From the NCBI GenBank assembly GCA_003598065.1, contig QZKR01000084.1:1365-65364 (forward strand): 64,000 nt of DNA, in the 5' to 3' direction. Positions 1 through 64,000 of this stretch are shown here, one piece after another. The notes under the pieces were generated by a model. It saw only the letters and a program-made list of their open reading frames with translations. It had not been told where the DNA came from and made no database searches. This DNA comes from Myxococcales bacterium. Lineage in GTDB: Bacteria > Myxococcota_A > SURF-8. The position numbers and the translations under genes were made by a program. The number at the start of each line of letters is the position of its first letter. Position 1 is the first letter of the stretch.

Positions 1-321
1 TAGCGAAACCCCCCAGACCGGCAAACCGGAAGCGAAAGCCTCCGTACCGTCGATGGGATCGAGGACCCACAGCCATTCCGAATTCGGATCGGGCCGCTCG
101 GCGGCCGAAAATTCCTCGCTCAATAATTGGTGATCGGGGAATTTGCGGCGGATGGCTTCCTGGATCGACCCCTGCACGGCCATGTCGGCCTCCGTGACCA
201 GGGAACGGTTTTCCTTGAGCCAGCCGTTGACGTGACGGAAAGCCTTGAGGGCCATTTGCCCGGCGAGAATGACCTGTTCGCGCGCGAACGCCAGCAAGTA
301 CTCCGTGGAATCATAGCGCAT
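1..321 (-). CDS. Inositol monophosphatase family protein (N-terminal part; continues beyond window start)
   Basis: Not in the ORF track. Manual translation from ATG 321 gives MRYDSTEYLLAFAREQ...VTEADMAV...LSEE...WLWVLDPIDGTEAF..., with the IMPase WxxDPIDGT motif. GAGAGG RBS upstream; frame open to base 1. Confidence 0.9.
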   Translation of the reverse strand, partial: MRYDSTEYLLAFAREQVILAGQMALKAFRHVNGWLKENRSLVTEADMAVQGSIQEAIRRKFPDHQLLSEEFSAAERPDPNSEWLWVLDPIDGTEAFASGLPVWGVSL

Positions 322-352
322 GGATGCCTCTCACCGCTCGAAGTGCGGGGCC

Positions 353-381
353 ATGCTAATCAAAGGACCTTTGCGATTCAA
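353..381 (-). promoter_or_regulatory. Candidate sigma70 promoter of IMPase gene with palindrome in spacer
   Basis: Minus strand TTGAAT-17-TAGCAT; the spacer contains the palindrome CAAAGG-A-CCTTTG (361-373). Confidence 0.4.
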
Positions 382-689
382 GGAAAAACGTCGGCGGGGA
401 GGTAGAGGGCCGCTTCGGCCGGATCTCCTTGCGGTCAACTTCCGGTCAAACTCGGGACGTTTCATGTCCGATTTGCAGTATAGTCTCCAGACACAGCAAC
501 AATACCGAAGGCGCCGGGAATATTTAGCGACCCTTCGAGGTTTCATTTTACGGATGGAAAATTTCGTTGCGTTTACTGGGGATTTGCGAGCGGTTTCAAG
601 CCCTTCCGACCTCGACGCAGAGCGGCAAAAAATCGCCGATAGTCGGGTATTTTCGAAGCCTTAAGAACGGTGAGCATGAACTTTTTTTC

Positions 690-718
690 TTGACCAAATA
701 ACAGAGGGGTGCTAGATT
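690..718 (+). promoter_or_regulatory. Candidate sigma70 promoter of carD/cdnL
   Basis: TTGACC-17bp-TAGATT with extended -10 TG, about 30 nt before the start codon. Confidence 0.6.
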
Positions 719-749
719 TACCCGCAATTTCGAGTGGAGGTAGCCGAAG

Positions 750-1238
750 ATGCTGCAATTCAAAGTTGGCGACAAGGCTGTCTATCCCGCCTATGGCGTG
801 GGGCAGATTACCGGCATCGAGGAACGCGAGGTGGCCGGGCAGAAGCATAAGTTCTATGTGCTCAAAATTCTTGGCAACGACGTGACGATCCTCGTCCCCA
901 GCCACAACGCCCAGCGGGTCGGCATGCGCGGCGTCATTCAGCAAAAAGATGTCCGTAGCGTCATGAGCATTCTGCGCGATCGCGAGGTGCAGATCGATCA
1001 TCAGACCTGGAACCGCCGATACCGTGAATACATGGAAAAAATCAAGACGGGCAGCGTGTTCGAAATCGCCGCCGTGATCCGCGACCTTTACGTTCTCAAG
1101 GACGATAAAGAGCTGTCTTTCGGCGAGCGGCGCATGTTGGAGATGGCGCGCAGTCTGCTCGTCAAGGAACTGTCCATCGCCCGACGCAAGCACGAAACGG
1201 AAATCGAACGGGAGATCGATCGCATTTTCCATTGCTAA
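750..1238 (+). CDS. carD: CarD/CdnL family RNA polymerase-binding regulator
   Basis: FKVGDKAVYPAYGVGQI...WNRRYREYMEKIKTG...LSFGERRML; GGAGG RBS; conserved position before ispD-ispF-cysS. Confidence 0.95.
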   Translation: MLQFKVGDKAVYPAYGVGQITGIEEREVAGQKHKFYVLKILGNDVTILVPSHNAQRVGMRGVIQQKDVRSVMSILRDREVQIDHQTWNRRYREYMEKIKTGSVFEIAAVIRDLYVLKDDKELSFGERRMLEMARSLLVKELSIARRKHETEIEREIDRIFHC

Positions 1239-1261
1239 GCGTCGAATTTTCCGATATCCCC

Positions 1262-1292
1262 AAAGCCGGCCGATCGTCTCGGCCGGCTTTTT
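1262..1292 (+). terminator. Intrinsic terminator
   Basis: AAAGCCGGCCGA-tcgtc-TCGGCCGGCTTT hairpin ending in a T run just after carD. Confidence 0.7.
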
Positions 1293-1420
1293 CCATTTCG
1301 GCGCCTCGCCTCTCCGATGTGCGGGTTTTTGTTGATTCTTTCGGGCAAGCCTGTTATGGGTAGGGCGCCGGCGGGGCGGACGCCCCGCGACGGTTGCACA
1401 AGCGAAAGCGGAGCCGTATC

Positions 1421-2596
1421 ATGTTCAACGCAATCATCGTCGGCGCCGGCAGCGGCAAGCGGATGGGCGGACCGGTGCCCAAGCAGTTTCTCTCTCTGCG
1501 CGGCAAGCCGCTCGTCGAGTGGAGCATTTCCGCTTTTCAGGCCGCTCCGCAGGTGTCGGGCATCGTGGTCGTCCTCCCGGAGGATTATCACGAGCATTTC
1601 GCGGCCCGGCTGCGCACCGAAGGCAAATACGACAAATTGCTCGACGTCGTCGTCGGCGGCAAGACGCGCCAGGAGAGCGTTTACGCCGGCTTGCGCGCCT
1701 TGCCCACCGATACCGAATGGGTGGCGGTGCACGATGCGGTCCGCCCCTTCGTGACGCCGCAACTCATCCAGGCCACCTTCACCCTGGCCCAGCAGCTCGG
1801 CGCGGCGATCCCCACCGTCGCCATCCACGATACATTGATTCAGGTCGATCCGAACGGGCTTCTGGTCCGGCCGCTGCAGCGCGAAGCGGTGCGCCGCTCC
1901 CAGACGCCGCAAATTTTCCGCGCCGACCTGCTGGCCGACGCCCACGAACGGGCCATTGTGGACGGCGTGGAATTTTCCGACGACGCCACGCTCGTCTCCT
2001 ATTACCGCTACCAGGTAGGCACCTTCACCCATTACGGCGAGAATCGCAAGATCACCACGCCGCAGGATATGGAGAAGATCGCGATGCAAAAAGTCGGGCA
2101 GCTTGCCAATGTCCGCGTCGGACAGGGCTTCGACGCCCACCGCCTTGTCGAGGGGCGGCCGCTCATCCTGGGCGGCGTACGCTTCCCGTTCGAGAAAGGG
2201 CTCGAAGGCCACTCGGACGCCGACGTCGTGGCGCACGCCATCTGCGACGCGATTCTGGGCGCGGCGTCTTTGGGCGACATCGGTGAGCATTTTCCCGACA
2301 CCGATCCCGCTTACAAGAACGTGACGAGCGTCACGCTGTTGGAAGAAACGGCCCAGATGGTGCGCGAACGAGGCTTCGAGGTCGTCTTTGTCGATGCGAC
2401 GGTGATTTGCGAGCAGCCGAAGCTCGCCGGGCGGCGCTACGAGATGTGCGAAAAAATCGCCCAGGCGCTGTCGATCGACAGCGATCTCGTGTCGCTCAAA
2501 GCCACCACGACCGAAGGCATGGGCTTCATGGGCCGCCAGGAAGGCATCGCCGCCATGGCGACGGCGACGTTGCAGGCGACGGCGGAGGAAAGCTGA
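1421..2596 (+). CDS. ispDF: Bifunctional IspD/IspF (MEP pathway)
   Basis: N-terminal GAGSGKRMG..PKQFL, HDAVRP, QTPQ and KITTPQD; C-terminal VGQGFDAH, GHSDADV, GDIGEHFPD and KATTTEGMG. Confidence 0.95.
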   Translation: MFNAIIVGAGSGKRMGGPVPKQFLSLRGKPLVEWSISAFQAAPQVSGIVVVLPEDYHEHFAARLRTEGKYDKLLDVVVGGKTRQESVYAGLRALPTDTEWVAVHDAVRPFVTPQLIQATFTLAQQLGAAIPTVAIHDTLIQVDPNGLLVRPLQREAVRRSQTPQIFRADLLADAHERAIVDGVEFSDDATLVSYYRYQVGTFTHYGENRKITTPQDMEKIAMQKVGQLANVRVGQGFDAHRLVEGRPLILGGVRFPFEKGLEGHSDADVVAHAICDAILGAASLGDIGEHFPDTDPAYKNVTSVTLLEETAQMVRERGFEVVFVDATVICEQPKLAGRRYEMCEKIAQALSIDSDLVSLKATTTEGMGFMGRQEGIAAMATATLQATAEES

Positions 2597-3264
2597 TGGC
2601 GGACGAGGCCAGGGAGCCCGAGACCGGCGGGGTCCAGGACGTTTCGAAAGCCTTTTCCGACCACGACGCCGATCTGGCGGCGATCGCCGAGGAAGCTCCG
2701 CTTGCCTCGGGGCGCGCCAGGGGAGACCGGCCGCTCTGGTTTTCGCTCGGCGTCATCGCGCTCAGCGTCTATTTCATGATCTTTCTGCGCTACGACCTGC
2801 TTTACTACTTTGCCAACGCCGAGCCGGTTTCGCTGGGCGACGCCGAGGGGTTCGCCGGCACGGACGTCGCCAGCGACGCCTACGTCGCCATCTCCGGCAT
2901 CCGCAACCCCTCGAAGGGCGTCTACTTCAAAGGCTGGTTTTCCGAGGTCAACGTCTTTCAACTAATGGGGACGAAAACGGCGTTCGTGGAAACCCGGAAA
3001 AGGGACGACGAGAAAAGCGCCACGCTCGACCGCCTGACTTTCGCCGGCCGGCTCATGCGTCTGGGCGACGTGTCGTATTATTCGACATTGAGGGACTTCG
3101 CCGCTTTCAATTTCGGGATCGACATCCCCGAGGACGCCATCGTGATCCGCACGCAGCAGAAGCCGGGCCAGGCGTGGCACATCCCGTTTTTTTACGCCGT
3201 GCTGCTGGCGCTCACGGCGTTCAACGCGTGGCGCATCGTGCGCCGCCTGAGTCCTAAAAAGTAG
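2596..3264 (+). CDS. Hypothetical membrane protein (two TM segments)
   Basis: TGATG overlap with the ispDF stop; hydrophobic segments near both ends. Confidence 0.75.
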   Translation: MADEAREPETGGVQDVSKAFSDHDADLAAIAEEAPLASGRARGDRPLWFSLGVIALSVYFMIFLRYDLLYYFANAEPVSLGDAEGFAGTDVASDAYVAISGIRNPSKGVYFKGWFSEVNVFQLMGTKTAFVETRKRDDEKSATLDRLTFAGRLMRLGDVSYYSTLRDFAAFNFGIDIPEDAIVIRTQQKPGQAWHIPFFYAVLLALTAFNAWRIVRRLSPKK

Positions 3265-3288
3265 CGGATGCGACATGAAGGAGCGAGG

Positions 3289-4764
3289 ATGCCGCTGAAG
3301 ATTTACAGCACGCTGACCCGACAGAAGGAAGAGTTCAAGCCGCTGGACCCGCCGAAAGTGGGAATGTACGTCTGCGGCGTGACGGTGTACGATTACAGCC
3401 ACATCGGCCACGCCCGCTCGGCGATCGTCTTCGACGTGATCCAGCGCTACCTGCGGTTCGGCGGTTACGACGTCGTCTACGTCCGCAACTTCACCGACAT
3501 CGACGACAAGATCATCAAGCGCGCCAACGAACTCGCCGTCCCGACCGCGGAGCTGACGGCGAAATTCATCGCCGCTTTCGAGGAGGACATGGCCGCCCTC
3601 GGGCTGGAGAAGCCCAGCCAGGAGCCGTGTTGCACGGTCTACGTGCCGCAGATGGTGGAGTTCATCGCGCGGCTCGTCGAGAAAGGGATCGCCTACCCCA
3701 CGCCCTCCGGCGACGTCTATTACCGCGTCAGTCGCTTCCCGGGTTACGGCAAATTGTCGGGCAAGAACATCGACGAACTGGAGGCCGGGGCGCGCGTCGA
3801 AATCGGCGACCAGAAGGAATCGCCGATGGATTTCGCCTTGTGGAAGGCGGCCAAGCCCGGCGAGCCGAAATGGCCCTCGCCCTGGGGCGAAGGACGGCCC
3901 GGCTGGCACATCGAGTGCTCGGTGATGAGCACGTCCGCCCTGGGCGACACCTTCGACATGCACGGCGGCGGCAAGGACCTGATCTTCCCGCACCACGAGA
4001 ACGAGATCGCTCAGAGCGAGGCGAAGACGGGTCGTCCTTACGCCCGCTATTGGCTGCACAACGGTTTCGCCAACGTCCCCTCCGCCGACAACCCGGAGGG
4101 GACGAAGATGTCGAAGTCGCTCGGCAACTTCTACACGATCCGCGACGTCCTGGCCGCCTACCACCCCGAGGCGGTGAAGTTCTTCATGCTCTCCACGCAT
4201 TACCGCAACGACGTGCTGTTTACCGAAGAAGGGCTCAACCGCGCCCAGGACCGCGTGGCCTATTTTTACGAAACCTTGAAGGGCGCGGCGGCGCTCGCCG
4301 CCAGGCATCCCGAGGCGACGGGGCGGGTTCTCCAGCCGGAGCGCGTCGAGGCCGTCCTGCCCGCCTTCCGCGAGGCGATGGACGACGATTTCAACACCCA
4401 GCGCGCCTTCGGCCAGCTCTCCGACGCCTTCAAACTGATGAACGAAATTCTCGCCGACGCCGACACGCCGGAGGCCGATCGCGCGGCGACGGCGCGGCGT
4501 CTCTGCGCCGACCTCACCACGGTCGGGCGCGTGCTCGGTCTCTTCCGCTTCGAACCGGCCGAGTTCGAGCGGCAGCTGAAAGCGCTGAAAACGAAGCAGG
4601 CGGGGATTCAGCCGGAGGAGATCGAACGGTCGATCGCCGAGCGCAATGCGGCGCGGAAGGCGAAGAACTGGGCGCTTTCCGACAGAATCCGCGACGATCT
4701 GCTCGCCCGGGGCGTGGTCCTCAAGGACTCGAAGGACGGCACGACCTGGACCATGAAGTCCTGA
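3289..4764 (+). CDS. cysS: Cysteine--tRNA ligase
   Basis: [24 protein letters not shown] and KMSKS motifs. Confidence 0.97.
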
Positions 4765-4920
4765 GCCTCTTTTCGCGGGAAACTACCGAGAAACTATATT
4801 GTGGGGATAAGGCGCGGCTGCGCCTCGTTCTATGCGCTTCGAGCGGGTGGTGCATTATGCAACGATGCTTCATCATGAGGGGAGAAATTTGGGATTTCCG
4901 GGGACACAGGAATAGGATAA

Positions 4921-5534
<614 letters not shown>

Positions 5535-5563
5535 CCAACTATTGTGAGATGAAACCCGCCCGC

Positions 5564-7762
5564 CTACTCGAACCCCAGCAGTTTCCCGCCCTGGTAGACG
5601 GCGAGTGAAGCCAGGTAGGCCGCCGTCGTAAGATAAGCCAGCATGAACGCGGTCCAGCCCCAGCTTTTCGTTTCGCGGCGGACGATGGCGAGCGTGCTGA
5701 CGCATTGCATGGCGATCATGAAAAAGACCAGCAGGCTCATGCCGACAAGGGGCGTCCAGAGCGGCGAACCGTCGGGACGTTTGTCCCGGCGCATGACGTC
5801 GCGCAGCCCTTCGTCGGCTTCGGATGCCTCTTCGCCGACGCCGTAAACCACGCCCATCGTCGAAACGAAAACCTCCCGCGCGGCGAACGCGCCGACCAGA
5901 CCGATGCCGATTTTCCAATCGAATCCCAAAGGCTCGATGGCCGGCTCCAGCCAGCGCCCGATTTCTCCGGCGTAGCTCGACCGCAGGCGTTCCGCCTGCG
6001 CCTGCCGGGAGAGAGCGACGGCGCGCTCGGCGTCCCCTTTGGATTCGGCGAGGGCGGTCTGCGTTTCCAGTTCTTTCGCCGCCGGCGCGTCGCCAGGGAA
6101 ACTCAGCAGCGCCCAGAGCAGGATGGTGACCAGCAGGATGATCGTCCCGGCCGTCGTGAGAAACACCTTCGCTCGCTCGACCAGCGTCATCAGCACCGAC
6201 TTGGGATCGGGCAGTCGGTAGGAGGGCAGTTCCAACAATAAAGGCTGCGGTTGGCCCTTCAGAACAGTCCGGCCCAGTACGCCGGCGGCGATCAGGGCAA
6301 GAACGGTCCCGATGACGTAGATCCCCAGCAGCATCAGCGTTCCGACGGAGAGCGGGCCGATTTTCTCGGCGGCCGGGAAGAGCAAAGCGATGATCAGCGT
6401 ATACACGGGCAGCCGCGCCGAACAGCTCATCAACGGAATCACCATCAGCGTCAACATGCGGTCGCGGCGATGTTCGATCGTGCGCGTGGCCATGATCGCC
6501 GGGATGGCGCAGGCGTAGCCGGAAAGCATCGGCACGAAGGCCTGGCCGTGCAGCCCCACTTTGCGCATCAGCCGATCGATGAGGAAGGCGGCCCGAGCGA
6601 GGTAGCCTGTTCCTTCCAGGACGCCTAAGAAGAAAAACAACAGGAGAATCTGCGGCAGAAACACGAGCACGCCGCCGACGCCGGCGATGACGCCGTCCGT
6701 AAGGAGGTCGCGCCCGACGCTCGGCGGCAGGATCCGCCGGAAGATGTCGGCAAGGCCCGAGAAACCGCTCTCGATGAAACCGATCAGCGGCTCCGACCAC
6801 GAGAAAAGCGCCTGGAAGACCACCGCCATCACGAAAACGAAGACGAGCAACCCCCAGACGGGATGGGTGAGAATCGCGTCGATGCGGTCGGAGCGGTGTT
6901 TTTTGCGTTCGGCTTGCCGGTCGATGAAAAGCGGCGCGTGGCGATCGATGAAGGCGTAGCGGGCGACGATCACCTCCTGGTCGAGGTCGCGGCCGGCGTC
7001 GGCGATATGCCGCTGCGTGCTCCGCGTCAGTTCGCGGATCGCCGCCGGCGCCGGGATTTCGCTGTCCGCGGTGAGACTCATCAGCATCCAGAGCGCATAA
7101 GCCCGCCTCGCGCCGACGGTCTTCAGCCCGTCCCTGATTTCCCCATCCAGAATGGCCGAGAAGGCGTCCAGGTCCCGAGCCAGGGGCGGGCAAGGCTCCC
7201 AGAGCCAGCCCGGCGTGGGATGGGCGGCGGGGTTGGCGAGGCAGGTTTCGAGCGCCTGTTTGAGCGCGCCGAGTCCTTCGCGTTCTCGCGCCGTAATCGG
7301 AATGAAGGGAATCTTGAAGATGCTTTGAAGCGCCTTGAAATCGATCCGCAGTCCGCGGCGTTTGGCGAGGTCCATCATGTTGACGGCGGCGATCACCGGC
7401 AGATCGAATTCCAGACACTGCATCAAGAGAAAGAGGTTGCGTTCGAGCGCGGTGGCGTCGAGGACGAGGATCACGGCGTCGGGCCGGGAGAGGCCCTTGC
7501 GACCCAGGAGTTCGTTGATCGCCGCTTCCTCGTCCAACGAGCGCGCCCGCAGGCTGTAGGTGCCGGGAACATCGACAAACTCGACGCGGCCGAGCGATTC
7601 AAGGCGCATCGAGCCGGTGCGCCGCTCGATGGTGACGCCGGGGTAATTGCCGATTTTGGCGTTGGAACCCGTGAGCGCGTTGAACAGCGTCGTTTTGCCG
7701 GAGTTCGGATTGCCCGCCACCGCCACCGTTCGCATGGTGGGGGCGACAAATGAAGAAGCCAT
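5564..7762 (-). CDS. feoB: Ferrous iron transporter B
   Basis: GNPNSGKT, GNYPGVT, DVPGTYSL and NMMD GTPase motifs plus a multi-TM C-terminal domain. Confidence 0.96.
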   Translation of the reverse strand: MASSFVAPTMRTVAVAGNPNSGKTTLFNALTGSNAKIGNYPGVTIERRTGSMRLESLGRVEFVDVPGTYSLRARSLDEEAAINELLGRKGLSRPDAVILVLDATALERNLFLLMQCLEFDLPVIAAVNMMDLAKRRGLRIDFKALQSIFKIPFIPITAREREGLGALKQALETCLANPAAHPTPGWLWEPCPPLARDLDAFSAILDGEIRDGLKTVGARRAYALWMLMSLTADSEIPAPAAIRELTRSTQRHIADAGRDLDQEVIVARYAFIDRHAPLFIDRQAERKKHRSDRIDAILTHPVWGLLVFVFVMAVVFQALFSWSEPLIGFIESGFSGLADIFRRILPPSVGRDLLTDGVIAGVGGVLVFLPQILLLFFFLGVLEGTGYLARAAFLIDRLMRKVGLHGQAFVPMLSGYACAIPAIMATRTIEHRRDRMLTLMVIPLMSCSARLPVYTLIIALLFPAAEKIGPLSVGTLMLLGIYVIGTVLALIAAGVLGRTVLKGQPQPLLLELPSYRLPDPKSVLMTLVERAKVFLTTAGTIILLVTILLWALLSFPGDAPAAKELETQTALAESKGDAERAVALSRQAQAERLRSSYAGEIGRWLEPAIEPLGFDWKIGIGLVGAFAAREVFVSTMGVVYGVGEEASEADEGLRDVMRRDKRPDGSPLWTPLVGMSLLVFFMIAMQCVSTLAIVRRETKSWGWTAFMLAYLTTAAYLASLAVYQGGKLLGFE

Positions 7763-7786
7763 GGAAGTCCGGATCCGCCGCGCGGA

Positions 7787-8011
7787 TCAGGCGGCGCGGC
7801 AGGTGATCTGCGCGGCCTCGCGTCGGCAAAGAGAGAGGCGATAGCCGCGCACTTTAAGCTCGATCGGATCGCCCATCGGAGCGACGCGGACGATGGAGAT
7901 GTGCGTGCCGGGCGTCAAGCCGAGTTCCAGGAGGCGGCGACGCAAGCCGTTGCAACCGAGAATTTCAACCAGTTCAGCGCTTTCGCCGGGCTTGAGGGTA
8001 TCCAACGTCAT
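7787..8011 (-). CDS. feoA: Ferrous iron transport protein A
   Basis: RRRLLELGLTPG...APMGDPI; directly upstream of feoB. Confidence 0.93.
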   Translation of the reverse strand: MTLDTLKPGESAELVEILGCNGLRRRLLELGLTPGTHISIVRVAPMGDPIELKVRGYRLSLCRREAAQITCRAA

Positions 8012-8059
8012 GTCCGACTCCGAAGGCCCTTCTTACGCGACACCGTCAAGATTGCCAGA

Positions 8060-8109
8060 AAGGCAACCTTGCCTTAAGTAGACTACTCTAACTGTGTGCG
8101 ACTTGTCAA
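8060..8109 (-). promoter_or_regulatory. feoAB promoter with candidate metal-responsive operator(s)
   Basis: Minus strand TTGACA-18-TAGTCT. Palindrome AGTAG-A-CTACT overlaps the -10; a second palindrome AAGGCAA-CC-TTGCCTT lies at 8060-8075. Confidence 0.5.
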
Positions 8110-8189
8110 CTGAAAACGGACGACTCTTTCTACACGCGAGAAAATATAGCATCGGGCGACATGGGCGACGATGACGGAAGGCAGGACGG

Positions 8190-9443
8190 CTATTTTTCGG
8201 CCCAGAGTTGGATGAGGTTGAGCGTGACGCAGACCGCCTGGGCCATCACGCGCGTCGAAATCCACTCCTGCGGACCATGGTAGTTGACGCCGCCGGTGAA
8301 AATGTTGGGCGTCGGCAGCCCTTTGGCGGTGAGCCCGGAACCGTCCGTGCCGCCGCGGATCGGCTCGACGCGCGGTTCGATACCAACCAGTTTGACCGCC
8401 TCGACCAGCCGGTCCATGACTTCCGGCCTGTCCTTCAGCCAGTACGCCATGTTGCGGTAGGTTTCCGTAATCTCTACGGTTACGCCGAGACGGGGTTCCC
8501 GACGACGCAATTCTTCGGCCAATCGACGGATGGCGTCCCCGCGCGCCGTGAGCTTGCCCAGCTCGAAATCGCGAAGAATCAGCGACACTTTCGCCTCGCT
8601 GGCGTTTCCGGAGATCCGCGTCGGATGATAAAAGCCCTGCCGGCCCTCGGTTTTTTCCGGTGATTCGTCGGGCGGCAGGGACTCCACGAAGGCCGCCGCC
8701 CAGCGGATGGCGTTGACCAGTTTGCCCTTCGCCGTGCCGGGGTGAACGGCCACGCCGGCGATGGCGACCGCCGCGCTGTCGGCGGAAAAGGTCTCGCCGT
8801 TGACTTCGCCGGAAAAGCCGCCATCGAGGGTGTAGGCGCAATGCGCGCCGAAGCGTTCCACGTCGAATTTTTCCGCGCCGCGCCCGATCTCTTCATCGGG
8901 TGTAATCGCCACGCGCACGGTAGGGCGGGGCAGGTCGGGATTGGCGTGCAGGTATTCCAACGCCGCGAGGATCTCCGCCACGCCGGCCTTGTCGTCCGCG
9001 CCCAACAGCGTCGTCCCGTCGGCGGTGAGGATGGTGTCGCCCACGCATTGCGTTAGCCAGGGGGACTCCTCGGGACTGATCGTCACCCCGTTCTTGAGCG
9101 CCAGCGTTTCGCCCTGGTAGTTGGCATGGGCGACGGGCGACACGTCCTTCCCCGAGTAGTCGGGCGACGTGTCGATGTGGGCGATCAAGCCGATGACGGG
9201 CGCTCCTTTGCGGTTTCCAGGCAGGGTGGCGAAGAGGTAGCCGTTTTTGTCGATCGCTGCATCGGCGAGACCCCGCTCCGTCAATTTGCGGCGCACGGCT
9301 TCCAGACCTGTCCGCTGCCCCGGTGTCGATGGCCAGGCGGGCGATTTTTCGTCGGACTGGGTGTCGATCCGGGCGAGTTCGACGAACGCGTCCACCAGGC
9401 GGGTGGAACGAAGAATGACGTTCGGATCGTTGAGAGCGCGCAT
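8190..9443 (-). CDS. pepT: Peptidase T (M20B)
   Basis: AHIDT, GADDKAG, PDEEIGRG, HPGTAKGK and IRGGTDG; start moved to ATG 9443 (GAGGAG RBS). Confidence 0.93.
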   Translation of the reverse strand: MRALNDPNVILRSTRLVDAFVELARIDTQSDEKSPAWPSTPGQRTGLEAVRRKLTERGLADAAIDKNGYLFATLPGNRKGAPVIGLIAHIDTSPDYSGKDVSPVAHANYQGETLALKNGVTISPEESPWLTQCVGDTILTADGTTLLGADDKAGVAEILAALEYLHANPDLPRPTVRVAITPDEEIGRGAEKFDVERFGAHCAYTLDGGFSGEVNGETFSADSAAVAIAGVAVHPGTAKGKLVNAIRWAAAFVESLPPDESPEKTEGRQGFYHPTRISGNASEAKVSLILRDFELGKLTARGDAIRRLAEELRRREPRLGVTVEITETYRNMAYWLKDRPEVMDRLVEAVKLVGIEPRVEPIRGGTDGSGLTAKGLPTPNIFTGGVNYHGPQEWISTRVMAQAVCVTLNLIQLWAEK

Positions 9444-9668
9444 GTGATCTCCTCGGAACGGGACTCGAAGGAATTCGTTTTTCCTGACTCTACGGGACGC
9501 GGCGCGTTTTGGCAAAAGGAAATTGGGCCTCCCGATAGAGGGAGAATCCGCAACGCGCCGGTGAAGGTCAGGCAGCTCCGAACTTTCGGGAATATTACCG
9601 ACATCTGCAGGTCTATAGGTAAGAAGAGCACCAATTCGTCTTGCCGCGACAATTTTTAGGAGCAAACG

Positions 9669-10112
9669 ATGTCCACCAAAGAAACCTTGGAATTTCTGAC
9701 GGAGAGCGTGCAGAAGTGGCAGAAAATTGAACTTGCGTCAGTGACGATGGCCCGGAAATCGAAAGAAAAAACGGACAACCCGCTGCTTCTGATCGTGCTC
9801 GAAATTCTCGAGCGCGACAGCGAATACCACCACCGGCTGCAGCAAGTGCTTCTTGAAGCGCTGGAGAATGGGACCCTGCCGCTGAAGCCCGAGGACGTGG
9901 GGCTTCTCAGCGATCTGATCGACATGCATCACAAAGTCGAGAAGGACGTAATCGAAATCGGTCGATCCTGCCGGGGCGCGCTCGGCGACCAGGGCGGTTT
10001 CGTGCTGCCCAAATTCATCCTCGACTACCTCATCAACGATGAGGAGAAGCATGACGCGCTGCTGGACGGGCTGGCCAAAGTAAAGAGCGGGATGTATCCT
10101 TACGGCGGTTGA
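9669..10112 (+). CDS. Ferritin-like/rubrerythrin-like hypothetical protein
   Basis: Helical protein with paired E...DSEYH and E...DEEKH motifs; AGGAG RBS. Confidence 0.65.
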   Translation: MSTKETLEFLTESVQKWQKIELASVTMARKSKEKTDNPLLLIVLEILERDSEYHHRLQQVLLEALENGTLPLKPEDVGLLSDLIDMHHKVEKDVIEIGRSCRGALGDQGGFVLPKFILDYLINDEEKHDALLDGLAKVKSGMYPYGG

Positions 10113-10189
10113 TCCGCCCACAACCTTGAACGGGGGGTCCGTGCAAGGGGCTTGACGCCGGGGCGGACCCGATCGTCCGGGGGAGAGGC

Positions 10190-12301
10190 ATGAGACAATT
10201 TGGTTTTCCGTGGCTTTGGCTGGCGCTGGCGGCGCTTTTCGCATGGTCCTGCGCCTCGACGCGAGACGGCGGGCGGGCCCCGGTTCCGCAACCGGACCGA
10301 ACGGCGGCGGCGTCCGCCTCCGCGCCGCTGATCCCGCGCGACCTGCTCTTCGGAAATCCCGACATCGTCGCCGTGAAGCTCAGCCCCGATGGCCGCTACC
10401 TGTCCTGGGTCGCGCCGAAGGATGGCGTGCTCAATCTCTGGATCGCGCCGGCCGACGACCCGAGCGCGGCGCGAGCCGTCACGGCCGATAAAGGACGCGG
10501 CGTCCGCATCTACCACTGGGCCGAAGACGACCGCCGCCTGCTTTACATTCAAGACGAGGACGGCGACGAGAACTGGCGGTTGTACGCCGTTGACGTCGAG
10601 AGCGGCGCGACTCAGGGCTACACGCCCACCGACAAAGTGCAGGCGCGCATCGTCGCCGTCAGCCCCGAGCGGCCGGGTGAGATCGTCGTCGGCCTCAACG
10701 ACCGCGACGCCCGCTTCCACGATCTTCACCTCCTGAATCTGGCGTCGGGCGAGCGAACCCTGCTGATGCGCAACGACCGTTTCGGCGAATTTCATATCGA
10801 CGATCGATATCGGGTGCGCCTCGCCTCGCTGCCGCGCCCCGACGGCGGCGTCGAAATTCACAAACCGGACGGCGCGGGCGAGTGGAAGCCGTTCGTGGTT
10901 CTCGAACCCGAAGATGCGCTGTCCTCCGGCGTGTTCGGCTTCACCAAGGCCGGCGACAAGGCCTACATGATCAGCAGTCGCGGCCGCAAGGCCGGCGCGC
11001 TGGTGACGCTCGATCTGGAGACGGGGACGGAAGCCGTTCTCGCCGAGGATCCGCAGAGCGACATCGACGACCTGATCCTGCATCCGACGACTTACGAACC
11101 GCTGGCTTACGCCGTCAACCGCGAGCGCGTCCAATGGCGGCCGCTGGACGCGGCGCTGGCGGCCGACCTCGACGCCATCGGCAAGGCCAATCGCGGCGAT
11201 TGGAGCCTCTCCAACATGACGCGCGACGCCAAGCGTTGGATCGTCTATTACCTGCTCGACGACGGACCGGTGAAATATTACCTCTACGATCGAGACGGCC
11301 GCTCGGCGCGTTTCCTCTTCGATCACGTAGCCGCGCTTGGCCGGCAGACGCTGGCGCGCATGTATCCGGTCGCCATCGCCAGCCGCGACGGCCTGCCGCT
11401 GGTCGGCTACTATTCGCTTCCGCCCTGGCGCGACAAGGGCGGCAAGCCGGATGCGCCGCTGCCGCTCGTGCTCTCCGTTCATGGCGGCCCCTGGGGACGC
11501 GATACGTGGGGCTACAACTCCGTCCACCAATGGCTCGCCAACCGGGGCTACGCCGTCCTGTCCGTCAACTTCCGCGGCTCCACGGGCTTCGGCAAGGATT
11601 TCCTGAACGCCGGCGACCGCGAATGGGGCGGCAAGATGCACGACGACCTTTTGGACGCCGTGGACTGGGCCCTGCGCGAGGGCGTCGCCGCCAAGGATCA
11701 GGTCGCCATTTTCGGCGGCAGCTACGGCGGCTACGCCACGCTCGTGGGGATCACGATGACGCCCGACGTTTTCGCCTGCGGCGTGGACATCGTCGGGCCG
11801 TCCAACCTCGTCAGCTTTTTCCAGGGCATCCCCCCCTATTGGGCGACCTTCGCCGAGATCATGGCCAAGCGCGTCGGCGACTGGCGCACCGAGGAGGGAA
11901 AGGCGTTTCTGATGTCGCGCTCGCCGATCACTTACGCCGGCCGGATCAAAAAGCCGCTTTTGATAGGGCACGGCGCGAACGACCCGCGCGTCGTCAAGAC
12001 GGAATCGGACCAGATCGTCGAAACGATGCGCAAGAAAGGTATCCCCGTCACTTATATTCTGTATCCGGATGAGGGCCACGGTTTCGCCCGGCCGGAGAAC
12101 CGCATGTCGTTCTTCGCCGTTTCCGAGGTGTTTCTCGCCGGCTGCCTGGGCGGCCGTTCCGAGCCGTTCGGCGACGTGTTCGCCGGTTCCTCGGCGCGGG
12201 CGCTCGAAGGCGCGTCGCATATTCCCGGGCTCGACGAAGCCATAAAAGCGGAAGCGGCCGCGTCGCCCAAGGTTGGCGACGCCGGACCGCAGGGACCATG
12301 A
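10190..12301 (+). CDS. S9 family (dipeptidyl/acylaminoacyl) peptidase, lipoprotein
   Basis: Signal peptide ending FAWSC; HGGPW, GGSYGG nucleophile, NDPRV and DEGHG. Confidence 0.92.
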   Translation: MRQFGFPWLWLALAALFAWSCASTRDGGRAPVPQPDRTAAASASAPLIPRDLLFGNPDIVAVKLSPDGRYLSWVAPKDGVLNLWIAPADDPSAARAVTADKGRGVRIYHWAEDDRRLLYIQDEDGDENWRLYAVDVESGATQGYTPTDKVQARIVAVSPERPGEIVVGLNDRDARFHDLHLLNLASGERTLLMRNDRFGEFHIDDRYRVRLASLPRPDGGVEIHKPDGAGEWKPFVVLEPEDALSSGVFGFTKAGDKAYMISSRGRKAGALVTLDLETGTEAVLAEDPQSDIDDLILHPTTYEPLAYAVNRERVQWRPLDAALAADLDAIGKANRGDWSLSNMTRDAKRWIVYYLLDDGPVKYYLYDRDGRSARFLFDHVAALGRQTLARMYPVAIASRDGLPLVGYYSLPPWRDKGGKPDAPLPLVLSVHGGPWGRDTWGYNSVHQWLANRGYAVLSVNFRGSTGFGKDFLNAGDREWGGKMHDDLLDAVDWALREGVAAKDQVAIFGGSYGGYATLVGITMTPDVFACGVDIVGPSNLVSFFQGIPPYWATFAEIMAKRVGDWRTEEGKAFLMSRSPITYAGRIKKPLLIGHGANDPRVVKTESDQIVETMRKKGIPVTYILYPDEGHGFARPENRMSFFAVSEVFLAGCLGGRSEPFGDVFAGSSARALEGASHIPGLDEAIKAEAAASPKVGDAGPQGP

Positions 12302-12369
12302 ATCTGAGGGAAACAGAAGCCGGCGCGCCGCAGGGCGGCCGGCCTGTCCCGTTTTGAAAGGAGGATCGC

Positions 12370-13419
<1,050 letters not shown>

Positions 13420-13438
13420 AAAAATGAAAGGTCGGCCG

Positions 13439-13471
13439 TGAACGCCGCCCGCCGGGGCGGCGTTCATTTTT
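13439..13471 (+). terminator. Intrinsic terminator
   Basis: TGAACGCCGCCC-gccg-GGGCGGCGTTCA followed by TTTTT. Confidence 0.8.
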
Positions 13472-13569
13472 ACGGCGACGGGTGGCGCTGGCGAAGCGAA
13501 ACGAAGTGAAGCTTGCCAGTGCTTGAACACGGGCAAGCCTGCGGCTTTGCCCGTGCCACTCTCCTAGGT

Positions 13570-14844
13570 TTACGGCGGCAGAACCTGCACGCTGGCGGCG
13601 AAGCGCCGGCACCAGCGCGCGAAGCTTGGGTAGAAGAGATCGGGGGCGGAGCAGGAGGCGCTCACCAGTCCGTCCGGCGTGGGCGCAAGCCAGATCTCGA
13701 TGCTGTACGGTAACGATTGATCCTTGAGCTGGTAACTAAAATAAATGTGCCGCGCCTGATAGCCGGCAAGCGCCGATTCCTCGTCGTGATGAATCTGAAC
13801 GGTGGTCCGGTCGATCTCCGCCGTCTCGTCGATTTTGCGGTTCAGGTCGTCGATTGCTTTCTCCAGCGTCAGTTGCTTTTCGGGCTCGCGCTCCACGGCG
13901 ATCTGGAAGCCGAGTTCCCGTTCGATATACACCGCGCCGAGTTTGACGGGTGTAGTCTCGTCGCGCAGCAGCGGGCCTGGGATTTCGGCGGCGAGCCGCG
14001 CGGCGGGATCGGCGTATTCCTGCCAGAATTTCGGCGGCGGAAGCGATTCGTCGATGAACAGGTTGTTGAGCATGGCGACGATGGTGAAGACGAACAGCCC
14101 CACGACGCCCGCCGCGCCGGCCGTCACGGCGGCGCGGATCGGCCAGGGAGAGACGGCGGGCGTCCGGCCGATGCGCGCCTGCATGGCCATAGCGACGAGC
14201 GTTCCGGCCGCGAGCCCGCCGCCGTGGGCGTAGTTGTCGATGCCGTCAATCATGAGACCGAGCGCCAGATTGAGCACGATCCAGGGCAGAAGGCCGCGTC
14301 CGAAAAAACGCCGGAAGGCGGGCGGGATGTCGAGCCGATGTTTGTAGCCGACCACCGCGCCGGCGCCCAACAGTCCGAAGATCGCCCCCGACGCGCCCAC
14401 CGACATCTGCGGCGTGGCGGCGTAGCTGGCGAAGATGCTGGCGACGCCGGAGACGGCGAAGAGGATGAGGAAACGTCTCCGGCCGTAAAGATTTTCGATC
14501 ATCCGGCCGAGGATGTAGAGGGCGTAGCCGTTGAAAAGAATGTGGAGGATGCCGAAGTGGAGGAAGATCGGCGAGACCAGCCGCCACCATTGGCCGTGGG
14601 CGATGAAATAGTTGATCTTTGCGCCCAGGCGGATCAGCGTATGCGGATCGTCCTGCACGCCCATGCCGAAGGAGAGCAGCCAGAAAGACAGGATCGCCGC
14701 AAGCAGAACGCTCGTGACGGCCGGTTTTTTCTGGAGTTGCTCGTAGAAACGGCGCGTATCCTCGATGAGCCGCACCTGCTCCGGAGTGAGAACGACCTCT
14801 GACGGCCGCGCCGATTGCGGTCGGACAAAGGAGAATGGCTTCAT
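13570..14844 (-). CDS. Rhomboid intramembrane serine protease with soluble C-terminal domain
   Basis: WWRLVSPIFLH, HILFN, GASGAIFG and AHGGG; about 150-aa extra C-terminal domain. Confidence 0.9.
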   Translation of the reverse strand: MKPFSFVRPQSARPSEVVLTPEQVRLIEDTRRFYEQLQKKPAVTSVLLAAILSFWLLSFGMGVQDDPHTLIRLGAKINYFIAHGQWWRLVSPIFLHFGILHILFNGYALYILGRMIENLYGRRRFLILFAVSGVASIFASYAATPQMSVGASGAIFGLLGAGAVVGYKHRLDIPPAFRRFFGRGLLPWIVLNLALGLMIDGIDNYAHGGGLAAGTLVAMAMQARIGRTPAVSPWPIRAAVTAGAAGVVGLFVFTIVAMLNNLFIDESLPPPKFWQEYADPAARLAAEIPGPLLRDETTPVKLGAVYIERELGFQIAVEREPEKQLTLEKAIDDLNRKIDETAEIDRTTVQIHHDEESALAGYQARHIYFSYQLKDQSLPYSIEIWLAPTPDGLVSASCSAPDLFYPSFARWCRRFAASVQVLPP

Positions 14845-14924
14845 GCGCAGCGCTTTCTAAAGCGGCGCGCCGCCCCGAAGGCCGAGGCGGCGCGCGCTGG
14901 CAAACGAGGAAAAGTCACAACGGT

Positions 14925-17900
14925 CTATTCGCGGCAGGCGCAACTGCCTCCGCTGCAGACGAAGTCCGCGCCGAACATCTCGACGCACTCGATGTTCGTG
15001 CTGCAGTAGCGCGTGCAGTAACGCTGGAACAGCGGCCACCAGGGACCGGTGCAGTAAGCGCCGTCCCCGTAGGTGCTGGTGCAGTTCTGATCGGTGAAGC
15101 AGCTTCCGTAGTTGCATTGCGGCGGCGGCGACGCTTCGCAGATGCAAAAGCCTTCTTCGCAGAAGGATGGCGACGGACAGTCTTCCGGCTGGTTGCAGAA
15201 GTTCGTGCAGATCGGTTCGTCCTGCCAGGGCACGGGCGCGCACTCCTTCCAGCCCTCTTCCCAGCAGATGTCCGGTATCTCGCAGGTGCTTTGCGTGCAG
15301 CGGTCGGGCGGCAGGTCCTCGCACACGCAGCTTTCGCGCAGGCAACGATAGCCGTCGGGGCAGGGATAGGAGCTGTCGCAGAAGCGCGAGCATTCCTTCA
15401 CGCCGTCCGAGCCGTAGACGTCGGCGCAGTTCGGCAGGTCGTCGGTGCATTGCACGCTTGACGAGCACGTGACGGGGCACTCGGGCGGCTGCGGCGGGCA
15501 GTCGCACCGGCCGTCCACGCAGGACCACGGACTCGGGCAATCGGCGCCGGTGACGCAATCATCGGTGCAGACTCCTTCTGCGGAACAGGCGAGACCGAAA
15601 CCCGTGCAGTTGGCGTTGTTCTGACAGCCGACGACCAGACAGGCGTTGGGTGAGTACGGCGTCGGATCGCAGGCGTTGCCTACGCCGTCGCCGTCGGAGT
15701 CTGTCTGCGAGGCGTTGGCGGCGTACGCGCAGTTGTCGCAGACGTCGCCGAGCGAGTCCGTATCGCTGTTGGTCTGCGAGGGATTGTAGACGAACGGGCA
15801 GTTGTCGCGATCGTCCATGATGCCGTCGTAGTCGCTGTCTTTCGGCTGATCGGAGTCGGGATCGGTATCCACGTCACCGTCCGCCGGCACGCAGTTGAGC
15901 GCCTGATTGCAGGCGGCCGTCGTCAGACAGGCCAGATCGTCGCCGAGCAGACCGACCTCGCAAAGCCCCAAACAGTCGCCGAAGTCGGCGCCGAAAGGCG
16001 AATTCGGCCCGAACAGGCCGCACTGGGCGATGTGGCCGCAGGCCGATTCGCAGGAGTAGACGACGTTTTCATCCGTATCGAAGTCGAAATCGACGATGTC
16101 GATGTCGCCATCGACCTGACCCGTGCAGTGACCGCCGATGCAAACGGAATACGGCGTGGAGGGGTTGCCGTCGTCGCAGGGCGTCCCGTCGCGCAAGGCC
16201 GCGTTGACGCAGCCCTGCGGGTCGGCGCAGCGGTTGTCGGTGCAGGGATTGCCGTCGTCGCAGTTGAGCGCCGCGCCCAGGCAGCGGCCCTGTTCGCAGA
16301 CGTCGCCGACGGTGCAGACGGAGTTGTCGGCGCAGGGCGCGCCGGACAGCGGTTTGCTGACGCACAGGTTGGCGGCGTAGTCGCAGCTGTCCGCCGTGCA
16401 GGCGTTGCTGTCGTTGCAGAGACGCTCGTCGCCGATGCACTCGCCGCCCAGGCACATGTCGCCTTCCGTGCAGAACATTCCGTCATCGCAAGGCGCGCCG
16501 TCGGGCGAAGGCGAATAAACGCAGCCCTGCCCCTCGACGCAACGGCCCGTCATGCAGGGCCCGTCCTGGTTGCAGGCAACGGGCTGACCGCGGCACATCC
16601 CGCCGCGGCAGATGTCGTACTGCGTGCAGAACGAGCCATCATCGCAAGGCTCGCCGTCGATAGGCTGGCTCAGGCATGCTCCGGTGGCGGGATCGCAATA
16701 TTCCTTCGTGCAAACATTGCCGTCGTCGCAGATCGCCTGCTGGCCCACGCAATAGCCCTGCCGGCAGAAATCGCCGTAGGTGCAGTTGTCGCCATCGTTG
16801 CAGGGCGTCCCGTAAGGCATGGACTCATGATAGCAGCGGCCGACAGCATCGACGGTGTCGCGCGTGCAGGGATTGCCGTCGTCGCAATACGCCTCGGGAT
16901 CCGAATCGATTTCGTCCACGTCTCCGTCCGGCGTGTTGAAGCAGTCCAGCAGAAGATCGCACGGCGCGGTGGAGAAGCACGCCAGTTCCGCCGGCGTGAG
17001 GTTGTAGCCGGCGCAATAGCTGATGCATTCGTAGATTGTCGAGCCGATCGGCGAACCGGGATAAACGTAGCCGCAGTCGTAGGCGTGCGAGCAGGACGTG
17101 CTGCAGGTGTAACTGGATTCCTGATCGAAATCGGCGTCGATGTCGCCGTCGGCCGAATTGACGAAGTAGGAAATCGTCGCCCGGTCGTCGTAGCCCAGCG
17201 GGCTGGTCGAGTAAACGTCGATGACCTCGGAGCGGATCTGCCAGGAACCCGGTTCGGTGGGCGTCCAGGCGGCCACCGGCTGGCCGGGATAAGGCAGAAT
17301 GACCCTCCAGCGACCGGAGGGCGAACGCGTCGAGACCTGATACTGGATGGTATTGGCGCTCACGGCATAGGTGCTGAGGAACACCTGCTGGCCGACGAAT
17401 CCCGGCGGCGACGGCTGCGCGGTGAAGGAGATGATGCGCGCCTGGGGCGAGTCGATGTCCGCCTCGTCGCGGTCGAAACCGTCGAAATCCGGCTCGCGGT
17501 CCGGCTCCCGATCCGGCTCGCGGTCGAAATCGATGTCGCCGTCAACGAAGTCGAAGCAATCCGGCAAAAGCTCGCAGGGCGCGGTGGAGAAACACGCCAA
17601 CTGCTGCGGAGTCAGATTGTAACTGTTGCACAATTCCACGCATTCGCGGATCGACGAGCCGTAGGACGAACCGGGGTAGATGTAGCCGCAATCGGCGCCG
17701 TGCCGGCAGGAAGAGTAGCAGTCGTAGATCTGATCCGTATCGTTGTCGAAGTCGAAATCGACGTCGCCGTCCACTTCCGGCAGAACGTGATGGCGCACCG
17801 CGGCTTCAGCGTCGAAACCGTTCGGATTGCGCGACTCGGGGTGAACGACGCGCACGCGGTAGGTGTACCAGCCCGGCGAGCCCGGCTGGCTTTGGAACGT

Positions 17901-18464
17901 GTTGTACACCGAGTAATCGTGAATCCGGAACCATCCCGAATCGTCGGTGCGGAAGTCGAACTGATACAGCGGCTGAATACCGTCCTCGGTGAAGGCGTCG
18001 GCGAAGCCATACAGCCACTGGCCGACCGGCGTGGGGTAGCTTGGATCCACCAGGAAACCGATCAGCTTCGCCGTCGGCCAGTCCACCTCCCCGTCGAAGT
18101 TTTCGTCGATGTCGGCGACGTCCTCGTCCGCCTCGGCGTTGTCGTTGTCGATGTTGTCGCGATCTTCCTCGCTCCCGTCTCCGTCCTCGGCGTCGCCTTC
18201 TTCATCGTCTCCGTCGATGAGACCGTCCTCGTCCGCGCCGTCGCCGTCTTCCGATCCGTCGCCGTCGGGGCTCGCATCGATGTCGGCGTCGATGCCCGGT
18301 CCGGGAACGCAGGCGTACGTGTCGTTGCAAAACCAGCCGGCCGGGCATTGCGCGTCGATCAGACATTCTCCGGGAACGCTCACGGACGGCGGTCCTTGAC
18401 AGCCCGCCGCGGTGAAGGCCAGCGCCACCGCCAATACCGCCCATTTGGCAAGATTCATCGACAT
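14925..18464 (-). CDS. Large Cys-rich multi-repeat lipoprotein
   Basis: Lipobox AAGC; DGDxD linkers; two Ig-like repeats; three 6-Cys modules; CDDGNPCT repeats; thrombospondin type-3-like DNCP repeats. Confidence 0.85.
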   Translation of the reverse strand: MSMNLAKWAVLAVALAFTAAGCQGPPSVSVPGECLIDAQCPAGWFCNDTYACVPGPGIDADIDASPDGDGSEDGDGADEDGLIDGDDEEGDAEDGDGSEEDRDNIDNDNAEADEDVADIDENFDGEVDWPTAKLIGFLVDPSYPTPVGQWLYGFADAFTEDGIQPLYQFDFRTDDSGWFRIHDYSVYNTFQSQPGSPGWYTYRVRVVHPESRNPNGFDAEAAVRHHVLPEVDGDVDFDFDNDTDQIYDCYSSCRHGADCGYIYPGSSYGSSIRECVELCNSYNLTPQQLACFSTAPCELLPDCFDFVDGDIDFDREPDREPDREPDFDGFDRDEADIDSPQARIISFTAQPSPPGFVGQQVFLSTYAVSANTIQYQVSTRSPSGRWRVILPYPGQPVAAWTPTEPGSWQIRSEVIDVYSTSPLGYDDRATISYFVNSADGDIDADFDQESSYTCSTSCSHAYDCGYVYPGSPIGSTIYECISYCAGYNLTPAELACFSTAPCDLLLDCFNTPDGDVDEIDSDPEAYCDDGNPCTRDTVDAVGRCYHESMPYGTPCNDGDNCTYGDFCRQGYCVGQQAICDDGNVCTKEYCDPATGACLSQPIDGEPCDDGSFCTQYDICRGGMCRGQPVACNQDGPCMTGRCVEGQGCVYSPSPDGAPCDDGMFCTEGDMCLGGECIGDERLCNDSNACTADSCDYAANLCVSKPLSGAPCADNSVCTVGDVCEQGRCLGAALNCDDGNPCTDNRCADPQGCVNAALRDGTPCDDGNPSTPYSVCIGGHCTGQVDGDIDIVDFDFDTDENVVYSCESACGHIAQCGLFGPNSPFGADFGDCLGLCEVGLLGDDLACLTTAACNQALNCVPADGDVDTDPDSDQPKDSDYDGIMDDRDNCPFVYNPSQTNSDTDSLGDVCDNCAYAANASQTDSDGDGVGNACDPTPYSPNACLVVGCQNNANCTGFGLACSAEGVCTDDCVTGADCPSPWSCVDGRCDCPPQPPECPVTCSSSVQCTDDLPNCADVYGSDGVKECSRFCDSSYPCPDGYRCLRESCVCEDLPPDRCTQSTCEIPDICWEEGWKECAPVPWQDEPICTNFCNQPEDCPSPSFCEEGFCICEASPPPQCNYGSCFTDQNCTSTYGDGAYCTGPWWPLFQRYCTRYCSTNIECVEMFGADFVCSGGSCACRE

Positions 18465-18520
18465 GACTGCTCTCCTAATACAGTGAATGGCGCGGGCCGT
18501 GGCGTCGCCGCGCCGTGGAA

Positions 18521-20086
18521 TCAGACTGTGAGTTCAAGACGCAGCTGTTTCTTGCCCACCAGTATGACGTCTTTTTCCGTCAGCACCCGTTCCGCGACCT
18601 GGACGAAGGTGCCGTTCGAGGAGCCCAGGTCCGTCAGGAAGCATTGCCCGTTGCGGAAGGCAAGCTTGGCGTGCGCGCCGGATACGAAGCCGTCGTCGGG
18701 AAAAGTGATGTCGCCCCGGTCGCGGCCGATGGCCAGGATGGGTTTGGCAAGCGGGATGTTTTCGGCCACTCTGCCGTTGGTGTTGATGCGAGACAGTTTG
18801 CCCCAGAGTTCGCCCGCCGGGCTGCCCAACGCTTTCGTGCCGTTCTCGGGGTTGGGCAGGGGAAGCGGCTCGAAATCCGCAAGCGCCACGTATTGCAGAA
18901 GCTGCTGCCCCACGCGAAGCATCGTTCGCGACGCGAGGGGCGTCTCGCCCTTCACCTTCAGGTAGACGCCGTTGAGGCTGCTTTTGTCGCGCAGGAGCAT
19001 CTTGCCGCTTTCGAAGACGAACGCGCAATGGAGGGGCGAGACGAACACGTCGTCCAGAAGGATGCTGCCGCCGGTGCGCCCGCAGAGATTTTCGCCTTTC
19101 ATCAAATTGAAAATGCGGCCTTCCTTGCCGGTCGATTCGAGGACCACCAATCGTCCCACGAGTTGCGACTCCAACGGGTCCTCGGTGGAGACGTGCATGA
19201 ACATCGTCCGGCCGGTGTCCGGGTCGGGTTCGTCATCCGTTGACACGCCGCAGGTGGAGCAGAAGCGGTCGCCGGGGGTAAGCGGCGCGCCGCACTTGTG
19301 ACAACGCACGTCCGCTTCCTGGGTGAGATCGATGCCGAAACGCGGCGAGATGGGCGGAGTCTTCTGCGCTCCCGGCTCGTCCTCCAGCGGGACAAGCAGG
19401 GAATCGACGCCGCTTTCCTCGACGGCCGGCGGCTCGACCGTTTTGAACGTCGCCCCCGGGGCTTTCATCGCCGCCTGGGCCAGACTGGAGGCGTCGAGTC
19501 CCGGCGGCGGCGCGGAAGCGCCGACGGCGCCCGTCGGCATGTCCAGATCGACCATCAGATCCAGTTCGTCAAGGCTTTCCACCAATTGGACGGTCTCCGG
19601 CTCCAGGGTCGTCGCCGGCTCTTTTTCAAGCTTGAAGCCTCCCTTCAAACCCGAGGGAGCAAGGGGTTCTTCGAACAAAGGCGGCATCGGCGCCCGTTCG
19701 TCGATCGGCGCATCGAACGGTTTTTCCGTGTCGGCGTCGCCATCGACGAGGTCGTCGGGCGACAACTCCAGCACCATATCTCCCGGTCTGAGCGGCGCGG
19801 CTTCGGAAAACGGCGCGGGCGCTTCACCGCTGGGCGAGGACGGCTTCGATTCCTCCAGTTGGATCGCCCGGCCCTGCGGCCCCGATTGGAGGACATGCGT
19901 TGGGGGGGTCTCCTTCATCCCCGCCTCTTTCCGGGCCTGGCGCGCCTCGGGGGAAGTCGAGGAGAGGTCGATCAGGAATTCGGACTCGGCCGAGTGCGAT
20001 GTTTCAGGCCGCAATTCCGCGCCGCAATCCAAGCAATAATTGAAATTCTCGGGATTCAGCTTGCCGCACTGGGGGCATGTAATCAT
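18521..20086 (-). CDS. Zinc-ribbon / double FHA domain protein
   Basis: CPQC..CLDC and CHKC..CSTC ribbons; two FHA domains (CGR..VSPLH..SLNG and IGR..VSGAH..SSNGT). Confidence 0.88.
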   Translation of the reverse strand: MITCPQCGKLNPENFNYCLDCGAELRPETSHSAESEFLIDLSSTSPEARQARKEAGMKETPPTHVLQSGPQGRAIQLEESKPSSPSGEAPAPFSEAAPLRPGDMVLELSPDDLVDGDADTEKPFDAPIDERAPMPPLFEEPLAPSGLKGGFKLEKEPATTLEPETVQLVESLDELDLMVDLDMPTGAVGASAPPPGLDASSLAQAAMKAPGATFKTVEPPAVEESGVDSLLVPLEDEPGAQKTPPISPRFGIDLTQEADVRCHKCGAPLTPGDRFCSTCGVSTDDEPDPDTGRTMFMHVSTEDPLESQLVGRLVVLESTGKEGRIFNLMKGENLCGRTGGSILLDDVFVSPLHCAFVFESGKMLLRDKSSLNGVYLKVKGETPLASRTMLRVGQQLLQYVALADFEPLPLPNPENGTKALGSPAGELWGKLSRINTNGRVAENIPLAKPILAIGRDRGDITFPDDGFVSGAHAKLAFRNGQCFLTDLGSSNGTFVQVAERVLTEKDVILVGKKQLRLELTV

Positions 20087-20385
20087 GACGGCCCTCACCC
20101 GTTCGCCAGAGATTGCCTGCTCGCGCACTCATGATGCTAGCACCGGCGGGTGGCAAACGCAAGGCCTCTTGGCTTCTGGATATTTCGATTCGGAAGGATG
20201 GAACCGAAAAGGATCCCCCCGCCGGAATCGAAGCGCCCGGCGACGTCGGGAAGGGCCGGCAGGTCGGCCGCCGACCGGCAAGAAATCCAGGTCGGCTGAA
20301 GATCGCGGAGATGATGAGAATCTATAGGAATTATCTCCAAACGGGGCTTGTGGTCCGCAAGGAAAGCCGCTAGAGTGGCCGCGCC

Positions 20386-21288
20386 ATGAATCGCGACGTC
20401 ATCCGCCTCACCGCCCCCCATCTTCCGCGCCCCACGCGCCTGGACCGCGTGCTGGCGGAGGCCTTTCCCGCCTGGCCAAGGCGCGAAATCCAGACGCTCG
20501 TCAACGCCAAGCGCGTTCGCGTCAACGGGCGGGTCGTCTGGCTTTGCTCCTGGCTGGTGTCAACGGGCGACAAGATCGAGATCGCCGGCCGGCCGAAACG
20601 CGAAAAACCGGCCGCTCTTGCCTTTGACCGCTCCTGGGTGATCCGCGAGGAGGCCGATCTGATCGCCGTAGCCAAGCCGGAAGGACTGCTGTCGCACGCG
20701 ACGCGCGCCGAGCGGGAGCGCAACCTCTTGACGATGATGATCGCCGCCTACGGCCATCTTTCCCTCTTTCACCGTCTCGACCGGGACACCTCGGGCGTGG
20801 TGCTGTTCACGCGCAGCATCGACACCAACCGCTATCTTGACACGGCGTTCAAGGAAGGGACCGTCGAGAAAGACTACCTCGCCGCCGTCGCCGCTCCGCA
20901 CGAACTCGCCTCGGAAGGCGTCATTCGCGCTCCGATCGGCGTCGATCCGCGCCGGCGCGAACGGATGCGCGTCGATGCCCACGCCGGCAAGCAGGCCCTG
21001 ACGCGCTACGCCGTGCTCGGCGAAGCCGAAGGCATGGCGCTTGTCCGTCTCCGGCCCGAGACGGGCCGCACGCATCAGCTGCGCGTGCATCTGGCGCATT
21101 TCGGCGCGCCGATTCTGGGCGATGTTCTTTACGGCCCGACGCCGCCCGCCGCGCCGCGCCTGCTCTTGCACGCCTGGCGGATCGGCTTGCCGGCGCTGGA
21201 CGGCTTCCCCGAGCGCCGCTATGCCGCCCCCCCGCCCGAAAGCTTTCTCTCCCTGTTGCCGAAAGCGTTGCGCGCGCTGCTGCGCTAG
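20386..21288 (+). CDS. RluA family pseudouridine synthase with S4 domain
   Basis: RLDRVLA, KPEG, HRLDRDTSG and TGRTHQLRVH. Confidence 0.93.
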   Translation: MNRDVIRLTAPHLPRPTRLDRVLAEAFPAWPRREIQTLVNAKRVRVNGRVVWLCSWLVSTGDKIEIAGRPKREKPAALAFDRSWVIREEADLIAVAKPEGLLSHATRAERERNLLTMMIAAYGHLSLFHRLDRDTSGVVLFTRSIDTNRYLDTAFKEGTVEKDYLAAVAAPHELASEGVIRAPIGVDPRRRERMRVDAHAGKQALTRYAVLGEAEGMALVRLRPETGRTHQLRVHLAHFGAPILGDVLYGPTPPAAPRLLLHAWRIGLPALDGFPERRYAAPPPESFLSLLPKALRALLR

Positions 21289-21490
21289 CTCCGGCCCCGC
21301 CGCCCGAAATCCGGCCGGATTTCGGGTGCAGGCGTCGCCTGGGCCGCCGCTTGAAGACAATCGGCGGCCGCGGGGCCGGCGGGGCGTTCGCGGCGTTGAC
21401 GGTAAGATCAAAATCGCTATACTCGTTCCGCCGCTTCCAACCGGTCGGAAGCCGCAACGAACAATCGTGGACTAGCCAAGGAGAACGTGC

Positions 21491-23017
21491 ATGCGGATGC
21501 CGTGGGTTTTTCCGTGGGTGTTGGCGATGGCCGCGTTCCTGGCGATGATGGGGTGCAGCGAAGAAGAAACGTCCCCCCCTCTTGACGGAGACGAGGAATC
21601 TTCTCTTGATGGAGATGAGGAATCCTCATTGGAAGATGAGCAAAGCGAAGACGAGCTTTCCGAAGAAGGCGAGGGGGACGGCGACGGCGACGGCGACGTC
21701 GAAGCGGCGCCGCCGATGCCGGTGGCGCTTTGCGGCATGGAGTCCTACGAGCTTCTGCCGCGCGCCCAGGTCGGCGCGCTGCTCGCCTGGGAGGAATACC
21801 CGCTTTTCGATATGACGCCGGCGACGATCGACAACTTGATGGAGAAGTCTGGCTACACGGCGCTGAGTCCCGTGCCATACGGCGGGAAGGCTTATCGCAT
21901 CCGCTACACCACCCAGGACAAGGGCGAATCGGTGGAGGCGACGGCCGTCGTCGCCGTGCCGGCGAATGCGGAAGGCATTGAGGACAAATCCTTCCCTTAC
22001 GCGTTGTTCCTCCACGGCACGACAGGTTTCTCCGATCCCTGCGCGCCAAGCCGGCGCGACGACGGACCGGCGCAGGGGGTCCTGTTGGCCGCGCTTGGTT
22101 TCATCACCGTTCTGCCCGACTATATCGGGCTTGCCGGTTTCGGCGAACCCTCGACGGCGCATCACGGCTATCTGGTCGGCGAGCAGACGGCGATCGGCTC
22201 GTGGGACGCCTTGCGCGCGGCGGAAGTTTTCTTGAGCGAACAGCTGGCCGACGAGGTTCACGCCAATGGCCAGACGGTGGTCTGGGGCGGCTCGCAGGGC
22301 GGCCACGCGGCGATGGTGACGGAGCTTTACGGGCCTTACTACGCGCCGGAGTACGACGTGAAAGCCGTGGTGTCGCTGATCCCGCCGCTGACCTTGCACC
22401 CGCTTGCCGAGGCCGGGCTGACGACGTTCTCGCCGCCCACGGTCGCTTTTCTGGCGGTGCTGACGACGATGCGCGCCTGGTACGGGGCGCCGGGCAGCAT
22501 GGCCGGCGTGCTTACCAACACGGAACCCTATTTCCTCGCCGAGAACGCCGAAGAATACGTTTTCGTCGAGGAGGAATGCAACGCCGGGGATGATTTGGAG
22601 GCCTCGACGCTGGAAGAGATTTATGCGGCCGAGTTCATTACGGCGGTCCGCGCCGGCGACTGGGAGTCGCTGGAGCCGTGGAACTGCTATCTGTCGGAAA
22701 ACGACCTGACCCTGACGAGCGTCGCGCCGCTGCGGCAGACGCCGACCCTGGCCGTTTTCTCCGAACTCGACGATCTGGTCATCACGGCGCCGCAGCGCGA
22801 GGCTTACGACGCGCTTTGCGAGGCCGGCTATCAGATGGAGTACATCGAATGCACGGCGGCGGGACACAGCGAGGGGGCGGTATGGTCGCTGCCGGAGCAG
22901 CTGGACTGGATCCGCGCCCGGCTGGCGGGCGAGCCGATCGCCACGGAGCGCCTCTGCACGCGCGGCGCGCCCGTTTGCTGCTCGGCCACGCCGGAAGAAA
23001 AATGCGCCGCCGAGTGA
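21491..23017 (+). CDS. Secretory lipase-like alpha/beta hydrolase, lipoprotein
   Basis: Signal peptide ending MMGC; HGTTG, CAPS, PDYIG and GGSQGG nucleophile elbow. Confidence 0.8.
   Translation: MRMPWVFPWVLAMAAFLAMMGCSEEETSPPLDGDEESSLDGDEESSLEDEQSEDELSEEGEGDGDGDGDVEAAPPMPVALCGMESYELLPRAQVGALLAWEEYPLFDMTPATIDNLMEKSGYTALSPVPYGGKAYRIRYTTQDKGESVEATAVVAVPANAEGIEDKSFPYALFLHGTTGFSDPCAPSRRDDGPAQGVLLAALGFITVLPDYIGLAGFGEPSTAHHGYLVGEQTAIGSWDALRAAEVFLSEQLADEVHANGQTVVWGGSQGGHAAMVTELYGPYYAPEYDVKAVVSLIPPLTLHPLAEAGLTTFSPPTVAFLAVLTTMRAWYGAPGSMAGVLTNTEPYFLAENAEEYVFVEEECNAGDDLEASTLEEIYAAEFITAVRAGDWESLEPWNCYLSENDLTLTSVAPLRQTPTLAVFSELDDLVITAPQREAYDALCEAGYQMEYIECTAAGHSEGAVWSLPEQLDWIRARLAGEPIATERLCTRGAPVCCSATPEEKCAAE
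21581..21640 (+). repeat. Short 24-bp coding tandem repeat (LDGDEESS, about 2.5 copies)
   Basis: cttgacggagacgaggaatcttct / cttgatggagatgaggaatcctca / ttggaagatgag. Confidence 0.7.
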
Positions 23018-23021
23018 GGCG

Positions 23022-24053
23022 TTATATCCTTGCCAGCGCCAGAAACGCGGCGTGCAGGCCGACGACGAGCACGAGAAACAACGTCCGCGCCGCGTCGGGC
23101 GAAAGGCCGGGAAAGCGGTAATGAAGCTGCCGGTGGCGGCAGGAAGCGAGGCAATCGCCGCAGAGCGTGCAGGACAATCCCGGCATGCGGCGGCGGATGT
23201 CGTCGAGCGTCAGCGCCTCATAGCGGCAGGCGCGCGTGCAGACGCGGCACTCCGTGCAGCCCTCGCCGATCCGGAGGCGGAAGGGATTCAGCTTGCCTAG
23301 GATGTTCGCGGCCAGCCCTACCGGGCACCACGTCGTGCAGTGAGCCATTGCGCCCGTCCGTCGCGACGCCGTCAGCATGATCCCCACGCCGATCAGGCCG
23401 AAGCCTGCGCCGACCCACGCCGCCGTCGCCGGCGACGCGCCGCCGACGCGCAAGGCCAGCGCCGCCGCAACGACGGCGATGAGAATGGCGAGGCGCGCCT
23501 TCGGCCGCCACTTAGGCAGCGGCTGGGGCGTTTTCCTGGCGCGCGAAGCCGTATCGTCCCATGCGCCGATATAGCAGAGGTGGCTGCACCAGGCCGGGCC
23601 GACGAGGACGATCGTGGAGAGAAACAGCGCAACCATGAAATAGCCGCCGCCACGGTAGATCGGCCCGGCGACGATCAGCGCCGGCACGGGCAGGTGCAGC
23701 TGGCCCGACATCAGAAAGCGCTCGAAACCCAGCAGGCCGAGCAGCAATTGCCCGAAAAAGACGACGGTGAACAAGCGCCAGATGCGCGGCCTGGTCTTGC
23801 GCGCCCCTTCCGGCGTGCGCATGGCGCGCATCACAAATCCGGCGTAAACCGCAATCAGACCGGCTTCGAGCCAGCCCGTTCCCGGCCAGAAACGATCGGC
23901 GATCAGCATCGGCCGGGGCGCGAGGCGCGTCGCCAGAGCAATAAGGGCAAAGGCGAGCAGCGCCGCCGCGATCGGCGGCCAGGCGCCGCCGGCCGGCGCC
24001 ATAGGGCCAGACTCCGAGGGGGGCGCGGTGCGGATTTCCAAGGGATCGGGCAT
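23022..24053 (-). CDS. Membrane 4Fe-4S protein (NapH/ferredoxin-like)
   Basis: Several TMs; WCSHLC and CTTWCP motifs; CTECRVCTRAC and CTLCGDCLASC. Confidence 0.8.
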   Translation of the reverse strand: MPDPLEIRTAPPSESGPMAPAGGAWPPIAAALLAFALIALATRLAPRPMLIADRFWPGTGWLEAGLIAVYAGFVMRAMRTPEGARKTRPRIWRLFTVVFFGQLLLGLLGFERFLMSGQLHLPVPALIVAGPIYRGGGYFMVALFLSTIVLVGPAWCSHLCYIGAWDDTASRARKTPQPLPKWRPKARLAILIAVVAAALALRVGGASPATAAWVGAGFGLIGVGIMLTASRRTGAMAHCTTWCPVGLAANILGKLNPFRLRIGEGCTECRVCTRACRYEALTLDDIRRRMPGLSCTLCGDCLASCRHRQLHYRFPGLSPDAARTLFLVLVVGLHAAFLALARI

Positions 24054-24059
24054 GAGGCG

Positions 24060-25481
24060 TCAGATTGCTTTTTGCATGTTGGTCGGTTCGAGAACGGGCT
24101 GGTAGGCGGGATCGCGCACGGCGAGCTGTCCTTGGCGTGCCGCGTTGATCGCCTCGCCCAGAATGCGCGTCGCTTCCTGCGGGGCGTGGAAGCCCATCGA
24201 ATTCTCCGCTTCGATGAAGTCGAGGAAGAACTGCGCCCGCCGCTGCATCGCTCGCGGCGTGGCGAGCTCCGCGTCGGTTTTGCCGGCGTCGCGCGCCGCC
24301 TTGATGTCGCCGATCAGCGCCGTAAGCGCGTCCATCGCCAGATTGCGGGCGCGGTACGTCGTTTCCTGAATCGATTCGGCGCGCGCCTTCAACTCGTCTT
24401 CGGGAAATTTGTGACACGTCTGGCAGGCGCGGTTGATGTTCAAGAGCGGACTGCGCACATGGTGATCGCTGATCTTGTGCGCGCCGACGCGCAGATAAGG
24501 CATGTGGCAGTCGGCGCAGGCCACGCCCGAGCGGGCGTGCACGCCCTGATTCCACATCTCGAACTCGGGATGCTGCGCCTTCAGCGCGCGCGCGCCCGTT
24601 TCGGCGTGGCTCCAGTCGGCGTGATCGACCTCGTCGTAATGGGCGAGGATCTGTTCGACCTTCAACCCCTTGAGCCAGGGGTAGGTCAGCCGTTTCTCCT
24701 TGCCTTTGAAATAATACTCAACGTGGCACTGGCCGCAGACGTAGGCGCGCATTTCCTGGCGTGTCGCCATTTTGTTCACATCGTAGTCGGCGACGCCCTG
24801 CGAGGCCTTGTAGGCGCGGATGCCTTCGAGGAAGCCGGGGCGGGTGATCCGCAAGGCCATCGTTTGCGAGTCGTGGCAGTCGATGCAGGCGACGGGGTGC
24901 TTGAAGTCTTTTTTCGCTTCGGCGTAAGGCATCTGATTGTAGTGTTCGAAGCCTTTGATGAGATCGCCGCCGCCGGCTTTTTTATAGGGCACGTAGACCG
25001 AGGCGTGGCAATGGATGCACGTCCCGGGCTGCGCCGCGGCTTTCTGGCGCTCGGTGAAAAGCTGGTCTTCCAGCATGTAGGCGTGGCCGCGCTCCTCGCG
25101 GAAATCGACGGCGAAGGCGTAGCCGGCCCACATCGTCTTCAGCCGCGGATCCTCTTCGAGGCGCGACTGGGACACCACCGAGCGCGGGTCGGCCTCGTCC
25201 GGGGTGCGCGGCAGCGCCTCGGAGCCGCCGAAGCGCGTCCGCACCTGATCGGTCGTGCGCATGTAAAGATCGTACTGGAGCGGGAAATTTTTTCCCCAGA
25301 CGGCCGGATCTTCCGTGTCGTCCGTGAGATCGACGACGCGGAAGAAGGGGTTCTTCGCTTCTTCCTTGTGCTGCACGACGTCGGCCAGGAGCCAGGCCAC
25401 GCCGATGCCGATCAACAGGCTCGCCAGCGCGACGATCGCCGCGAGCGTCCAGATCCCGGAGCGAGAGGATTGAGCCGTCAT
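24060..25481 (-). CDS. nrfA: Cytochrome c nitrite reductase catalytic subunit (ammonia-forming)
   Basis: Five heme motifs (CIHCH, CIDCH, CGQCH, CADCH, CQTCH); WAGYAF, RGH, VEYYF, KAQHPEFE and ENSMGFHAP. Confidence 0.93.
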   Translation of the reverse strand: MTAQSSRSGIWTLAAIVALASLLIGIGVAWLLADVVQHKEEAKNPFFRVVDLTDDTEDPAVWGKNFPLQYDLYMRTTDQVRTRFGGSEALPRTPDEADPRSVVSQSRLEEDPRLKTMWAGYAFAVDFREERGHAYMLEDQLFTERQKAAAQPGTCIHCHASVYVPYKKAGGGDLIKGFEHYNQMPYAEAKKDFKHPVACIDCHDSQTMALRITRPGFLEGIRAYKASQGVADYDVNKMATRQEMRAYVCGQCHVEYYFKGKEKRLTYPWLKGLKVEQILAHYDEVDHADWSHAETGARALKAQHPEFEMWNQGVHARSGVACADCHMPYLRVGAHKISDHHVRSPLLNINRACQTCHKFPEDELKARAESIQETTYRARNLAMDALTALIGDIKAARDAGKTDAELATPRAMQRRAQFFLDFIEAENSMGFHAPQEATRILGEAINAARQGQLAVRDPAYQPVLEPTNMQKAI

Positions 25482-25498
25482 CGTCTTCTCCTTCCCGT

Positions 25499-25951
25499 CT
25501 AAAATTCCGTGGGGTGGCCCACGGAGGAATGGCAGCGTATGCAGGAAAGCGCCGCGCCGCCGTGCGGGCCGTCCACCGCGTCCACCATGTCGGCATGGCA
25601 GCGGCGGCAGGCGGCCTCGGCGATTTCGCGGTTTACGGCGCGGGCCCGCAGGGTGTCGGCGAAGCGACCGGTGGTGAAGGCCCAGGAATGCCAGAAGCCG
25701 TTGGACGCCTTGGTGGCGTACTTGCCGATGAAGTCGTGCGGGGCGTGGCAGTCGTTGCAGACGGCCGCGGCGTGGTGCGTGGATTTGATCCAGCCGTCGT
25801 AATAGTCGTTCATCGGGTGGCAGTTGACGCAGGCCGAAGGGTCGTTGGTCAGATAGGAATAGCCTTTGGCGTAGACGAAGGTATACAGGCCCACGCCCGC
25901 CGCCAGGCCGGTGAAAAGGATCGCCGCGAGGATCGCCGTTCGCGCCGTCAT
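25499..25951 (-). CDS. nrfH: Cytochrome c nitrite reductase small subunit
   Basis: N-terminal TM, SYLTNDPSACVNCH, four CXXCH motifs; directly upstream of nrfA. Confidence 0.92.
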   Translation of the reverse strand: MTARTAILAAILFTGLAAGVGLYTFVYAKGYSYLTNDPSACVNCHPMNDYYDGWIKSTHHAAAVCNDCHAPHDFIGKYATKASNGFWHSWAFTTGRFADTLRARAVNREIAEAACRRCHADMVDAVDGPHGGAALSCIRCHSSVGHPTEF

Positions 25952-26197
25952 TGGCCGCCTCGCTTGCGCCCGCCCCCGGCGCTCGCCGGATGCAGCAAGA
26001 GATCTTTGAGCGTCATCCGCGCCAGCTCCTTTCGCGACGACGTAATTGCCCGGGCGAAACAAATCTGTTGTGTGACCTCCCAAACAGTATTCGGATTTTG
26101 AATCTATTTAGGCGAAGCTTGTCAAGGGTTTTTGGACAGCGCCCGTCTGTTTTGCCGAAGCGCGATTCGTGGTATCGTCACCGCGAAAGGCGCGAGG

Positions 26198-26980
26198 ATG
26201 ACGGACCGTTCGGACATCGCCGCCGTACTGGATGGCGTAGACAAGCGCTTTCCCAAGGCGGCTTCCTTCAGCCGGCTGCTCAAGTCCTGGCGGCGGGAGC
26301 AACTCCGCGTGCTGGACGGCGCGAGCCTCGCCGTCCATCGCGGCGAGATCGTCGCCTTGACGGGCGCGAACGGCGCGGGCAAGAGCACGATCATGCGGCT
26401 TTTCTGCGGCCTCTTGGTCCCCGACGCCGGCGTCGTGCGCGTCTTCGGCCTGAATCCCGCCGACGAGGCCGTGCGCCGCCGGCTCGACATCGGCGTCGTG
26501 CTGCCGAACGATCGTTCCTTCTTCTGGCGCTTGACGCTGCGGCGCAACCTCGAATTCTTCGGCGCGCTCCAGGATCTTCCGCCGCACGAGGCGGCCTTGA
26601 GCGCCGAAAGCTGCGCGAAACGGGTCGGCGTGGACGCCGCGCTCGATCGCCCCTTCCGCGAATTGTCCGACGGCATGAAGCAGCGCGCCGCCGTCGCCCG
26701 CGCGCTTTTGAACCGGCCGCGCCTGCTTTTGGTCGATGAAGCGACGCGCAGCCTCGATGCCGGCGGCGCGGAGCGCGTCCGGACGCTGATCACGGAACTG
26801 GCGCGCTATAACGGCGTGGCGGTGCTTCTGGCCAGCCACAACCTCGACGAGGTCGCCGCGCTCGCCGACCGCGTGCTCTATCTGGAGGATGGGCGCGTCC
26901 GGATCGACGGCCTTCCGGCGGCGGTCGGATCGGAAATCCTCGCGCGTCTGCAGGCGAGGGAAGCGGAGGCGACGCGATGA
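26198..26980 (+). CDS. ABC exporter ATP-binding protein
   Basis: GANGAGKS, LSDGMKQR, LLVDE and SHNL. Confidence 0.9.
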   Translation: MTDRSDIAAVLDGVDKRFPKAASFSRLLKSWRREQLRVLDGASLAVHRGEIVALTGANGAGKSTIMRLFCGLLVPDAGVVRVFGLNPADEAVRRRLDIGVVLPNDRSFFWRLTLRRNLEFFGALQDLPPHEAALSAESCAKRVGVDAALDRPFRELSDGMKQRAAVARALLNRPRLLLVDEATRSLDAGGAERVRTLITELARYNGVAVLLASHNLDEVAALADRVLYLEDGRVRIDGLPAAVGSEILARLQAREAEATR

Positions 26981-27807
26981 CCTCGTTGTTCGCCGCCCGT
27001 TTCTGGCGCAAGGCCTGGGCCTTCGTGGTCCGCGATTTCCTGGACGAAGCGTCCTACAAGCTCTACTTTTTCCTCACGCTCTGGGGCGTGGTGTTTGCGG
27101 TGCTCGTCTTTTTCTTCCTCTCGCGCGTCATCCCCGAACAGGGCGCGGCGGCGCTCGCCCCTTACGGCGGCCGCTACTTCCCTTTCGTGCTGGTCGGCTT
27201 CGCGATGGCCCATTACCTGGAACTCGCCATGCACGGCCTGGGCCGGAGAATTCGCGAGGGACAGCTTTTGGGCACGCTGGAGGCGCTGTTCGTCACCAGA
27301 ACGCCGGCGTGGCAGATTCTCTTCTTTCTGGTGCTCTATCCGTTTCTCTTCACGTCGCTGATGGTAATGCTTTACCTGGCGCTGGGCTGGGCTTTTTTCG
27401 GCGTCGATCTCTCGCATGCCGCCTGGGGCTCGGCGCTGGCGTTCTTTCTGTTGACGGGCTTGTCGCTCGCGCCCTTGGGCATTCTCTCGGCGGCCCTGAT
27501 CCTGCTGGTCAAGCGCGGCGATCCGGTGTCCTTCGCCGTCACCGGCTTGTCCTATCTGCTTTCCGGCGTGTTCTATCCGGTGGAGGTGATGCCGGGCTGG
27601 CTGCAGACGGCGGCGCAGTTCTTCCCTCTGACTCACTCCCTGGAGGGTCTGCGACGCTCCCTCTTGGCGGGCGCGCCGCTCTGGGAGGATCCTTTCGGCC
27701 TCGCCGTGCTGCTGTTCTTCGCGGCGGGGCTTTTACCGTTTTCGCTGTGGGTTTTCGGCCGGGCGCTGGCCTATGCCCGCCGCACCGGCGGGCTGCACCA
27801 TTATTGA
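26977..27807 (+). CDS. ABC-2 type permease
   Basis: About six TMs, GTLE and LSGVFYPVEVMPGWL; ATGA overlap with the ATPase. Confidence 0.88.
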   Translation: MTSLFAARFWRKAWAFVVRDFLDEASYKLYFFLTLWGVVFAVLVFFFLSRVIPEQGAAALAPYGGRYFPFVLVGFAMAHYLELAMHGLGRRIREGQLLGTLEALFVTRTPAWQILFFLVLYPFLFTSLMVMLYLALGWAFFGVDLSHAAWGSALAFFLLTGLSLAPLGILSAALILLVKRGDPVSFAVTGLSYLLSGVFYPVEVMPGWLQTAAQFFPLTHSLEGLRRSLLAGAPLWEDPFGLAVLLFFAAGLLPFSLWVFGRALAYARRTGGLHHY

Positions 27808-27858
27808 GTATTGAGCGCCCGCCTCGCGGCGGGCTGCGATTCCCGCCTGGGGCAGACG

Positions 27859-28326
27859 CTACGTCAGAAGGGATCTCACCCGCATCCAGAGACCCCGCCC
27901 GAGCGTTTCGTCGGCCGTCCGCAGGACGCGGCGGATCACGACCAACACGTCTTCGCCGCCCGCCCAGCGCCGCCGCACGAGTTCCGGATCGATGCCGTTG
28001 ACGAGACCATTCAATACGTAAGCCGCCAGCGCCGCGTCGTCCAGGAAACCGGCCGGGCCGGTCAGCAGTTCCGGCAGCAGGTCGAGCGGCGAGACGAAAT
28101 AAGCGATCGCCGCCCAGAGCCTGGTCTTCGCGAGCGGCGAGACGTTGCTGTCCCAGGCCAAGCGGATCAGCAGGTGAAACAGGTCGGGGGCGGCCAGCAC
28201 GGCGTCAACCCATGCCGGGGCTTTGCCGTGTTTCGTTTCGGCCCAGGCGCGCACGCGAACCCGCAGGCGCCGATAGAAATCGCTTTCATCCGCATGGCGG
28301 TTTTCGACGCACACTAAATCATCCAT
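27859..28326 (-). CDS. DUF1232/YkvA family protein
   Basis: AIAYFVSPLDLLPE...GFLDD. Confidence 0.85.
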   Translation of the reverse strand: MDDLVCVENRHADESDFYRRLRVRVRAWAETKHGKAPAWVDAVLAAPDLFHLLIRLAWDSNVSPLAKTRLWAAIAYFVSPLDLLPELLTGPAGFLDDAALAAYVLNGLVNGIDPELVRRRWAGGEDVLVVIRRVLRTADETLGRGLWMRVRSLLT

Positions 28327-28395
28327 CTCAACCTCACAGCCTTGCGGCGAGCCGTCACTCTTCGGTCAGTCTCTCGCCGTCTCGCTCGCAGGAAA

Positions 28396-28755
28396 TCACT
28401 CTTCCTCGACGAATTCACCCGCCTCCGGTGAGATCTCGCCGTCCTGCATGGCCTGGCGGATCAATTCGGCGGCCTGTTCGGCTTCGCGCCTGCGCACCAC
28501 GAGCCGCACCTCGCCGTAAACGCCGCCGCCCGTCGGAAAGGACGTGCTGCCCATCTCGCGCAAGTTGCAGACGAGTTTCTCCACCGTCAGCATCGCCTTG
28601 AGTCGTTCGGCGTCCAGGCGGGTCGCACAGGCGTAAAGCTCGACGAAGTCTTCCTCGTCGGGGGGCATCGGGCCATCGACCAATCGCCTGCCGCAATCGG
28701 CGCAATGGTCAACCGCTTCGCGGTACTCCATCCGGCACTTCGGGCAATAGGGCAT
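28396..28755 (-). CDS. Zinc-ribbon plus DUF2007-like protein
   Basis: CPKCRMEYRE..CADCG followed by a small alpha/beta domain; AAGGGG RBS. Confidence 0.75.
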   Translation of the reverse strand: MPYCPKCRMEYREAVDHCADCGRRLVDGPMPPDEEDFVELYACATRLDAERLKAMLTVEKLVCNLREMGSTSFPTGGGVYGEVRLVVRRREAEQAAELIRQAMQDGEISPEAGEFVEEE

Positions 28756-29056
28756 GCGGTATCCCCTTTCTTGACCTAGCCCGAAGCGTCCTGCGCTTCG
28801 CCGACTGGCCTCAGCCTATTATAAAGGCCCGCCGCCGCCGGCGTCCACTGCTTACGGCAGTTTCTGAAAAACGGCGGTTCGCTCCAGCATGGGCTATTTT
28901 TTATCCATAAAGTCTCGGGAAAATGAAACGGCCCGATCGATTTTGTTTATAACTTTTTCTTATTAGTTAACACGAGCGTTATCTCGCTGCTGCTCTGGTG
29001 GGATGTTCTAACATATGTCAGGGCTTGAAAAATTCCCCCTGAAGGGCTCCAAGGTT

Positions 29057-29100
29057 TTGACACGACGCGACATAGCAAATAAGAATGAGTGCTCATTCAT
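29057..29100 (+). promoter_or_regulatory. Candidate promoter with TetR/FadR-type operator
   Basis: TTGACA at 29057; perfect inverted repeat GAATGAG-TG-CTCATTC at 29083-29098 over the -10/start region. Confidence 0.55.
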
Positions 29101-29160
29101 GACCTCAATTAACTGTAATAATTCCTTTATCTAATTAACGCAGTGCATCTAGAATAAACC

Positions 29161-29189
29161 TTGACAACAAAGCGGCGCTCTGCTACCTT
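29161..29189 (+). promoter_or_regulatory. Candidate sigma70 promoter of MFS gene
   Basis: TTGACA-17bp-TACCTT with extended -10 TG. Confidence 0.6.
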
Positions 29190-29471
29190 GCCCCCGACTT
29201 CCCCCTCCTTGGCGAAGGAGTCGAGGAGCCGCCGCACCAAGTTCCCGCCGTTCATTCTCATCGCGGCTCCCCGGGGGATTTTAATCCCCCGCAGGCCGAA
29301 TCGCGTATCGCTGGATATCGCGAAAAGTTATCAAACGCTTCTCCTCGGACCACGCCATGCGCCGGCTGTGCAGGTGCATGCCGCGTGGCTGAAAGTCGGA
29401 TAAGCCCTTTCGAGTGGATTGCAGGAAGTTCATCGCGTCGCGAGATCAATCGGAGACGGAAAGGAGAGATC

Positions 29472-30749
29472 ATGAGCCAGACGATTTCGGAAACGATCGC
29501 CCCTGCCGAGACCAGGAGCGTCAATATGGGGTGGATTGTCACCTTCGCCGGCACGGGCATCAACCTCGCGCTGGGCATTCTCTATACGTGGAGCGTCATC
29601 AAGGGGAAGATTCCCGAAGCGTGGGGCTGGAGCGAAGCGCAGAAGTCGGACCCCTACGCCATCGCCTGCTTCGTTTTCGCCATCGCCATGGTTGTGGCGG
29701 GCCGCCTGCAGGACAAGCTCGGCCCGCGCATCGTGGCCACGATCGGCGGCGCCGCCGTGGCTTTGGGCTGCATCATCGCCGGGCTCGCCGGAAGTTCCTA
29801 CGCCGGTTTCGTCGTGGGCTTCGGCGTGCTGACCGGCGCCGGCATCGGCTTCGGTTACGCCAGCGCCACGCCGCCGGCCGTCAAGTGGTTCCCGCCCGCC
29901 AAAACCGGCCTTATCGCCGGCCTCGTGGTGGCCGGCTTCGGACTGGCCAGCGTTTACATCTCGCCCTTGGCCACCTGGCTGCTCAACACCTACGGCGTGT
30001 CCAACACGATGATCATCTTCGGCGCGGCCTTCCTCGTCGTGGTTTGCGGGCTCGCTCAGCTGCTCAAGAATCCACCCGCCGGCTACAAGCCGCAAGCGCC
30101 GGCTTCCGCCGCCAAGGCGGCCGCGCTCAAGCCCGCCATCGGCGACAAAACCTGGCGCGACATGCTGGCGTCCCCCAATTTCTGGGTGCTGTGGCTCATG
30201 TTCTTCTTCGGCTCGGCCGTCGGCCTGACGGTCATCGGCTCGGCTCAGGGCATCGCCAAGCAATCGCTGGGCGATGCGGCCTTCTGGGCCGTGGCGGTGC
30301 TGGCCGTCGGCAACGCCGGCGGGCGCATCGCGGCCGGCGTGGTCAGCGACCGCATCGGCCGCCAGTGGACGATGTTCCTCTCCTATGTCGTGCAGTGCGT
30401 GATGGTCATGATTCCGTTCTTCTTCGCCGAAAGCGTGGTCGCGCTGCTGTTCGCCGTGCTGATGATCGGCGCCTGCTACGGGGCGAACCTGTCGTTGTTC
30501 CCCTCGGCCACCAAGGATTACTTCGGGCTGAAGAACTTCGGCTTGAACTACGGCGTGATGTTCTCGGCCTGGGGCGTGGCGGGGCTGACCCTGCCGCGCG
30601 TCGATGGCATGATCAAGGACGCCGTTTTCGCGGCCACGGGCGCCAAGCCCATGTACGCCGAAACGACGATGTACATCACGATCTCGCTCATGGTCGTCGC
30701 CGCCGTCCTGACTTTCGTGAGCCGGGCGATCGTCAGCAAGTCGAAATAA
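29472..30749 (+). CDS. OFA family MFS transporter (oxalate/formate or monocarboxylate)
   Basis: About 12 TMs; LGILYTWSV, GRLQDKLGPR, VKWFP and DYFGLKNFGLNYG; AAGGAG RBS. Confidence 0.9.
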   Translation: MSQTISETIAPAETRSVNMGWIVTFAGTGINLALGILYTWSVIKGKIPEAWGWSEAQKSDPYAIACFVFAIAMVVAGRLQDKLGPRIVATIGGAAVALGCIIAGLAGSSYAGFVVGFGVLTGAGIGFGYASATPPAVKWFPPAKTGLIAGLVVAGFGLASVYISPLATWLLNTYGVSNTMIIFGAAFLVVVCGLAQLLKNPPAGYKPQAPASAAKAAALKPAIGDKTWRDMLASPNFWVLWLMFFFGSAVGLTVIGSAQGIAKQSLGDAAFWAVAVLAVGNAGGRIAAGVVSDRIGRQWTMFLSYVVQCVMVMIPFFFAESVVALLFAVLMIGACYGANLSLFPSATKDYFGLKNFGLNYGVMFSAWGVAGLTLPRVDGMIKDAVFAATGAKPMYAETTMYITISLMVVAAVLTFVSRAIVSKSK

Positions 30750-30777
30750 CTCCGGAGAAATTTCTCCCCAGTGGATC

Positions 30778-30820
30778 GGGGGAGGGTGAAGTCGGGAAAC
30801 CGATGGATCCCTCCCTTTTT
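30778..30820 (+). terminator. Probable intrinsic terminator
   Basis: GGGAGGG...CCCTCCC stem followed by TTTTT between convergent genes. Confidence 0.5.
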
Positions 30821-30841
30821 ATTTGGCGCGGAAATAGTGCT

Positions 30842-32140
30842 TCATGGGCGGGCGTCTTCGTCGGGCGTCAGGCAGACGCCCCAGGCGGCGGCGCGTGTCT
30901 CCTCGTAGGCCTTCACTTCGTCCTCGGTCAGCCTGTAGCCGTAGGTCACGCCGTCGGCTATGTCCGGTCGGCCGCCGCCGGCCTTGCTGCCCAGGATGTA
31001 GGTTTCGGGGGAATGAAAGAACCCCGTCATCTCGTCGCGTCCGAGCGTCTCGTTGAAAAAGATGTTGACGTCGATGCCGCCGTCGATCACTTCCACCTCG
31101 ATCGGCGGACCGGCGTAGAGGCGGAACGGGTCGGTCTTGAGATTGTAGCCGGCCTTGCCGTCGATCTCAATGTCTTGCACCAGCCCCGTGAAGGCGAAGT
31201 TGTAGCCTTCGTCGTAGGTGTAGGGCCACGGATGCCATTTCGGCAGTTCGTAATCCGTGTGCGGCGTGGAGGGATCGATGGTGTCGGCGTCGCAGGCGCT
31301 GCCGCTGAACACGCCCGTATCCGGATCGACCTCGATGATCCAGTAGACTTCCAGCGGATAGGCGAAGGGCTCCGACAGATCGAGCCAGGTGACGAAGACG
31401 CCCGACTCGAAGCTCGTCGGCTTCTCTTCTCCAGCCGGCGTGACGCCGAAAAACAGATCGAGATAAATTCGGGTCTCGTTGCCGTTCAGGTCGGCCAGAC
31501 CGGGAGAAAAGCGCAGCAGATACTCGCCGATTCCCATGTCCGCCGCCGGATCGACGCTCAGCTTGGCCTCGATATCCTCCGCCGGCGCCTCCTCCACGGA
31601 CCAGTCCGCGCCCGCCGCTTCCATCCGGCGTCGGCAGACGCCGTCGTCGTCGCCCGATAATTCGCGGCACAACTCGTTGTCGCCAACCATGTAGCGGCGG
31701 CAGCTCCACGTTTCGTAGGCTTTGAAGGCCCGGCAATCCTGCTCGACGATCAATTTGTTCCCCTTGAAGCTCTGCTCGGCGCGGCAGACGCAGGGCGTCT
31801 CGGTGAACGTCAGAACGGCGGAAGCAGGCGCGACGGGACCGAACCACATGCGGGAGCAAGAACTCGTGTCGTCGTCGCCGCGGCACTGAGCAACAAGCTG
31901 GCCGTCCGGGTCGAGCAACCGGTCTGAACGATGCCAGATGGCCATTTCCATCGACGTGATGTCGATCGCTTCGGTGAAGACGATATCGATGTTCGCCTCC
32001 GGCGTGGTGGATGTGGACGGCGCGGGGTCCGAACTGGCGATGCCCGGCGGGGGGTCGAACGTGCAGCCTGCCAGATGTAAAAACGAGACAAGGGCGATAA
32101 GCGGCAAGCTCGCGGAGGCCATAAGGGAAAGCAGTCGCAT
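30842..32140 (-). CDS. Hypothetical lipoprotein with Ig-like N-terminal domain
   Basis: True start is MRLLSL (ATG 32140); lipobox LAGC; IDIVFTEAID and LADLNGN resemble bacterial Ig-like strands. Confidence 0.75.
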   Translation of the reverse strand: MRLLSLMASASLPLIALVSFLHLAGCTFDPPPGIASSDPAPSTSTTPEANIDIVFTEAIDITSMEMAIWHRSDRLLDPDGQLVAQCRGDDDTSSCSRMWFGPVAPASAVLTFTETPCVCRAEQSFKGNKLIVEQDCRAFKAYETWSCRRYMVGDNELCRELSGDDDGVCRRRMEAAGADWSVEEAPAEDIEAKLSVDPAADMGIGEYLLRFSPGLADLNGNETRIYLDLFFGVTPAGEEKPTSFESGVFVTWLDLSEPFAYPLEVYWIIEVDPDTGVFSGSACDADTIDPSTPHTDYELPKWHPWPYTYDEGYNFAFTGLVQDIEIDGKAGYNLKTDPFRLYAGPPIEVEVIDGGIDVNIFFNETLGRDEMTGFFHSPETYILGSKAGGGRPDIADGVTYGYRLTEDEVKAYEETRAAAWGVCLTPDEDARP

Positions 32141-32151
32141 TGCTTGAACTC

Positions 32152-34143
32152 CTAATACCGGAAAGTGAATCGCCCCTGGACGAGGCTGCTGGCGACGGCG
32201 TAGCCGTTTTCGTCCTTCAAGGCGTCGCCGGGCAGAAGCACGGCGCCTTCCAGGTCGAAGAGGAAATGCTCTTCCCAGAGATTGAAGGAAAGGCGGAGGT
32301 CGAACTCGGTTCCGTAAAAACTGGCCGGCCGCCCGCCGTTGAAGTTCACTTTGTCGTCTTCGAGATCGTCGGCGTCGTAATGGTAGAGCGTGGCGTAAGG
32401 GTCGATCAGCGGTTTCGCCGCCCAGGCGAGCAGCGCGCCGGTCCGGACGAACACGAAGTCCGCGATGCGCCACGTAACCTGGGGGAAAATGGCGATGGCG
32501 TTGGTGAAGCCGCCGTTGGTTTCGATCTGGCTGGACGGATTGGCGTTGGTTTCCACGGTGACCGGAATTTCCGCCTTGCGGACGAAATACCGGGCGGCGG
32601 CGGCGGAGCGGGCCGACTCGAACGCCAGCACCTGGGGGAAGAGCAGCAGGCCGACCTTCGTGTCTTCGGCGAAATAGAACTGCGTCAGGTCGCTGTCGCC
32701 GCGCGGATCGTCGTCGCCGCTGGCGTAATCCACTTCGAAAGTCAAGGTGACGGGGCCGACGTCGTAATCGGCGATGGCGAACATGCCCCACGCCTTGATG
32801 CTCTGCGTTTCCGGAATGCTGCCGGGACCGGTGGTGCGGAAGAGGCTCTGCGCCTCGGAGATCTCGCGCGTCTCGCCCTGGAGGACGCCCCATTGGGTCT
32901 CCAGGCGGAAATTCTCGATCCGCACGCTGGTTTCGAGCGCCATGATGTGAAGCTTCAACCCGATGTCCTCGCCGGTCCGGTACACATAGGCGAAGCCGGC
33001 CCTGAGGTCGCCGCAAGGCGCGGAGCCGAGCGCGAACTCGGGGAGCTTGTAGGTCAGGGAAAAGGCGAACTGATAGGTGTCGTCGCCCAGAAACTGGGCC
33101 TGATCGTTCACCAGGCTGTCGTAGGCGAAGCCGAAGAGCAGGCCCCGGTCCAGACGGCTGTCGGCGGCCCCGGGATCCCCCTTCATCGCCGCTTTCACCA
33201 CCTCGATGGGTTTCGTCCCGAACAGAATGCGGTCCGCCGTATCGCCTCTGCCCGCCGGGCCGAAGCGGTTGAGGTCGTTGTCGCCGTCGTTTAAGACGAT
33301 TCCCCGGCCTTCGTAGGCGGGCATGCGCCCGACGCGCAGCTCGCCGACGAGAATGTTCGCCTCGCCCCAGGCCCGCCGCAACTTGATCGGCTCGATCGCC
33401 TTCAGGCCGTAGGTGTAGGAGTCCGGATCGTTCGGGTCGAGGGTTTCGTCTTTGAGCGCGATGGTCAGGCCCGCGTTGTTCGGCGAGCGCACCGCCGTGT
33501 GGATGCCCTGGTTGGGGTAGGGAGGTTCGCCGTACACGAGGCCGTTGTCGCCGAACAGCACGCCGTCGAGCAGATCGATCTGCGTATGGAGGCGAACGAA
33601 ATTTTTCCAGCCGAGCAAAAAATGGGTGCGGCCGCGCTGCACGCCGTAGAACACGTCGGTGACGTCCTCGCCGTTGAGTTCGAGCGGGGCGATGTAGATC
33701 ATGCTGAACTGATATTCCGCTTTCAGATCGAAGAGCACGCCGGAATCGGAATGAATGAGCGGCGGCCTCGCGTCCGTCAGTCCCGAATAGGCCTGCGCCG
33801 GTTTGGTTTCAGACTCGGCCGGGACCGGCAATGGCGATTCGCCGCCCTCCTTCGCCCCGGCGGCGGGCGGATCGGCGCAACGCCCCTCGACGCAGATCCG
33901 CTCGCCCTTGCATTGCGTGTCGTAGCGGCATCCGTCAAGAGCAGACGTATCGGCCTCGGCGGCCGGGGCGGGAGCATCCGCCGCCGGTGTTTCGACAGGA
34001 GCGGTCGCGTCCGCCGCCGGTGCGGCCGCCGGCGAGGGCGTCAAGGCGGAAGCCTCCGGGGAGGCGACGTCGGTGAAGGCCGAAAGGGGAAGCGGAAGAA
34101 AAAACAGAAAAAGCGCGATGCCGCGTTTGAAGAGACAATTCAT
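32152..34143 (-). CDS. Putative outer-membrane beta-barrel protein
   Basis: Signal peptide, Pro/Ala linker, 4-Cys module (CRYDTQCKGERICVEGRC), amphipathic strands, C-terminal GRFTFRY. Confidence 0.75.
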   Translation of the reverse strand: MNCLFKRGIALFLFFLPLPLSAFTDVASPEASALTPSPAAAPAADATAPVETPAADAPAPAAEADTSALDGCRYDTQCKGERICVEGRCADPPAAGAKEGGESPLPVPAESETKPAQAYSGLTDARPPLIHSDSGVLFDLKAEYQFSMIYIAPLELNGEDVTDVFYGVQRGRTHFLLGWKNFVRLHTQIDLLDGVLFGDNGLVYGEPPYPNQGIHTAVRSPNNAGLTIALKDETLDPNDPDSYTYGLKAIEPIKLRRAWGEANILVGELRVGRMPAYEGRGIVLNDGDNDLNRFGPAGRGDTADRILFGTKPIEVVKAAMKGDPGAADSRLDRGLLFGFAYDSLVNDQAQFLGDDTYQFAFSLTYKLPEFALGSAPCGDLRAGFAYVYRTGEDIGLKLHIMALETSVRIENFRLETQWGVLQGETREISEAQSLFRTTGPGSIPETQSIKAWGMFAIADYDVGPVTLTFEVDYASGDDDPRGDSDLTQFYFAEDTKVGLLLFPQVLAFESARSAAAARYFVRKAEIPVTVETNANPSSQIETNGGFTNAIAIFPQVTWRIADFVFVRTGALLAWAAKPLIDPYATLYHYDADDLEDDKVNFNGGRPASFYGTEFDLRLSFNLWEEHFLFDLEGAVLLPGDALKDENGYAVASSLVQGRFTFRY

Positions 34144-34188
34144 GCGTACACCTCGGCACAAGAAAGCGTTTTCGATCGTCTCCCCGCC

Positions 34189-35235
34189 TTACTGTCGTTC
34201 CATGAGCACGCTGAAATCGATGTAGCAGTCGCCGAAAATGGGAACGTCGTACAAAAACACCTTCGCCGTTCCCGTCCCGCCATCGCCTTCGAAAGCAATC
34301 GTCGAGGTCTCGACGCTCGTGACGCCCATCTGTTGAGGGTTGACGTCGCAAATAATCATGATGTCGCCGTGCACGACGCCCGTGATGACTTCCTGCACGT
34401 CGCCCTTGTAATCGCATTCGCCGACGAGGCCGAGTTCATAAGTGCTGACGTCAACGTTGCCGGGGGTGACGCGGGCGTCGAAGCTCGCCATGCTCGGATT
34501 GCAGTTGGAGTAGGTTGTCGTCAGCGTCCGCCGCCATGTTCCCGCCTGATCGAAACAAATGGCGGTTTCCCGCGAGCAGGCCGGCAGGTTGCAGACTTTG
34601 CCATTCCACCACGGCGCTTCCGGCGGCCAGCTTGCGGGAACGATGCAGGTTTCGCAATGGTCGCCTTCCCAGGCCGACTGACAGTCGCAGACCGGCGCGC
34701 CGGAGGAATCGTCGCAATCGCCGTGGCCGGAACAGGTGGTCTCCTGGCAGCCGGTGTCTTCGCCGCAATTGCCGCCGTCCTCGTGATAGCCCGCCGCGCA
34801 GTCGCCGCAGGCGGGTTGGCCGGCGTTGTTTTCGCACATTCGGTGAGCGGCGGCGCACTCCGTATCCTCGGCGCAGGGATCGCTCGGCCGGCATTCGCCG
34901 TCGCCGTAATCCTGGAAATCCTGGTCGCAGAGGCAGCGGAACGCTTCTTCCGCGTCCGGGACACAGGTTGTCCGGTGGGACTGGTTGCAGGGATTCGGAA
35001 CGCAGGCGTCGCTTTCGGCTTCGGTTTCTCCCTCTTCTTCCCGGGCGGTCTCCGTTTCGTCATCGACATCGGCGTCTTCATCGCCGTCGAGGTCTTCGCC
35101 TCCGCCGGGGAACACGGGCTCGCCGACGTAGCCGCTGCCCTCGGGCCAGGTCTGCCCGCTGCAAGCGAAAGCGAAAAGCAAGGGGAGAATGAAGAGGACG
35201 AGAAAACCAACTATAGGGCGGCCATCCGTTTTCAT
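34189..35235 (-). CDS. Cys-rich EGF-like lipoprotein
   Basis: Lipobox AFAC, acidic linker, EGF-like modules (CVPNPC, CSGHGDC..CDC..WEGDHC). Confidence 0.8.
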   Translation of the reverse strand: MKTDGRPIVGFLVLFILPLLFAFACSGQTWPEGSGYVGEPVFPGGGEDLDGDEDADVDDETETAREEEGETEAESDACVPNPCNQSHRTTCVPDAEEAFRCLCDQDFQDYGDGECRPSDPCAEDTECAAAHRMCENNAGQPACGDCAAGYHEDGGNCGEDTGCQETTCSGHGDCDDSSGAPVCDCQSAWEGDHCETCIVPASWPPEAPWWNGKVCNLPACSRETAICFDQAGTWRRTLTTTYSNCNPSMASFDARVTPGNVDVSTYELGLVGECDYKGDVQEVITGVVHGDIMIICDVNPQQMGVTSVETSTIAFEGDGGTGTAKVFLYDVPIFGDCYIDFSVLMERQ

Positions 35236-35284
35236 CGAAACGTCTCCTACAGCGTTGAAGCCGCGGACAGGCCCGGCCGCGCCG

Positions 35285-36688
35285 TCATTCGTCCACCACC
35301 GCCATGAACATTCTCGCGATCTCGTGATGCCCCACCGGGTTGGGATGGATGCAGGTCAGGTCGAACCACCGTTCGCCGCCGGCCGGCGGCATGAAGCACT
35401 GACTGGCCGGGTCGGTGTTGTGGAAGCCGTGGCCGCAGAAATTTTCCAGCATGAAAATCATGTCGATGCCGAACTCGATGGCGATCTCCATGAAGGCTTC
35501 GTTGAAGCGGATGGTCGGCGCGGCGCCCTCGGGCCATGCGCTTAGGCCCGTGAACACGGAAGCGAGACACGAATTGAGGTCGCCGGTGCCGTCGGTGTAC
35601 TCGTAGGTATTGGAGGTGATGACGAAGACGCCGTTGGGGAAGCGGGCCGGGTCTTCATAAAACCAGCCGATGGCGTCGCGCATCAACTGAACGGTGTCCT
35701 CGCATTCGTCCATGATCTGCGGCAGCGTCGCGCCCTCCGTCCAGTCCTTGGCCCAGTTGTAGAGATCGTTGCCGCCGATGGTCATGACGACGAGCGTCCG
35801 CTTGGGTTCGGGCAGAGTGGGGAAACAGGTGGGAATCTGCTGATGGGGCGGCAGAAGCAGATCATCGACGCGCGCGCCCCATTCGGCGCATTCCCTGACT
35901 TCGATCTCCGTGCCGAACTTCGCCTGCAACTGGGCCGTCAGCACGTAACGGTAATAGTCCCAGATCGCCGTCGGCGGCGAACCTTCCGTGATCGAGTCGC
36001 CCAAGAAAACGACTTTCTCGATGCCGGTGATGTCCTGATGATTGGTGCCGAGACAGTGCGAGCCGACGATGGGATTGTACTGGTCGTAGTCGGGCCCCTG
36101 GCTGCCTTCGCCGGACTTATCCTTCCAGCACTCGGCGACGGTGAGCTTGGTTTCCTCCTCGGCTTCGGGCTCCGTCTCCGTGTCGAGGTCGCCGTCTGGT
36201 TCGGGGTCGTCGTCTCCGTCGGTCGGTTCGTCGCCGTCCTCTGCCGCGTCGCCGTCCGCAAGCGGATCGCTGTCCGGCGGATCGCTCTCGTCGTCCGGCT
36301 CAGTATCCACGTCGCCGTCGAGGACCTTATCGCCATCGGTCGAGGCGTCGTTTTCCGTCGTCTCCTCGGCGTCGGCGTCGGCGGGGATTTCCCGGGGCAG
36401 ACAGTAGCCCTCCAGGCATTCGAAGCCGTCCTCGCACAGCTCGCTTTCACCGCAGGATTCGGCCGGGAGGCAGCGATCGTTCCGACAATAGGCGGCCACG
36501 CCGCAATCGGCGTCGTTTTGGCAGAAGCGCGATTCCTGGCAGACGCCATCGACGCAAAGCATTCCGACGGGGCAATCGGTGGGGAACGTACAGCCGGCGG
36601 CCTGGCGGTCTTCACAAGCCCCCGCCAGCAATGCCGCGAGCAGCGCCAGGAAAAAGGGGAGAGACGCGTTTTTGCACCGACCGGGCAT
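35285..36688 (-). CDS. SGNH/GDSL hydrolase lipoprotein
   Basis: Lipobox AGAC, Cys-rich modules, DGD linker, then FLGDSIT, IGGND and DLTCIHPN. Confidence 0.85.
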   Translation of the reverse strand: MPGRCKNASLPFFLALLAALLAGACEDRQAAGCTFPTDCPVGMLCVDGVCQESRFCQNDADCGVAAYCRNDRCLPAESCGESELCEDGFECLEGYCLPREIPADADAEETTENDASTDGDKVLDGDVDTEPDDESDPPDSDPLADGDAAEDGDEPTDGDDDPEPDGDLDTETEPEAEEETKLTVAECWKDKSGEGSQGPDYDQYNPIVGSHCLGTNHQDITGIEKVVFLGDSITEGSPPTAIWDYYRYVLTAQLQAKFGTEIEVRECAEWGARVDDLLLPPHQQIPTCFPTLPEPKRTLVVMTIGGNDLYNWAKDWTEGATLPQIMDECEDTVQLMRDAIGWFYEDPARFPNGVFVITSNTYEYTDGTGDLNSCLASVFTGLSAWPEGAAPTIRFNEAFMEIAIEFGIDMIFMLENFCGHGFHNTDPASQCFMPPAGGERWFDLTCIHPNPVGHHEIARMFMAVVDE

Positions 36689-36702
36689 GGTTTTTTTTCC
36701 GG

Positions 36703-37389
36703 CTAAGATTTTTGCCTCGACGACTCGGCCGCCGGAGCGCCTTTTGCCGCGCCATCGGACGGCGGTTTCGCGCGCTCCACGAACAAGGCTTCCTTGGCGA
36801 TTCGCAGCAGTTCTTTGAGCTGCGGTTCCAAAGATTTCTCCTCGTCCACGTCGAACAGCGGCCGCGAAACGCTGCCGAAGGCGACAGCGCCAAGCGTCAT
36901 CATCATAATCAAGATGATGTAGGAACGCGGGTCCACCTCCGGCTTGATAATGCCCATCCTCTGGCCGATTTTGATATAATCCACCAGCACCGTAATCCAC
37001 GGGCGGAGGTGTTGCTTCGCCAGCGCATGCACCATGTCGAGGTTGTCGAGCGACTCCCGCATGGCGAACCGGGCGCGGTTTCTGTCGGCTTTGAAAAAAT
37101 CGAGGACCATGTTGAGCGTCGAGGCGAATCGATCATGGCCGCTCGCCGCCGCCTCCATCAGGCGCGGAACCTTGTTTTGCCAGTGCAGCATCAGGTTTTC
37201 GAGGACCGCCCGATGCAGACCTTCCTTGGAGCGGAAATGATACACGAGCGAAGGCTTCTGCATCCCCACCGCGTCGGCGATGGACTGCAAGGTCGCGCCC
37301 TTGAAGCCGACCTCGCTGAATTGGCGCGTGGCTTCCTCGATAATTCGCTGACGCGCGTTCGGCGGCCTGTCGTCGGAATTGCGCCGCAT
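36703..37389 (-). CDS. TetR/AcrR family regulator
   Basis: GFKGATLQSIADAVGMQKPSLVYHFRSKE helix-turn-helix. Confidence 0.92.
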   Translation of the reverse strand: MRRNSDDRPPNARQRIIEEATRQFSEVGFKGATLQSIADAVGMQKPSLVYHFRSKEGLHRAVLENLMLHWQNKVPRLMEAAASGHDRFASTLNMVLDFFKADRNRARFAMRESLDNLDMVHALAKQHLRPWITVLVDYIKIGQRMGIIKPEVDPRSYIILIMMMTLGAVAFGSVSRPLFDVDEEKSLEPQLKELLRIAKEALFVERAKPPSDGAAKGAPAAESSRQKS

Positions 37390-37422
37390 CTCGTTTTCCC
37401 GTTCTAACGCTTGTTCAGTAAT

Positions 37423-37451
37423 AAGCTACCGAATGTTAGATGGGTTGTCAA
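37423..37451 (-). promoter_or_regulatory. tetR operon promoter with overlapping operator
   Basis: Minus strand TTGACA-17-TAGCTT; imperfect palindrome CTACCGAATGTTAG (37426-37439) overlaps the spacer and -10. Confidence 0.6.
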
Positions 37452-37593
37452 CTTGCCAATAAATCCGCATGGAGGTCCCGCTTGTCGCCGCCTCGCCCGG
37501 CGCGCCGTTTTGACATCCGCGAAGCGATCGTTTAGCGTTTTTATCGAAGCACGACGGGCGATGACAACGGCGCCAGGCGCCGAGGGTGCCTGA

Positions 37594-39075
37594 ATGGCGA
37601 TCAAAAAGTGGGGATTGCTGGCCGCGTGCGGCTTCTTTTTGGCCGTGACGGCGCATCTTTATTGGGAGGCGCACGAACGCGCCGCCTTTACCTTTCCCGT
37701 TCCCTGGCCCGATGAAACGTCTTTTCTTCTGCCGGCGCTGGCCTTCGCCGATCACGGCAGCCTTTTTACCGAAGAGTTGAATCCCGAGCGCGAAATTTTC
37801 TGGATGCCGCCCGGCTACATGCTGAGCACGGGTCTCGTCTTCGGCGTCGCCGACTTTTCTTTCAGCCGGGCGCGGGACCTTTCGGCGATCTGCGTGCTTC
37901 TCGCTCTCCCGCTGATCGTTTGCATCGTTGCGCGCTTCGGTCTGGCTTTGCCGATGAGCGTTCTTTGCTCGCTTGTATTTCTCAACCGTTATTTCGTGGC
38001 CGCGGGCAACATCGCCCGCATGGAAGCGCTGCTTGTTCTGATGCTGGCGGCGGGCTTTTTTCTGATTTTTTACGGTCGTAAAAACTGGGGATTTTCACTT
38101 TTGGCGCTTGCTCCGCTTGTCCACCCCAACGGCGTTTTCTTTCTGGCGGCGGCGGTGATTTGCGATTTGCTCTCTAAGGATGTTCCATTTCATCGATCCA
38201 TGCGGAAAAAGCGCGATCTATTGCCCTTTCTTGCGGTTGTCGCGGCCTGGCTTTTTTACCTGGCGCATGTGCTCCGCAACTGGGGTGCTTTTTGGAACGA
38301 CATGGCGTTTCAATTTACGTTGAAACAGCAAGGGAGCGCGCTGGCGGCTTTCCTTGAACCTGGAGCATTGGCGGTGCTGCTGATCCTGTTTCTGTGCGGA
38401 CTGATCAACCGGCGAGAAAAGCTTGGCGCGGGATACCTCCTCGCGATGGCGCTCCCGGCCTGGCTGGCCGGCTACGCGGGGCGCGTCAGCCAGATGTTCT
38501 GGTACGGGATTTTCGACATCCTCGCGTGCCTGTTCGCCGCCGCCATGGCGCTGCACGTTCTGTGGCGCCTGAGCGGCAGGCTGGCGGATCTGGCGGCAAG
38601 GCGCGCGCTTCGGCTGGCGGCCTTTGCGGCATTGTTCGCGGCGAGCCTCGTGCTGTTGTTTCTGCGCGGGGTGGTGGAATGGCCGCTCGATTATCCCCCC
38701 GCCATGACCTTCGCCGGCATGACGACGGCGGCTCCGGCTTACGTCACGCCCAGCGAGCTTGAAGAGGTCCGCGCCTTCCTCGAAACGCAAACCGCGCCGG
38801 GCAAGACGCTTTCCGTGGAGTTTTTTCCGAGCGCGGATGGCTTGTTCTTCAAGGAAAAACCGCTCCGTTCGATGCGCATCTCCAGTCCGGTGTTTCATGC
38901 CGGACAGGCGGATTTGTTCGTCGTCCATGTCTCGCCCGCTTTGCCTGGGTGGTGGGACGCCCAGCTCAAAGAGGCTTTGGCCAAAGGGCGGATCGCCCCG
39001 GAGCGCGATCTTTTTCTGCGAAACGGGGAAAGCCTCTGGTTTGCCGGCCGACGTGAAGCGAATCGCCCCCCGTGA
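37594..39075 (+). CDS. GT-C (ArnT/PMT-like) membrane glycosyltransferase-like protein
   Basis: PWPDE after TM1, PPGY, ARME and HPNG; many TMs. Confidence 0.65.
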   Translation: MAIKKWGLLAACGFFLAVTAHLYWEAHERAAFTFPVPWPDETSFLLPALAFADHGSLFTEELNPEREIFWMPPGYMLSTGLVFGVADFSFSRARDLSAICVLLALPLIVCIVARFGLALPMSVLCSLVFLNRYFVAAGNIARMEALLVLMLAAGFFLIFYGRKNWGFSLLALAPLVHPNGVFFLAAAVICDLLSKDVPFHRSMRKKRDLLPFLAVVAAWLFYLAHVLRNWGAFWNDMAFQFTLKQQGSALAAFLEPGALAVLLILFLCGLINRREKLGAGYLLAMALPAWLAGYAGRVSQMFWYGIFDILACLFAAAMALHVLWRLSGRLADLAARRALRLAAFAALFAASLVLLFLRGVVEWPLDYPPAMTFAGMTTAAPAYVTPSELEEVRAFLETQTAPGKTLSVEFFPSADGLFFKEKPLRSMRISSPVFHAGQADLFVVHVSPALPGWWDAQLKEALAKGRIAPERDLFLRNGESLWFAGRREANRPP

Positions 39076-39217
39076 CCGGGTCGCAGAGGAAAGCGACGAT
39101 GAAGCCGCCAGCGGCCTTGGAGCCATAGCCGGTTGATCGCGTCCGAGCGCCGGCTTGACCCTCGCGCTGCGGACGGCCTATAATGGCGCTAATGGGGCGC
39201 AACGCCGAGGGAATATT

Positions 39218-40150
39218 GTGAGCCGACCGAAAGCTCCGCTAGTGGGTTTCATTCTGCTGCTTGGCGCCGCTCTCGGGCTGGCATGGGCGGCCTTTCGTCC
39301 GGATCCCAACCTTGCCGCTTTGGAAACCCTGGCCGGCGTCTTCGACATGGCGGTGTCGCTGGACAACCCGATTCGCCCGCCGGCGCTGCCCGTCAACCAG
39401 CCCGTTCTGGCCAACGGCGAGGCGGGCCTCGCCCAGATGCGGTACGACTCCTTGGGGCTGAGCCAAGGGCCGTTTGTGGCGATCCGGCGCTCCGTGGAGG
39501 TTTACTCCTGGAAGGAAACGCCCAGAGAAATCACGGCAACGCAGAGCGCCAGGCCGTCGCTGGAGGAGCGCTTCGTCTATACCACCGAATGGACGGCCAA
39601 TCCGGTGGATTGGCGCGATTTGCACTCCTTCAAAGACCGGCAATTCGAGATCCCGTCGTTCAAAAACCAGGATTTTCTGCCCCGGCTGCTGTCCGTCGGT
39701 CGGTTGGAGATCGACCCGGTGGAGGTGGAATTCCTCGGATGGGAGGATTACAACCTGAACTCGGGCGAGCTTGAAGTGCTTGATCGCCGACCGCACGACG
39801 CCAAATACGTCTATTCCCGCGCCGATGCGCCGCAAGACCCTCATCCCGGCGATTGGCGCTTCAGCTACCAGGTTGTGCGCCTGGATCATGCCAATCCGGA
39901 AATTACGGTTCTGGGGAGCCTGGAACGCAACCGTCTTGTTCCTTACCTCACCCCGGGCGGTAAAAAAGTGTTCCTGATCGCCACGGGCCCTCCCTCGCGG
40001 CTCAGAAGTTTTCTTCATGACGAGATCGAGCCGCTGCGTTTGGCGGGGAGCTACGACGTCTTTCTTTTGGGATTGGCTGTCATTTTAGGCTTGGCGGCTC
40101 TCATCGGGCTGGTTTGGCGATTGCGGCCTCGGCCGGCAATGGAAGCTTGA
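39218..40150 (+). CDS. TMEM43/DUF1625-like membrane protein
   Basis: N-terminal TM; RRSVEVYSWKE..YTTEW, PHPGDWRFSY and LVPYLTPGG resemble TMEM43-family motifs; C-terminal TM. Confidence 0.65.
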   Translation: MSRPKAPLVGFILLLGAALGLAWAAFRPDPNLAALETLAGVFDMAVSLDNPIRPPALPVNQPVLANGEAGLAQMRYDSLGLSQGPFVAIRRSVEVYSWKETPREITATQSARPSLEERFVYTTEWTANPVDWRDLHSFKDRQFEIPSFKNQDFLPRLLSVGRLEIDPVEVEFLGWEDYNLNSGELEVLDRRPHDAKYVYSRADAPQDPHPGDWRFSYQVVRLDHANPEITVLGSLERNRLVPYLTPGGKKVFLIATGPPSRLRSFLHDEIEPLRLAGSYDVFLLGLAVILGLAALIGLVWRLRPRPAMEA

Positions 40151-40222
40151 CGGGAGCGTTGACTTTCGGCTAGACAATGATTGGGGAGTCAAGATCAATC
40201 GTGTAGGGAATGGGTGGGTCTC

Positions 40223-41446
40223 ATGGCGCGCATCATCCAGGACGACACCGTACTGTTTCTCAACTCGGAGGTGAAGCTCGAAGACCTGGATCTGACCGCA
40301 CAGGAGGGCTTCATTCTCTCCCGCATCACCCGCAAGACCGCCGTTCGCGAGGTCTACCAGCTCAGTCTGCTCGATCGCGCGGCCACCGCCTCCGTCTTGA
40401 AGAAACTTGTCGATCAGGGCGTGTTGGGGATCGACGAGCCGGAGAAAGAAGAGCCCGTCGCCGCGGCCGTGCCGCTGCCGAAACGCGACTACGGCGGTTT
40501 CATCTTCAACCTCCTGGAGTTGCAGGAAGAAATTGATCTGCCGCAAGATCTGAAAAAGGAGATTCTTTTCGTCCATACCCAGATGGACGAGTGGACGAAC
40601 TACGAATTGCTCGGTCTGACGCCCGATGCCGGCGAGGCCGCCGTGCGGACCGCATTTCTGCAGTTGTCGAAAATTTTCCATCCCGACGTCTATTTCAGGA
40701 AGCGGCTCGGTTCGTATCAGACGCGCATCAATCAGATTTACTCCCACCTGGCCGCCGCTCACGCCACGCTCACCGATCCGGTGGAATGCGTCCAGTACCG
40801 GCGGCGCTTGATCGACGAGGGGAAAATTCTGCCGGGACCGAACGACCTTCCCGAAGATCCCATGGAACGCGAACGGCGCTTGCAACGCCAGGCCAAGGAA
40901 CAGCGCATTCTGAACAACCCGATGCTCAAACGCGTGCAGAAGGGGCGAGAGTTCTTCGAAGCAGGGGAGGCCGACATCCAGAAACAGGCCTGGATCAGCG
41001 CCGCCAACAATTTCAAATTCGCGATCATGTACGACCCCCATAACGAGTTATATAAGCACAAGGCCGAGCAGGTGAAAGACCTCGCCGACCGGGCGGCGGC
41101 GGAGCGCGTCTACCAGCGCGGTCTGGTGCTGGAATCCTACGGCCAGGACGGGTATTTCGAGATGTTCATCAAAGCCGCCACCATGTATCCGAACGGCGCG
41201 GAATTCAACGTCAAAGTGGCGCGCTCGTACTGCGATCAAACCGACTATCGGGAAGCGCTGCCGTTCGCCAAGCGGGCGGTCGCCGTGGAGCCGAAGAACA
41301 ATGAGTATCGCTTGTTATTGGGGCAGATCCTGCTAAAATTGAAAGATAAGGCAGAAGCGGCCAAACAGTTCGAGGCGGTGATCAAAGCCGAACCGGAAAA
41401 CGAATTGGCGAAGAATCTTCTCAAAGAAGCGAAGAAGTGGTTCTAG
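40223..41446 (+). CDS. J-domain plus TPR protein
   Basis: NYELLGL..FHPD J-domain; C-terminal TPR-like helices. Confidence 0.85.
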   Translation: MARIIQDDTVLFLNSEVKLEDLDLTAQEGFILSRITRKTAVREVYQLSLLDRAATASVLKKLVDQGVLGIDEPEKEEPVAAAVPLPKRDYGGFIFNLLELQEEIDLPQDLKKEILFVHTQMDEWTNYELLGLTPDAGEAAVRTAFLQLSKIFHPDVYFRKRLGSYQTRINQIYSHLAAAHATLTDPVECVQYRRRLIDEGKILPGPNDLPEDPMERERRLQRQAKEQRILNNPMLKRVQKGREFFEAGEADIQKQAWISAANNFKFAIMYDPHNELYKHKAEQVKDLADRAAAERVYQRGLVLESYGQDGYFEMFIKAATMYPNGAEFNVKVARSYCDQTDYREALPFAKRAVAVEPKNNEYRLLLGQILLKLKDKAEAAKQFEAVIKAEPENELAKNLLKEAKKWF

Positions 41447-41488
41447 CGCTGGGCGTTTGAGCGAAACGACCGGAAAAGAGGCGGGGCG

Positions 41489-43309
41489 ATGGCTCGTGTG
41501 ATCGGGATAGATCTAGGCACCACCAACTCCTGCGCGGCCTACATCGAAGAAGGCGTGCCGTCGGTCATCCCCAACAAGGCCGGCTATAAAATCACGCCCT
41601 CCGTCGTGGCGATCACCGCCTCGGGCAAACGGCTGATCGGGCACGCCGCCAAGCGTCAGGCGATCACCAACCCCACCAATACCGTTTTCTCCGTCAAACG
41701 CCTTATCGGCCGGACCTTCGACTCGCAGATCGTCCAGGCGGCGCGCATTTCCAGTCCCTACGAGCTTGAGGAAGGCCCGAACGCCGACGTGCGCATCCGG
41801 ATGCACGGCAAGCTGTATTCGATCCCGGAAATCAGCGCCATGATCCTGGCGGAGATGAAAAAGGTCGCCGAAACGCACTTGGGCGAATCCGTGGAAAAAG
41901 CGGTCATCACCGTCCCCGCCTATTTCAAGGACCCGCAGCGGCAGGCCACGAAAGACGCGGGCATGATCGCCGGGCTCGACGTTCTGCGCATCCTCAACGA
42001 GCCCACGGCGGCCGCGCTGGCTTACGGCTACGGCAAGAGCATGCGCAAAAAAGTGGCCGTCTACGACCTCGGCGGCGGCACTTTCGACATCTCGATCATG
42101 GAAATCTCCGACGGCGTCTACGAAGTCATCACCTCCAACGGCGACACGTTTCTGGGCGGAGAAGATTTCGACAGCCGCATCATGGAATGGCTGCTGGACG
42201 AATTCTTCCAGGAGCACGGCGCCGATCTGCGCGAAGACAAGATGGCGATGCAGCGGCTCAAAGACGCCGCCGAGTCGGCCAAAATTTCGCTTTCCACGGT
42301 GACGGAAACGGAGATCAATCTGCCCTTTGTCGCCGCCGACGCCGCCGGGCAGCCGCTCCACCTGCAGAAACGGCTGACGCGCGAGGAACTGGAGGAGATG
42401 GTGGCCGACCTCGTCGAGCGCACCGTCGATATCTGCCAGAAGGCGGTGCGCGACGCTCAGCTTCGCGTCGATGACGTTGACAACGTGCTTTTGGTCGGCG
42501 GCCAGACGCGCATGCCGATGGTGCAGCGTTCCGTCGCCGAATTCTTCCAGACCAAACCCCTGAAAAATCTGAATCCCGACGAGGCGGTGGCCCTGGGCGC
42601 GGCGATTCAGGGCAACATGCTGCTCGAATCCAAGTCCGACAGTCTGCTTCTGGACCTCACGCCGCACGCGCTCGGCGTAGGCATCACCGGCGGCTATTTC
42701 AAGGAGATCATCTCCAAGGATTCGCCGATTCCGATCAGCAAAAGCCACGTCTTCACGACGGAGACGGATTTTCAGGAGGCGGTGCGGATCATCGTTTTGC
42801 AGGGCGAAGGGGCGAATTCCGAGTCCAACATTCTGCTCGGCGAATTCGTGCTCAACAACATCAAACGGTCGCCGCGAGGCGAAACCCGCATCAAGGTGTT
42901 CTTCGATCTCGACGGCGACGGCACGCTCAAGGTCTCGGCGCGCGACATGGACACCGGACAGCAGCAGTCGATCATGGTCAGCGCCTACAGCTACCTGACG
43001 GAGAAGGAAATCTCCGACATGGTGGAGGACAACCGCGAATACGTGCTGGAGCAGCAATACGAGGAGACGCTGGAGCGCGTGCGTTCGAGCGTGAGCGTTC
43101 TGATTTCGTCGATCGAGTCGGCCGTCCCGCGGTTGCGCGCCCAGCTCGGCGGCAGCGCGGAAAACGAGCGAGCCCTGCAGAAAATCCTCGATATCGTCGA
43201 GAGCGGCAAAGCCGCCATCGAAGCCAACGACATGGAGCGGCTCATGGAGGTGGAAGGCTACCTCAAGCGGACCCACTCCATCCTGCAGCAAAACGCCGCT
43301 TCATCGTAA
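41489..43309 (+). CDS. dnaK: Hsp70/DnaK family paralog
   Basis: GIDLGTTNS, TVPAYF, NEPTAAA, DLGGGTFD and VGGQTRMP; divergent C-terminus. Confidence 0.9.
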   Translation: MARVIGIDLGTTNSCAAYIEEGVPSVIPNKAGYKITPSVVAITASGKRLIGHAAKRQAITNPTNTVFSVKRLIGRTFDSQIVQAARISSPYELEEGPNADVRIRMHGKLYSIPEISAMILAEMKKVAETHLGESVEKAVITVPAYFKDPQRQATKDAGMIAGLDVLRILNEPTAAALAYGYGKSMRKKVAVYDLGGGTFDISIMEISDGVYEVITSNGDTFLGGEDFDSRIMEWLLDEFFQEHGADLREDKMAMQRLKDAAESAKISLSTVTETEINLPFVAADAAGQPLHLQKRLTREELEEMVADLVERTVDICQKAVRDAQLRVDDVDNVLLVGGQTRMPMVQRSVAEFFQTKPLKNLNPDEAVALGAAIQGNMLLESKSDSLLLDLTPHALGVGITGGYFKEIISKDSPIPISKSHVFTTETDFQEAVRIIVLQGEGANSESNILLGEFVLNNIKRSPRGETRIKVFFDLDGDGTLKVSARDMDTGQQQSIMVSAYSYLTEKEISDMVEDNREYVLEQQYEETLERVRSSVSVLISSIESAVPRLRAQLGGSAENERALQKILDIVESGKAAIEANDMERLMEVEGYLKRTHSILQQNAASS

Positions 43310-43363
43310 AACGAACGATCGAATCGAGACCGGCGGCGCCGCGACGAGCGGCCGAAGCGCGGT

Positions 43364-44248
43364 TCAGTCGTCGCCGTCGTCGTCCTGGGGAGGCGTTGCA
43401 TCACCGACCGGACCGGGGTGCGCGGCGCGGTAGAGGTCTCTCTTCAGCAGGTGCGACGGCGGAATCAGCCGCATCAATTCGGGCGGCGGCGGATCGTCGA
43501 GGTAGAAAATTTTCACGAGGTAGAGGCCGCCGGGCGCGGCCGTCTGGCCGGCGGCGCGCCGGTCCTTGGCGGCAAGAATCGCCGCCAGATCCTCCGGTTC
43601 GCGTCTGCCCGCGCCGACCTCGATCAGCGTCCCGGCGATGTTGCGCACCATGTGTTTCAGATAGGCCGTGGCGAAAATTTCCAGCACGATCACGTCGGGG
43701 TGGAAATTCGCCCGCGCCAGATCGAGCTTGTAAATATAGCGCACGGCGTGTTTCGCCGCGCAGCCCGCCGCCTGAAACGACGTGAAGTCGTGCTCGCCCT
43801 GCAGATGCCGGGCGGCCTGCCGCATCCGCTCCAGGTCGAGCGCTTCGCGCACGTGGCCGGCGCGATGCCGCAAAAGCCCCGAGCGGATGTCGCGGTTGAG
43901 GATGTGGTACTGGTAGATTTTGCCCCGCGCGTGACGTCGGGCGTCGAAATCCATCTCCACGTCTTCCGACTTGAGCACGCAGACGTCGCGCGGCAGTTGC
44001 GTATTGAGCGCCTTGGCGATTTGCGGCCCCGGGATGCGGCATTCGGTGATGAACGTCGCCACCTGGCCGAAGGCGTGCACGCCGGCGTCCGTGCGGCCCG
44101 CGCCGTGAACGCGGCTGAACCCGCCCGTCACGCGGCGCACGGCCTCCTCCAGCAGCGCCTGGATCGTCACCCGTTCCGGCGTTTGCATCTGCCAGCCATA
44201 GTAGGCCGTGCCTTCGTATTCGATGAGCAGGCGGATCTTGCGCGCCAT
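43364..44248 (-). CDS. truA: tRNA pseudouridine(38-40) synthase
   Basis: EYEGTAYYGWQ, GRTDAGVHA, GEHDFTSF and HMVRNIAG. Confidence 0.95.
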   Translation of the reverse strand: MARKIRLLIEYEGTAYYGWQMQTPERVTIQALLEEAVRRVTGGFSRVHGAGRTDAGVHAFGQVATFITECRIPGPQIAKALNTQLPRDVCVLKSEDVEMDFDARRHARGKIYQYHILNRDIRSGLLRHRAGHVREALDLERMRQAARHLQGEHDFTSFQAAGCAAKHAVRYIYKLDLARANFHPDVIVLEIFATAYLKHMVRNIAGTLIEVGAGRREPEDLAAILAAKDRRAAGQTAAPGGLYLVKIFYLDDPPPPELMRLIPPSHLLKRDLYRAAHPGPVGDATPPQDDDGDD

Positions 44249-44270
44249 CGCCGCCGCCTCGGTGTCCCGA

Positions 44271-45035
44271 TCAGAATTCGAACAGCAGTCCGGCCAGGAA
44301 GGAATGGTCGGAGAGGTCGAACGACGATCCGGACCAGAAGTCGTTGACCTTGGCGAAGGTTCCCTCGGCGTAGATGTAGGTGTTGTTCACGCCGAAATCC
44401 TGGTCGAATTCGTTGGCCAGCTTGCGGTCGATGAAATCGAGGCAGATCTGCAGGCCGTAGCTGACGTGGAAGCCGAAGGTGCCGCCGAAGCCTTGCGACG
44501 CGCCGCCGTCCGCGTTTTCATAGGACGCCACGTCGCCGTTCTGGTTGAGGATCCACCAGATGTAATAATCGAGCCCCAGCTTCGCGTAGGGCACCAGCGG
44601 CACGCCGTACTTTTCCCAGGTGTCCACGTAGCGATAGACGGCGGAAAGCTTGAGCGGGATGAGATTGAAGACGGTCGTATCGGCCGACTGACCTCCCGTG
44701 ACGTAGAGCCCCTTGCCGTAGGTCTGCCAATAGCCCAAGGCGGCTTCCAGGCCGACGGTGCCGTAGCCCTGGTAGAGGAAACGTTCCATCCCGAGCTGGA
44801 ACATGAAACGGACTTTGTCGCCGAAAACGTCGCTCGCCGGCGACTCGCCGCCGGAGAATTCGCTGTCGATGTAGCGGAGCTTGTAGAAACCGAAAGCGAG
44901 ATGAGCCGTCCAGGCTTTGGGCGACGCCGTGGGACCCCCGCCGGACGCGACAACCGTCTCGTCCTGCTGGGCCATGGCCGGCGACGCGGCGAACAGGAAA
45001 AGCGCCGCAAAAAGCGCGATCGACAAACGCTTCAT
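44271..45035 (-). CDS. MXAN_2562-like outer-membrane beta-barrel
   Basis: Signal peptide; PLVPYAKLGLDY, DFIDRKLANEFDQDFGVNNTY; terminal LLFEF. Confidence 0.75.
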   Translation of the reverse strand: MKRLSIALFAALFLFAASPAMAQQDETVVASGGGPTASPKAWTAHLAFGFYKLRYIDSEFSGGESPASDVFGDKVRFMFQLGMERFLYQGYGTVGLEAALGYWQTYGKGLYVTGGQSADTTVFNLIPLKLSAVYRYVDTWEKYGVPLVPYAKLGLDYYIWWILNQNGDVASYENADGGASQGFGGTFGFHVSYGLQICLDFIDRKLANEFDQDFGVNNTYIYAEGTFAKVNDFWSGSSFDLSDHSFLAGLLFEF

Positions 45036-46669
45036 GGCCGCGCCTCCTTTCGCCGAAGAATCAGCCCGACGCCGGCGAGCGTGACGAACGCGCCGGAGAG
45101 CAACAGCATCCGCGTCGCCCAGTTCCACTCGTACGCCACGCGTAGCGCCAGGACGGCGGGAGCGAGCGCCTGCCGGACGCTCCAGGCCAGAACGGGGCTT
45201 TGCGCAATGCGCTTCGCCAGCGCCGGCGAATGGAGATAGTAGAAGGCGATGAAACGCCGACCAAGGGGAGACCCGGCCAGCACGTCGTCGCGGAAGCGCC
45301 GCAGCAATTGGACGTCTTTCGCGTCATACGCGCCATAAGCGGCGGTGGCGATGAAGCAGAAACCGCCGTCCTCCTTGCCGCCGTTGCGCTTGTAGAATTC
45401 CCAGAAATCGTCCACTTGGCGCGGCGTGCCGTAGATCGGCTCGGACCACTTGAGGCTTTTGTTGCCGGCGGCGTCGATGGCCTTGGCGCGGATCTCGTAA
45501 CGAACGTCGTTTTCCAGATCGGTGATTCGGTAGGACTCGCCCGAGGCGCCATTGGCGGCGTAAATTGTGCAGCCGGGAAGCTCCTCGGAGGTCGGCCCGT
45601 CCCCTTCCTCGGCGTCGCCGTCTACGGTTTCATCGCCATCGGAAATATCGCCGTCCGCCGCATCGCCGTCCGCCGTTTCTTCTTCGTCCTCGGACAGTTC
45701 CGGTTCCGCGTCGCCGTCTTCGATCGGCGCATCGCCATCGGTAGCGGTGTCCTCTTCGCCCTCGGTCGCGACGTCATCGTCGCCGTCGGCCGCGGCCTCC
45801 TCGTCTCCGTCAACGGCGACGTCTTCCTCGCCGTCGCTCGCCTCTTCCTCGGTCTCTTCATCCTCATCGCCGGCCTGCAACGGCAGCGCTTCATAGAGGG
45901 CCACGTCGTCGCCGGCCGCCAGCGCCGCTTCGGCGCTTTCACTCCTATCCAGATCTACGTCGCCGTCTACGTCGCCGTCGCTATCGGCGCCATCGGTGCG
46001 GCGGACGCAGAAGGTTGCGAAAACTTCGGTCTCGGGATTGTTGCTCTCCGACGTCGTCACCGGCGTCCAGGAAACGGTGAGCGCGTTCTCGCCGGGAATC
46101 GGATTGTCATCCAGGACCATCTTAGCCGGCGGATCCTCGTCCACGTTGATGGTTACGGACTGGGTCGGATCGTTGTTGACGACGCGCTCGTCGTCGTCGC
46201 TGTCGCCGTCGATGAAGCTTTCGTCGTCAGTATCGCCGTCGGTGTTGTTGTTATTGTTTCCCTCGGTGTAGTTCACCTTCACCGTAACCGAGTAAGAATA
46301 ATACGGGCCGTCGCCGATCGTGCCGCGGCCGGTCGTTCCGCCTCCCGTTTCCTTGGCTTTCAGATCTTTCGTGGTGAAGGAGACGGTGGCCGTTTTGCCG
46401 GAAAACTCGCCCTGATCGTAGAGGACGCCGGACAACTCCTGGCCGATCCAGAGCTGCCAGTTGTCAACGGTCGTGTTCGAAGAGGCGTCGTAACGGAAGC
46501 TCAATTTGATGACGGAGTCTTCCCGGACATAGATCGACTCCAGGTCAACTTCGTCGCCCTCGACTTCGACTTGGTAAACGTCGATGTTCGCCTCCGCAAA
46601 GGCGGAAAGAGGCGTCAGGACGAGGACCGTAACGAGGCCAATAAAACACAACACCGGCGATCGAAGCAT
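45032..46669 (-). CDS. FN3-like surface protein with CFI-box-CTERM (MXAN_2561-like)
   Basis: Signal peptide, FN3-like strands split by an acidic DGD tract, VDDFWEFYKRNGG, CFIATAAYG..LRRFRD, C-terminal TM plus basic tail. Confidence 0.8.
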   Translation of the reverse strand: MLRSPVLCFIGLVTVLVLTPLSAFAEANIDVYQVEVEGDEVDLESIYVREDSVIKLSFRYDASSNTTVDNWQLWIGQELSGVLYDQGEFSGKTATVSFTTKDLKAKETGGGTTGRGTIGDGPYYSYSVTVKVNYTEGNNNNNTDGDTDDESFIDGDSDDDERVVNNDPTQSVTINVDEDPPAKMVLDDNPIPGENALTVSWTPVTTSESNNPETEVFATFCVRRTDGADSDGDVDGDVDLDRSESAEAALAAGDDVALYEALPLQAGDEDEETEEEASDGEEDVAVDGDEEAAADGDDDVATEGEEDTATDGDAPIEDGDAEPELSEDEEETADGDAADGDISDGDETVDGDAEEGDGPTSEELPGCTIYAANGASGESYRITDLENDVRYEIRAKAIDAAGNKSLKWSEPIYGTPRQVDDFWEFYKRNGGKEDGGFCFIATAAYGAYDAKDVQLLRRFRDDVLAGSPLGRRFIAFYYLHSPALAKRIAQSPVLAWSVRQALAPAVLALRVAYEWNWATRMLLLSGAFVTLAGVGLILRRKEARP

Positions 46670-46921
46670 GCCGGACCTCCTTCACGTAGAGCGCTCCGGA
46701 GGCTTAAGCTAGCAAGAGGGATGCCAAACTGCAATCAAAAACACAGCTTTTCCAATTATATGGAATCGCTGTGAAAATTCTGTTTGAAGTGGGGGTTGGG
46801 AAATGTGCTTGGGATACCAGGGGGCGGTCATCCCTGGGAAGAAGGGACAACTTGTCAATTTTCTCAGAAGGAGCCGATTTTTTTGACAATTTGTCAGTCG
46901 CGCGCAACCCCGCCGTCATTT

Positions 46922-47317
46922 TCAGACGAAGAGGAGTTTTTTGATCTCGCCCAGACGATTGGTGATGACTTCCAGACGGTTGGAGTCGATCTCGGGAACG
47001 GCGGCTAACGCACCCAGGCCGCGACTCAGCTTGCCCAGCACCGAACCGAGATTCTCGATTTGCGTGGCGGCGTCCTGGGGCGTCGGGGCCTTGATCGCCA
47101 TGGATATTTTTGCAGTCAATTCGAGAAGATGACGCCGGGTATCGACCACCGTTCGGGTAGGTACGGCCGTGCGGGCGCGGCCGAGAAGATTGTTGACATC
47201 GATCGTTGTTTCGGCAACCAGGTTCCAGGCGCGAATCAAGCTGCCTCGGCCATGCTGAACAGTCTTGGGCGTCATACCGACAAACTCCGCCGGAATCGGT
47301 TGATTAAGTTCAGGCAT
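46922..47317 (-). CDS. Hypothetical helical protein
   Basis: Fills the gap between two same-strand genes; amphipathic helical pattern; ATG 47317. Confidence 0.55.
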   Translation of the reverse strand: MPELNQPIPAEFVGMTPKTVQHGRGSLIRAWNLVAETTIDVNNLLGRARTAVPTRTVVDTRRHLLELTAKISMAIKAPTPQDAATQIENLGSVLGKLSRGLGALAAVPEIDSNRLEVITNRLGEIKKLLFV

Positions 47318-47384
47318 AATGTACCCCGCCAATAGTTATTTGCCAACCCTCAACCTCCCTGTATCGGCAAATTTTCGTTTAACT

Positions 47385-48752
47385 TCACTTGTCCTTCTCT
47401 GTTTTTTGAACCTTTTTCTCCCGTTTCTCCACCCCGGCGCGGGCCTGGGCGCGCCAGGCGTCGAGCCTCTCCTTGATGCGTTTTTCTTCGCCTTGCCCGG
47501 CTGGCTCATAATAGCGCCGGTTGACCAGTTCATCGGGGAGGTAGACCTCGGGCGTGTAATGCCCATCGAAATTGTGCGGGTATTTGTACTGCCGTCCGTA
47601 GCCGAGGTCTTTCATCAGCCGCGTCGGGGCGTTGCGGATGTGCAGCGGCACGGGCAGGGGGCCGTGCTGCTTCACGTCGCCCAGGGCGCGCTGATAGGCC
47701 GAGAGCGCCGCATTCGACTTCGGCGCGCAGGCGAGGTAAGTGGCCGCCTGGCTCATTGGCAGGACGCCTTCCGGCAGGCCGATGAAACGGAACGAGTCGG
47801 TGGCCGCGATGGCCACCTGCAAGGCCGTCGGATCGGCGCTGCCGATGTCTTCCGAGGCGAAAATCACCATCCGCCGCAGAATAAACAGCGGGTCCTCGCC
47901 GGCCTCCAGCATCCGCGCCATCCAGTACACGGCCGCGTCGGGGTCGGAGCCGCGCAGGCTTTTAATGAACGCCGAGATGACGTTGTAGTGTTCCTCGCCG
48001 GCCTTGTCGTAGAGGAGCGCTTTTTTCTGCTGCGCTTCCTCGACCAGCGCCAGGGTGATCGTCGTCGCGCCCTGCTCCTGGACGAGTTCGACGGCCGACT
48101 CCAGGGTCGTCAGCGCGCGCCGCGCGTCGCCGTAGGCTCCCTCGGCGAGAAACCGCCGCGCCTCGGCGTCGAGCGCCAGCCCGCGCCCGCCCAGGCCGCG
48201 CTGCTCGTCGCGCAGGGCGCGATCGAGAATGACGCCGATTTGCTCCGGCGTCAGCGCGTTGAGCACCAGCACCTTGCAGCGCGAGAGCAAGGCCGCATTG
48301 ACCTCGAAACTGGGGTTTTCGGTCGTCGCGCCGATCAGCGTCACCACGCCGCGCTCGACCCAGGGCAGAAAGGCGTCCTGCTGCGCCTTGTTGAAGCGGT
48401 GGATCTCGTCCACGAAGAGAATGGTCCGCTTGCCGAAGAACTTGCGCCGCTCCTTGGCCTTGTCGATGATTTCGCGAATTTCCTTCACCGAGCCCAAGAC
48501 GGCGGAGTAGAAAACGAAATCCGACTTGGTGCTGTTGGCGATGACTTCGGCGAGCGTCGTTTTGCCCGAGCCGGGCGGCCCCCAGAGAATCAGCGAGGGG
48601 ATCTGATCGCGCGAGATCATCGTGCGCAGAAACTTGCCCTCGCCGATGATGTGCTCCTGGCCGACGAACTCCTCCAGGACATGCGGGCGCAAACGCGCCG
48701 CCAGCGGCTGCGCGCCTTCTCCCTCCTTCTCCTGGCGGTCGAAGAGGTCCAC
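47385..48752 (-). CDS. rarA: Replication-associated recombination protein A (MgsA)
   Basis: PLAARLRP, GPPGSGKT, DEIHRFNKAQQD and SAFIKSLRGSDPDA; GTG start. Confidence 0.95.
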   Translation of the reverse strand: MDLFDRQEKEGEGAQPLAARLRPHVLEEFVGQEHIIGEGKFLRTMISRDQIPSLILWGPPGSGKTTLAEVIANSTKSDFVFYSAVLGSVKEIREIIDKAKERRKFFGKRTILFVDEIHRFNKAQQDAFLPWVERGVVTLIGATTENPSFEVNAALLSRCKVLVLNALTPEQIGVILDRALRDEQRGLGGRGLALDAEARRFLAEGAYGDARRALTTLESAVELVQEQGATTITLALVEEAQQKKALLYDKAGEEHYNVISAFIKSLRGSDPDAAVYWMARMLEAGEDPLFILRRMVIFASEDIGSADPTALQVAIAATDSFRFIGLPEGVLPMSQAATYLACAPKSNAALSAYQRALGDVKQHGPLPVPLHIRNAPTRLMKDLGYGRQYKYPHNFDGHYTPEVYLPDELVNRRYYEPAGQGEEKRIKERLDAWRAQARAGVEKREKKVQKTEKDK

Positions 48753-48759
48753 GGCCGGC

Positions 48760-50136
48760 TCAGAATGCTCCGAGTTCGCCGAGCTTGCCGTAGAAGTGGG
48801 CGAAGGTCCGCACGCCGGCGCGCCAGTTGTCGAGGTCCAGGTACTCGTTGGGCGCATGGGCGTTTTCGTCCGGCAGGCCCAAGCCCAGCAGCAGGCAGGA
48901 CACGCCGAAGCGGCGCGTCATGTCGTTGACGATCGGGATCGAACCGCCCTCGCGGGTGTAGGCCGCCTTGGCGTTGAACCCTTCCTCCAGCGCCTCCACG
49001 GCCGCCTTGAACGCCGGATGGCTGGGGTCCGCCACGTAGGCCACCGAGCCCTGGAAATAGAGAACTTCCAGGTCCACGCCCTGCGGCGTGATCCGGCGGA
49101 CGTAAGCTTCAAACGCCTGGCGGATTTTCTCGGGGTCCTGATCGGGCACGAGCCGCATCGATACTTTGATCATCGCCTCGGCGGGAATGACCGTCTTCGC
49201 GCCCTCGCCGGTGTAACCGGAAAGAAGGCCGTTGACGTCCAGCGTCGGGCGCACCCACATCCGCTCCAGCGTCGAGTAGCCTTCCTCGCCGACCAGCGCC
49301 TTCAGACCGATCTCGTCCATGAACGCCTGCTCGTCGAAAGGCAGCGAGTCGAACGACGCCTTTTCGGCGGCGGTGATCGGGCGCACGTCGTCGTAGAAGC
49401 CGGGAACCTGAATTTTGCCTTTCTCGTCCTTGAGTTTGGCGATGATCTGGCCGGCGGCGACGCCGGCGTTCGGCGCCGCGCCGCCGAAAGAGCCGGAATG
49501 CAGGTCGGTCTTGCAGCTGCGCAGATTCAACTGGAAGTAGCTGATGCCGCGCAAGCCGAGGGTGATGGTGGGGATGCCCTTCTTGTACATCCCGCTGTCG
49601 GAGATCACCAGCAGGTTGTTGGCGAGCCGCTCTTGGTGCCGCTCCAGAAACGCCGGCAGGCTCGGCGAGCCGATTTCCTCCTCCCCTTCGAGGATCAGCT
49701 TGATGTTGAGCGGCAGTTCGCCCGCCGTTTTCAAATGCGCTTCGATCGCCTTCAAATGGGCGAAAAACTGGCCCTTGTCGTCCACCGCGCCGCGCGCGAA
49801 AAGCTTGCAGCCTTTCACCGTCGGCTCGAACGGCGGGGAATTCCAGAGTTTTACCGGATCCTCCGGCTGCACGTCGTAATGGCCGTAAATCAGAATCGTC
49901 GGCTTGCCCGGCTTGCCGAGCCATTCGGCGAGCACCACCGGATGGCCCTGCGTGTCGATCACCTCGGCTTTCAAGCCGATGGTCCGGCAGTGGGCCGCCG
50001 TCCACTCGGCGCAACGGCGCGTTTCAGCCTGGCGCGTTTTCTGCGAACTCACCGACGGGATGCGCAAGAGCTCGAACATTTCCTGAAAATGCCGCGCTTC
50101 GTTGGCGGCGATGTAGGCGTCGATTTTATTGGCCAT
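48760..50136 (-). CDS. M20 family dipeptidase
   Basis: YGHYDVQP, RGAVDDKGQ, EGEEEIGS and HAPNE. Confidence 0.92.
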   Translation of the reverse strand: MANKIDAYIAANEARHFQEMFELLRIPSVSSQKTRQAETRRCAEWTAAHCRTIGLKAEVIDTQGHPVVLAEWLGKPGKPTILIYGHYDVQPEDPVKLWNSPPFEPTVKGCKLFARGAVDDKGQFFAHLKAIEAHLKTAGELPLNIKLILEGEEEIGSPSLPAFLERHQERLANNLLVISDSGMYKKGIPTITLGLRGISYFQLNLRSCKTDLHSGSFGGAAPNAGVAAGQIIAKLKDEKGKIQVPGFYDDVRPITAAEKASFDSLPFDEQAFMDEIGLKALVGEEGYSTLERMWVRPTLDVNGLLSGYTGEGAKTVIPAEAMIKVSMRLVPDQDPEKIRQAFEAYVRRITPQGVDLEVLYFQGSVAYVADPSHPAFKAAVEALEEGFNAKAAYTREGGSIPIVNDMTRRFGVSCLLLGLGLPDENAHAPNEYLDLDNWRAGVRTFAHFYGKLGELGAF

Positions 50137-50225
50137 GAACTCCTCCCTTCATGCGGGTTGCCGGCGCAAAGCAAGATTTTTGTAGCCCATTCGCGGCGGC
50201 GTGTAAAGGCGGAAAGCGGGGGCGC

Positions 50226-51311
50226 TCAGGCGGGGTGGCCGCCGTTTTCCACGCCGGCCAGGCGCAGGGCGTAGCGGTCGGTCATGCCGGAGAGGTAATC
50301 GCACAGGGCGAGATGCCCTTCGCGGTCCGAGGGATCGAGGCGGCGGCGGGCGCGCTCCGCCTCGAACAGCGTTTCGAGCGCCTGCGCGCCGCGCAGCGTC
50401 TCCGCCTTGAGGTTGGCGTCGAAGTACATATGCTCGGCCAGAAATCCGGCCAGTTCGCGAAACTCGGCCTCGATTTCCGGCGAGAGGCCGAGCGCCTCCC
50501 GGGCCGCCGCGCGCGGGGCGTTCTCGCCGCCGATCGCCGCAAGATTCGCCTGACTCGTCCGGATCAGGTCGGTCACCAGCGTGGCGACGAGGTTGCGCAC
50601 GCAGGCGGACGAGGCGATCCGTTCGGAGCTGGCGTGCCTGGGCAGGCAGCGGCGGATCATCCCGAGCGGCAGGGCATGCATCGCGTCGAGCGAGAGGCCG
50701 TGATAGCGCGCGTAATCGTCGAAGTCGTGCGCCGTGTAGGCCAGATCGTCCGCCAAGTCGGCGACGCGCGCCTCCACGGAAGCGATGAAATCACCGGGGA
50801 GCAGGCCGCAGGCGCCGATGAGAAACGTCCGCGCCGCCTCCGATTTGGCGACGCCAAACAGCGTTTCGTAGGTGAGATTGAGTCCGGGGTGGTCGTCGGA
50901 TTTCACCTCGATCAGCGCGACGACGCGCAGGTTCTGCAAATTGTGGTCGAAGCCGCCGTGCGCGGCCATCAGGCGATCGAGGACGTGCTCGCCCTGGTGG
51001 CCGAAGGGCGGATGGCCGAGATCGTGGGCGAGGGCGATCGCCTCGGCCAGTTCCTCGTTGAGCGACAGGTGCCCGGCCACGACGCGGGCGATCTGCGCCG
51101 TCTCCAGCGTGTGCGTGAGGCGGTTGCGGTAGTGGTCGCCCTCCTCGGGCGAGAACACCTGCGTTTTGAAGGCGAGGCGGCGGAAGGCCTTGCTGTAAAG
51201 GATGCGGCCGATGTCGCGGCGGAACTCGCCGCGCAAGGGATCGGGCGAGACGGGCCAGCGGCGGCCGCGCGAGGCATGAACCGCATAGGCGGCGAGCGAA
51301 CGGGCGGGCAT
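50226..51311 (-). CDS. dgt: dNTP triphosphohydrolase (HD domain)
   Basis: FRRLAFKTQV, RNRLTHTLE, HDLGHPPFGH and DYLSGMTD; real start is ATG 51311. Confidence 0.9.
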   Translation of the reverse strand: MPARSLAAYAVHASRGRRWPVSPDPLRGEFRRDIGRILYSKAFRRLAFKTQVFSPEEGDHYRNRLTHTLETAQIARVVAGHLSLNEELAEAIALAHDLGHPPFGHQGEHVLDRLMAAHGGFDHNLQNLRVVALIEVKSDDHPGLNLTYETLFGVAKSEAARTFLIGACGLLPGDFIASVEARVADLADDLAYTAHDFDDYARYHGLSLDAMHALPLGMIRRCLPRHASSERIASSACVRNLVATLVTDLIRTSQANLAAIGGENAPRAAAREALGLSPEIEAEFRELAGFLAEHMYFDANLKAETLRGAQALETLFEAERARRRLDPSDREGHLALCDYLSGMTDRYALRLAGVENGGHPA

Positions 51312-51313
51312 GG

Positions 51314-52957
51314 CTAACCCTTCCTTCCCTGGATAAGCGGCGCGGCGATCAGGCCGCCCAGGCCGGCGAACAGCAGCATCAAGCCCACCAGGCCGGCGAA
51401 ACCGAAGGAATCGCTCGTGTGCACGATGCCGAGCGTGACCGCGCCGGCGCCCGTGAGGATGGCCGCGACGCGCTTCCAGCCTTCGCGGCGGATCGTGGCC
51501 AGGAGCGTCTTGTCGTGCAGCCTGGCATCGACGACGAGCCCGCCTTCCTCGGCGCGCTTGAGGATGCCATGCAGCTGGCTGGGCATGTCGCGGCCCAGGT
51601 CCGTGAGATCCCGCATCACGGTGACGAAATCGACGAACAGCCGCTCGGGCTTGTAGCGCTCGATCACCACGGCCTTGGCGTAGCCGCTGGCCGCCGAAAG
51701 CACGTCGAAGTCCGGGTCCAGTTCGCGGCCGACGCCGTCGAGCGTCACCGCGGCGCGGAAGAGCAGCAGAAGCTGCGGCGGAAGCTGCACGCGGTGGCGC
51801 TGGGCGACGCCGGCGAGCGCCATCATCAATTCGGCGGAATTGATCTCTTTGAGCGGCAGGCCCATCAACGGCTCGATGACCCGCTGCAGATCGCGGGCGA
51901 AGACTTCCGGAGAAACCGGCTCGCGGCTCGTATGGCCGAGACGCAGGTAGTGGCGCGCCAGGGCGCGGAAATCGCGCGACACCAGCGAAATGAAAATCGA
52001 GCCGACCTCCTGCATCAAGCGGTCGTCGAGGCTGCCGGCGACGCCGAAGTCGATGACGCCGAGCTTGTCCGGCCCCATGACCAGCAGGTTGCCGCCGTGC
52101 ACGTCGCCGTGGAAGAGGCCGTGCGTGAACACCATCTTGAAAAAGGTGTCCAGCCCGAGCCGCGCCAGGGTCCGCTTGTCGTAACCTTTCTCGTCGAGCC
52201 GTTTGGCGTCGGAAAGCGGGATGCCGTCCAGGTAGCTCATCGTCAGCACGCTCTTGCCCGTGAACTCCCACGCGACCTCCGGAACAATGACGTGCTCGTC
52301 GCCGGCGAAGTTCTCGGCGAAGCGCTTGATATTCTGGGCTTCGTGGATGAAGTCGAGTTCGGCGCGGATCAGCGAGGCGAATTCCTCGACGATGGCCACC
52401 GGATCGACCACCGTGACCAGGTCGGTATAGTGATCGAGCATGGCGGCGATCATGAAGAGGATCGAGAGATCGGTCTCCACCTGCTTGTCCGCGCCGGGCC
52501 GGCGCACCTTGACCACCATTTCTCGTCCGTCGGGCAGCCTGGCGCGGTGGACCTGGGCGATCGAGGCCGAACCGATGGGCGAAGCGTCGAACCAGTCGAA
52601 AATCTGCTCCGGCGCAAGGTCGAATTCCTTGCGGATCTCGGCGCGGATGTCCTCCACGGGCAGCGGCGCGACCTGGTCCTGCAGCTTGCGGAATTCCTCG
52701 ACGTACTCGCGCGGAATGAGGTCGGGACGGACGGAAAGCATCTGTCCGAGCTTGACGAAAGTGGTTCCCAGTTCCTCGAAAGCCATCCGCAGCCGCACGG
52801 CGTTCGAGAGCTTTTTCGTCCCTTCGCGCGGCGTCTGGAAGGGAATGAGACGGCCGAGGCCGATGTCGTCCATCACGGATTTGAATCCGTGGCTGGCGAA
52901 CACCGCGCCGATGCGTTGCACGCGCTTCAGGTTCTTGAATGTCTGGTTGATCTTCAT
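51314..52957 (-). CDS. AarF/UbiB family atypical kinase
   Basis: FVKLGQMLS, SASIAQVH, VVKVRRP, FHGDVHGGN and DFG; two C-terminal TMs. Confidence 0.92.
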   Translation of the reverse strand: MKINQTFKNLKRVQRIGAVFASHGFKSVMDDIGLGRLIPFQTPREGTKKLSNAVRLRMAFEELGTTFVKLGQMLSVRPDLIPREYVEEFRKLQDQVAPLPVEDIRAEIRKEFDLAPEQIFDWFDASPIGSASIAQVHRARLPDGREMVVKVRRPGADKQVETDLSILFMIAAMLDHYTDLVTVVDPVAIVEEFASLIRAELDFIHEAQNIKRFAENFAGDEHVIVPEVAWEFTGKSVLTMSYLDGIPLSDAKRLDEKGYDKRTLARLGLDTFFKMVFTHGLFHGDVHGGNLLVMGPDKLGVIDFGVAGSLDDRLMQEVGSIFISLVSRDFRALARHYLRLGHTSREPVSPEVFARDLQRVIEPLMGLPLKEINSAELMMALAGVAQRHRVQLPPQLLLLFRAAVTLDGVGRELDPDFDVLSAASGYAKAVVIERYKPERLFVDFVTVMRDLTDLGRDMPSQLHGILKRAEEGGLVVDARLHDKTLLATIRREGWKRVAAILTGAGAVTLGIVHTSDSFGFAGLVGLMLLFAGLGGLIAAPLIQGRKG

Positions 52958-53007
52958 CGTCTCCGCCGCTTTCTTGCGACGATCTTAACACGCCGCCGAA
53001 CGCCGGA

Positions 53008-53658
53008 TCAATTCAGGAGTCCGAGCCAGTCGCCGAGCATAAAATCCAGACGGCCCACCAAAAGTGAAACGCGCGCCATCACCGTGTAACCGAAGGCCGC
53101 GCCGAACGAGACCATCAGGAACCAGACGCCGACGCGGGCCACGCACCCCGTCGCGCCCTTGTGCTCCCTGGAGAAGAAGAAATAGGTGAGCGCGGAGAGC
53201 ACGCCGGCGACGATGACGACGTTGTTGAGCGAAGCCCAGAGGTCGAACCGTCTCGCCGCGCCTTCGCCCGAGAAGACGACGAGCGGCACGATCGTCGCGG
53301 CGATCTGATGGAGCAGGTTCTCTTTCATGAAGCTGATGAAAAAGATGCCGCTGTAGGTTCCGATGACGAAGCTGATCGCGTAGCGGCTCACCCAGCCGAC
53401 GCCCTTGAACAACCGCAACAGCATCGACAGGCCGAGCAGGGCGGGGATAAGATAGATCCAGCGGCCTTCTTGAAGGTTCGTCACCAGCTTCGGGACGATG
53501 ACGTTCCAGATTTCCATCGTGAACAGATAGCCCGCCGATACGCCGACGAACAGCGCTTCCGTGAATTTGTAGAGCGGGTTGTCCTTATAGAGGAAGGACC
53601 AGATGCCGAGGGTGAGGATGGCGCCGATCCACACGCCGAAATCGTGGCTCAGCTCCAT
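53008..53658 (-). CDS. Conserved hypothetical integral membrane protein
   Basis: About six TMs; SFLYKDNPLYKFTE, YFFFSREH and FGAAFGYTVMAR; overlaps the upstream gene. Confidence 0.85.
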   Translation of the reverse strand: MELSHDFGVWIGAILTLGIWSFLYKDNPLYKFTEALFVGVSAGYLFTMEIWNVIVPKLVTNLQEGRWIYLIPALLGLSMLLRLFKGVGWVSRYAISFVIGTYSGIFFISFMKENLLHQIAATIVPLVVFSGEGAARRFDLWASLNNVVIVAGVLSALTYFFFSREHKGATGCVARVGVWFLMVSFGAAFGYTVMARVSLLVGRLDFMLGDWLGLLN

Positions 53659-54545
53659 CGCGCCCTCCCTTCCTGCCGGCGGGCGCGCCGCTCGCGGAAG
53701 TAGGCGATGTTGCCGATGAGGACGAAGATGAGAATCAGGACGTGCGCGACGGACTGCGCGGGCATGTAGGCCAGCGCCTGCCCGCGGTCGATGCCGAGGC
53801 CCAAGAGCTGCTCGTAGTCCGCGCCGCCCTTCAGCCCGCCCAGGAAGCCCTTGATCTGGCCGGAATTCAGGTAGGGGTAGGTCTCGGCGGCCATGACGGC
53901 CGTGCTCGCCGCGATGACGCGGAAACGGGGGTTGCTCGGTTTGGCGAACATCACCCAGGCCGCGCCGATCGGCGAACCGGCCGGGCCGCCGGCGGCGAAC
54001 TCGCTGACCAGCGCCACCTCCTCGAAATCACGGACCTTGCGCATCAACGGCAGGTCCGCGAGCCGCGAACCGAACATATCGCGCGGGAAGGTCATGTGAA
54101 TGTCGCGGTTCATCCCCTTGACGACGAGCATGAAGCCCGACATGAAGCCCAGATGCGCGTAATCGCGGCCGTAGGCGAGGCGCCGGGTTGCGAACTCCGG
54201 CTCCGCAAGAACTTCGCGCATGGCGTTGTCCATCAGCGGCGGAGCCTGGACCCACAAACCGACGGTGACGATTTTCGCCTGTTTGCGAAACGCGTGGCGG
54301 ATCGACGCCTTGAGCATCGGCTTGATTTCCGGCGAGGTGGCGGGATCGTAGACGCCGGCGAGGATGACGACTTCGCCGGGTTTCAGTTTTTCCATCTCCT
54401 CGAAATACTGCCTGGCGTAATGACCGGGCTTGATCGGGATGGAGAAAGTGAAGAGCAGGGTCGCGGCCACGGCGAAGCCCATCAAGAGAAAAATAATCCG
54501 CCGATCGAGGGCGAAAGGGTTGAAGGGGGAACGCGGCGCGGCCAT
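53649..54545 (-). CDS. Conserved hypothetical protein (TM - alpha/beta domain - TM)
   Basis: ATG 54545 overlaps the previous stop (TGATG); YGRDYAHLGF and YPYLNSGQIKGFLGGLKGGADYE. Confidence 0.85.
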   Translation of the reverse strand: MAAPRSPFNPFALDRRIIFLLMGFAVAATLLFTFSIPIKPGHYARQYFEEMEKLKPGEVVILAGVYDPATSPEIKPMLKASIRHAFRKQAKIVTVGLWVQAPPLMDNAMREVLAEPEFATRRLAYGRDYAHLGFMSGFMLVVKGMNRDIHMTFPRDMFGSRLADLPLMRKVRDFEEVALVSEFAAGGPAGSPIGAAWVMFAKPSNPRFRVIAASTAVMAAETYPYLNSGQIKGFLGGLKGGADYEQLLGLGIDRGQALAYMPAQSVAHVLILIFVLIGNIAYFRERRARRQEGRARWS

Positions 54546-56050
54546 CAGTCGCCTCCCAGGTAGCCGCGCTCCAGGCCGAGGATGATTTTCAGCGCGGTGG
54601 AGATGACGCCCAGGGCGACGCCGATCATGATGGCGCGCTGGCTGGCCATGTTGGGATAGATCATGATCCAGTCGGCGATGTCCGACATCTGCAGCCATTC
54701 CGGCAGCCAGGCGGTGAGCGTGTCGCCCAGCGGAATCTGGCCGAGCATGACGACGAACCCCGCCAGGAGCAGCAGCAGCGCCTCGGGGCTATGGGCGCGA
54801 AAGGCGCGGTAGGCGGCGGACGCGATGAAGAAGGCCAGAAGCGCGAACATCGTCGAAGAGAGGGGAGAATAGACGTTGTCGAAGATCCACTGGAAGGAGC
54901 TGCCCTTCTCCAGCGACGGAAGGTGGAAAGCCGGCTCCAGCCCGCCCGCGCCGAACAGCGAATTGACCGCCGCCGCGAAAGCCGCCGGCGCCATCTCGCC
55001 GCGCTCGACATGACGCAACGCCAGTTCGGCGACGGCGCGTCCCAACAAGCTCATTTCTCCCTCTAGCGGCGAAAATAACCCTTCCGCCGCGTTCCGGCTT
55101 GCGAAAGCGCGAACCGCTTCGACCGGCGTCAGCGCGGCGTCCGGATCATTGATCCTCGCCGCCTCGACCGCCGCGCGGGCGTTCTTGACGCCGCGCTCGA
55201 CAAGCGCCGGCAAGACGATTTCGCCCGCGCCTTCCAGGTCGATCGGTTCGCCGAAAAGTTCGACGCGGCCCGAGAGCAGCGGCGCGGCCGCCTCGCGCGC
55301 CGCAGGAAGCAGGGAGCGCGGATCGACGCCATCGGGAACGTTGACGGCCTCCGCCAATGCCGCCGCAAAGACGCCGTTATCCGCGAGCAGGTCGAGCAGG
55401 TTCGTCGCATAGTCCTCCACGGCCCGCGCCGCCGGCAGCACGCCGCGCACGAGGCGGTCCGCCTCGGCTTCGGTTTTTGCGGCGAGACGGTCGAACCGCT
55501 GGCGATCGACGCCGGATGTGGCGAAGAGACGCGCAAACGGCTCCTCGCGGATGCGGCCCCGCCGCACGAGGGATTCCACGTCGGCCGGATCGGCGCGATG
55601 GCGGGCGAAAAACGATTCCTCCAGCGCCAGGTCAGGGTTGCGCGTTTTGGCGATCAGGGCGGCGGCCAGATCCGCCGTCTCTTCCGGCAGGCCGTCGCGG
55701 CGGGCCGCGTCCTCGGCGATCGTTCGCACCAGCCGGCTGTTGTCGGCGAGAAGTCTGCCGGCGAGCGCCCGATCTTCGCCGGGGTTGAAGAGGCCGGCGA
55801 AGACGGTGGCGGCGAACGCCAGGACGGTGACGGCGGCGTAACCCCAGCCGGCCTGCCGCCGCGCCGCCTTGCGGATGTTCGAATAGAAGAGGCTTAGAAG
55901 CCCGAGAATCATGGTGAAGACGATGACGATCAGCGCGAAGTCGTTCAGGATCTGATCGAGCGTGTTGATCGGCGGATGGGGGATGAACGCCTGGAGAATA
56001 AGAAACACGCCCATGACGGCGGTGATCAGCAGCGGCAGTTCGCGTTTCAT
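54545..56050 (-). CDS. Hypothetical membrane protein with large soluble insertion
   Basis: Three N-terminal TMs, about 290-aa helical region, then PLSSTMFALLAFFIASAAYRAFR and further TMs. Confidence 0.85.
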   Translation of the reverse strand: MKRELPLLITAVMGVFLILQAFIPHPPINTLDQILNDFALIVIVFTMILGLLSLFYSNIRKAARRQAGWGYAAVTVLAFAATVFAGLFNPGEDRALAGRLLADNSRLVRTIAEDAARRDGLPEETADLAAALIAKTRNPDLALEESFFARHRADPADVESLVRRGRIREEPFARLFATSGVDRQRFDRLAAKTEAEADRLVRGVLPAARAVEDYATNLLDLLADNGVFAAALAEAVNVPDGVDPRSLLPAAREAAAPLLSGRVELFGEPIDLEGAGEIVLPALVERGVKNARAAVEAARINDPDAALTPVEAVRAFASRNAAEGLFSPLEGEMSLLGRAVAELALRHVERGEMAPAAFAAAVNSLFGAGGLEPAFHLPSLEKGSSFQWIFDNVYSPLSSTMFALLAFFIASAAYRAFRAHSPEALLLLLAGFVVMLGQIPLGDTLTAWLPEWLQMSDIADWIMIYPNMASQRAIMIGVALGVISTALKIILGLERGYLGGD

Positions 56051-56057
56051 GCCCGCT

Positions 56058-57332
56058 TTAGTCCATTACCGTAAAGAGGCTGCGCACGGCGTCCGTCCAC
56101 TCCGGATGGCCGGCGATCTGGCCCGCCGTCGCCGCCAGAATCCCGAAAATGAGCGCCGCCGCCGCCGTCAGCTTGCCGTAGTCCTGGCCCTTCAAGCTGC
56201 CCAGGAGGCGCGGTTCCTTGGAGAGATAGGCCGAGGCGGCGAACAATTCTTCGCCGATCAGCGTGTAATCGCAGGCGGCGATGAAGAACGGCAGTTGAGC
56301 CACCGCCGCCGTGCCGGCGATCTGGATGGCGCCGACGCCATGGCCCGTTTCGGCGAGGAGCAGCGATTCGGCGAAGAACGCGCCCTGATAGAAGATCGCC
56401 GCCGGACGGTCGCGCAGCATCAAGCCGCCCACGGCGGCGGCGTAACCGAACTGGTCGTCGGTGATGTAGTGGACGATTTCCTCGCGGTAGTCTTCCGGGC
56501 GGCCGCTGGCCAGAAACGCCTCTCGCACCGCTTCGCGGCCGGCGACCATCACCATCGAGCGAGCCGTCGGCACGTCGATTTCGGACTGCTGCGTCGCGGC
56601 GACGCGCGCCACACGGCCCAGGATCGTCAGGCCGGCGATCGTCTGCGGGTCGTCCACGTCCATGATGCCGGGGACGAAGAGAATCTTTTTGCCCATTTCC
56701 GATGCCCGGCCCACGGCCTCGTCGATGGCGTCCAGGCTGCGAATGCGGCGGATGAACAACGGCCGGCCCTGCGCCGCGAGCCGGATGAAAGCGATGATGA
56801 GCCCCGAGATGACGATCGCCGCGATGAAGAGGTTGAGCCGGCCCAGGTTGAACCAGCTTGCCGGCGCGAAGACCGGCCCGACGACCGGCGTATCCCGGTA
56901 TTGTTCGCCGCGATAGACGCGGACGAAAAAATACGCCCGCCGGGGGCCGATCGCATGGCGGAGCGTCGTGTCGCGCAACGGGAGCAGGCTTTCGACGGGC
57001 TCGAAATCTTCGAGGACGGGCGTTCGGCCCTCCACGGCGGCCCGCCAAAGCTCGGCGCGCTCGATTTTCCTTCCCGCTTCGCCCTCCGGCCAGTAAAGGT
57101 TCACCACGACATCGCCGCCGGAGTCGCTGGGCTGATCGGTCACAACCAAACCCGGGAAGGGCAATTCCTCCAGACTCGGCGGCGGCGCAAAGAGGCGCAG
57201 CAGCTCGTCGATCAGCGCCGCTTCGGGAACGGGCGGCTCCTCCATCCCCTGAGCGAGGGCGGCGGAAGCGGCCGCCGCCAGCGCGACCGCCGTCATCCCC
57301 ATTCGAAGCCATCTGGTCGGACGAATGCGCAC
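56058..57332 (-). CDS. DUF6754-type domain protein
   Basis: Signal peptide, beta-rich domain, TM, then IRRIRSLDAIDEAVGRASEMG..QLPFFIAACDYTLIGEELFAASAYLS. Confidence 0.8.
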   Translation of the reverse strand: MRIRPTRWLRMGMTAVALAAAASAALAQGMEEPPVPEAALIDELLRLFAPPPSLEELPFPGLVVTDQPSDSGGDVVVNLYWPEGEAGRKIERAELWRAAVEGRTPVLEDFEPVESLLPLRDTTLRHAIGPRRAYFFVRVYRGEQYRDTPVVGPVFAPASWFNLGRLNLFIAAIVISGLIIAFIRLAAQGRPLFIRRIRSLDAIDEAVGRASEMGKKILFVPGIMDVDDPQTIAGLTILGRVARVAATQQSEIDVPTARSMVMVAGREAVREAFLASGRPEDYREEIVHYITDDQFGYAAAVGGLMLRDRPAAIFYQGAFFAESLLLAETGHGVGAIQIAGTAAVAQLPFFIAACDYTLIGEELFAASAYLSKEPRLLGSLKGQDYGKLTAAAALIFGILAATAGQIAGHPEWTDAVRSLFTVMD

Positions 57333-57500
57333 TCAAGCCCCTTCGACGATCTCGACGTCGGCGCGCGGCGCGGCGACCTCCCGGCCGCGAAAAATCCGCC
57401 GGTGCTCGTCGCCGACTTTCTCGAAAAGCATGGCCTTCGTCGTGGCGCCGCCGCAATCGGTGGCCACAATCACCGCGATGTCGTCCGGCTTCGGAGGCAT
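57333..57500 (-). pseudogene. Truncated GlmL/MutL-like (ASKHA, actin-fold) ATPase remnant, 55 aa
   Basis: VIVATDCGGATTKAMLFEK resembles the GlmL N-terminal DxGSTTTK phosphate-1 motif, but the ORF stops after 55 codons. Confidence 0.7.
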
Positions 57501-57529
57501 CTCCCCTCGCGTATTCGCTAAGCGCCCGG

Positions 57530-57559
57530 AAACTATCATTTAGGGGAAGAACGAGTCAA
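57530..57559 (-). promoter_or_regulatory. Candidate promoter of glmL-stub/DUF6754 operon
   Basis: Minus strand TTGACT-18-TAGTTT with extended -10 TG. Confidence 0.5.
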
Positions 57560-57585
57560 ACTTATTCGGGGCATTCTCCGGACTT

Positions 57586-57618
57586 GAAACGAAAACGGCC
57601 CGGCGGATCGCCGGGCCG
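57586..57618 (-). terminator. Intrinsic terminator
   Basis: CGGCCCGGCG/CGCCGGGCCG stem followed on the minus strand by TTTTCGTTTC. Confidence 0.7.
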
Positions 57619-57641
57619 CGGAATCGCTGGCGAGCGAATGG

Positions 57642-58307
57642 CTACTCCATTTCAAGAGCCGTTTCACCACGGATTTTTTTTGCGGCGTTTTTTTTGGCGG
57701 AAGCGTCGAGAAGTTCGTTGACGGACGGCCCTTTCAGCTTCGTCCATTCCCGTTCGAAGCGTTCGCGAGCCGAGATCGTCGCCAGATGTTTGGACGCGAG
57801 GTCGTTCAGGTCGGCGATTTCGCCCTTGACCTGGCAGCCGAAGCGCATGGTGATCGCCTCGTCCACCAGCGTTGCGACTTCTTTAGTAGGAAAGCCCTTC
57901 TTTTCCTCGACGAGCAGGAGATAGTTCACCGCCTCGCTTTTACGCGACGGAACGAGCTTATACCAGATGGCGACAAGGCCGACATGAGCGCGGGTGCCAT
58001 GCTGAACGATTTTCGCGATTTCCCTGTGAACCAGACGCTCCTGCTCGAAGATCGGGCGCAGCAGTTCCCAAACCACCTTGTGCTCGCGATTGAGCGTGTA
58101 GGAGTAAGCGCGACCGACGGCTTTGCGGAACAAGGCCTTGTTTTTGACGAGGCTGTCCAGACTCAACTGGCAGGAGCGGGGCGATATGCCCGCCGTGGCG
58201 GCGATGCGCCGGCCCGTCATGGCGTCGTCGGACTCGAACAGCACGCGGAGAATTTCCACTTTCGAGGTCGTGCCCAGCAGGTAATTGAGTATACGACTTT
58301 GTTTCAT
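57642..58307 (-). CDS. Winged-helix protein with degenerate nucleotidyltransferase-like C-terminal domain
   Basis: LLGTTSKVEILRVL..MTGRRIA..YSYTLNREH wHTH; the C-terminus lacks the GS..DxD motif. Confidence 0.7.
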   Translation of the reverse strand: MKQSRILNYLLGTTSKVEILRVLFESDDAMTGRRIAATAGISPRSCQLSLDSLVKNKALFRKAVGRAYSYTLNREHKVVWELLRPIFEQERLVHREIAKIVQHGTRAHVGLVAIWYKLVPSRKSEAVNYLLLVEEKKGFPTKEVATLVDEAITMRFGCQVKGEIADLNDLASKHLATISARERFEREWTKLKGPSVNELLDASAKKNAAKKIRGETALEME

Positions 58308-58532
58308 CGGTCGGCCTCGCAAAAGCGTTTTACGACAAATGACAACTTTGTCACTTGTGTTCCCCAGTAAACTGATTTGGACTTCCTGCGCATCTGCTGA
58401 CACAACTGTTAACAAAAAGGGCTACACTTGTCCAGAGGAAAACACCATCCGGCGAAAAAAATCCCCGTGACCGCTATAGGGTAAATACTTATATATTTCG
58501 CGGTGTTGCGCTGATGGATAGGATCGCGGTAA

Positions 58533-59936
58533 TCAGCCGGTGGTTTCGCGGCGCTTCCGGAGATGTTGTTTGGCCACGGTCGAGAGAATGATCGCCGCGC
58601 CCAGACCGGCAGGAATGAGCATATAAGGCAGCTTGCCGAACAGGGCGAAGACGAAAATCATGAAGATGAAGAAATCACGCTTGGCTACATACTTCAATGC
58701 GGCCATGAAACGCACGACAAATCGGTTGTCCTGCAGACTGTCGGACTTGTTGAACTCGTAATCGATGGCCATGACGTCGCCGCTCTTGGTGTATAGGATG
58801 ATGTAAGAGTACATCAGCGGCGTGATGACGGCGTAACAGGCGAGAGTGAGCACGCCTAAAACCCATAGCCACCCCGGTTCCGCCCTGCCTTGGAAGATCG
58901 CGTAGGTGAGCGCGGCGAAAAACGAGAAATTGCTGATGTCGTCGATCACCGTGTCGATCCATTCGCCGTACTTGGAGAATTGATATTTGAGCCGCGCCAG
59001 CTCGCCGTCCACGCCATCGACGATCGAGGCGAATTGAAACAAGGCCGCGCCCAGCAGCATCCACCAGTACCCGCCGTGCGTCACCATCCAGACGGCGACG
59101 AAGGCGAACAGCAGCGTCGAAGCCGAGGCCATGTTGGGCGTGACGGGCGTATTGGCCAGATAACGCGAAATGGGGATCGAAATGTTGCGGTTGATGGTGC
59201 GGCTGATGACGCCGTCGATGGGCTTGCGTAGAGCGTTCAGCAATCGCTTTTCGGCGTCGGCGATGTCGGCCCGGCGGCCCACGGCCAACCCCCATGAGGA
59301 ATCGACGGTCGTCCATTCCACGCCGCCGGCCTGAGCGGCCTGATCCAGCGCGTCGATCAGTCGGCCCCCGGATTCCTGGAGGCGCGTCAGCAAGCCTTTG
59401 GAAATCAACCCCGCTCCCTCGAAAGGCCGGCGAACGCCTTTCGGCAGCCGCACCCGCCAGCGTTCGTCCTCCTGATAGGTTTCGGCGGCTTCCCAGCGGC
59501 TGCTGGTTGGGGCTATGGCCAGGCGCGCCTCGACTTCCAGCGGCTTGGCGGCCAACGCCTTCAGGTACGCGGCCGGCGACACCCAGTCGCTGCGACAGAT
59601 GAAAGCCGGCCCGGACAAAGCGGCGGCGGCGCGCATCAGAGCCGTTTCGGCCGGCAAGGTTCCGCCGTAGAAATGGAACGTGGTTCGGTGGGTGATGCGA
59701 AAGTCGCTTTTCACCGCCGCCTCTGCCGCGCGCCAACGCTCCGGGAGCACGACAACGGAATTCTGGACGCCCGCGTCCTGCAACTGACGCAGCGTGCGGA
59801 CGATGAGCGGCGCGCCAAGCAGCCTGAAAAGAGGATCGACCGAGGCCTCGGGAGTTTCCGGTGGAAGCGCGAAGGCGATCTCGGGCGCCGTCACCAGCGC
59901 CTCGCCGATCGACGTGGCCAGTTCGGGAGTAGTCAT
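58533..59936 (-). CDS. CDP-alcohol phosphotransferase (DIPPS-like) fused to degenerate NTP-transferase domain
   Basis: DGVISRTINR, TPN and DGVDGELAR..GEWIDTVID; the N-terminal domain lacks the GxG motif. Confidence 0.85.
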   Translation of the reverse strand: MTTPELATSIGEALVTAPEIAFALPPETPEASVDPLFRLLGAPLIVRTLRQLQDAGVQNSVVVLPERWRAAEAAVKSDFRITHRTTFHFYGGTLPAETALMRAAAALSGPAFICRSDWVSPAAYLKALAAKPLEVEARLAIAPTSSRWEAAETYQEDERWRVRLPKGVRRPFEGAGLISKGLLTRLQESGGRLIDALDQAAQAGGVEWTTVDSSWGLAVGRRADIADAEKRLLNALRKPIDGVISRTINRNISIPISRYLANTPVTPNMASASTLLFAFVAVWMVTHGGYWWMLLGAALFQFASIVDGVDGELARLKYQFSKYGEWIDTVIDDISNFSFFAALTYAIFQGRAEPGWLWVLGVLTLACYAVITPLMYSYIILYTKSGDVMAIDYEFNKSDSLQDNRFVVRFMAALKYVAKRDFFIFMIFVFALFGKLPYMLIPAGLGAAIILSTVAKQHLRKRRETTG

Positions 59937-59954
59937 GTTTCAGTCCTTAGGCGT

Positions 59955-60716
59955 TCAGTCGGGAAAGCGAATCAGGCCTTTGTCGAGCATCATCTCGGCG
60001 TGGCGCAGGGTCTCGACCGTGTCGGCGTCCTGCCACAGGGCCGCGCCGACGTCGAAATATCCGAAGCGGCCGGCCTCGCCCAGGCGGCGCATGCCGTCGG
60101 AAAGCGAGCAGTCGCCTTTTTCCGCAAAAGCCGCCGACAGCGTGCCGAAAATTTCGGGCAGGCAGGAGAAAAGCCCGATATCGACGGCGTTGTAGTCGGT
60201 CAGATTCTTGCCGATGGCGACAATCCGTTCGCCCTCCGTTTTGACCTTCGTTGCGTCGTCGAGGTCGAACACCTGATCGATTTTGCGGTCGATGCAGAGG
60301 CGGACGGCCATGTCGCGGGGACCCTCGGCCACGAGCGACGCCACGATGCCGAGGTCGAAGGCGTGGTCGGACATGGACAGCAAGAAAGGCTCCTCCACGA
60401 GCGGTTCGGCGGCGAGCGCCGAGACGCCATTGGCCAGATCGTCCCATCGCGGGTTGTAAATTGTATCGACCTTGATTTTCAGCTGCGGACCCAGCATGTG
60501 GACGAGGGTTTCAACGCGCTCCCGCAGATAGCCGGTGACGACCACGACGCGGCGGATGCCAGCCTTGGCCAGCGTGCGGATGACGCGGGCGATCATCGGC
60601 TGGCCTTTCAGGGGGATCAACGGCTTGGAAATCGGCGCGCCGTCCACGGAGAGAGACTGAATACGGCTGCCCCAGCCGGCCGCGAGAATCACCGCCGCTT
60701 CGCACCTCGCCGCCAT
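59955..60716 (-). CDS. IPCT-like (inositol-1-phosphate) cytidylyltransferase
   Basis: AVILAAGWGSR, NGVS, MSDH, DDATKV, IGKNL..VDIGLF and WQDADT. Confidence 0.8.
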   Translation of the reverse strand: MAARCEAAVILAAGWGSRIQSLSVDGAPISKPLIPLKGQPMIARVIRTLAKAGIRRVVVVTGYLRERVETLVHMLGPQLKIKVDTIYNPRWDDLANGVSALAAEPLVEEPFLLSMSDHAFDLGIVASLVAEGPRDMAVRLCIDRKIDQVFDLDDATKVKTEGERIVAIGKNLTDYNAVDIGLFSCLPEIFGTLSAAFAEKGDCSLSDGMRRLGEAGRFGYFDVGAALWQDADTVETLRHAEMMLDKGLIRFPD

Positions 60717-60810
60717 GCGCACCTCCTTCGCCGTTTGCCGATGGTGTCCCCCGGGCGTGGCCCTTCATTAGCGGGCGGGGGACGGTTTGTCAAGATTCCG
60801 CCGGCCTACC

Positions 60811-63800
60811 TCATTCGTCTCCGACGCAAAGAGTCCAGGCGTAATTGTTTTTGGCCAGTTTCTGCAGCTTTCCTTCTCCGAAATCGACCGTGAGCGCCAT
60901 ATCGGGCTGAAGCGGATAGGAGGTGGAAGACCAGTAGACTTCTTCGAACAGCGGATCGATCACTTCACTGTGGGCGGCCGGCCACTGGCGCGCGTAATCG
61001 ACGAGCGAATGCAGTTCCTTGATGTTCGGCAGCCGCCATTGCGTATATCCGCCGTGCTGGCTCTGTTCGCAATCGGCCAAGGCGAATTCCCAGGTCGTCG
61101 TGTACGGCGTGGCCGTCGCGCCGCTTTGCCACTTCAGGCCAGTGTAGTTGTCCACCGTCCAGTAAGTTGACTTCGTGTAGCGCTCGGCCGGGTGGCCCGG
61201 CTGATAGAACATGTTGCGCACGCAGCGGACGTGCAAAGCTATTGTGGCGTTGGCCGGCTCGACGAGAATCTCTCCGAAATGGACGTTCCATGCCATGGTC
61301 TCGCCGGTTGTGATGAAGCGCTGGCTGGACCAGAACGGCGTCAATGTCGATGTCCCGGGAAAGTACGTAGTTTCGACGAACGGCGAATTGCCTTTGATGC
61401 TCAGAAGCGATACGAGTTCCGTGACCGTCGGAATGCGCCAGTCGTCGAAGCCGGCGTACTGGAGACCATCGCAGTACAGAATCGCCTCGGTCCATGAACA
61501 TGTCCCCGGAGACGTGTTGATGCAGCCCGTAGGCGCTTCGGGAAGTTCTCCTTGCCAGGCTAGACCGGTTGTTTCGTCGTAGACGACCTTTTCCGGGGAC
61601 TGGCGTTGCGCGTATCGGAGGGGAGCGGAGCTGTACTGCGCGTCCTGGCCGCAGCCGGAATTCTGATAGCAAGCGGCCTGCTCAGGGGAACTTGGGCAGT
61701 GCATCCAGTCGGAAGGCACGGTGGCCCGATAACATTCCTCCTGGCCGGTGTCGGGGAGGAAGCCGCAGGATCCTGCGCATGTCGAGCAGGCGATGGGGTC
61801 GGTGTAAGGGACGAAATACTGGCCCCCGACGCAGCCACAGGTAGCGGTGTCGTCGAAGCGTTCGTAACAGGCGTCCGCGCCATTGGGGATGCACGGATCC
61901 GGGTCACAAGGGTCCTGCGTGCAGGTGGCGCCGTCGGCGGAGAAATGCCAGCCGTCGGCGGCGTCGCAAAGGCAGTCGGCGCTGCCGGCGGCGTTGTCGC
62001 ACACCTCGTGGTTGGCGGCGTTGCAGGGATCGGGGTCGCAGGGGTCCTGCGTGCAGGTGAGGCCGTCGCTGGACAAGTGCCAGCCGTCGGCGGCGTCGCA
62101 GACGCATTCGGCTACACCGAGGTTGTTCTGGCAGATTTCATGATTGCCGGGATCGCAGGGGTCGGGATCGCAGGGATCCTGGGTGCAAGTAACGCCATTG
62201 CTCGACAGATGCCAGCCGTCGGCGGCGTCGCAGACGCACTCGGCGGCGCCGCCGTTGTCCTGACAGACTTCATGGTTGCTGTCGTTGCACGGGTCCGGGT
62301 CGCAGGGATCCTGCGTGCAGGTGACGCCGTCGGCGGAGAGATGCCAGCCATCGGCGGCGTCGCAGAGGCATTCGAAGCCGGCGACCGGCAAGGGACTGCA
62401 CACTTCATGGTTGCCGGCGTCGCAGGGATCGGGGTCGCAGGGATCCTGCGTGCAGGTGACGCCGTCGCCGGACAGATGCCAGCCGCCGGCGGCGTCGCAG
62501 ATGCAGTCGGCCGCGCCGCCGCCGTTGTCGCAGACCTCGTGGTTCGCGTCGTTGCACGGATTGGGGTCGCAGGGATCGTCGGTGCAGGTGACGCCGTCGC
62601 CGGACAAATGCCAGCCGTTGGCCCCGTCGCAAACGCAGACGGCGTTCCCGGTGGTGTTTTCGCAGACCTCGTGGTTCCGGTCAGTGCAGGGGTTGGGATC
62701 GCAAGGATCGTTGGTGCAGGTGACGCCGTCGCCGCCGAGGTGGTAGCCGGCCGCCGCGTTGCAGGCGCAGGCGCCATTCTCGCAAACCTCGCTGATGGCA
62801 TCGCAGGGGTCGGGGTCGCAGGGGTCCTGCGTGCAGGTGACACGGTCGCTCGACAGGTGCCAGCCGCCGGCGGCGTCGCAGACGCACTCGGCCGCGCCGA
62901 GGTTGTTCTGGCAGATTTCATGATTGCCGGAATCGCAGGGGTTGGGGTCGCAAGGGTCCTGCGTGCAGGTTTCGCCGTCGCCGGCCAAGTGCCAGCCTTC
63001 GGCGGCATCGCAGTCGCAAGCCGCGGTCGTGCTGTCGGTGTTCGCGTTGCACACTTTGTGGTTGGCTGCGTCGCAAGGGTTCGGGTCGCAGGGATCCGTG
63101 GTGCAGGTTTTCCCATCGCCGGAGAGATGCCAGCCGTTGGCGGCGTCGCAGAGGCATTGCGGCGTGTCGGCCGTGTCCGAAACCTTGCAGATCTCGTGAT
63201 TGTCCGGATCGCAGGGGTTGGGATCGCAAAGGTCGGTGGTGCAGGTCTGGCCGTCGCCGCCGCGATGATAACCGGCGGCTGCGTCGCAATTGCAAAGCGC
63301 CGCGTCGGGCGCGTCCGCCGTCGGGTCCGGTTCGCAGATTTCGTGATTGGCGGCGTCACAGGGGTCCGGGTCGCACGGGTCCGTGGTGCAGGTTTGGCCG
63401 TCGCCAGCGAGATGATAGCCGTTGTCCTTGTCGCAGACGCACTGGCCGTCCACGCAAATCTCGAAGTTTTCGGCGTCGCAATCGACTTCAAAGCAGGGAT
63501 CGCGGACGCAGGTCTCGCCGTCCTTGTCGCGTGTGTAGCCGTGGATTGCGTCGCAGACGCATTCCCCTTCCAGACAGACCTCGTGATTGTCGGCGTCGCA
63601 TTCGCCGGGCGCGCAGGTTTTATCGCCGCAGGACTCACGGCAGATGCTGACGCCGCGCTCAGGTTCCTGGCAGCACAGCCTGCCCGGGTCGCAGGCGTCG
63701 TCGCCTTCACAGGATCGGGCCTCCACGACCATGAGCGCCATGGAGGGGTCGTAATCGTCCAGCGACATGGACTCGTTGTATTCCAGTTCATCGCAGGCCA

Positions 63801-64000
63801 AAGACAGCGGCTGGTCGGCGACGGCGACGGAGACGGCGTAGCTGCCCACCTCTTCCAGCAGCAGATCCCAGGCCATGCCGCTGGAATGCCAGGCGCGGTC
63901 GGTGTCCAGGTTATGGGCGCGCCAGCAGAAGGCGAGGGAATCGTTTTCCTGGTCCAGGCTGCCATGGGCGCTCAGATGGACGGTGTTGCCGGCCGCCGTG
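60811..64000 (-). CDS. Giant Cys-rich EGF-repeat protein with two C-terminal DUF1566 (Lcl-type) domains; 5' end outside window
   Basis: Frame is open to the window end (PKD-like TVHLSAHGSLDQENDSLAFCW); DTGQ, DETTGLAWQ..DWRIPTVTEL and DNYTGLKWQ..WRLPNIKEL. Confidence 0.85.
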   Translation of the reverse strand, partial: TAAGNTVHLSAHGSLDQENDSLAFCWRAHNLDTDRAWHSSGMAWDLLLEEVGSYAVSVAVADQPLSLACDELEYNESMSLDDYDPSMALMVVEARSCEGDDACDPGRLCCQEPERGVSICRESCGDKTCAPGECDADNHEVCLEGECVCDAIHGYTRDKDGETCVRDPCFEVDCDAENFEICVDGQCVCDKDNGYHLAGDGQTCTTDPCDPDPCDAANHEICEPDPTADAPDAALCNCDAAAGYHRGGDGQTCTTDLCDPNPCDPDNHEICKVSDTADTPQCLCDAANGWHLSGDGKTCTTDPCDPNPCDAANHKVCNANTDSTTAACDCDAAEGWHLAGDGETCTQDPCDPNPCDSGNHEICQNNLGAAECVCDAAGGWHLSSDRVTCTQDPCDPDPCDAISEVCENGACACNAAAGYHLGGDGVTCTNDPCDPNPCTDRNHEVCENTTGNAVCVCDGANGWHLSGDGVTCTDDPCDPNPCNDANHEVCDNGGGAADCICDAAGGWHLSGDGVTCTQDPCDPDPCDAGNHEVCSPLPVAGFECLCDAADGWHLSADGVTCTQDPCDPDPCNDSNHEVCQDNGGAAECVCDAADGWHLSSNGVTCTQDPCDPDPCDPGNHEICQNNLGVAECVCDAADGWHLSSDGLTCTQDPCDPDPCNAANHEVCDNAAGSADCLCDAADGWHFSADGATCTQDPCDPDPCIPNGADACYERFDDTATCGCVGGQYFVPYTDPIACSTCAGSCGFLPDTGQEECYRATVPSDWMHCPSSPEQAACYQNSGCGQDAQYSSAPLRYAQRQSPEKVVYDETTGLAWQGELPEAPTGCINTSPGTCSWTEAILYCDGLQYAGFDDWRIPTVTELVSLLSIKGNSPFVETTYFPGTSTLTPFWSSQRFITTGETMAWNVHFGEILVEPANATIALHVRCVRNMFYQPGHPAERYTKSTYWTVDNYTGLKWQSGATATPYTTTWEFALADCEQSQHGGYTQWRLPNIKELHSLVDYARQWPAAHSEVIDPLFEEVYWSSTSYPLQPDMALTVDFGEGKLQKLAKNNYAWTLCVGDE
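61810..63615 (-). repeat. Coding tandem repeat: 13 full plus 1 degenerate 6-Cys units of about 39-49 aa
   Basis: Consensus DPCDPxPCxxxNHEVC...CxCDAAxGWHLSxDGxTCTQ, counted in the translation. Confidence 0.9.

Follow-up and report, generated by a model that had tools for sequence, protein, structure and literature searches.

What is encoded by a compact run of genes around a DUF6754 gene, and is the run complete? This question is raised by a locus in the window, the 64,000-nucleotide stretch of a Myxococcales genome that we analysed as a whole. A sequence-only reading had seen here five co-oriented cistrons with tight junctions, a promoter candidate of their own and a terminator towards the upstream gene, and this layout was borne out, with promoter and terminator as candidate signals. 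All five ORFs lie on the minus strand: g0, for which 57333-57500 is the likelier extent, with an ATG at 57500 behind the ribosome-binding site GGGGAG (the ORF list gives 57333-57539); g1, the DUF6754 protein (56058-57332, 424 aa); g2 (54545-56050, 501 aa); g3 (53649-54545, 298 aa; its homologues begin at MAAPRS, and the ORF list runs on to 54698); and g4 (53008-53658, 216 aa). The GTG of g1 directly follows the TGA stop of g0, 7 nt separate the TAA of g1 from the ATG of g2, g2 and g3 overlap in TGATG, and g3 and g4 share 10 nt. An alternative g1 start at Met13, implied by the 412-aa database record P0001, would leave a gap of 36 nt between g0 and g1.

A sigma-70-like promoter candidate, TTGACT-16-GATAGT, is found at 57532-57559 on the minus strand, upstream of the g0 ATG; it is a consensus match that agrees at 9 of the 12 hexamer positions, and promoter-like sites in the region numbered 3, as against 0.7 ± 0.9 in shuffled sequences. 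Farther upstream, at 57595-57619 (minus strand), a terminator-like hairpin of 11 pairs, 10 of them G-C, with a T-rich tail, follows a wHTH-like gene; this too is a consensus match, and terminator-like sites in the region were not above chance (6 vs. 4.6 ± 2.3 in shuffles). The wHTH-like gene (57642-58307, minus strand) encodes a protein with no Pfam family and a weak match of residues 1-88 to the PADLOC family PDC-M05A. The protein is 54.7% identical to a 214-aa protein encoded upstream of the GlmL-like gene at locus L033, and two genomes from the same family (L033 and G001) have a wHTH-like gene as the immediate upstream neighbour of the GlmL-like gene. We regard it as a candidate local regulator, outside the conserved six-gene set. 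At the other end of the cluster, an ABC1/UbiB-type kinase gene (51314-52957) begins 50 nt after g4, with no terminator-like site between the two.

The origin of g0 became clear from the gene order in the closest relatives, where a GlmL-like gene (about 610-630 aa) and a gene for a 378-aa protein, which we term BSH378, precede g1-g4. Compared with this order, about 2.8 kb is absent from the window, and g0 is a chimera of 55 codons that joins, in frame, about 39 N-terminal residues of the GlmL-like ATPase to roughly the final 16 of BSH378. It carries the phosphate-1-like ASKHA motif that had been noticed in the first cistron, VATDCGGATTKA, and shares 56.6% identity with residues 8-60 of the full-length GlmL-like protein of L033 (E 5e-11). 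Its tail, GREVAAPRADVEIVEGA, resembles BSH378 C-termini (scores of 40-53) more than GlmL N-termini (20-25), and the DNA of the tail can be aligned with the L033 BSH378 gene at its end. As judged from these alignments, about 2.8 kb were lost by an in-frame deletion that took nearly the whole of the ATPase and partner genes, and g0 evidently keeps the original promoter region, the ribosome-binding site and the stop-start coupling to g1. The genes g1-g4 remain intact and can still be transcribed. The first cistron, earlier counted among the operon members, is the scar of this deletion rather than a GlmL-like protein. A sixth member, BSH378, which is deleted in the window too, had gone unnoticed.

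That the operon is complete as it stands, with g0 as a functional ASKHA-derived subunit, is extremely unlikely. The ORF is open and comes with a ribosome-binding site, a promoter-like site and the phosphate-1-like motif; but 55 residues are too few for an ASKHA fold (the PF13941 profile has 450 positions), neither Pfam nor NCBIfam gave a match to g0 at either length (55-68 aa), and the C-terminal third derives from another protein. At the other loci the upstream gene is full length, about 600-630 aa, wherever it lies fully within the fetched sequence, and a short form was seen at none of these loci. A functional mini-GlmL is contradicted by the BSH378-derived tail together with these full-length genes elsewhere. 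The window warns that, in loci of this kind, a short 'GlmL-like' ORF may be the scar of a deletion.

The genome from which the window comes is a draft of 183 contigs, 94.55% complete with 5.02% contamination, and it gave no match to PF13941, to the L033 BSH378 protein or to a BSH378 profile. Because the GlmL-like and BSH378 genes are deleted, this genome holds an ATPase-less copy of the system, although a second copy of the ATPase pair may lie in its unassembled DNA. These draft statistics also leave some room for the missing 2.8 kb to stem from an error of assembly or binning, or from a minority strain, in an organism that has the complete six-gene cluster, as would fit the four membrane genes without sign of decay and the retention of BSH378 in all 17 other DUF6754-positive genomes sampled. 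We hold this to be quite improbable: the junction lies inside a contig, the frame runs cleanly to the natural stop of BSH378 and keeps the coupling to g1, and no second fragment of either gene is present on other contigs. Assemblers collapse repeats, but none is evident at the joint, where the only shared element visible is a Gly-Glu/Arg dipeptide. The window's g1-g4 are 48-77% identical to their orthologues at L033 and L002 and, measured against two outgroups, diverge no faster than these do; their intactness fits recent loss of the pair and continued ATPase-free function equally well.

The two proteins missing from the window could be characterised in the relatives. The L033 GlmL-like protein has 628 aa and matches PF13941 at 410 bits (cut-off 27), and DCGSTTTK, DIGGATTD and GSGGVLSH, read by eye, presumably represent its ASKHA motifs. 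Proteins of this kind are routinely annotated in databases as 'glutamate mutase L'. BSH378 has a barrel-sandwich hybrid in its N-terminal part. The two genes are adjacent in every locus seen that has both, and among longer BSH378 homologues 72 of 74 carry PF13941 in precomputed annotation, as fusions of about 960-1060 aa; a Pfam scan agreed in four of four. One distant fused homologue, P0174, begins with an HTH_3 domain. Adjacency and fusion suggest that ATPase and BSH378 act as a single unit, with BSH378 as the obligate partner.

To see whether the genes stay together, we surveyed DUF6754 neighbourhoods (the homologue search returned at least 8000 candidates, all scored at E <= 0.001). The proposal that the four membrane genes form a unit was upheld: g1 is followed by g2-g3-g4, in order, at 62 of the 65 copies with at least 3.3 kb of downstream sequence. 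The proposal that they are normally partnered with a GlmL-like protein was supported too. Among 61 copies for which 3.8 kb or more of upstream sequence was available, BSH378 stands directly before g1 in 42, preceded by GlmL where the contig reaches; four of the others have the pair divergently upstream, and in 12 g1 comes after another module. Many of the loci counted belong to closely related Marinimicrobia, and the counts therefore overstate the independent support. Co-occurrence across genomes was exact in the sample: among 120 other genomes of the phylum, DUF6754 was found in 17 and BSH378 in the identical 17 only, the genome of the window being the sole exception with DUF6754 and no BSH378. 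Similarly, among its 20 nearest relatives PF13941 and DUF6754 were found in the same 11. One pair can go with several modules. Two genomes, G006 and G009, each have two DUF6754 genes (a full module and a solo gene) and one ATPase pair, and loci of Zixibacteria and Ignavibacteria carry two or three tandem modules. In five relatives pair and module are located at separate genomic sites; together with solo DUF6754 genes (L003, L004), this indicates that the coupling is not always in cis. We saw DUF6754 in Myxococcota, Zixibacteria, Ignavibacteria and Marinimicrobia, source names add Latescibacteria and Verrucomicrobia, and the ESM Atlas clusters of BSH378 and g3 reach Planctomycetota, Chloroflexota and Bathyarchaeota.

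The membrane subunit with the clearest family assignment is g1, whose residues 158-404 are DUF6754 (PF20539; 374.7 bits vs. a cut-off of 27, E 2.3e-112). The protein is composed of a signal peptide, a periplasmic FN3 part that matches solved FN3 domains, a TM helix, a cytoplasmic Rossmann-type DUF6754 domain and a C-terminal TM helix; the Marinimicrobia copies have no FN3 domain. In agreement with the TM-anchored alpha/beta domain anticipated for it, hydropathy placed two TM helices around a hydrophilic domain of 146 residues, and the model of the core was confident (pLDDT 92.1, pTM 0.85). Nothing in the module is better conserved than the cytoplasmic domain, with 37 invariant columns over 136 sequences. 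An alignment of 19 g1 sequences has 55 invariant columns, and the invariant acidic and polar residues of the domain include E212, T291, Q294, E322, E328, C354, D355, E361, E362 and D384. The best structural match of the domain model was Sir2Af2 (Z 11.2-12.0 over 139-142 residues; the top alignment had Z 12.0 and an rmsd of 3.4 Å over 139 residues at 13% identity), followed by CODH epsilon (Z 9.1-9.7) and transhydrogenase dIII (Z 9.2). The Sir2 match exceeds generic Rossmann folds by only some 2 Z units, and in a search of representative structures many of these folds tie at Z 9-10. Foldseek gave no match at E <= 0.001, and no obvious glycine-rich nucleotide loop could be read from the 19-sequence alignment.

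This fold gives some weight to a different view of the full system, not as a transporter or transducer but as a membrane-bound enzyme, or as a complex that assembles a component of the envelope or a lipid, in which DUF6754 would bind a cofactor or substrate and the GlmL-like protein would be an activase, reactivase or kinase. ASKHA proteins of the GlmL type and of the diol-dehydratase-reactivase type are thought to be ATP-dependent activases, reactivases or kinases. The best structural matches of the g1 core are dinucleotide-binding proteins, its invariant acidic and polar residues resemble a catalytic or ligand site more than a docking surface, and those relatives of the ATPase that have been characterised (NF040745, NF040744) all serve enzymes as accessory proteins. 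In two phyla the cluster also has genes of lipid metabolism at its flanks: Marinimicrobia have DAG-kinase-like and CdsA genes upstream of it, and in the window its neighbours include genes for a CDP-alcohol phosphatidyltransferase and the ABC1 kinase. Yet the flanks are not conserved, since among 119 proteins from 22 loci no Pfam family occurred more than twice (as judged from the 25 commonest families), and no motif for cofactor binding came to light. The similarity in fold is modest, and a fold alone does not show function; moreover, a cytoplasmic enzyme would not account for the large periplasmic domain or for the two polytopic subunits. On balance we consider this view unlikely.

The remaining subunits are known from hydropathy and alignment, and none of g2, g3 and g4 matched a family above cut-off in Pfam or NCBIfam, or a PDB sequence. 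Two polytopic subunits had been expected, and these are g2 and g4. In g2 the conserved TM blocks are found at about residues 1-90 and 385-501, with five TM regions over the threshold; the insertion of about 290 aa between the blocks occurs in Myxococcota copies only and is absent from the 16 non-Myxococcota rows of the alignment. The smaller g4 has three TM regions over the threshold, the conserved motifs YKDNPxYK and FFSKEHxG, and 32 invariant columns. Further hydrophobic stretches under the threshold were seen by eye in both proteins. As also expected, g3 is TM-anchored, with two TM helices around a hydrophilic domain of about 217 residues and a basic C-terminal tail; by the positive-inside rule the hydrophilic domain is predicted to be periplasmic. 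The g3 sequence itself is present in the ESM Atlas, where its structural neighbours are unnamed clusters only.

The periplasmic parts differ by lineage and the cytoplasmic part is constant, a pattern that would also suit a surface receptor or signalling complex, in which FN3 and g3 sense an envelope or external cue and DUF6754 reports it to the cytoplasm. The FN3 ectodomain, the wHTH-like gene adjoining the cluster in the window's family and the HTH_3 domain of P0174 point in the same direction. However, the Marinimicrobia copies do without FN3, signalling domains of any kind, such as kinase, cyclase or receiver, were absent from the scanned proteins, and tandem triplication of entire four-gene modules would be unusual for sensors. 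We find a sensory role very unlikely.

Taken together, the window probably holds a degenerate copy of an ATP-coupled inner-membrane system that is widespread and uncharacterised, comprises six genes in full and has lost its ATPase pair here by deletion. The full system would consist of an ASKHA ATPase of the PF13941 superfamily, BSH378 and the four-subunit inner-membrane module g1-g4. Its mechanism, as we infer it from architecture and co-occurrence, would be as follows. ATPase and BSH378 would form a cytoplasmic energising or processing module that docks on the highly conserved cytoplasmic domain of g1; once docked, it could drive a conformational or transport cycle in a membrane core of g2 and g4, which would be passed on to the periplasmic g3 domain and the FN3 domain. 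A single ATPase pair would serve one to three paralogous membrane modules. The module in the window would then be either a recently orphaned, non-functional leftover or one that works without ATP coupling. Since no ABC, P-type, Nqr/Rnf or secretion-system family was found in the scanned proteins (g1-g4 of the window and the L033 proteins except g1), there is no positive model of an ASKHA ATPase driving a membrane complex. We propose more tentatively, as something short of an even chance, that the six proteins represent an undescribed class of ATP-coupled inner-membrane machine, powered by an ATPase of the actin/Hsp70 fold and not by one of the ABC, AAA+ or P-type, that this class occurs in many, mostly uncultured phyla, and that the genome of the window is a natural ATPase knock-out. 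If so, retention of the intact membrane module in such a knock-out would imply that the module is active in its own right.

DUF6754 is a very large family, and in the databases searched we found no assigned function or solved structure for any of the six components. If our preferred explanation is true, the coupling of an ASKHA-fold ATPase to a membrane complex dedicated to it would energise a membrane process in a new way, and the 'glutamate mutase L' annotation of these ATPases would be corrected. The window adds a case in which the ATPase pair has been cleanly deleted in nature and the membrane genes have stayed intact, and thereby a testable prediction on the dependence of the module on the pair.

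How does the system compare with known ones? The expectation that the proteins would match no characterised complex was confirmed for all six by searches of Pfam, NCBIfam, PADLOC and PDB sequences, and no paper on the components was found in the literature searched. Also, g1-g4 and the L033 GlmL-like and BSH378 proteins matched none of the anti-phage defence families of PADLOC-DB 2.0. While g1 is a clear member of Pfam DUF6754, g2-g3-g4 and the ATPase pair appear in no family description that we found. The closest named relatives of the ATPase are GlmL/MutL (PF13941; NF040745; TIGR01319), an accessory protein of glutamate (methylaspartate) mutase, and the related ornithine-degradation protein Or-4 (NF040744). 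With these the ATPase, and the 39 or so residues left in g0, share the ASKHA superfamily. The protein of L033 falls below each of the curated NCBIfam cut-offs (213 of 475 bits for NF040745, 205 of 600 for NF040744 and 152 of 204 for TIGR01319), and the system's ATPase has about 130 additional C-terminal residues. In the loci examined it is never beside a mutase and is paired or fused with BSH378; the sequence-only reading had noted the lack of a mutase in the window, and glutamate mutase E (PF06368) is absent even from the 94.55%-complete genome.

BSH378 recalls NqrA and RnfC, whose N-terminal domains belong to peripheral cytoplasmic subunits that sit on the polytopic subunits of Na+-NQR and Rnf. 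Its N-terminal barrel-sandwich hybrid is alike, and it is likewise soluble and encoded beside polytopic membrane subunits. Distant fused homologues score 26.8 bits with NQRA_N (cut-off 25) and 26.5 with RnfC_N (cut-off 25.6), whereas the L033 protein stays below the latter cut-off (20.6 vs. 25.6). In contrast to Na+-NQR and Rnf, the system has no flavin, Fe-S or NADH-binding domain, g1-g4 match no NqrB-F or RnfA/D/E/G family in Pfam or NCBIfam, and the window lacks BSH378 as well. The g1 cytoplasmic domain model has a Rossmann-type fold similar to those of Sir2, transhydrogenase dIII and CODH epsilon, which are grouped in the 'DHS-like NAD/FAD-binding' fold class; it differs from Sir2 in lacking the zinc module and in having TM helices on both sides, and transhydrogenase dIII is also tethered to a membrane domain. 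As a working analogy, ECF and ABC-type transporters have a shared energising module, and the system likewise has one cytoplasmic ATPase unit per genome beside one to three paralogous membrane modules. No ABC ATPase domain (PF00005), permease, or ECF T or S family was found at E <= 0.01 in the scanned proteins, which were g1-g4 of the window and all L033 copies but g1, and the fold of the ATPase that would take this place here is ASKHA.

Five ORFs of the same orientation lie on the minus strand between 53008 and 57539: a short first cistron, g0 (57333-57539 in the ORF list, more likely starting at the ATG at 57500, which is preceded by a GGGGAG ribosome-binding site), and four membrane-protein genes, g1 (56058-57332, 424 aa; the DUF6754 gene, PF20539), g2 (54545-56050, 501 aa), g3 (53649-54545, 298 aa, its start set by homologue starts) and g4 (53008-53658, 216 aa). 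The GTG of g1 stands immediately after the g0 stop TGA, g1 and g2 are 7 nt apart, g2 and g3 have a TGATG in common, and g3 overlaps g4 by 10 nt, which confirms the tight packing of five cistrons described in the sequence-only reading. That reading had also placed a promoter-like site and a terminator-like hairpin upstream, and both are present where it put them (57559-57532 and 57619-57595, respectively, minus strand), as consensus matches only. A gene for an ABC1/UbiB-type atypical kinase (51314-52957, minus strand) begins 50 nt past g4 and may be co-transcribed with it, because no terminator-like site was found between the two. This kinase gene was not found adjoining the four membrane genes in the other loci compared.

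The first cistron had been taken as a GlmL-like member of the operon, an assignment that was not borne out. In the two closest genomes with an orthologous module (g1-g4), Myxococcota MAGs whose loci are denoted L033 and L002 (g1 57-59% identical to window g1), the position of g0 is occupied by a full-length protein of PF13941, the 'MutL/GlmL' superfamily of ASKHA ATPases (628 aa and 410 bits in L033). Its gene is followed by that of a 378-aa protein with weak barrel-sandwich-hybrid matches, termed here BSH378, and then by g1-g4. The window's upstream wHTH-like gene has a counterpart at the same position in L033 and in genome G001. The N-terminal ~39 residues of g0, including VATDCGGATTKA, match GlmL-like N-termini (56.6% identity with the L033 protein over its residues 8-60), and its final ~16 residues, GREVAAPRADVEIVEGA followed by the stop, align to BSH378 C-termini, e.g. 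GEEAMIPRANVEIIEG. The local scores of this tail are 40-53 against BSH378 C-termini and 20-25 against GlmL N-termini, and the tail region can be aligned to the end of the BSH378 gene at the DNA level too. Having a GlmL-like head and a BSH378-like tail, g0 is therefore, on sequence grounds, the scar of an in-frame deletion that starts near codon 47 of the ATPase gene and stops 16 codons short of the end of the partner gene; in L033 coordinates this amounts to a calculated 2,828 nt. Both the signals upstream and the coupling of stop to start at the g1 junction survive in the scar.

No PF13941 or BSH378 match was found elsewhere in the window genome (5.4 Mb, 183 contigs, 94.55% complete, 5.02% contamination), and a metagenome scan revealed no close relatives of window g1 above 62% identity. 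The apparent deletion of the ATPase pair, i.e. of the ATPase and BSH378 genes, could in principle have been created during assembly, but the joint is clean, in frame and internal to the contig, and such an artefact is therefore unlikely. Window g1-g4 retain all invariant columns of the family alignments, and their divergence from outgroups is no greater than that of the L033 and L002 orthologues; therefore the loss of the pair is either recent or tolerated.

The claim that the four membrane genes are kept together across genomes held in a survey of 87 loci, 33 of them from species-representative genomes and 54 from metagenomes, with 101 DUF6754 copies. Where at least 3.3 kb of downstream sequence is available, 62 of 65 copies are followed by g2, g3 and g4 in this order, locus counts that are not independent events because many of the loci come from closely related Marinimicrobia. 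The three exceptions are solo DUF6754 genes in L003 (7938-9125) and L004 (about 7866-9125), which are the G009 C24 and G006 C2 sites, respectively, and L111, where the g3 match is merely split. Each of the two solo genes shares 53% identity with window g1 and lacks neighbouring g2-g4, and the genomes that carry them also hold a complete module elsewhere. Two or three modules in tandem occur in Zixibacteria and Ignavibacteria loci. Profile-profile comparison detected no relationship among g1-g4: g1 and g3 as paralogues obtained a probability of 0.7%, and for g2 with g4, as for g1 with g4, hhalign gave only 18-22-column matches in a gap-rich C-terminal region, which were taken as artefacts.

The proposed partnership of the module with a GlmL-like protein was likewise supported. 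For 61 copies the sequence extends at least 3.8 kb upstream; in 42 of these, BSH378 is encoded directly upstream of DUF6754 and, where the contig is long enough, is itself preceded by the GlmL-like gene. The remaining contexts are another module (12), the ATPase pair upstream in divergent orientation (four), solo (two) and nothing (one). Phyletic co-occurrence was exact in the sampled genomes. Among the 20 nearest relatives, DUF6754, BSH378 and PF13941 are present in the identical 11 genomes and in none of the nine others. Even sampling of 120 further genomes from the phylum gave 17 with DUF6754, and the BSH378 profile matches in the same 17 and in none of the other 103; compared with these 120, the window genome alone has DUF6754 without BSH378. 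The ATPase and BSH378 genes are adjacent wherever both were seen. Pair and module are at separate genomic places in five relatives, and two relatives combine a single pair with two DUF6754 genes, of which one belongs to a full module and the other is solo. PF13941 appears in the precomputed annotation of 72 of the 74 longer BSH378 homologues (E <= 1e-10); those that carry it are natural fusions of about 960-1060 aa, as confirmed by Pfam scan for all four that were scanned.

Several single cases deserve description. P0174 (1023 aa), a distant GlmL-BSH fusion, has an additional N-terminal Cro/C1-type HTH_3 domain. In P0163 (707 aa), BSH378 runs into the N-terminal half of DUF6754 (profile positions 2-128 of 257); this doubtful case, a single record with one member, may reflect either an uncommon fusion or an error of sequencing or gene calling. 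Long open frames at some Myxococcota BSH378 and DUF6754 matches were considered as fusions and rejected because the genes are in different frames. In the Ignavibacteria locus L005, BSH378 (6706-7830) is encoded immediately before two tandem modules, and no GlmL-like match was found in the 6.7 kb upstream of it.

The g1 protein consists of a signal peptide, a periplasmic FN3 domain, a TM helix, a cytoplasmic domain and a C-terminal TM helix. The FN3 part is absent in Marinimicrobia copies, and in L055 of genome G012 (7379-10534, minus strand) a 1051-aa DUF6754 protein has ~680 extra N-terminal residues relative to window g1, presumably extracellular. In a full-length model of g1 (19 sequences) the conserved core was poor (pLDDT 67) and Foldseek matched the FN3 domain only. 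Refolded alone (136 sequences), the core gave a confident model (pLDDT 92.1, pTM 0.85) of a six-stranded Rossmann-type alpha/beta domain flanked by two long helices. Foldseek found no PDB match to this core at E <= 0.001, and comparison with all structural representatives left many Rossmann folds tied at Z 9-10. Re-examination of the Foldseek list placed archaeal Sir2Af2 at the top (Z 11.2-12.0, rmsd 3.4-3.6 A, 139-142 residues), ~2 Z units above the remaining matches, the next rows including CODH epsilon (Z 9.1-9.7) and transhydrogenase dIII (Z 9.2). The modelled fold may resemble the dinucleotide-binding type, which we treat as a lead, nothing more. The g3 protein has a hydrophilic domain of ~217 residues between two TM helices, predicted to be periplasmic by the positive-inside rule. 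The g2 and g4 proteins are both polytopic and have charged residues that are invariant within or beside hydrophobic segments, and Myxococcota g2 has an insertion of ~290 aa that is absent in other lineages. The N-terminal domain of BSH378 is of the NqrA_N/RnfC_N barrel-sandwich type, below cut-off in L033 and barely over it in distant fused homologues. Predicted as a complex, L033 BSH378 and the L033 g1 core scored 0.00, which counts neither for nor against binding.

No family was seen more than twice among 119 flank proteins from 22 loci, so the lipid-gene neighbours seen in Marinimicrobia and in the window are a weak lead only. In the Marinimicrobia loci L016 (3126-4705) and L013 (136-2039), DAG-kinase-like (YegS-type) and CdsA genes lie immediately upstream of the GlmL-like gene, whose start the CdsA (CDP-diglyceride synthase) gene overlaps by 4 nt in L016. 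In the window, a 467-aa protein (58533-59936, minus strand) has a CDP-alcohol phosphatidyltransferase domain together with an N-terminal part weakly similar to NTP-transferases, and is encoded beside a separate NTP-transferase gene (59955-60722, minus strand). The architecture resembles that of cytidylyltransferase/CDP-alcohol transferase fusions that serve in making polar lipids or solutes. G+C is 0.54-0.55 in 57500-59000, around the wHTH-like gene, versus 0.62-0.69 in the flanks, and the wHTH-like protein weakly matches the PADLOC candidate family PDC-M05A (E 2e-5, residues 1-88). A 1021-aa ORF (60811-63876, minus strand) contains about a dozen cysteine-rich repeats (...GWHLSGDGVTCTQDPCDPNPC...) and then a different C-terminal region; its product resembles a large repeat protein that is secreted or exposed at the surface.

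In searches with g1-g4, DUF6754 was the sole Pfam family over cut-off, no NCBIfam model passed, no PADLOC model matched at E <= 0.01, and the PDB sequence search with their profiles returned chance-level rows only, plus FN3 for g1, in keeping with the earlier view that they match no already characterised complex. The BSH378 profile and a single GlmL-like sequence also gave chance-level rows only in the PDB sequence search; BSH378 has no NCBIfam or PDB match, and for BSH378 and g3 the ESM Atlas returned nothing but unnamed clusters. A full-text search (without supplements) found no papers on DUF6754/PF20539, MutL-type PF13941 or GlmL-like proteins. The region belongs to a real, widespread, uncharacterised system, which in the window genome has lost its ATPase pair. 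Overall, the sequence-only reading stood in its observation and its conserved membrane-gene unit and erred in the first cistron, a scar rather than a GlmL-like subunit; the variant with the deletion contributes one specific point on the system that can be tested.

The gene set, the co-occurrence, the ATPase-partner fusions and the deletion in the window genome we regard as established. As for mechanism, the ATPase-BSH378 unit would be a cytoplasmic energising or processing module acting on a four-subunit membrane complex, probably via the highly conserved cytoplasmic domain of g1, and the output of the complex would reach the periplasmic side by way of g3 and the FN3 domain. A serious rival is that the full system is a membrane-bound enzyme with an ATP-dependent activase, and the invariant polar residues in g1, the Sir2-like fold of its model and the ATPase's sole characterised relatives, which are enzyme helpers, all argue for it. 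GlmL and Or-4 are such characterised helpers. The ATPase described here scores under the curated cut-offs for both of them and for the GlmL subfamily, and forms a branch of its own in the superfamily rather than being a helper of glutamate mutase. No glutamate mutase E gene was found in the window genome (94.55% complete). For an energising module acting on a membrane complex, the presence of one pair alongside several paralogous modules would resemble ECF and ABC transporters, in which energising modules are shared.
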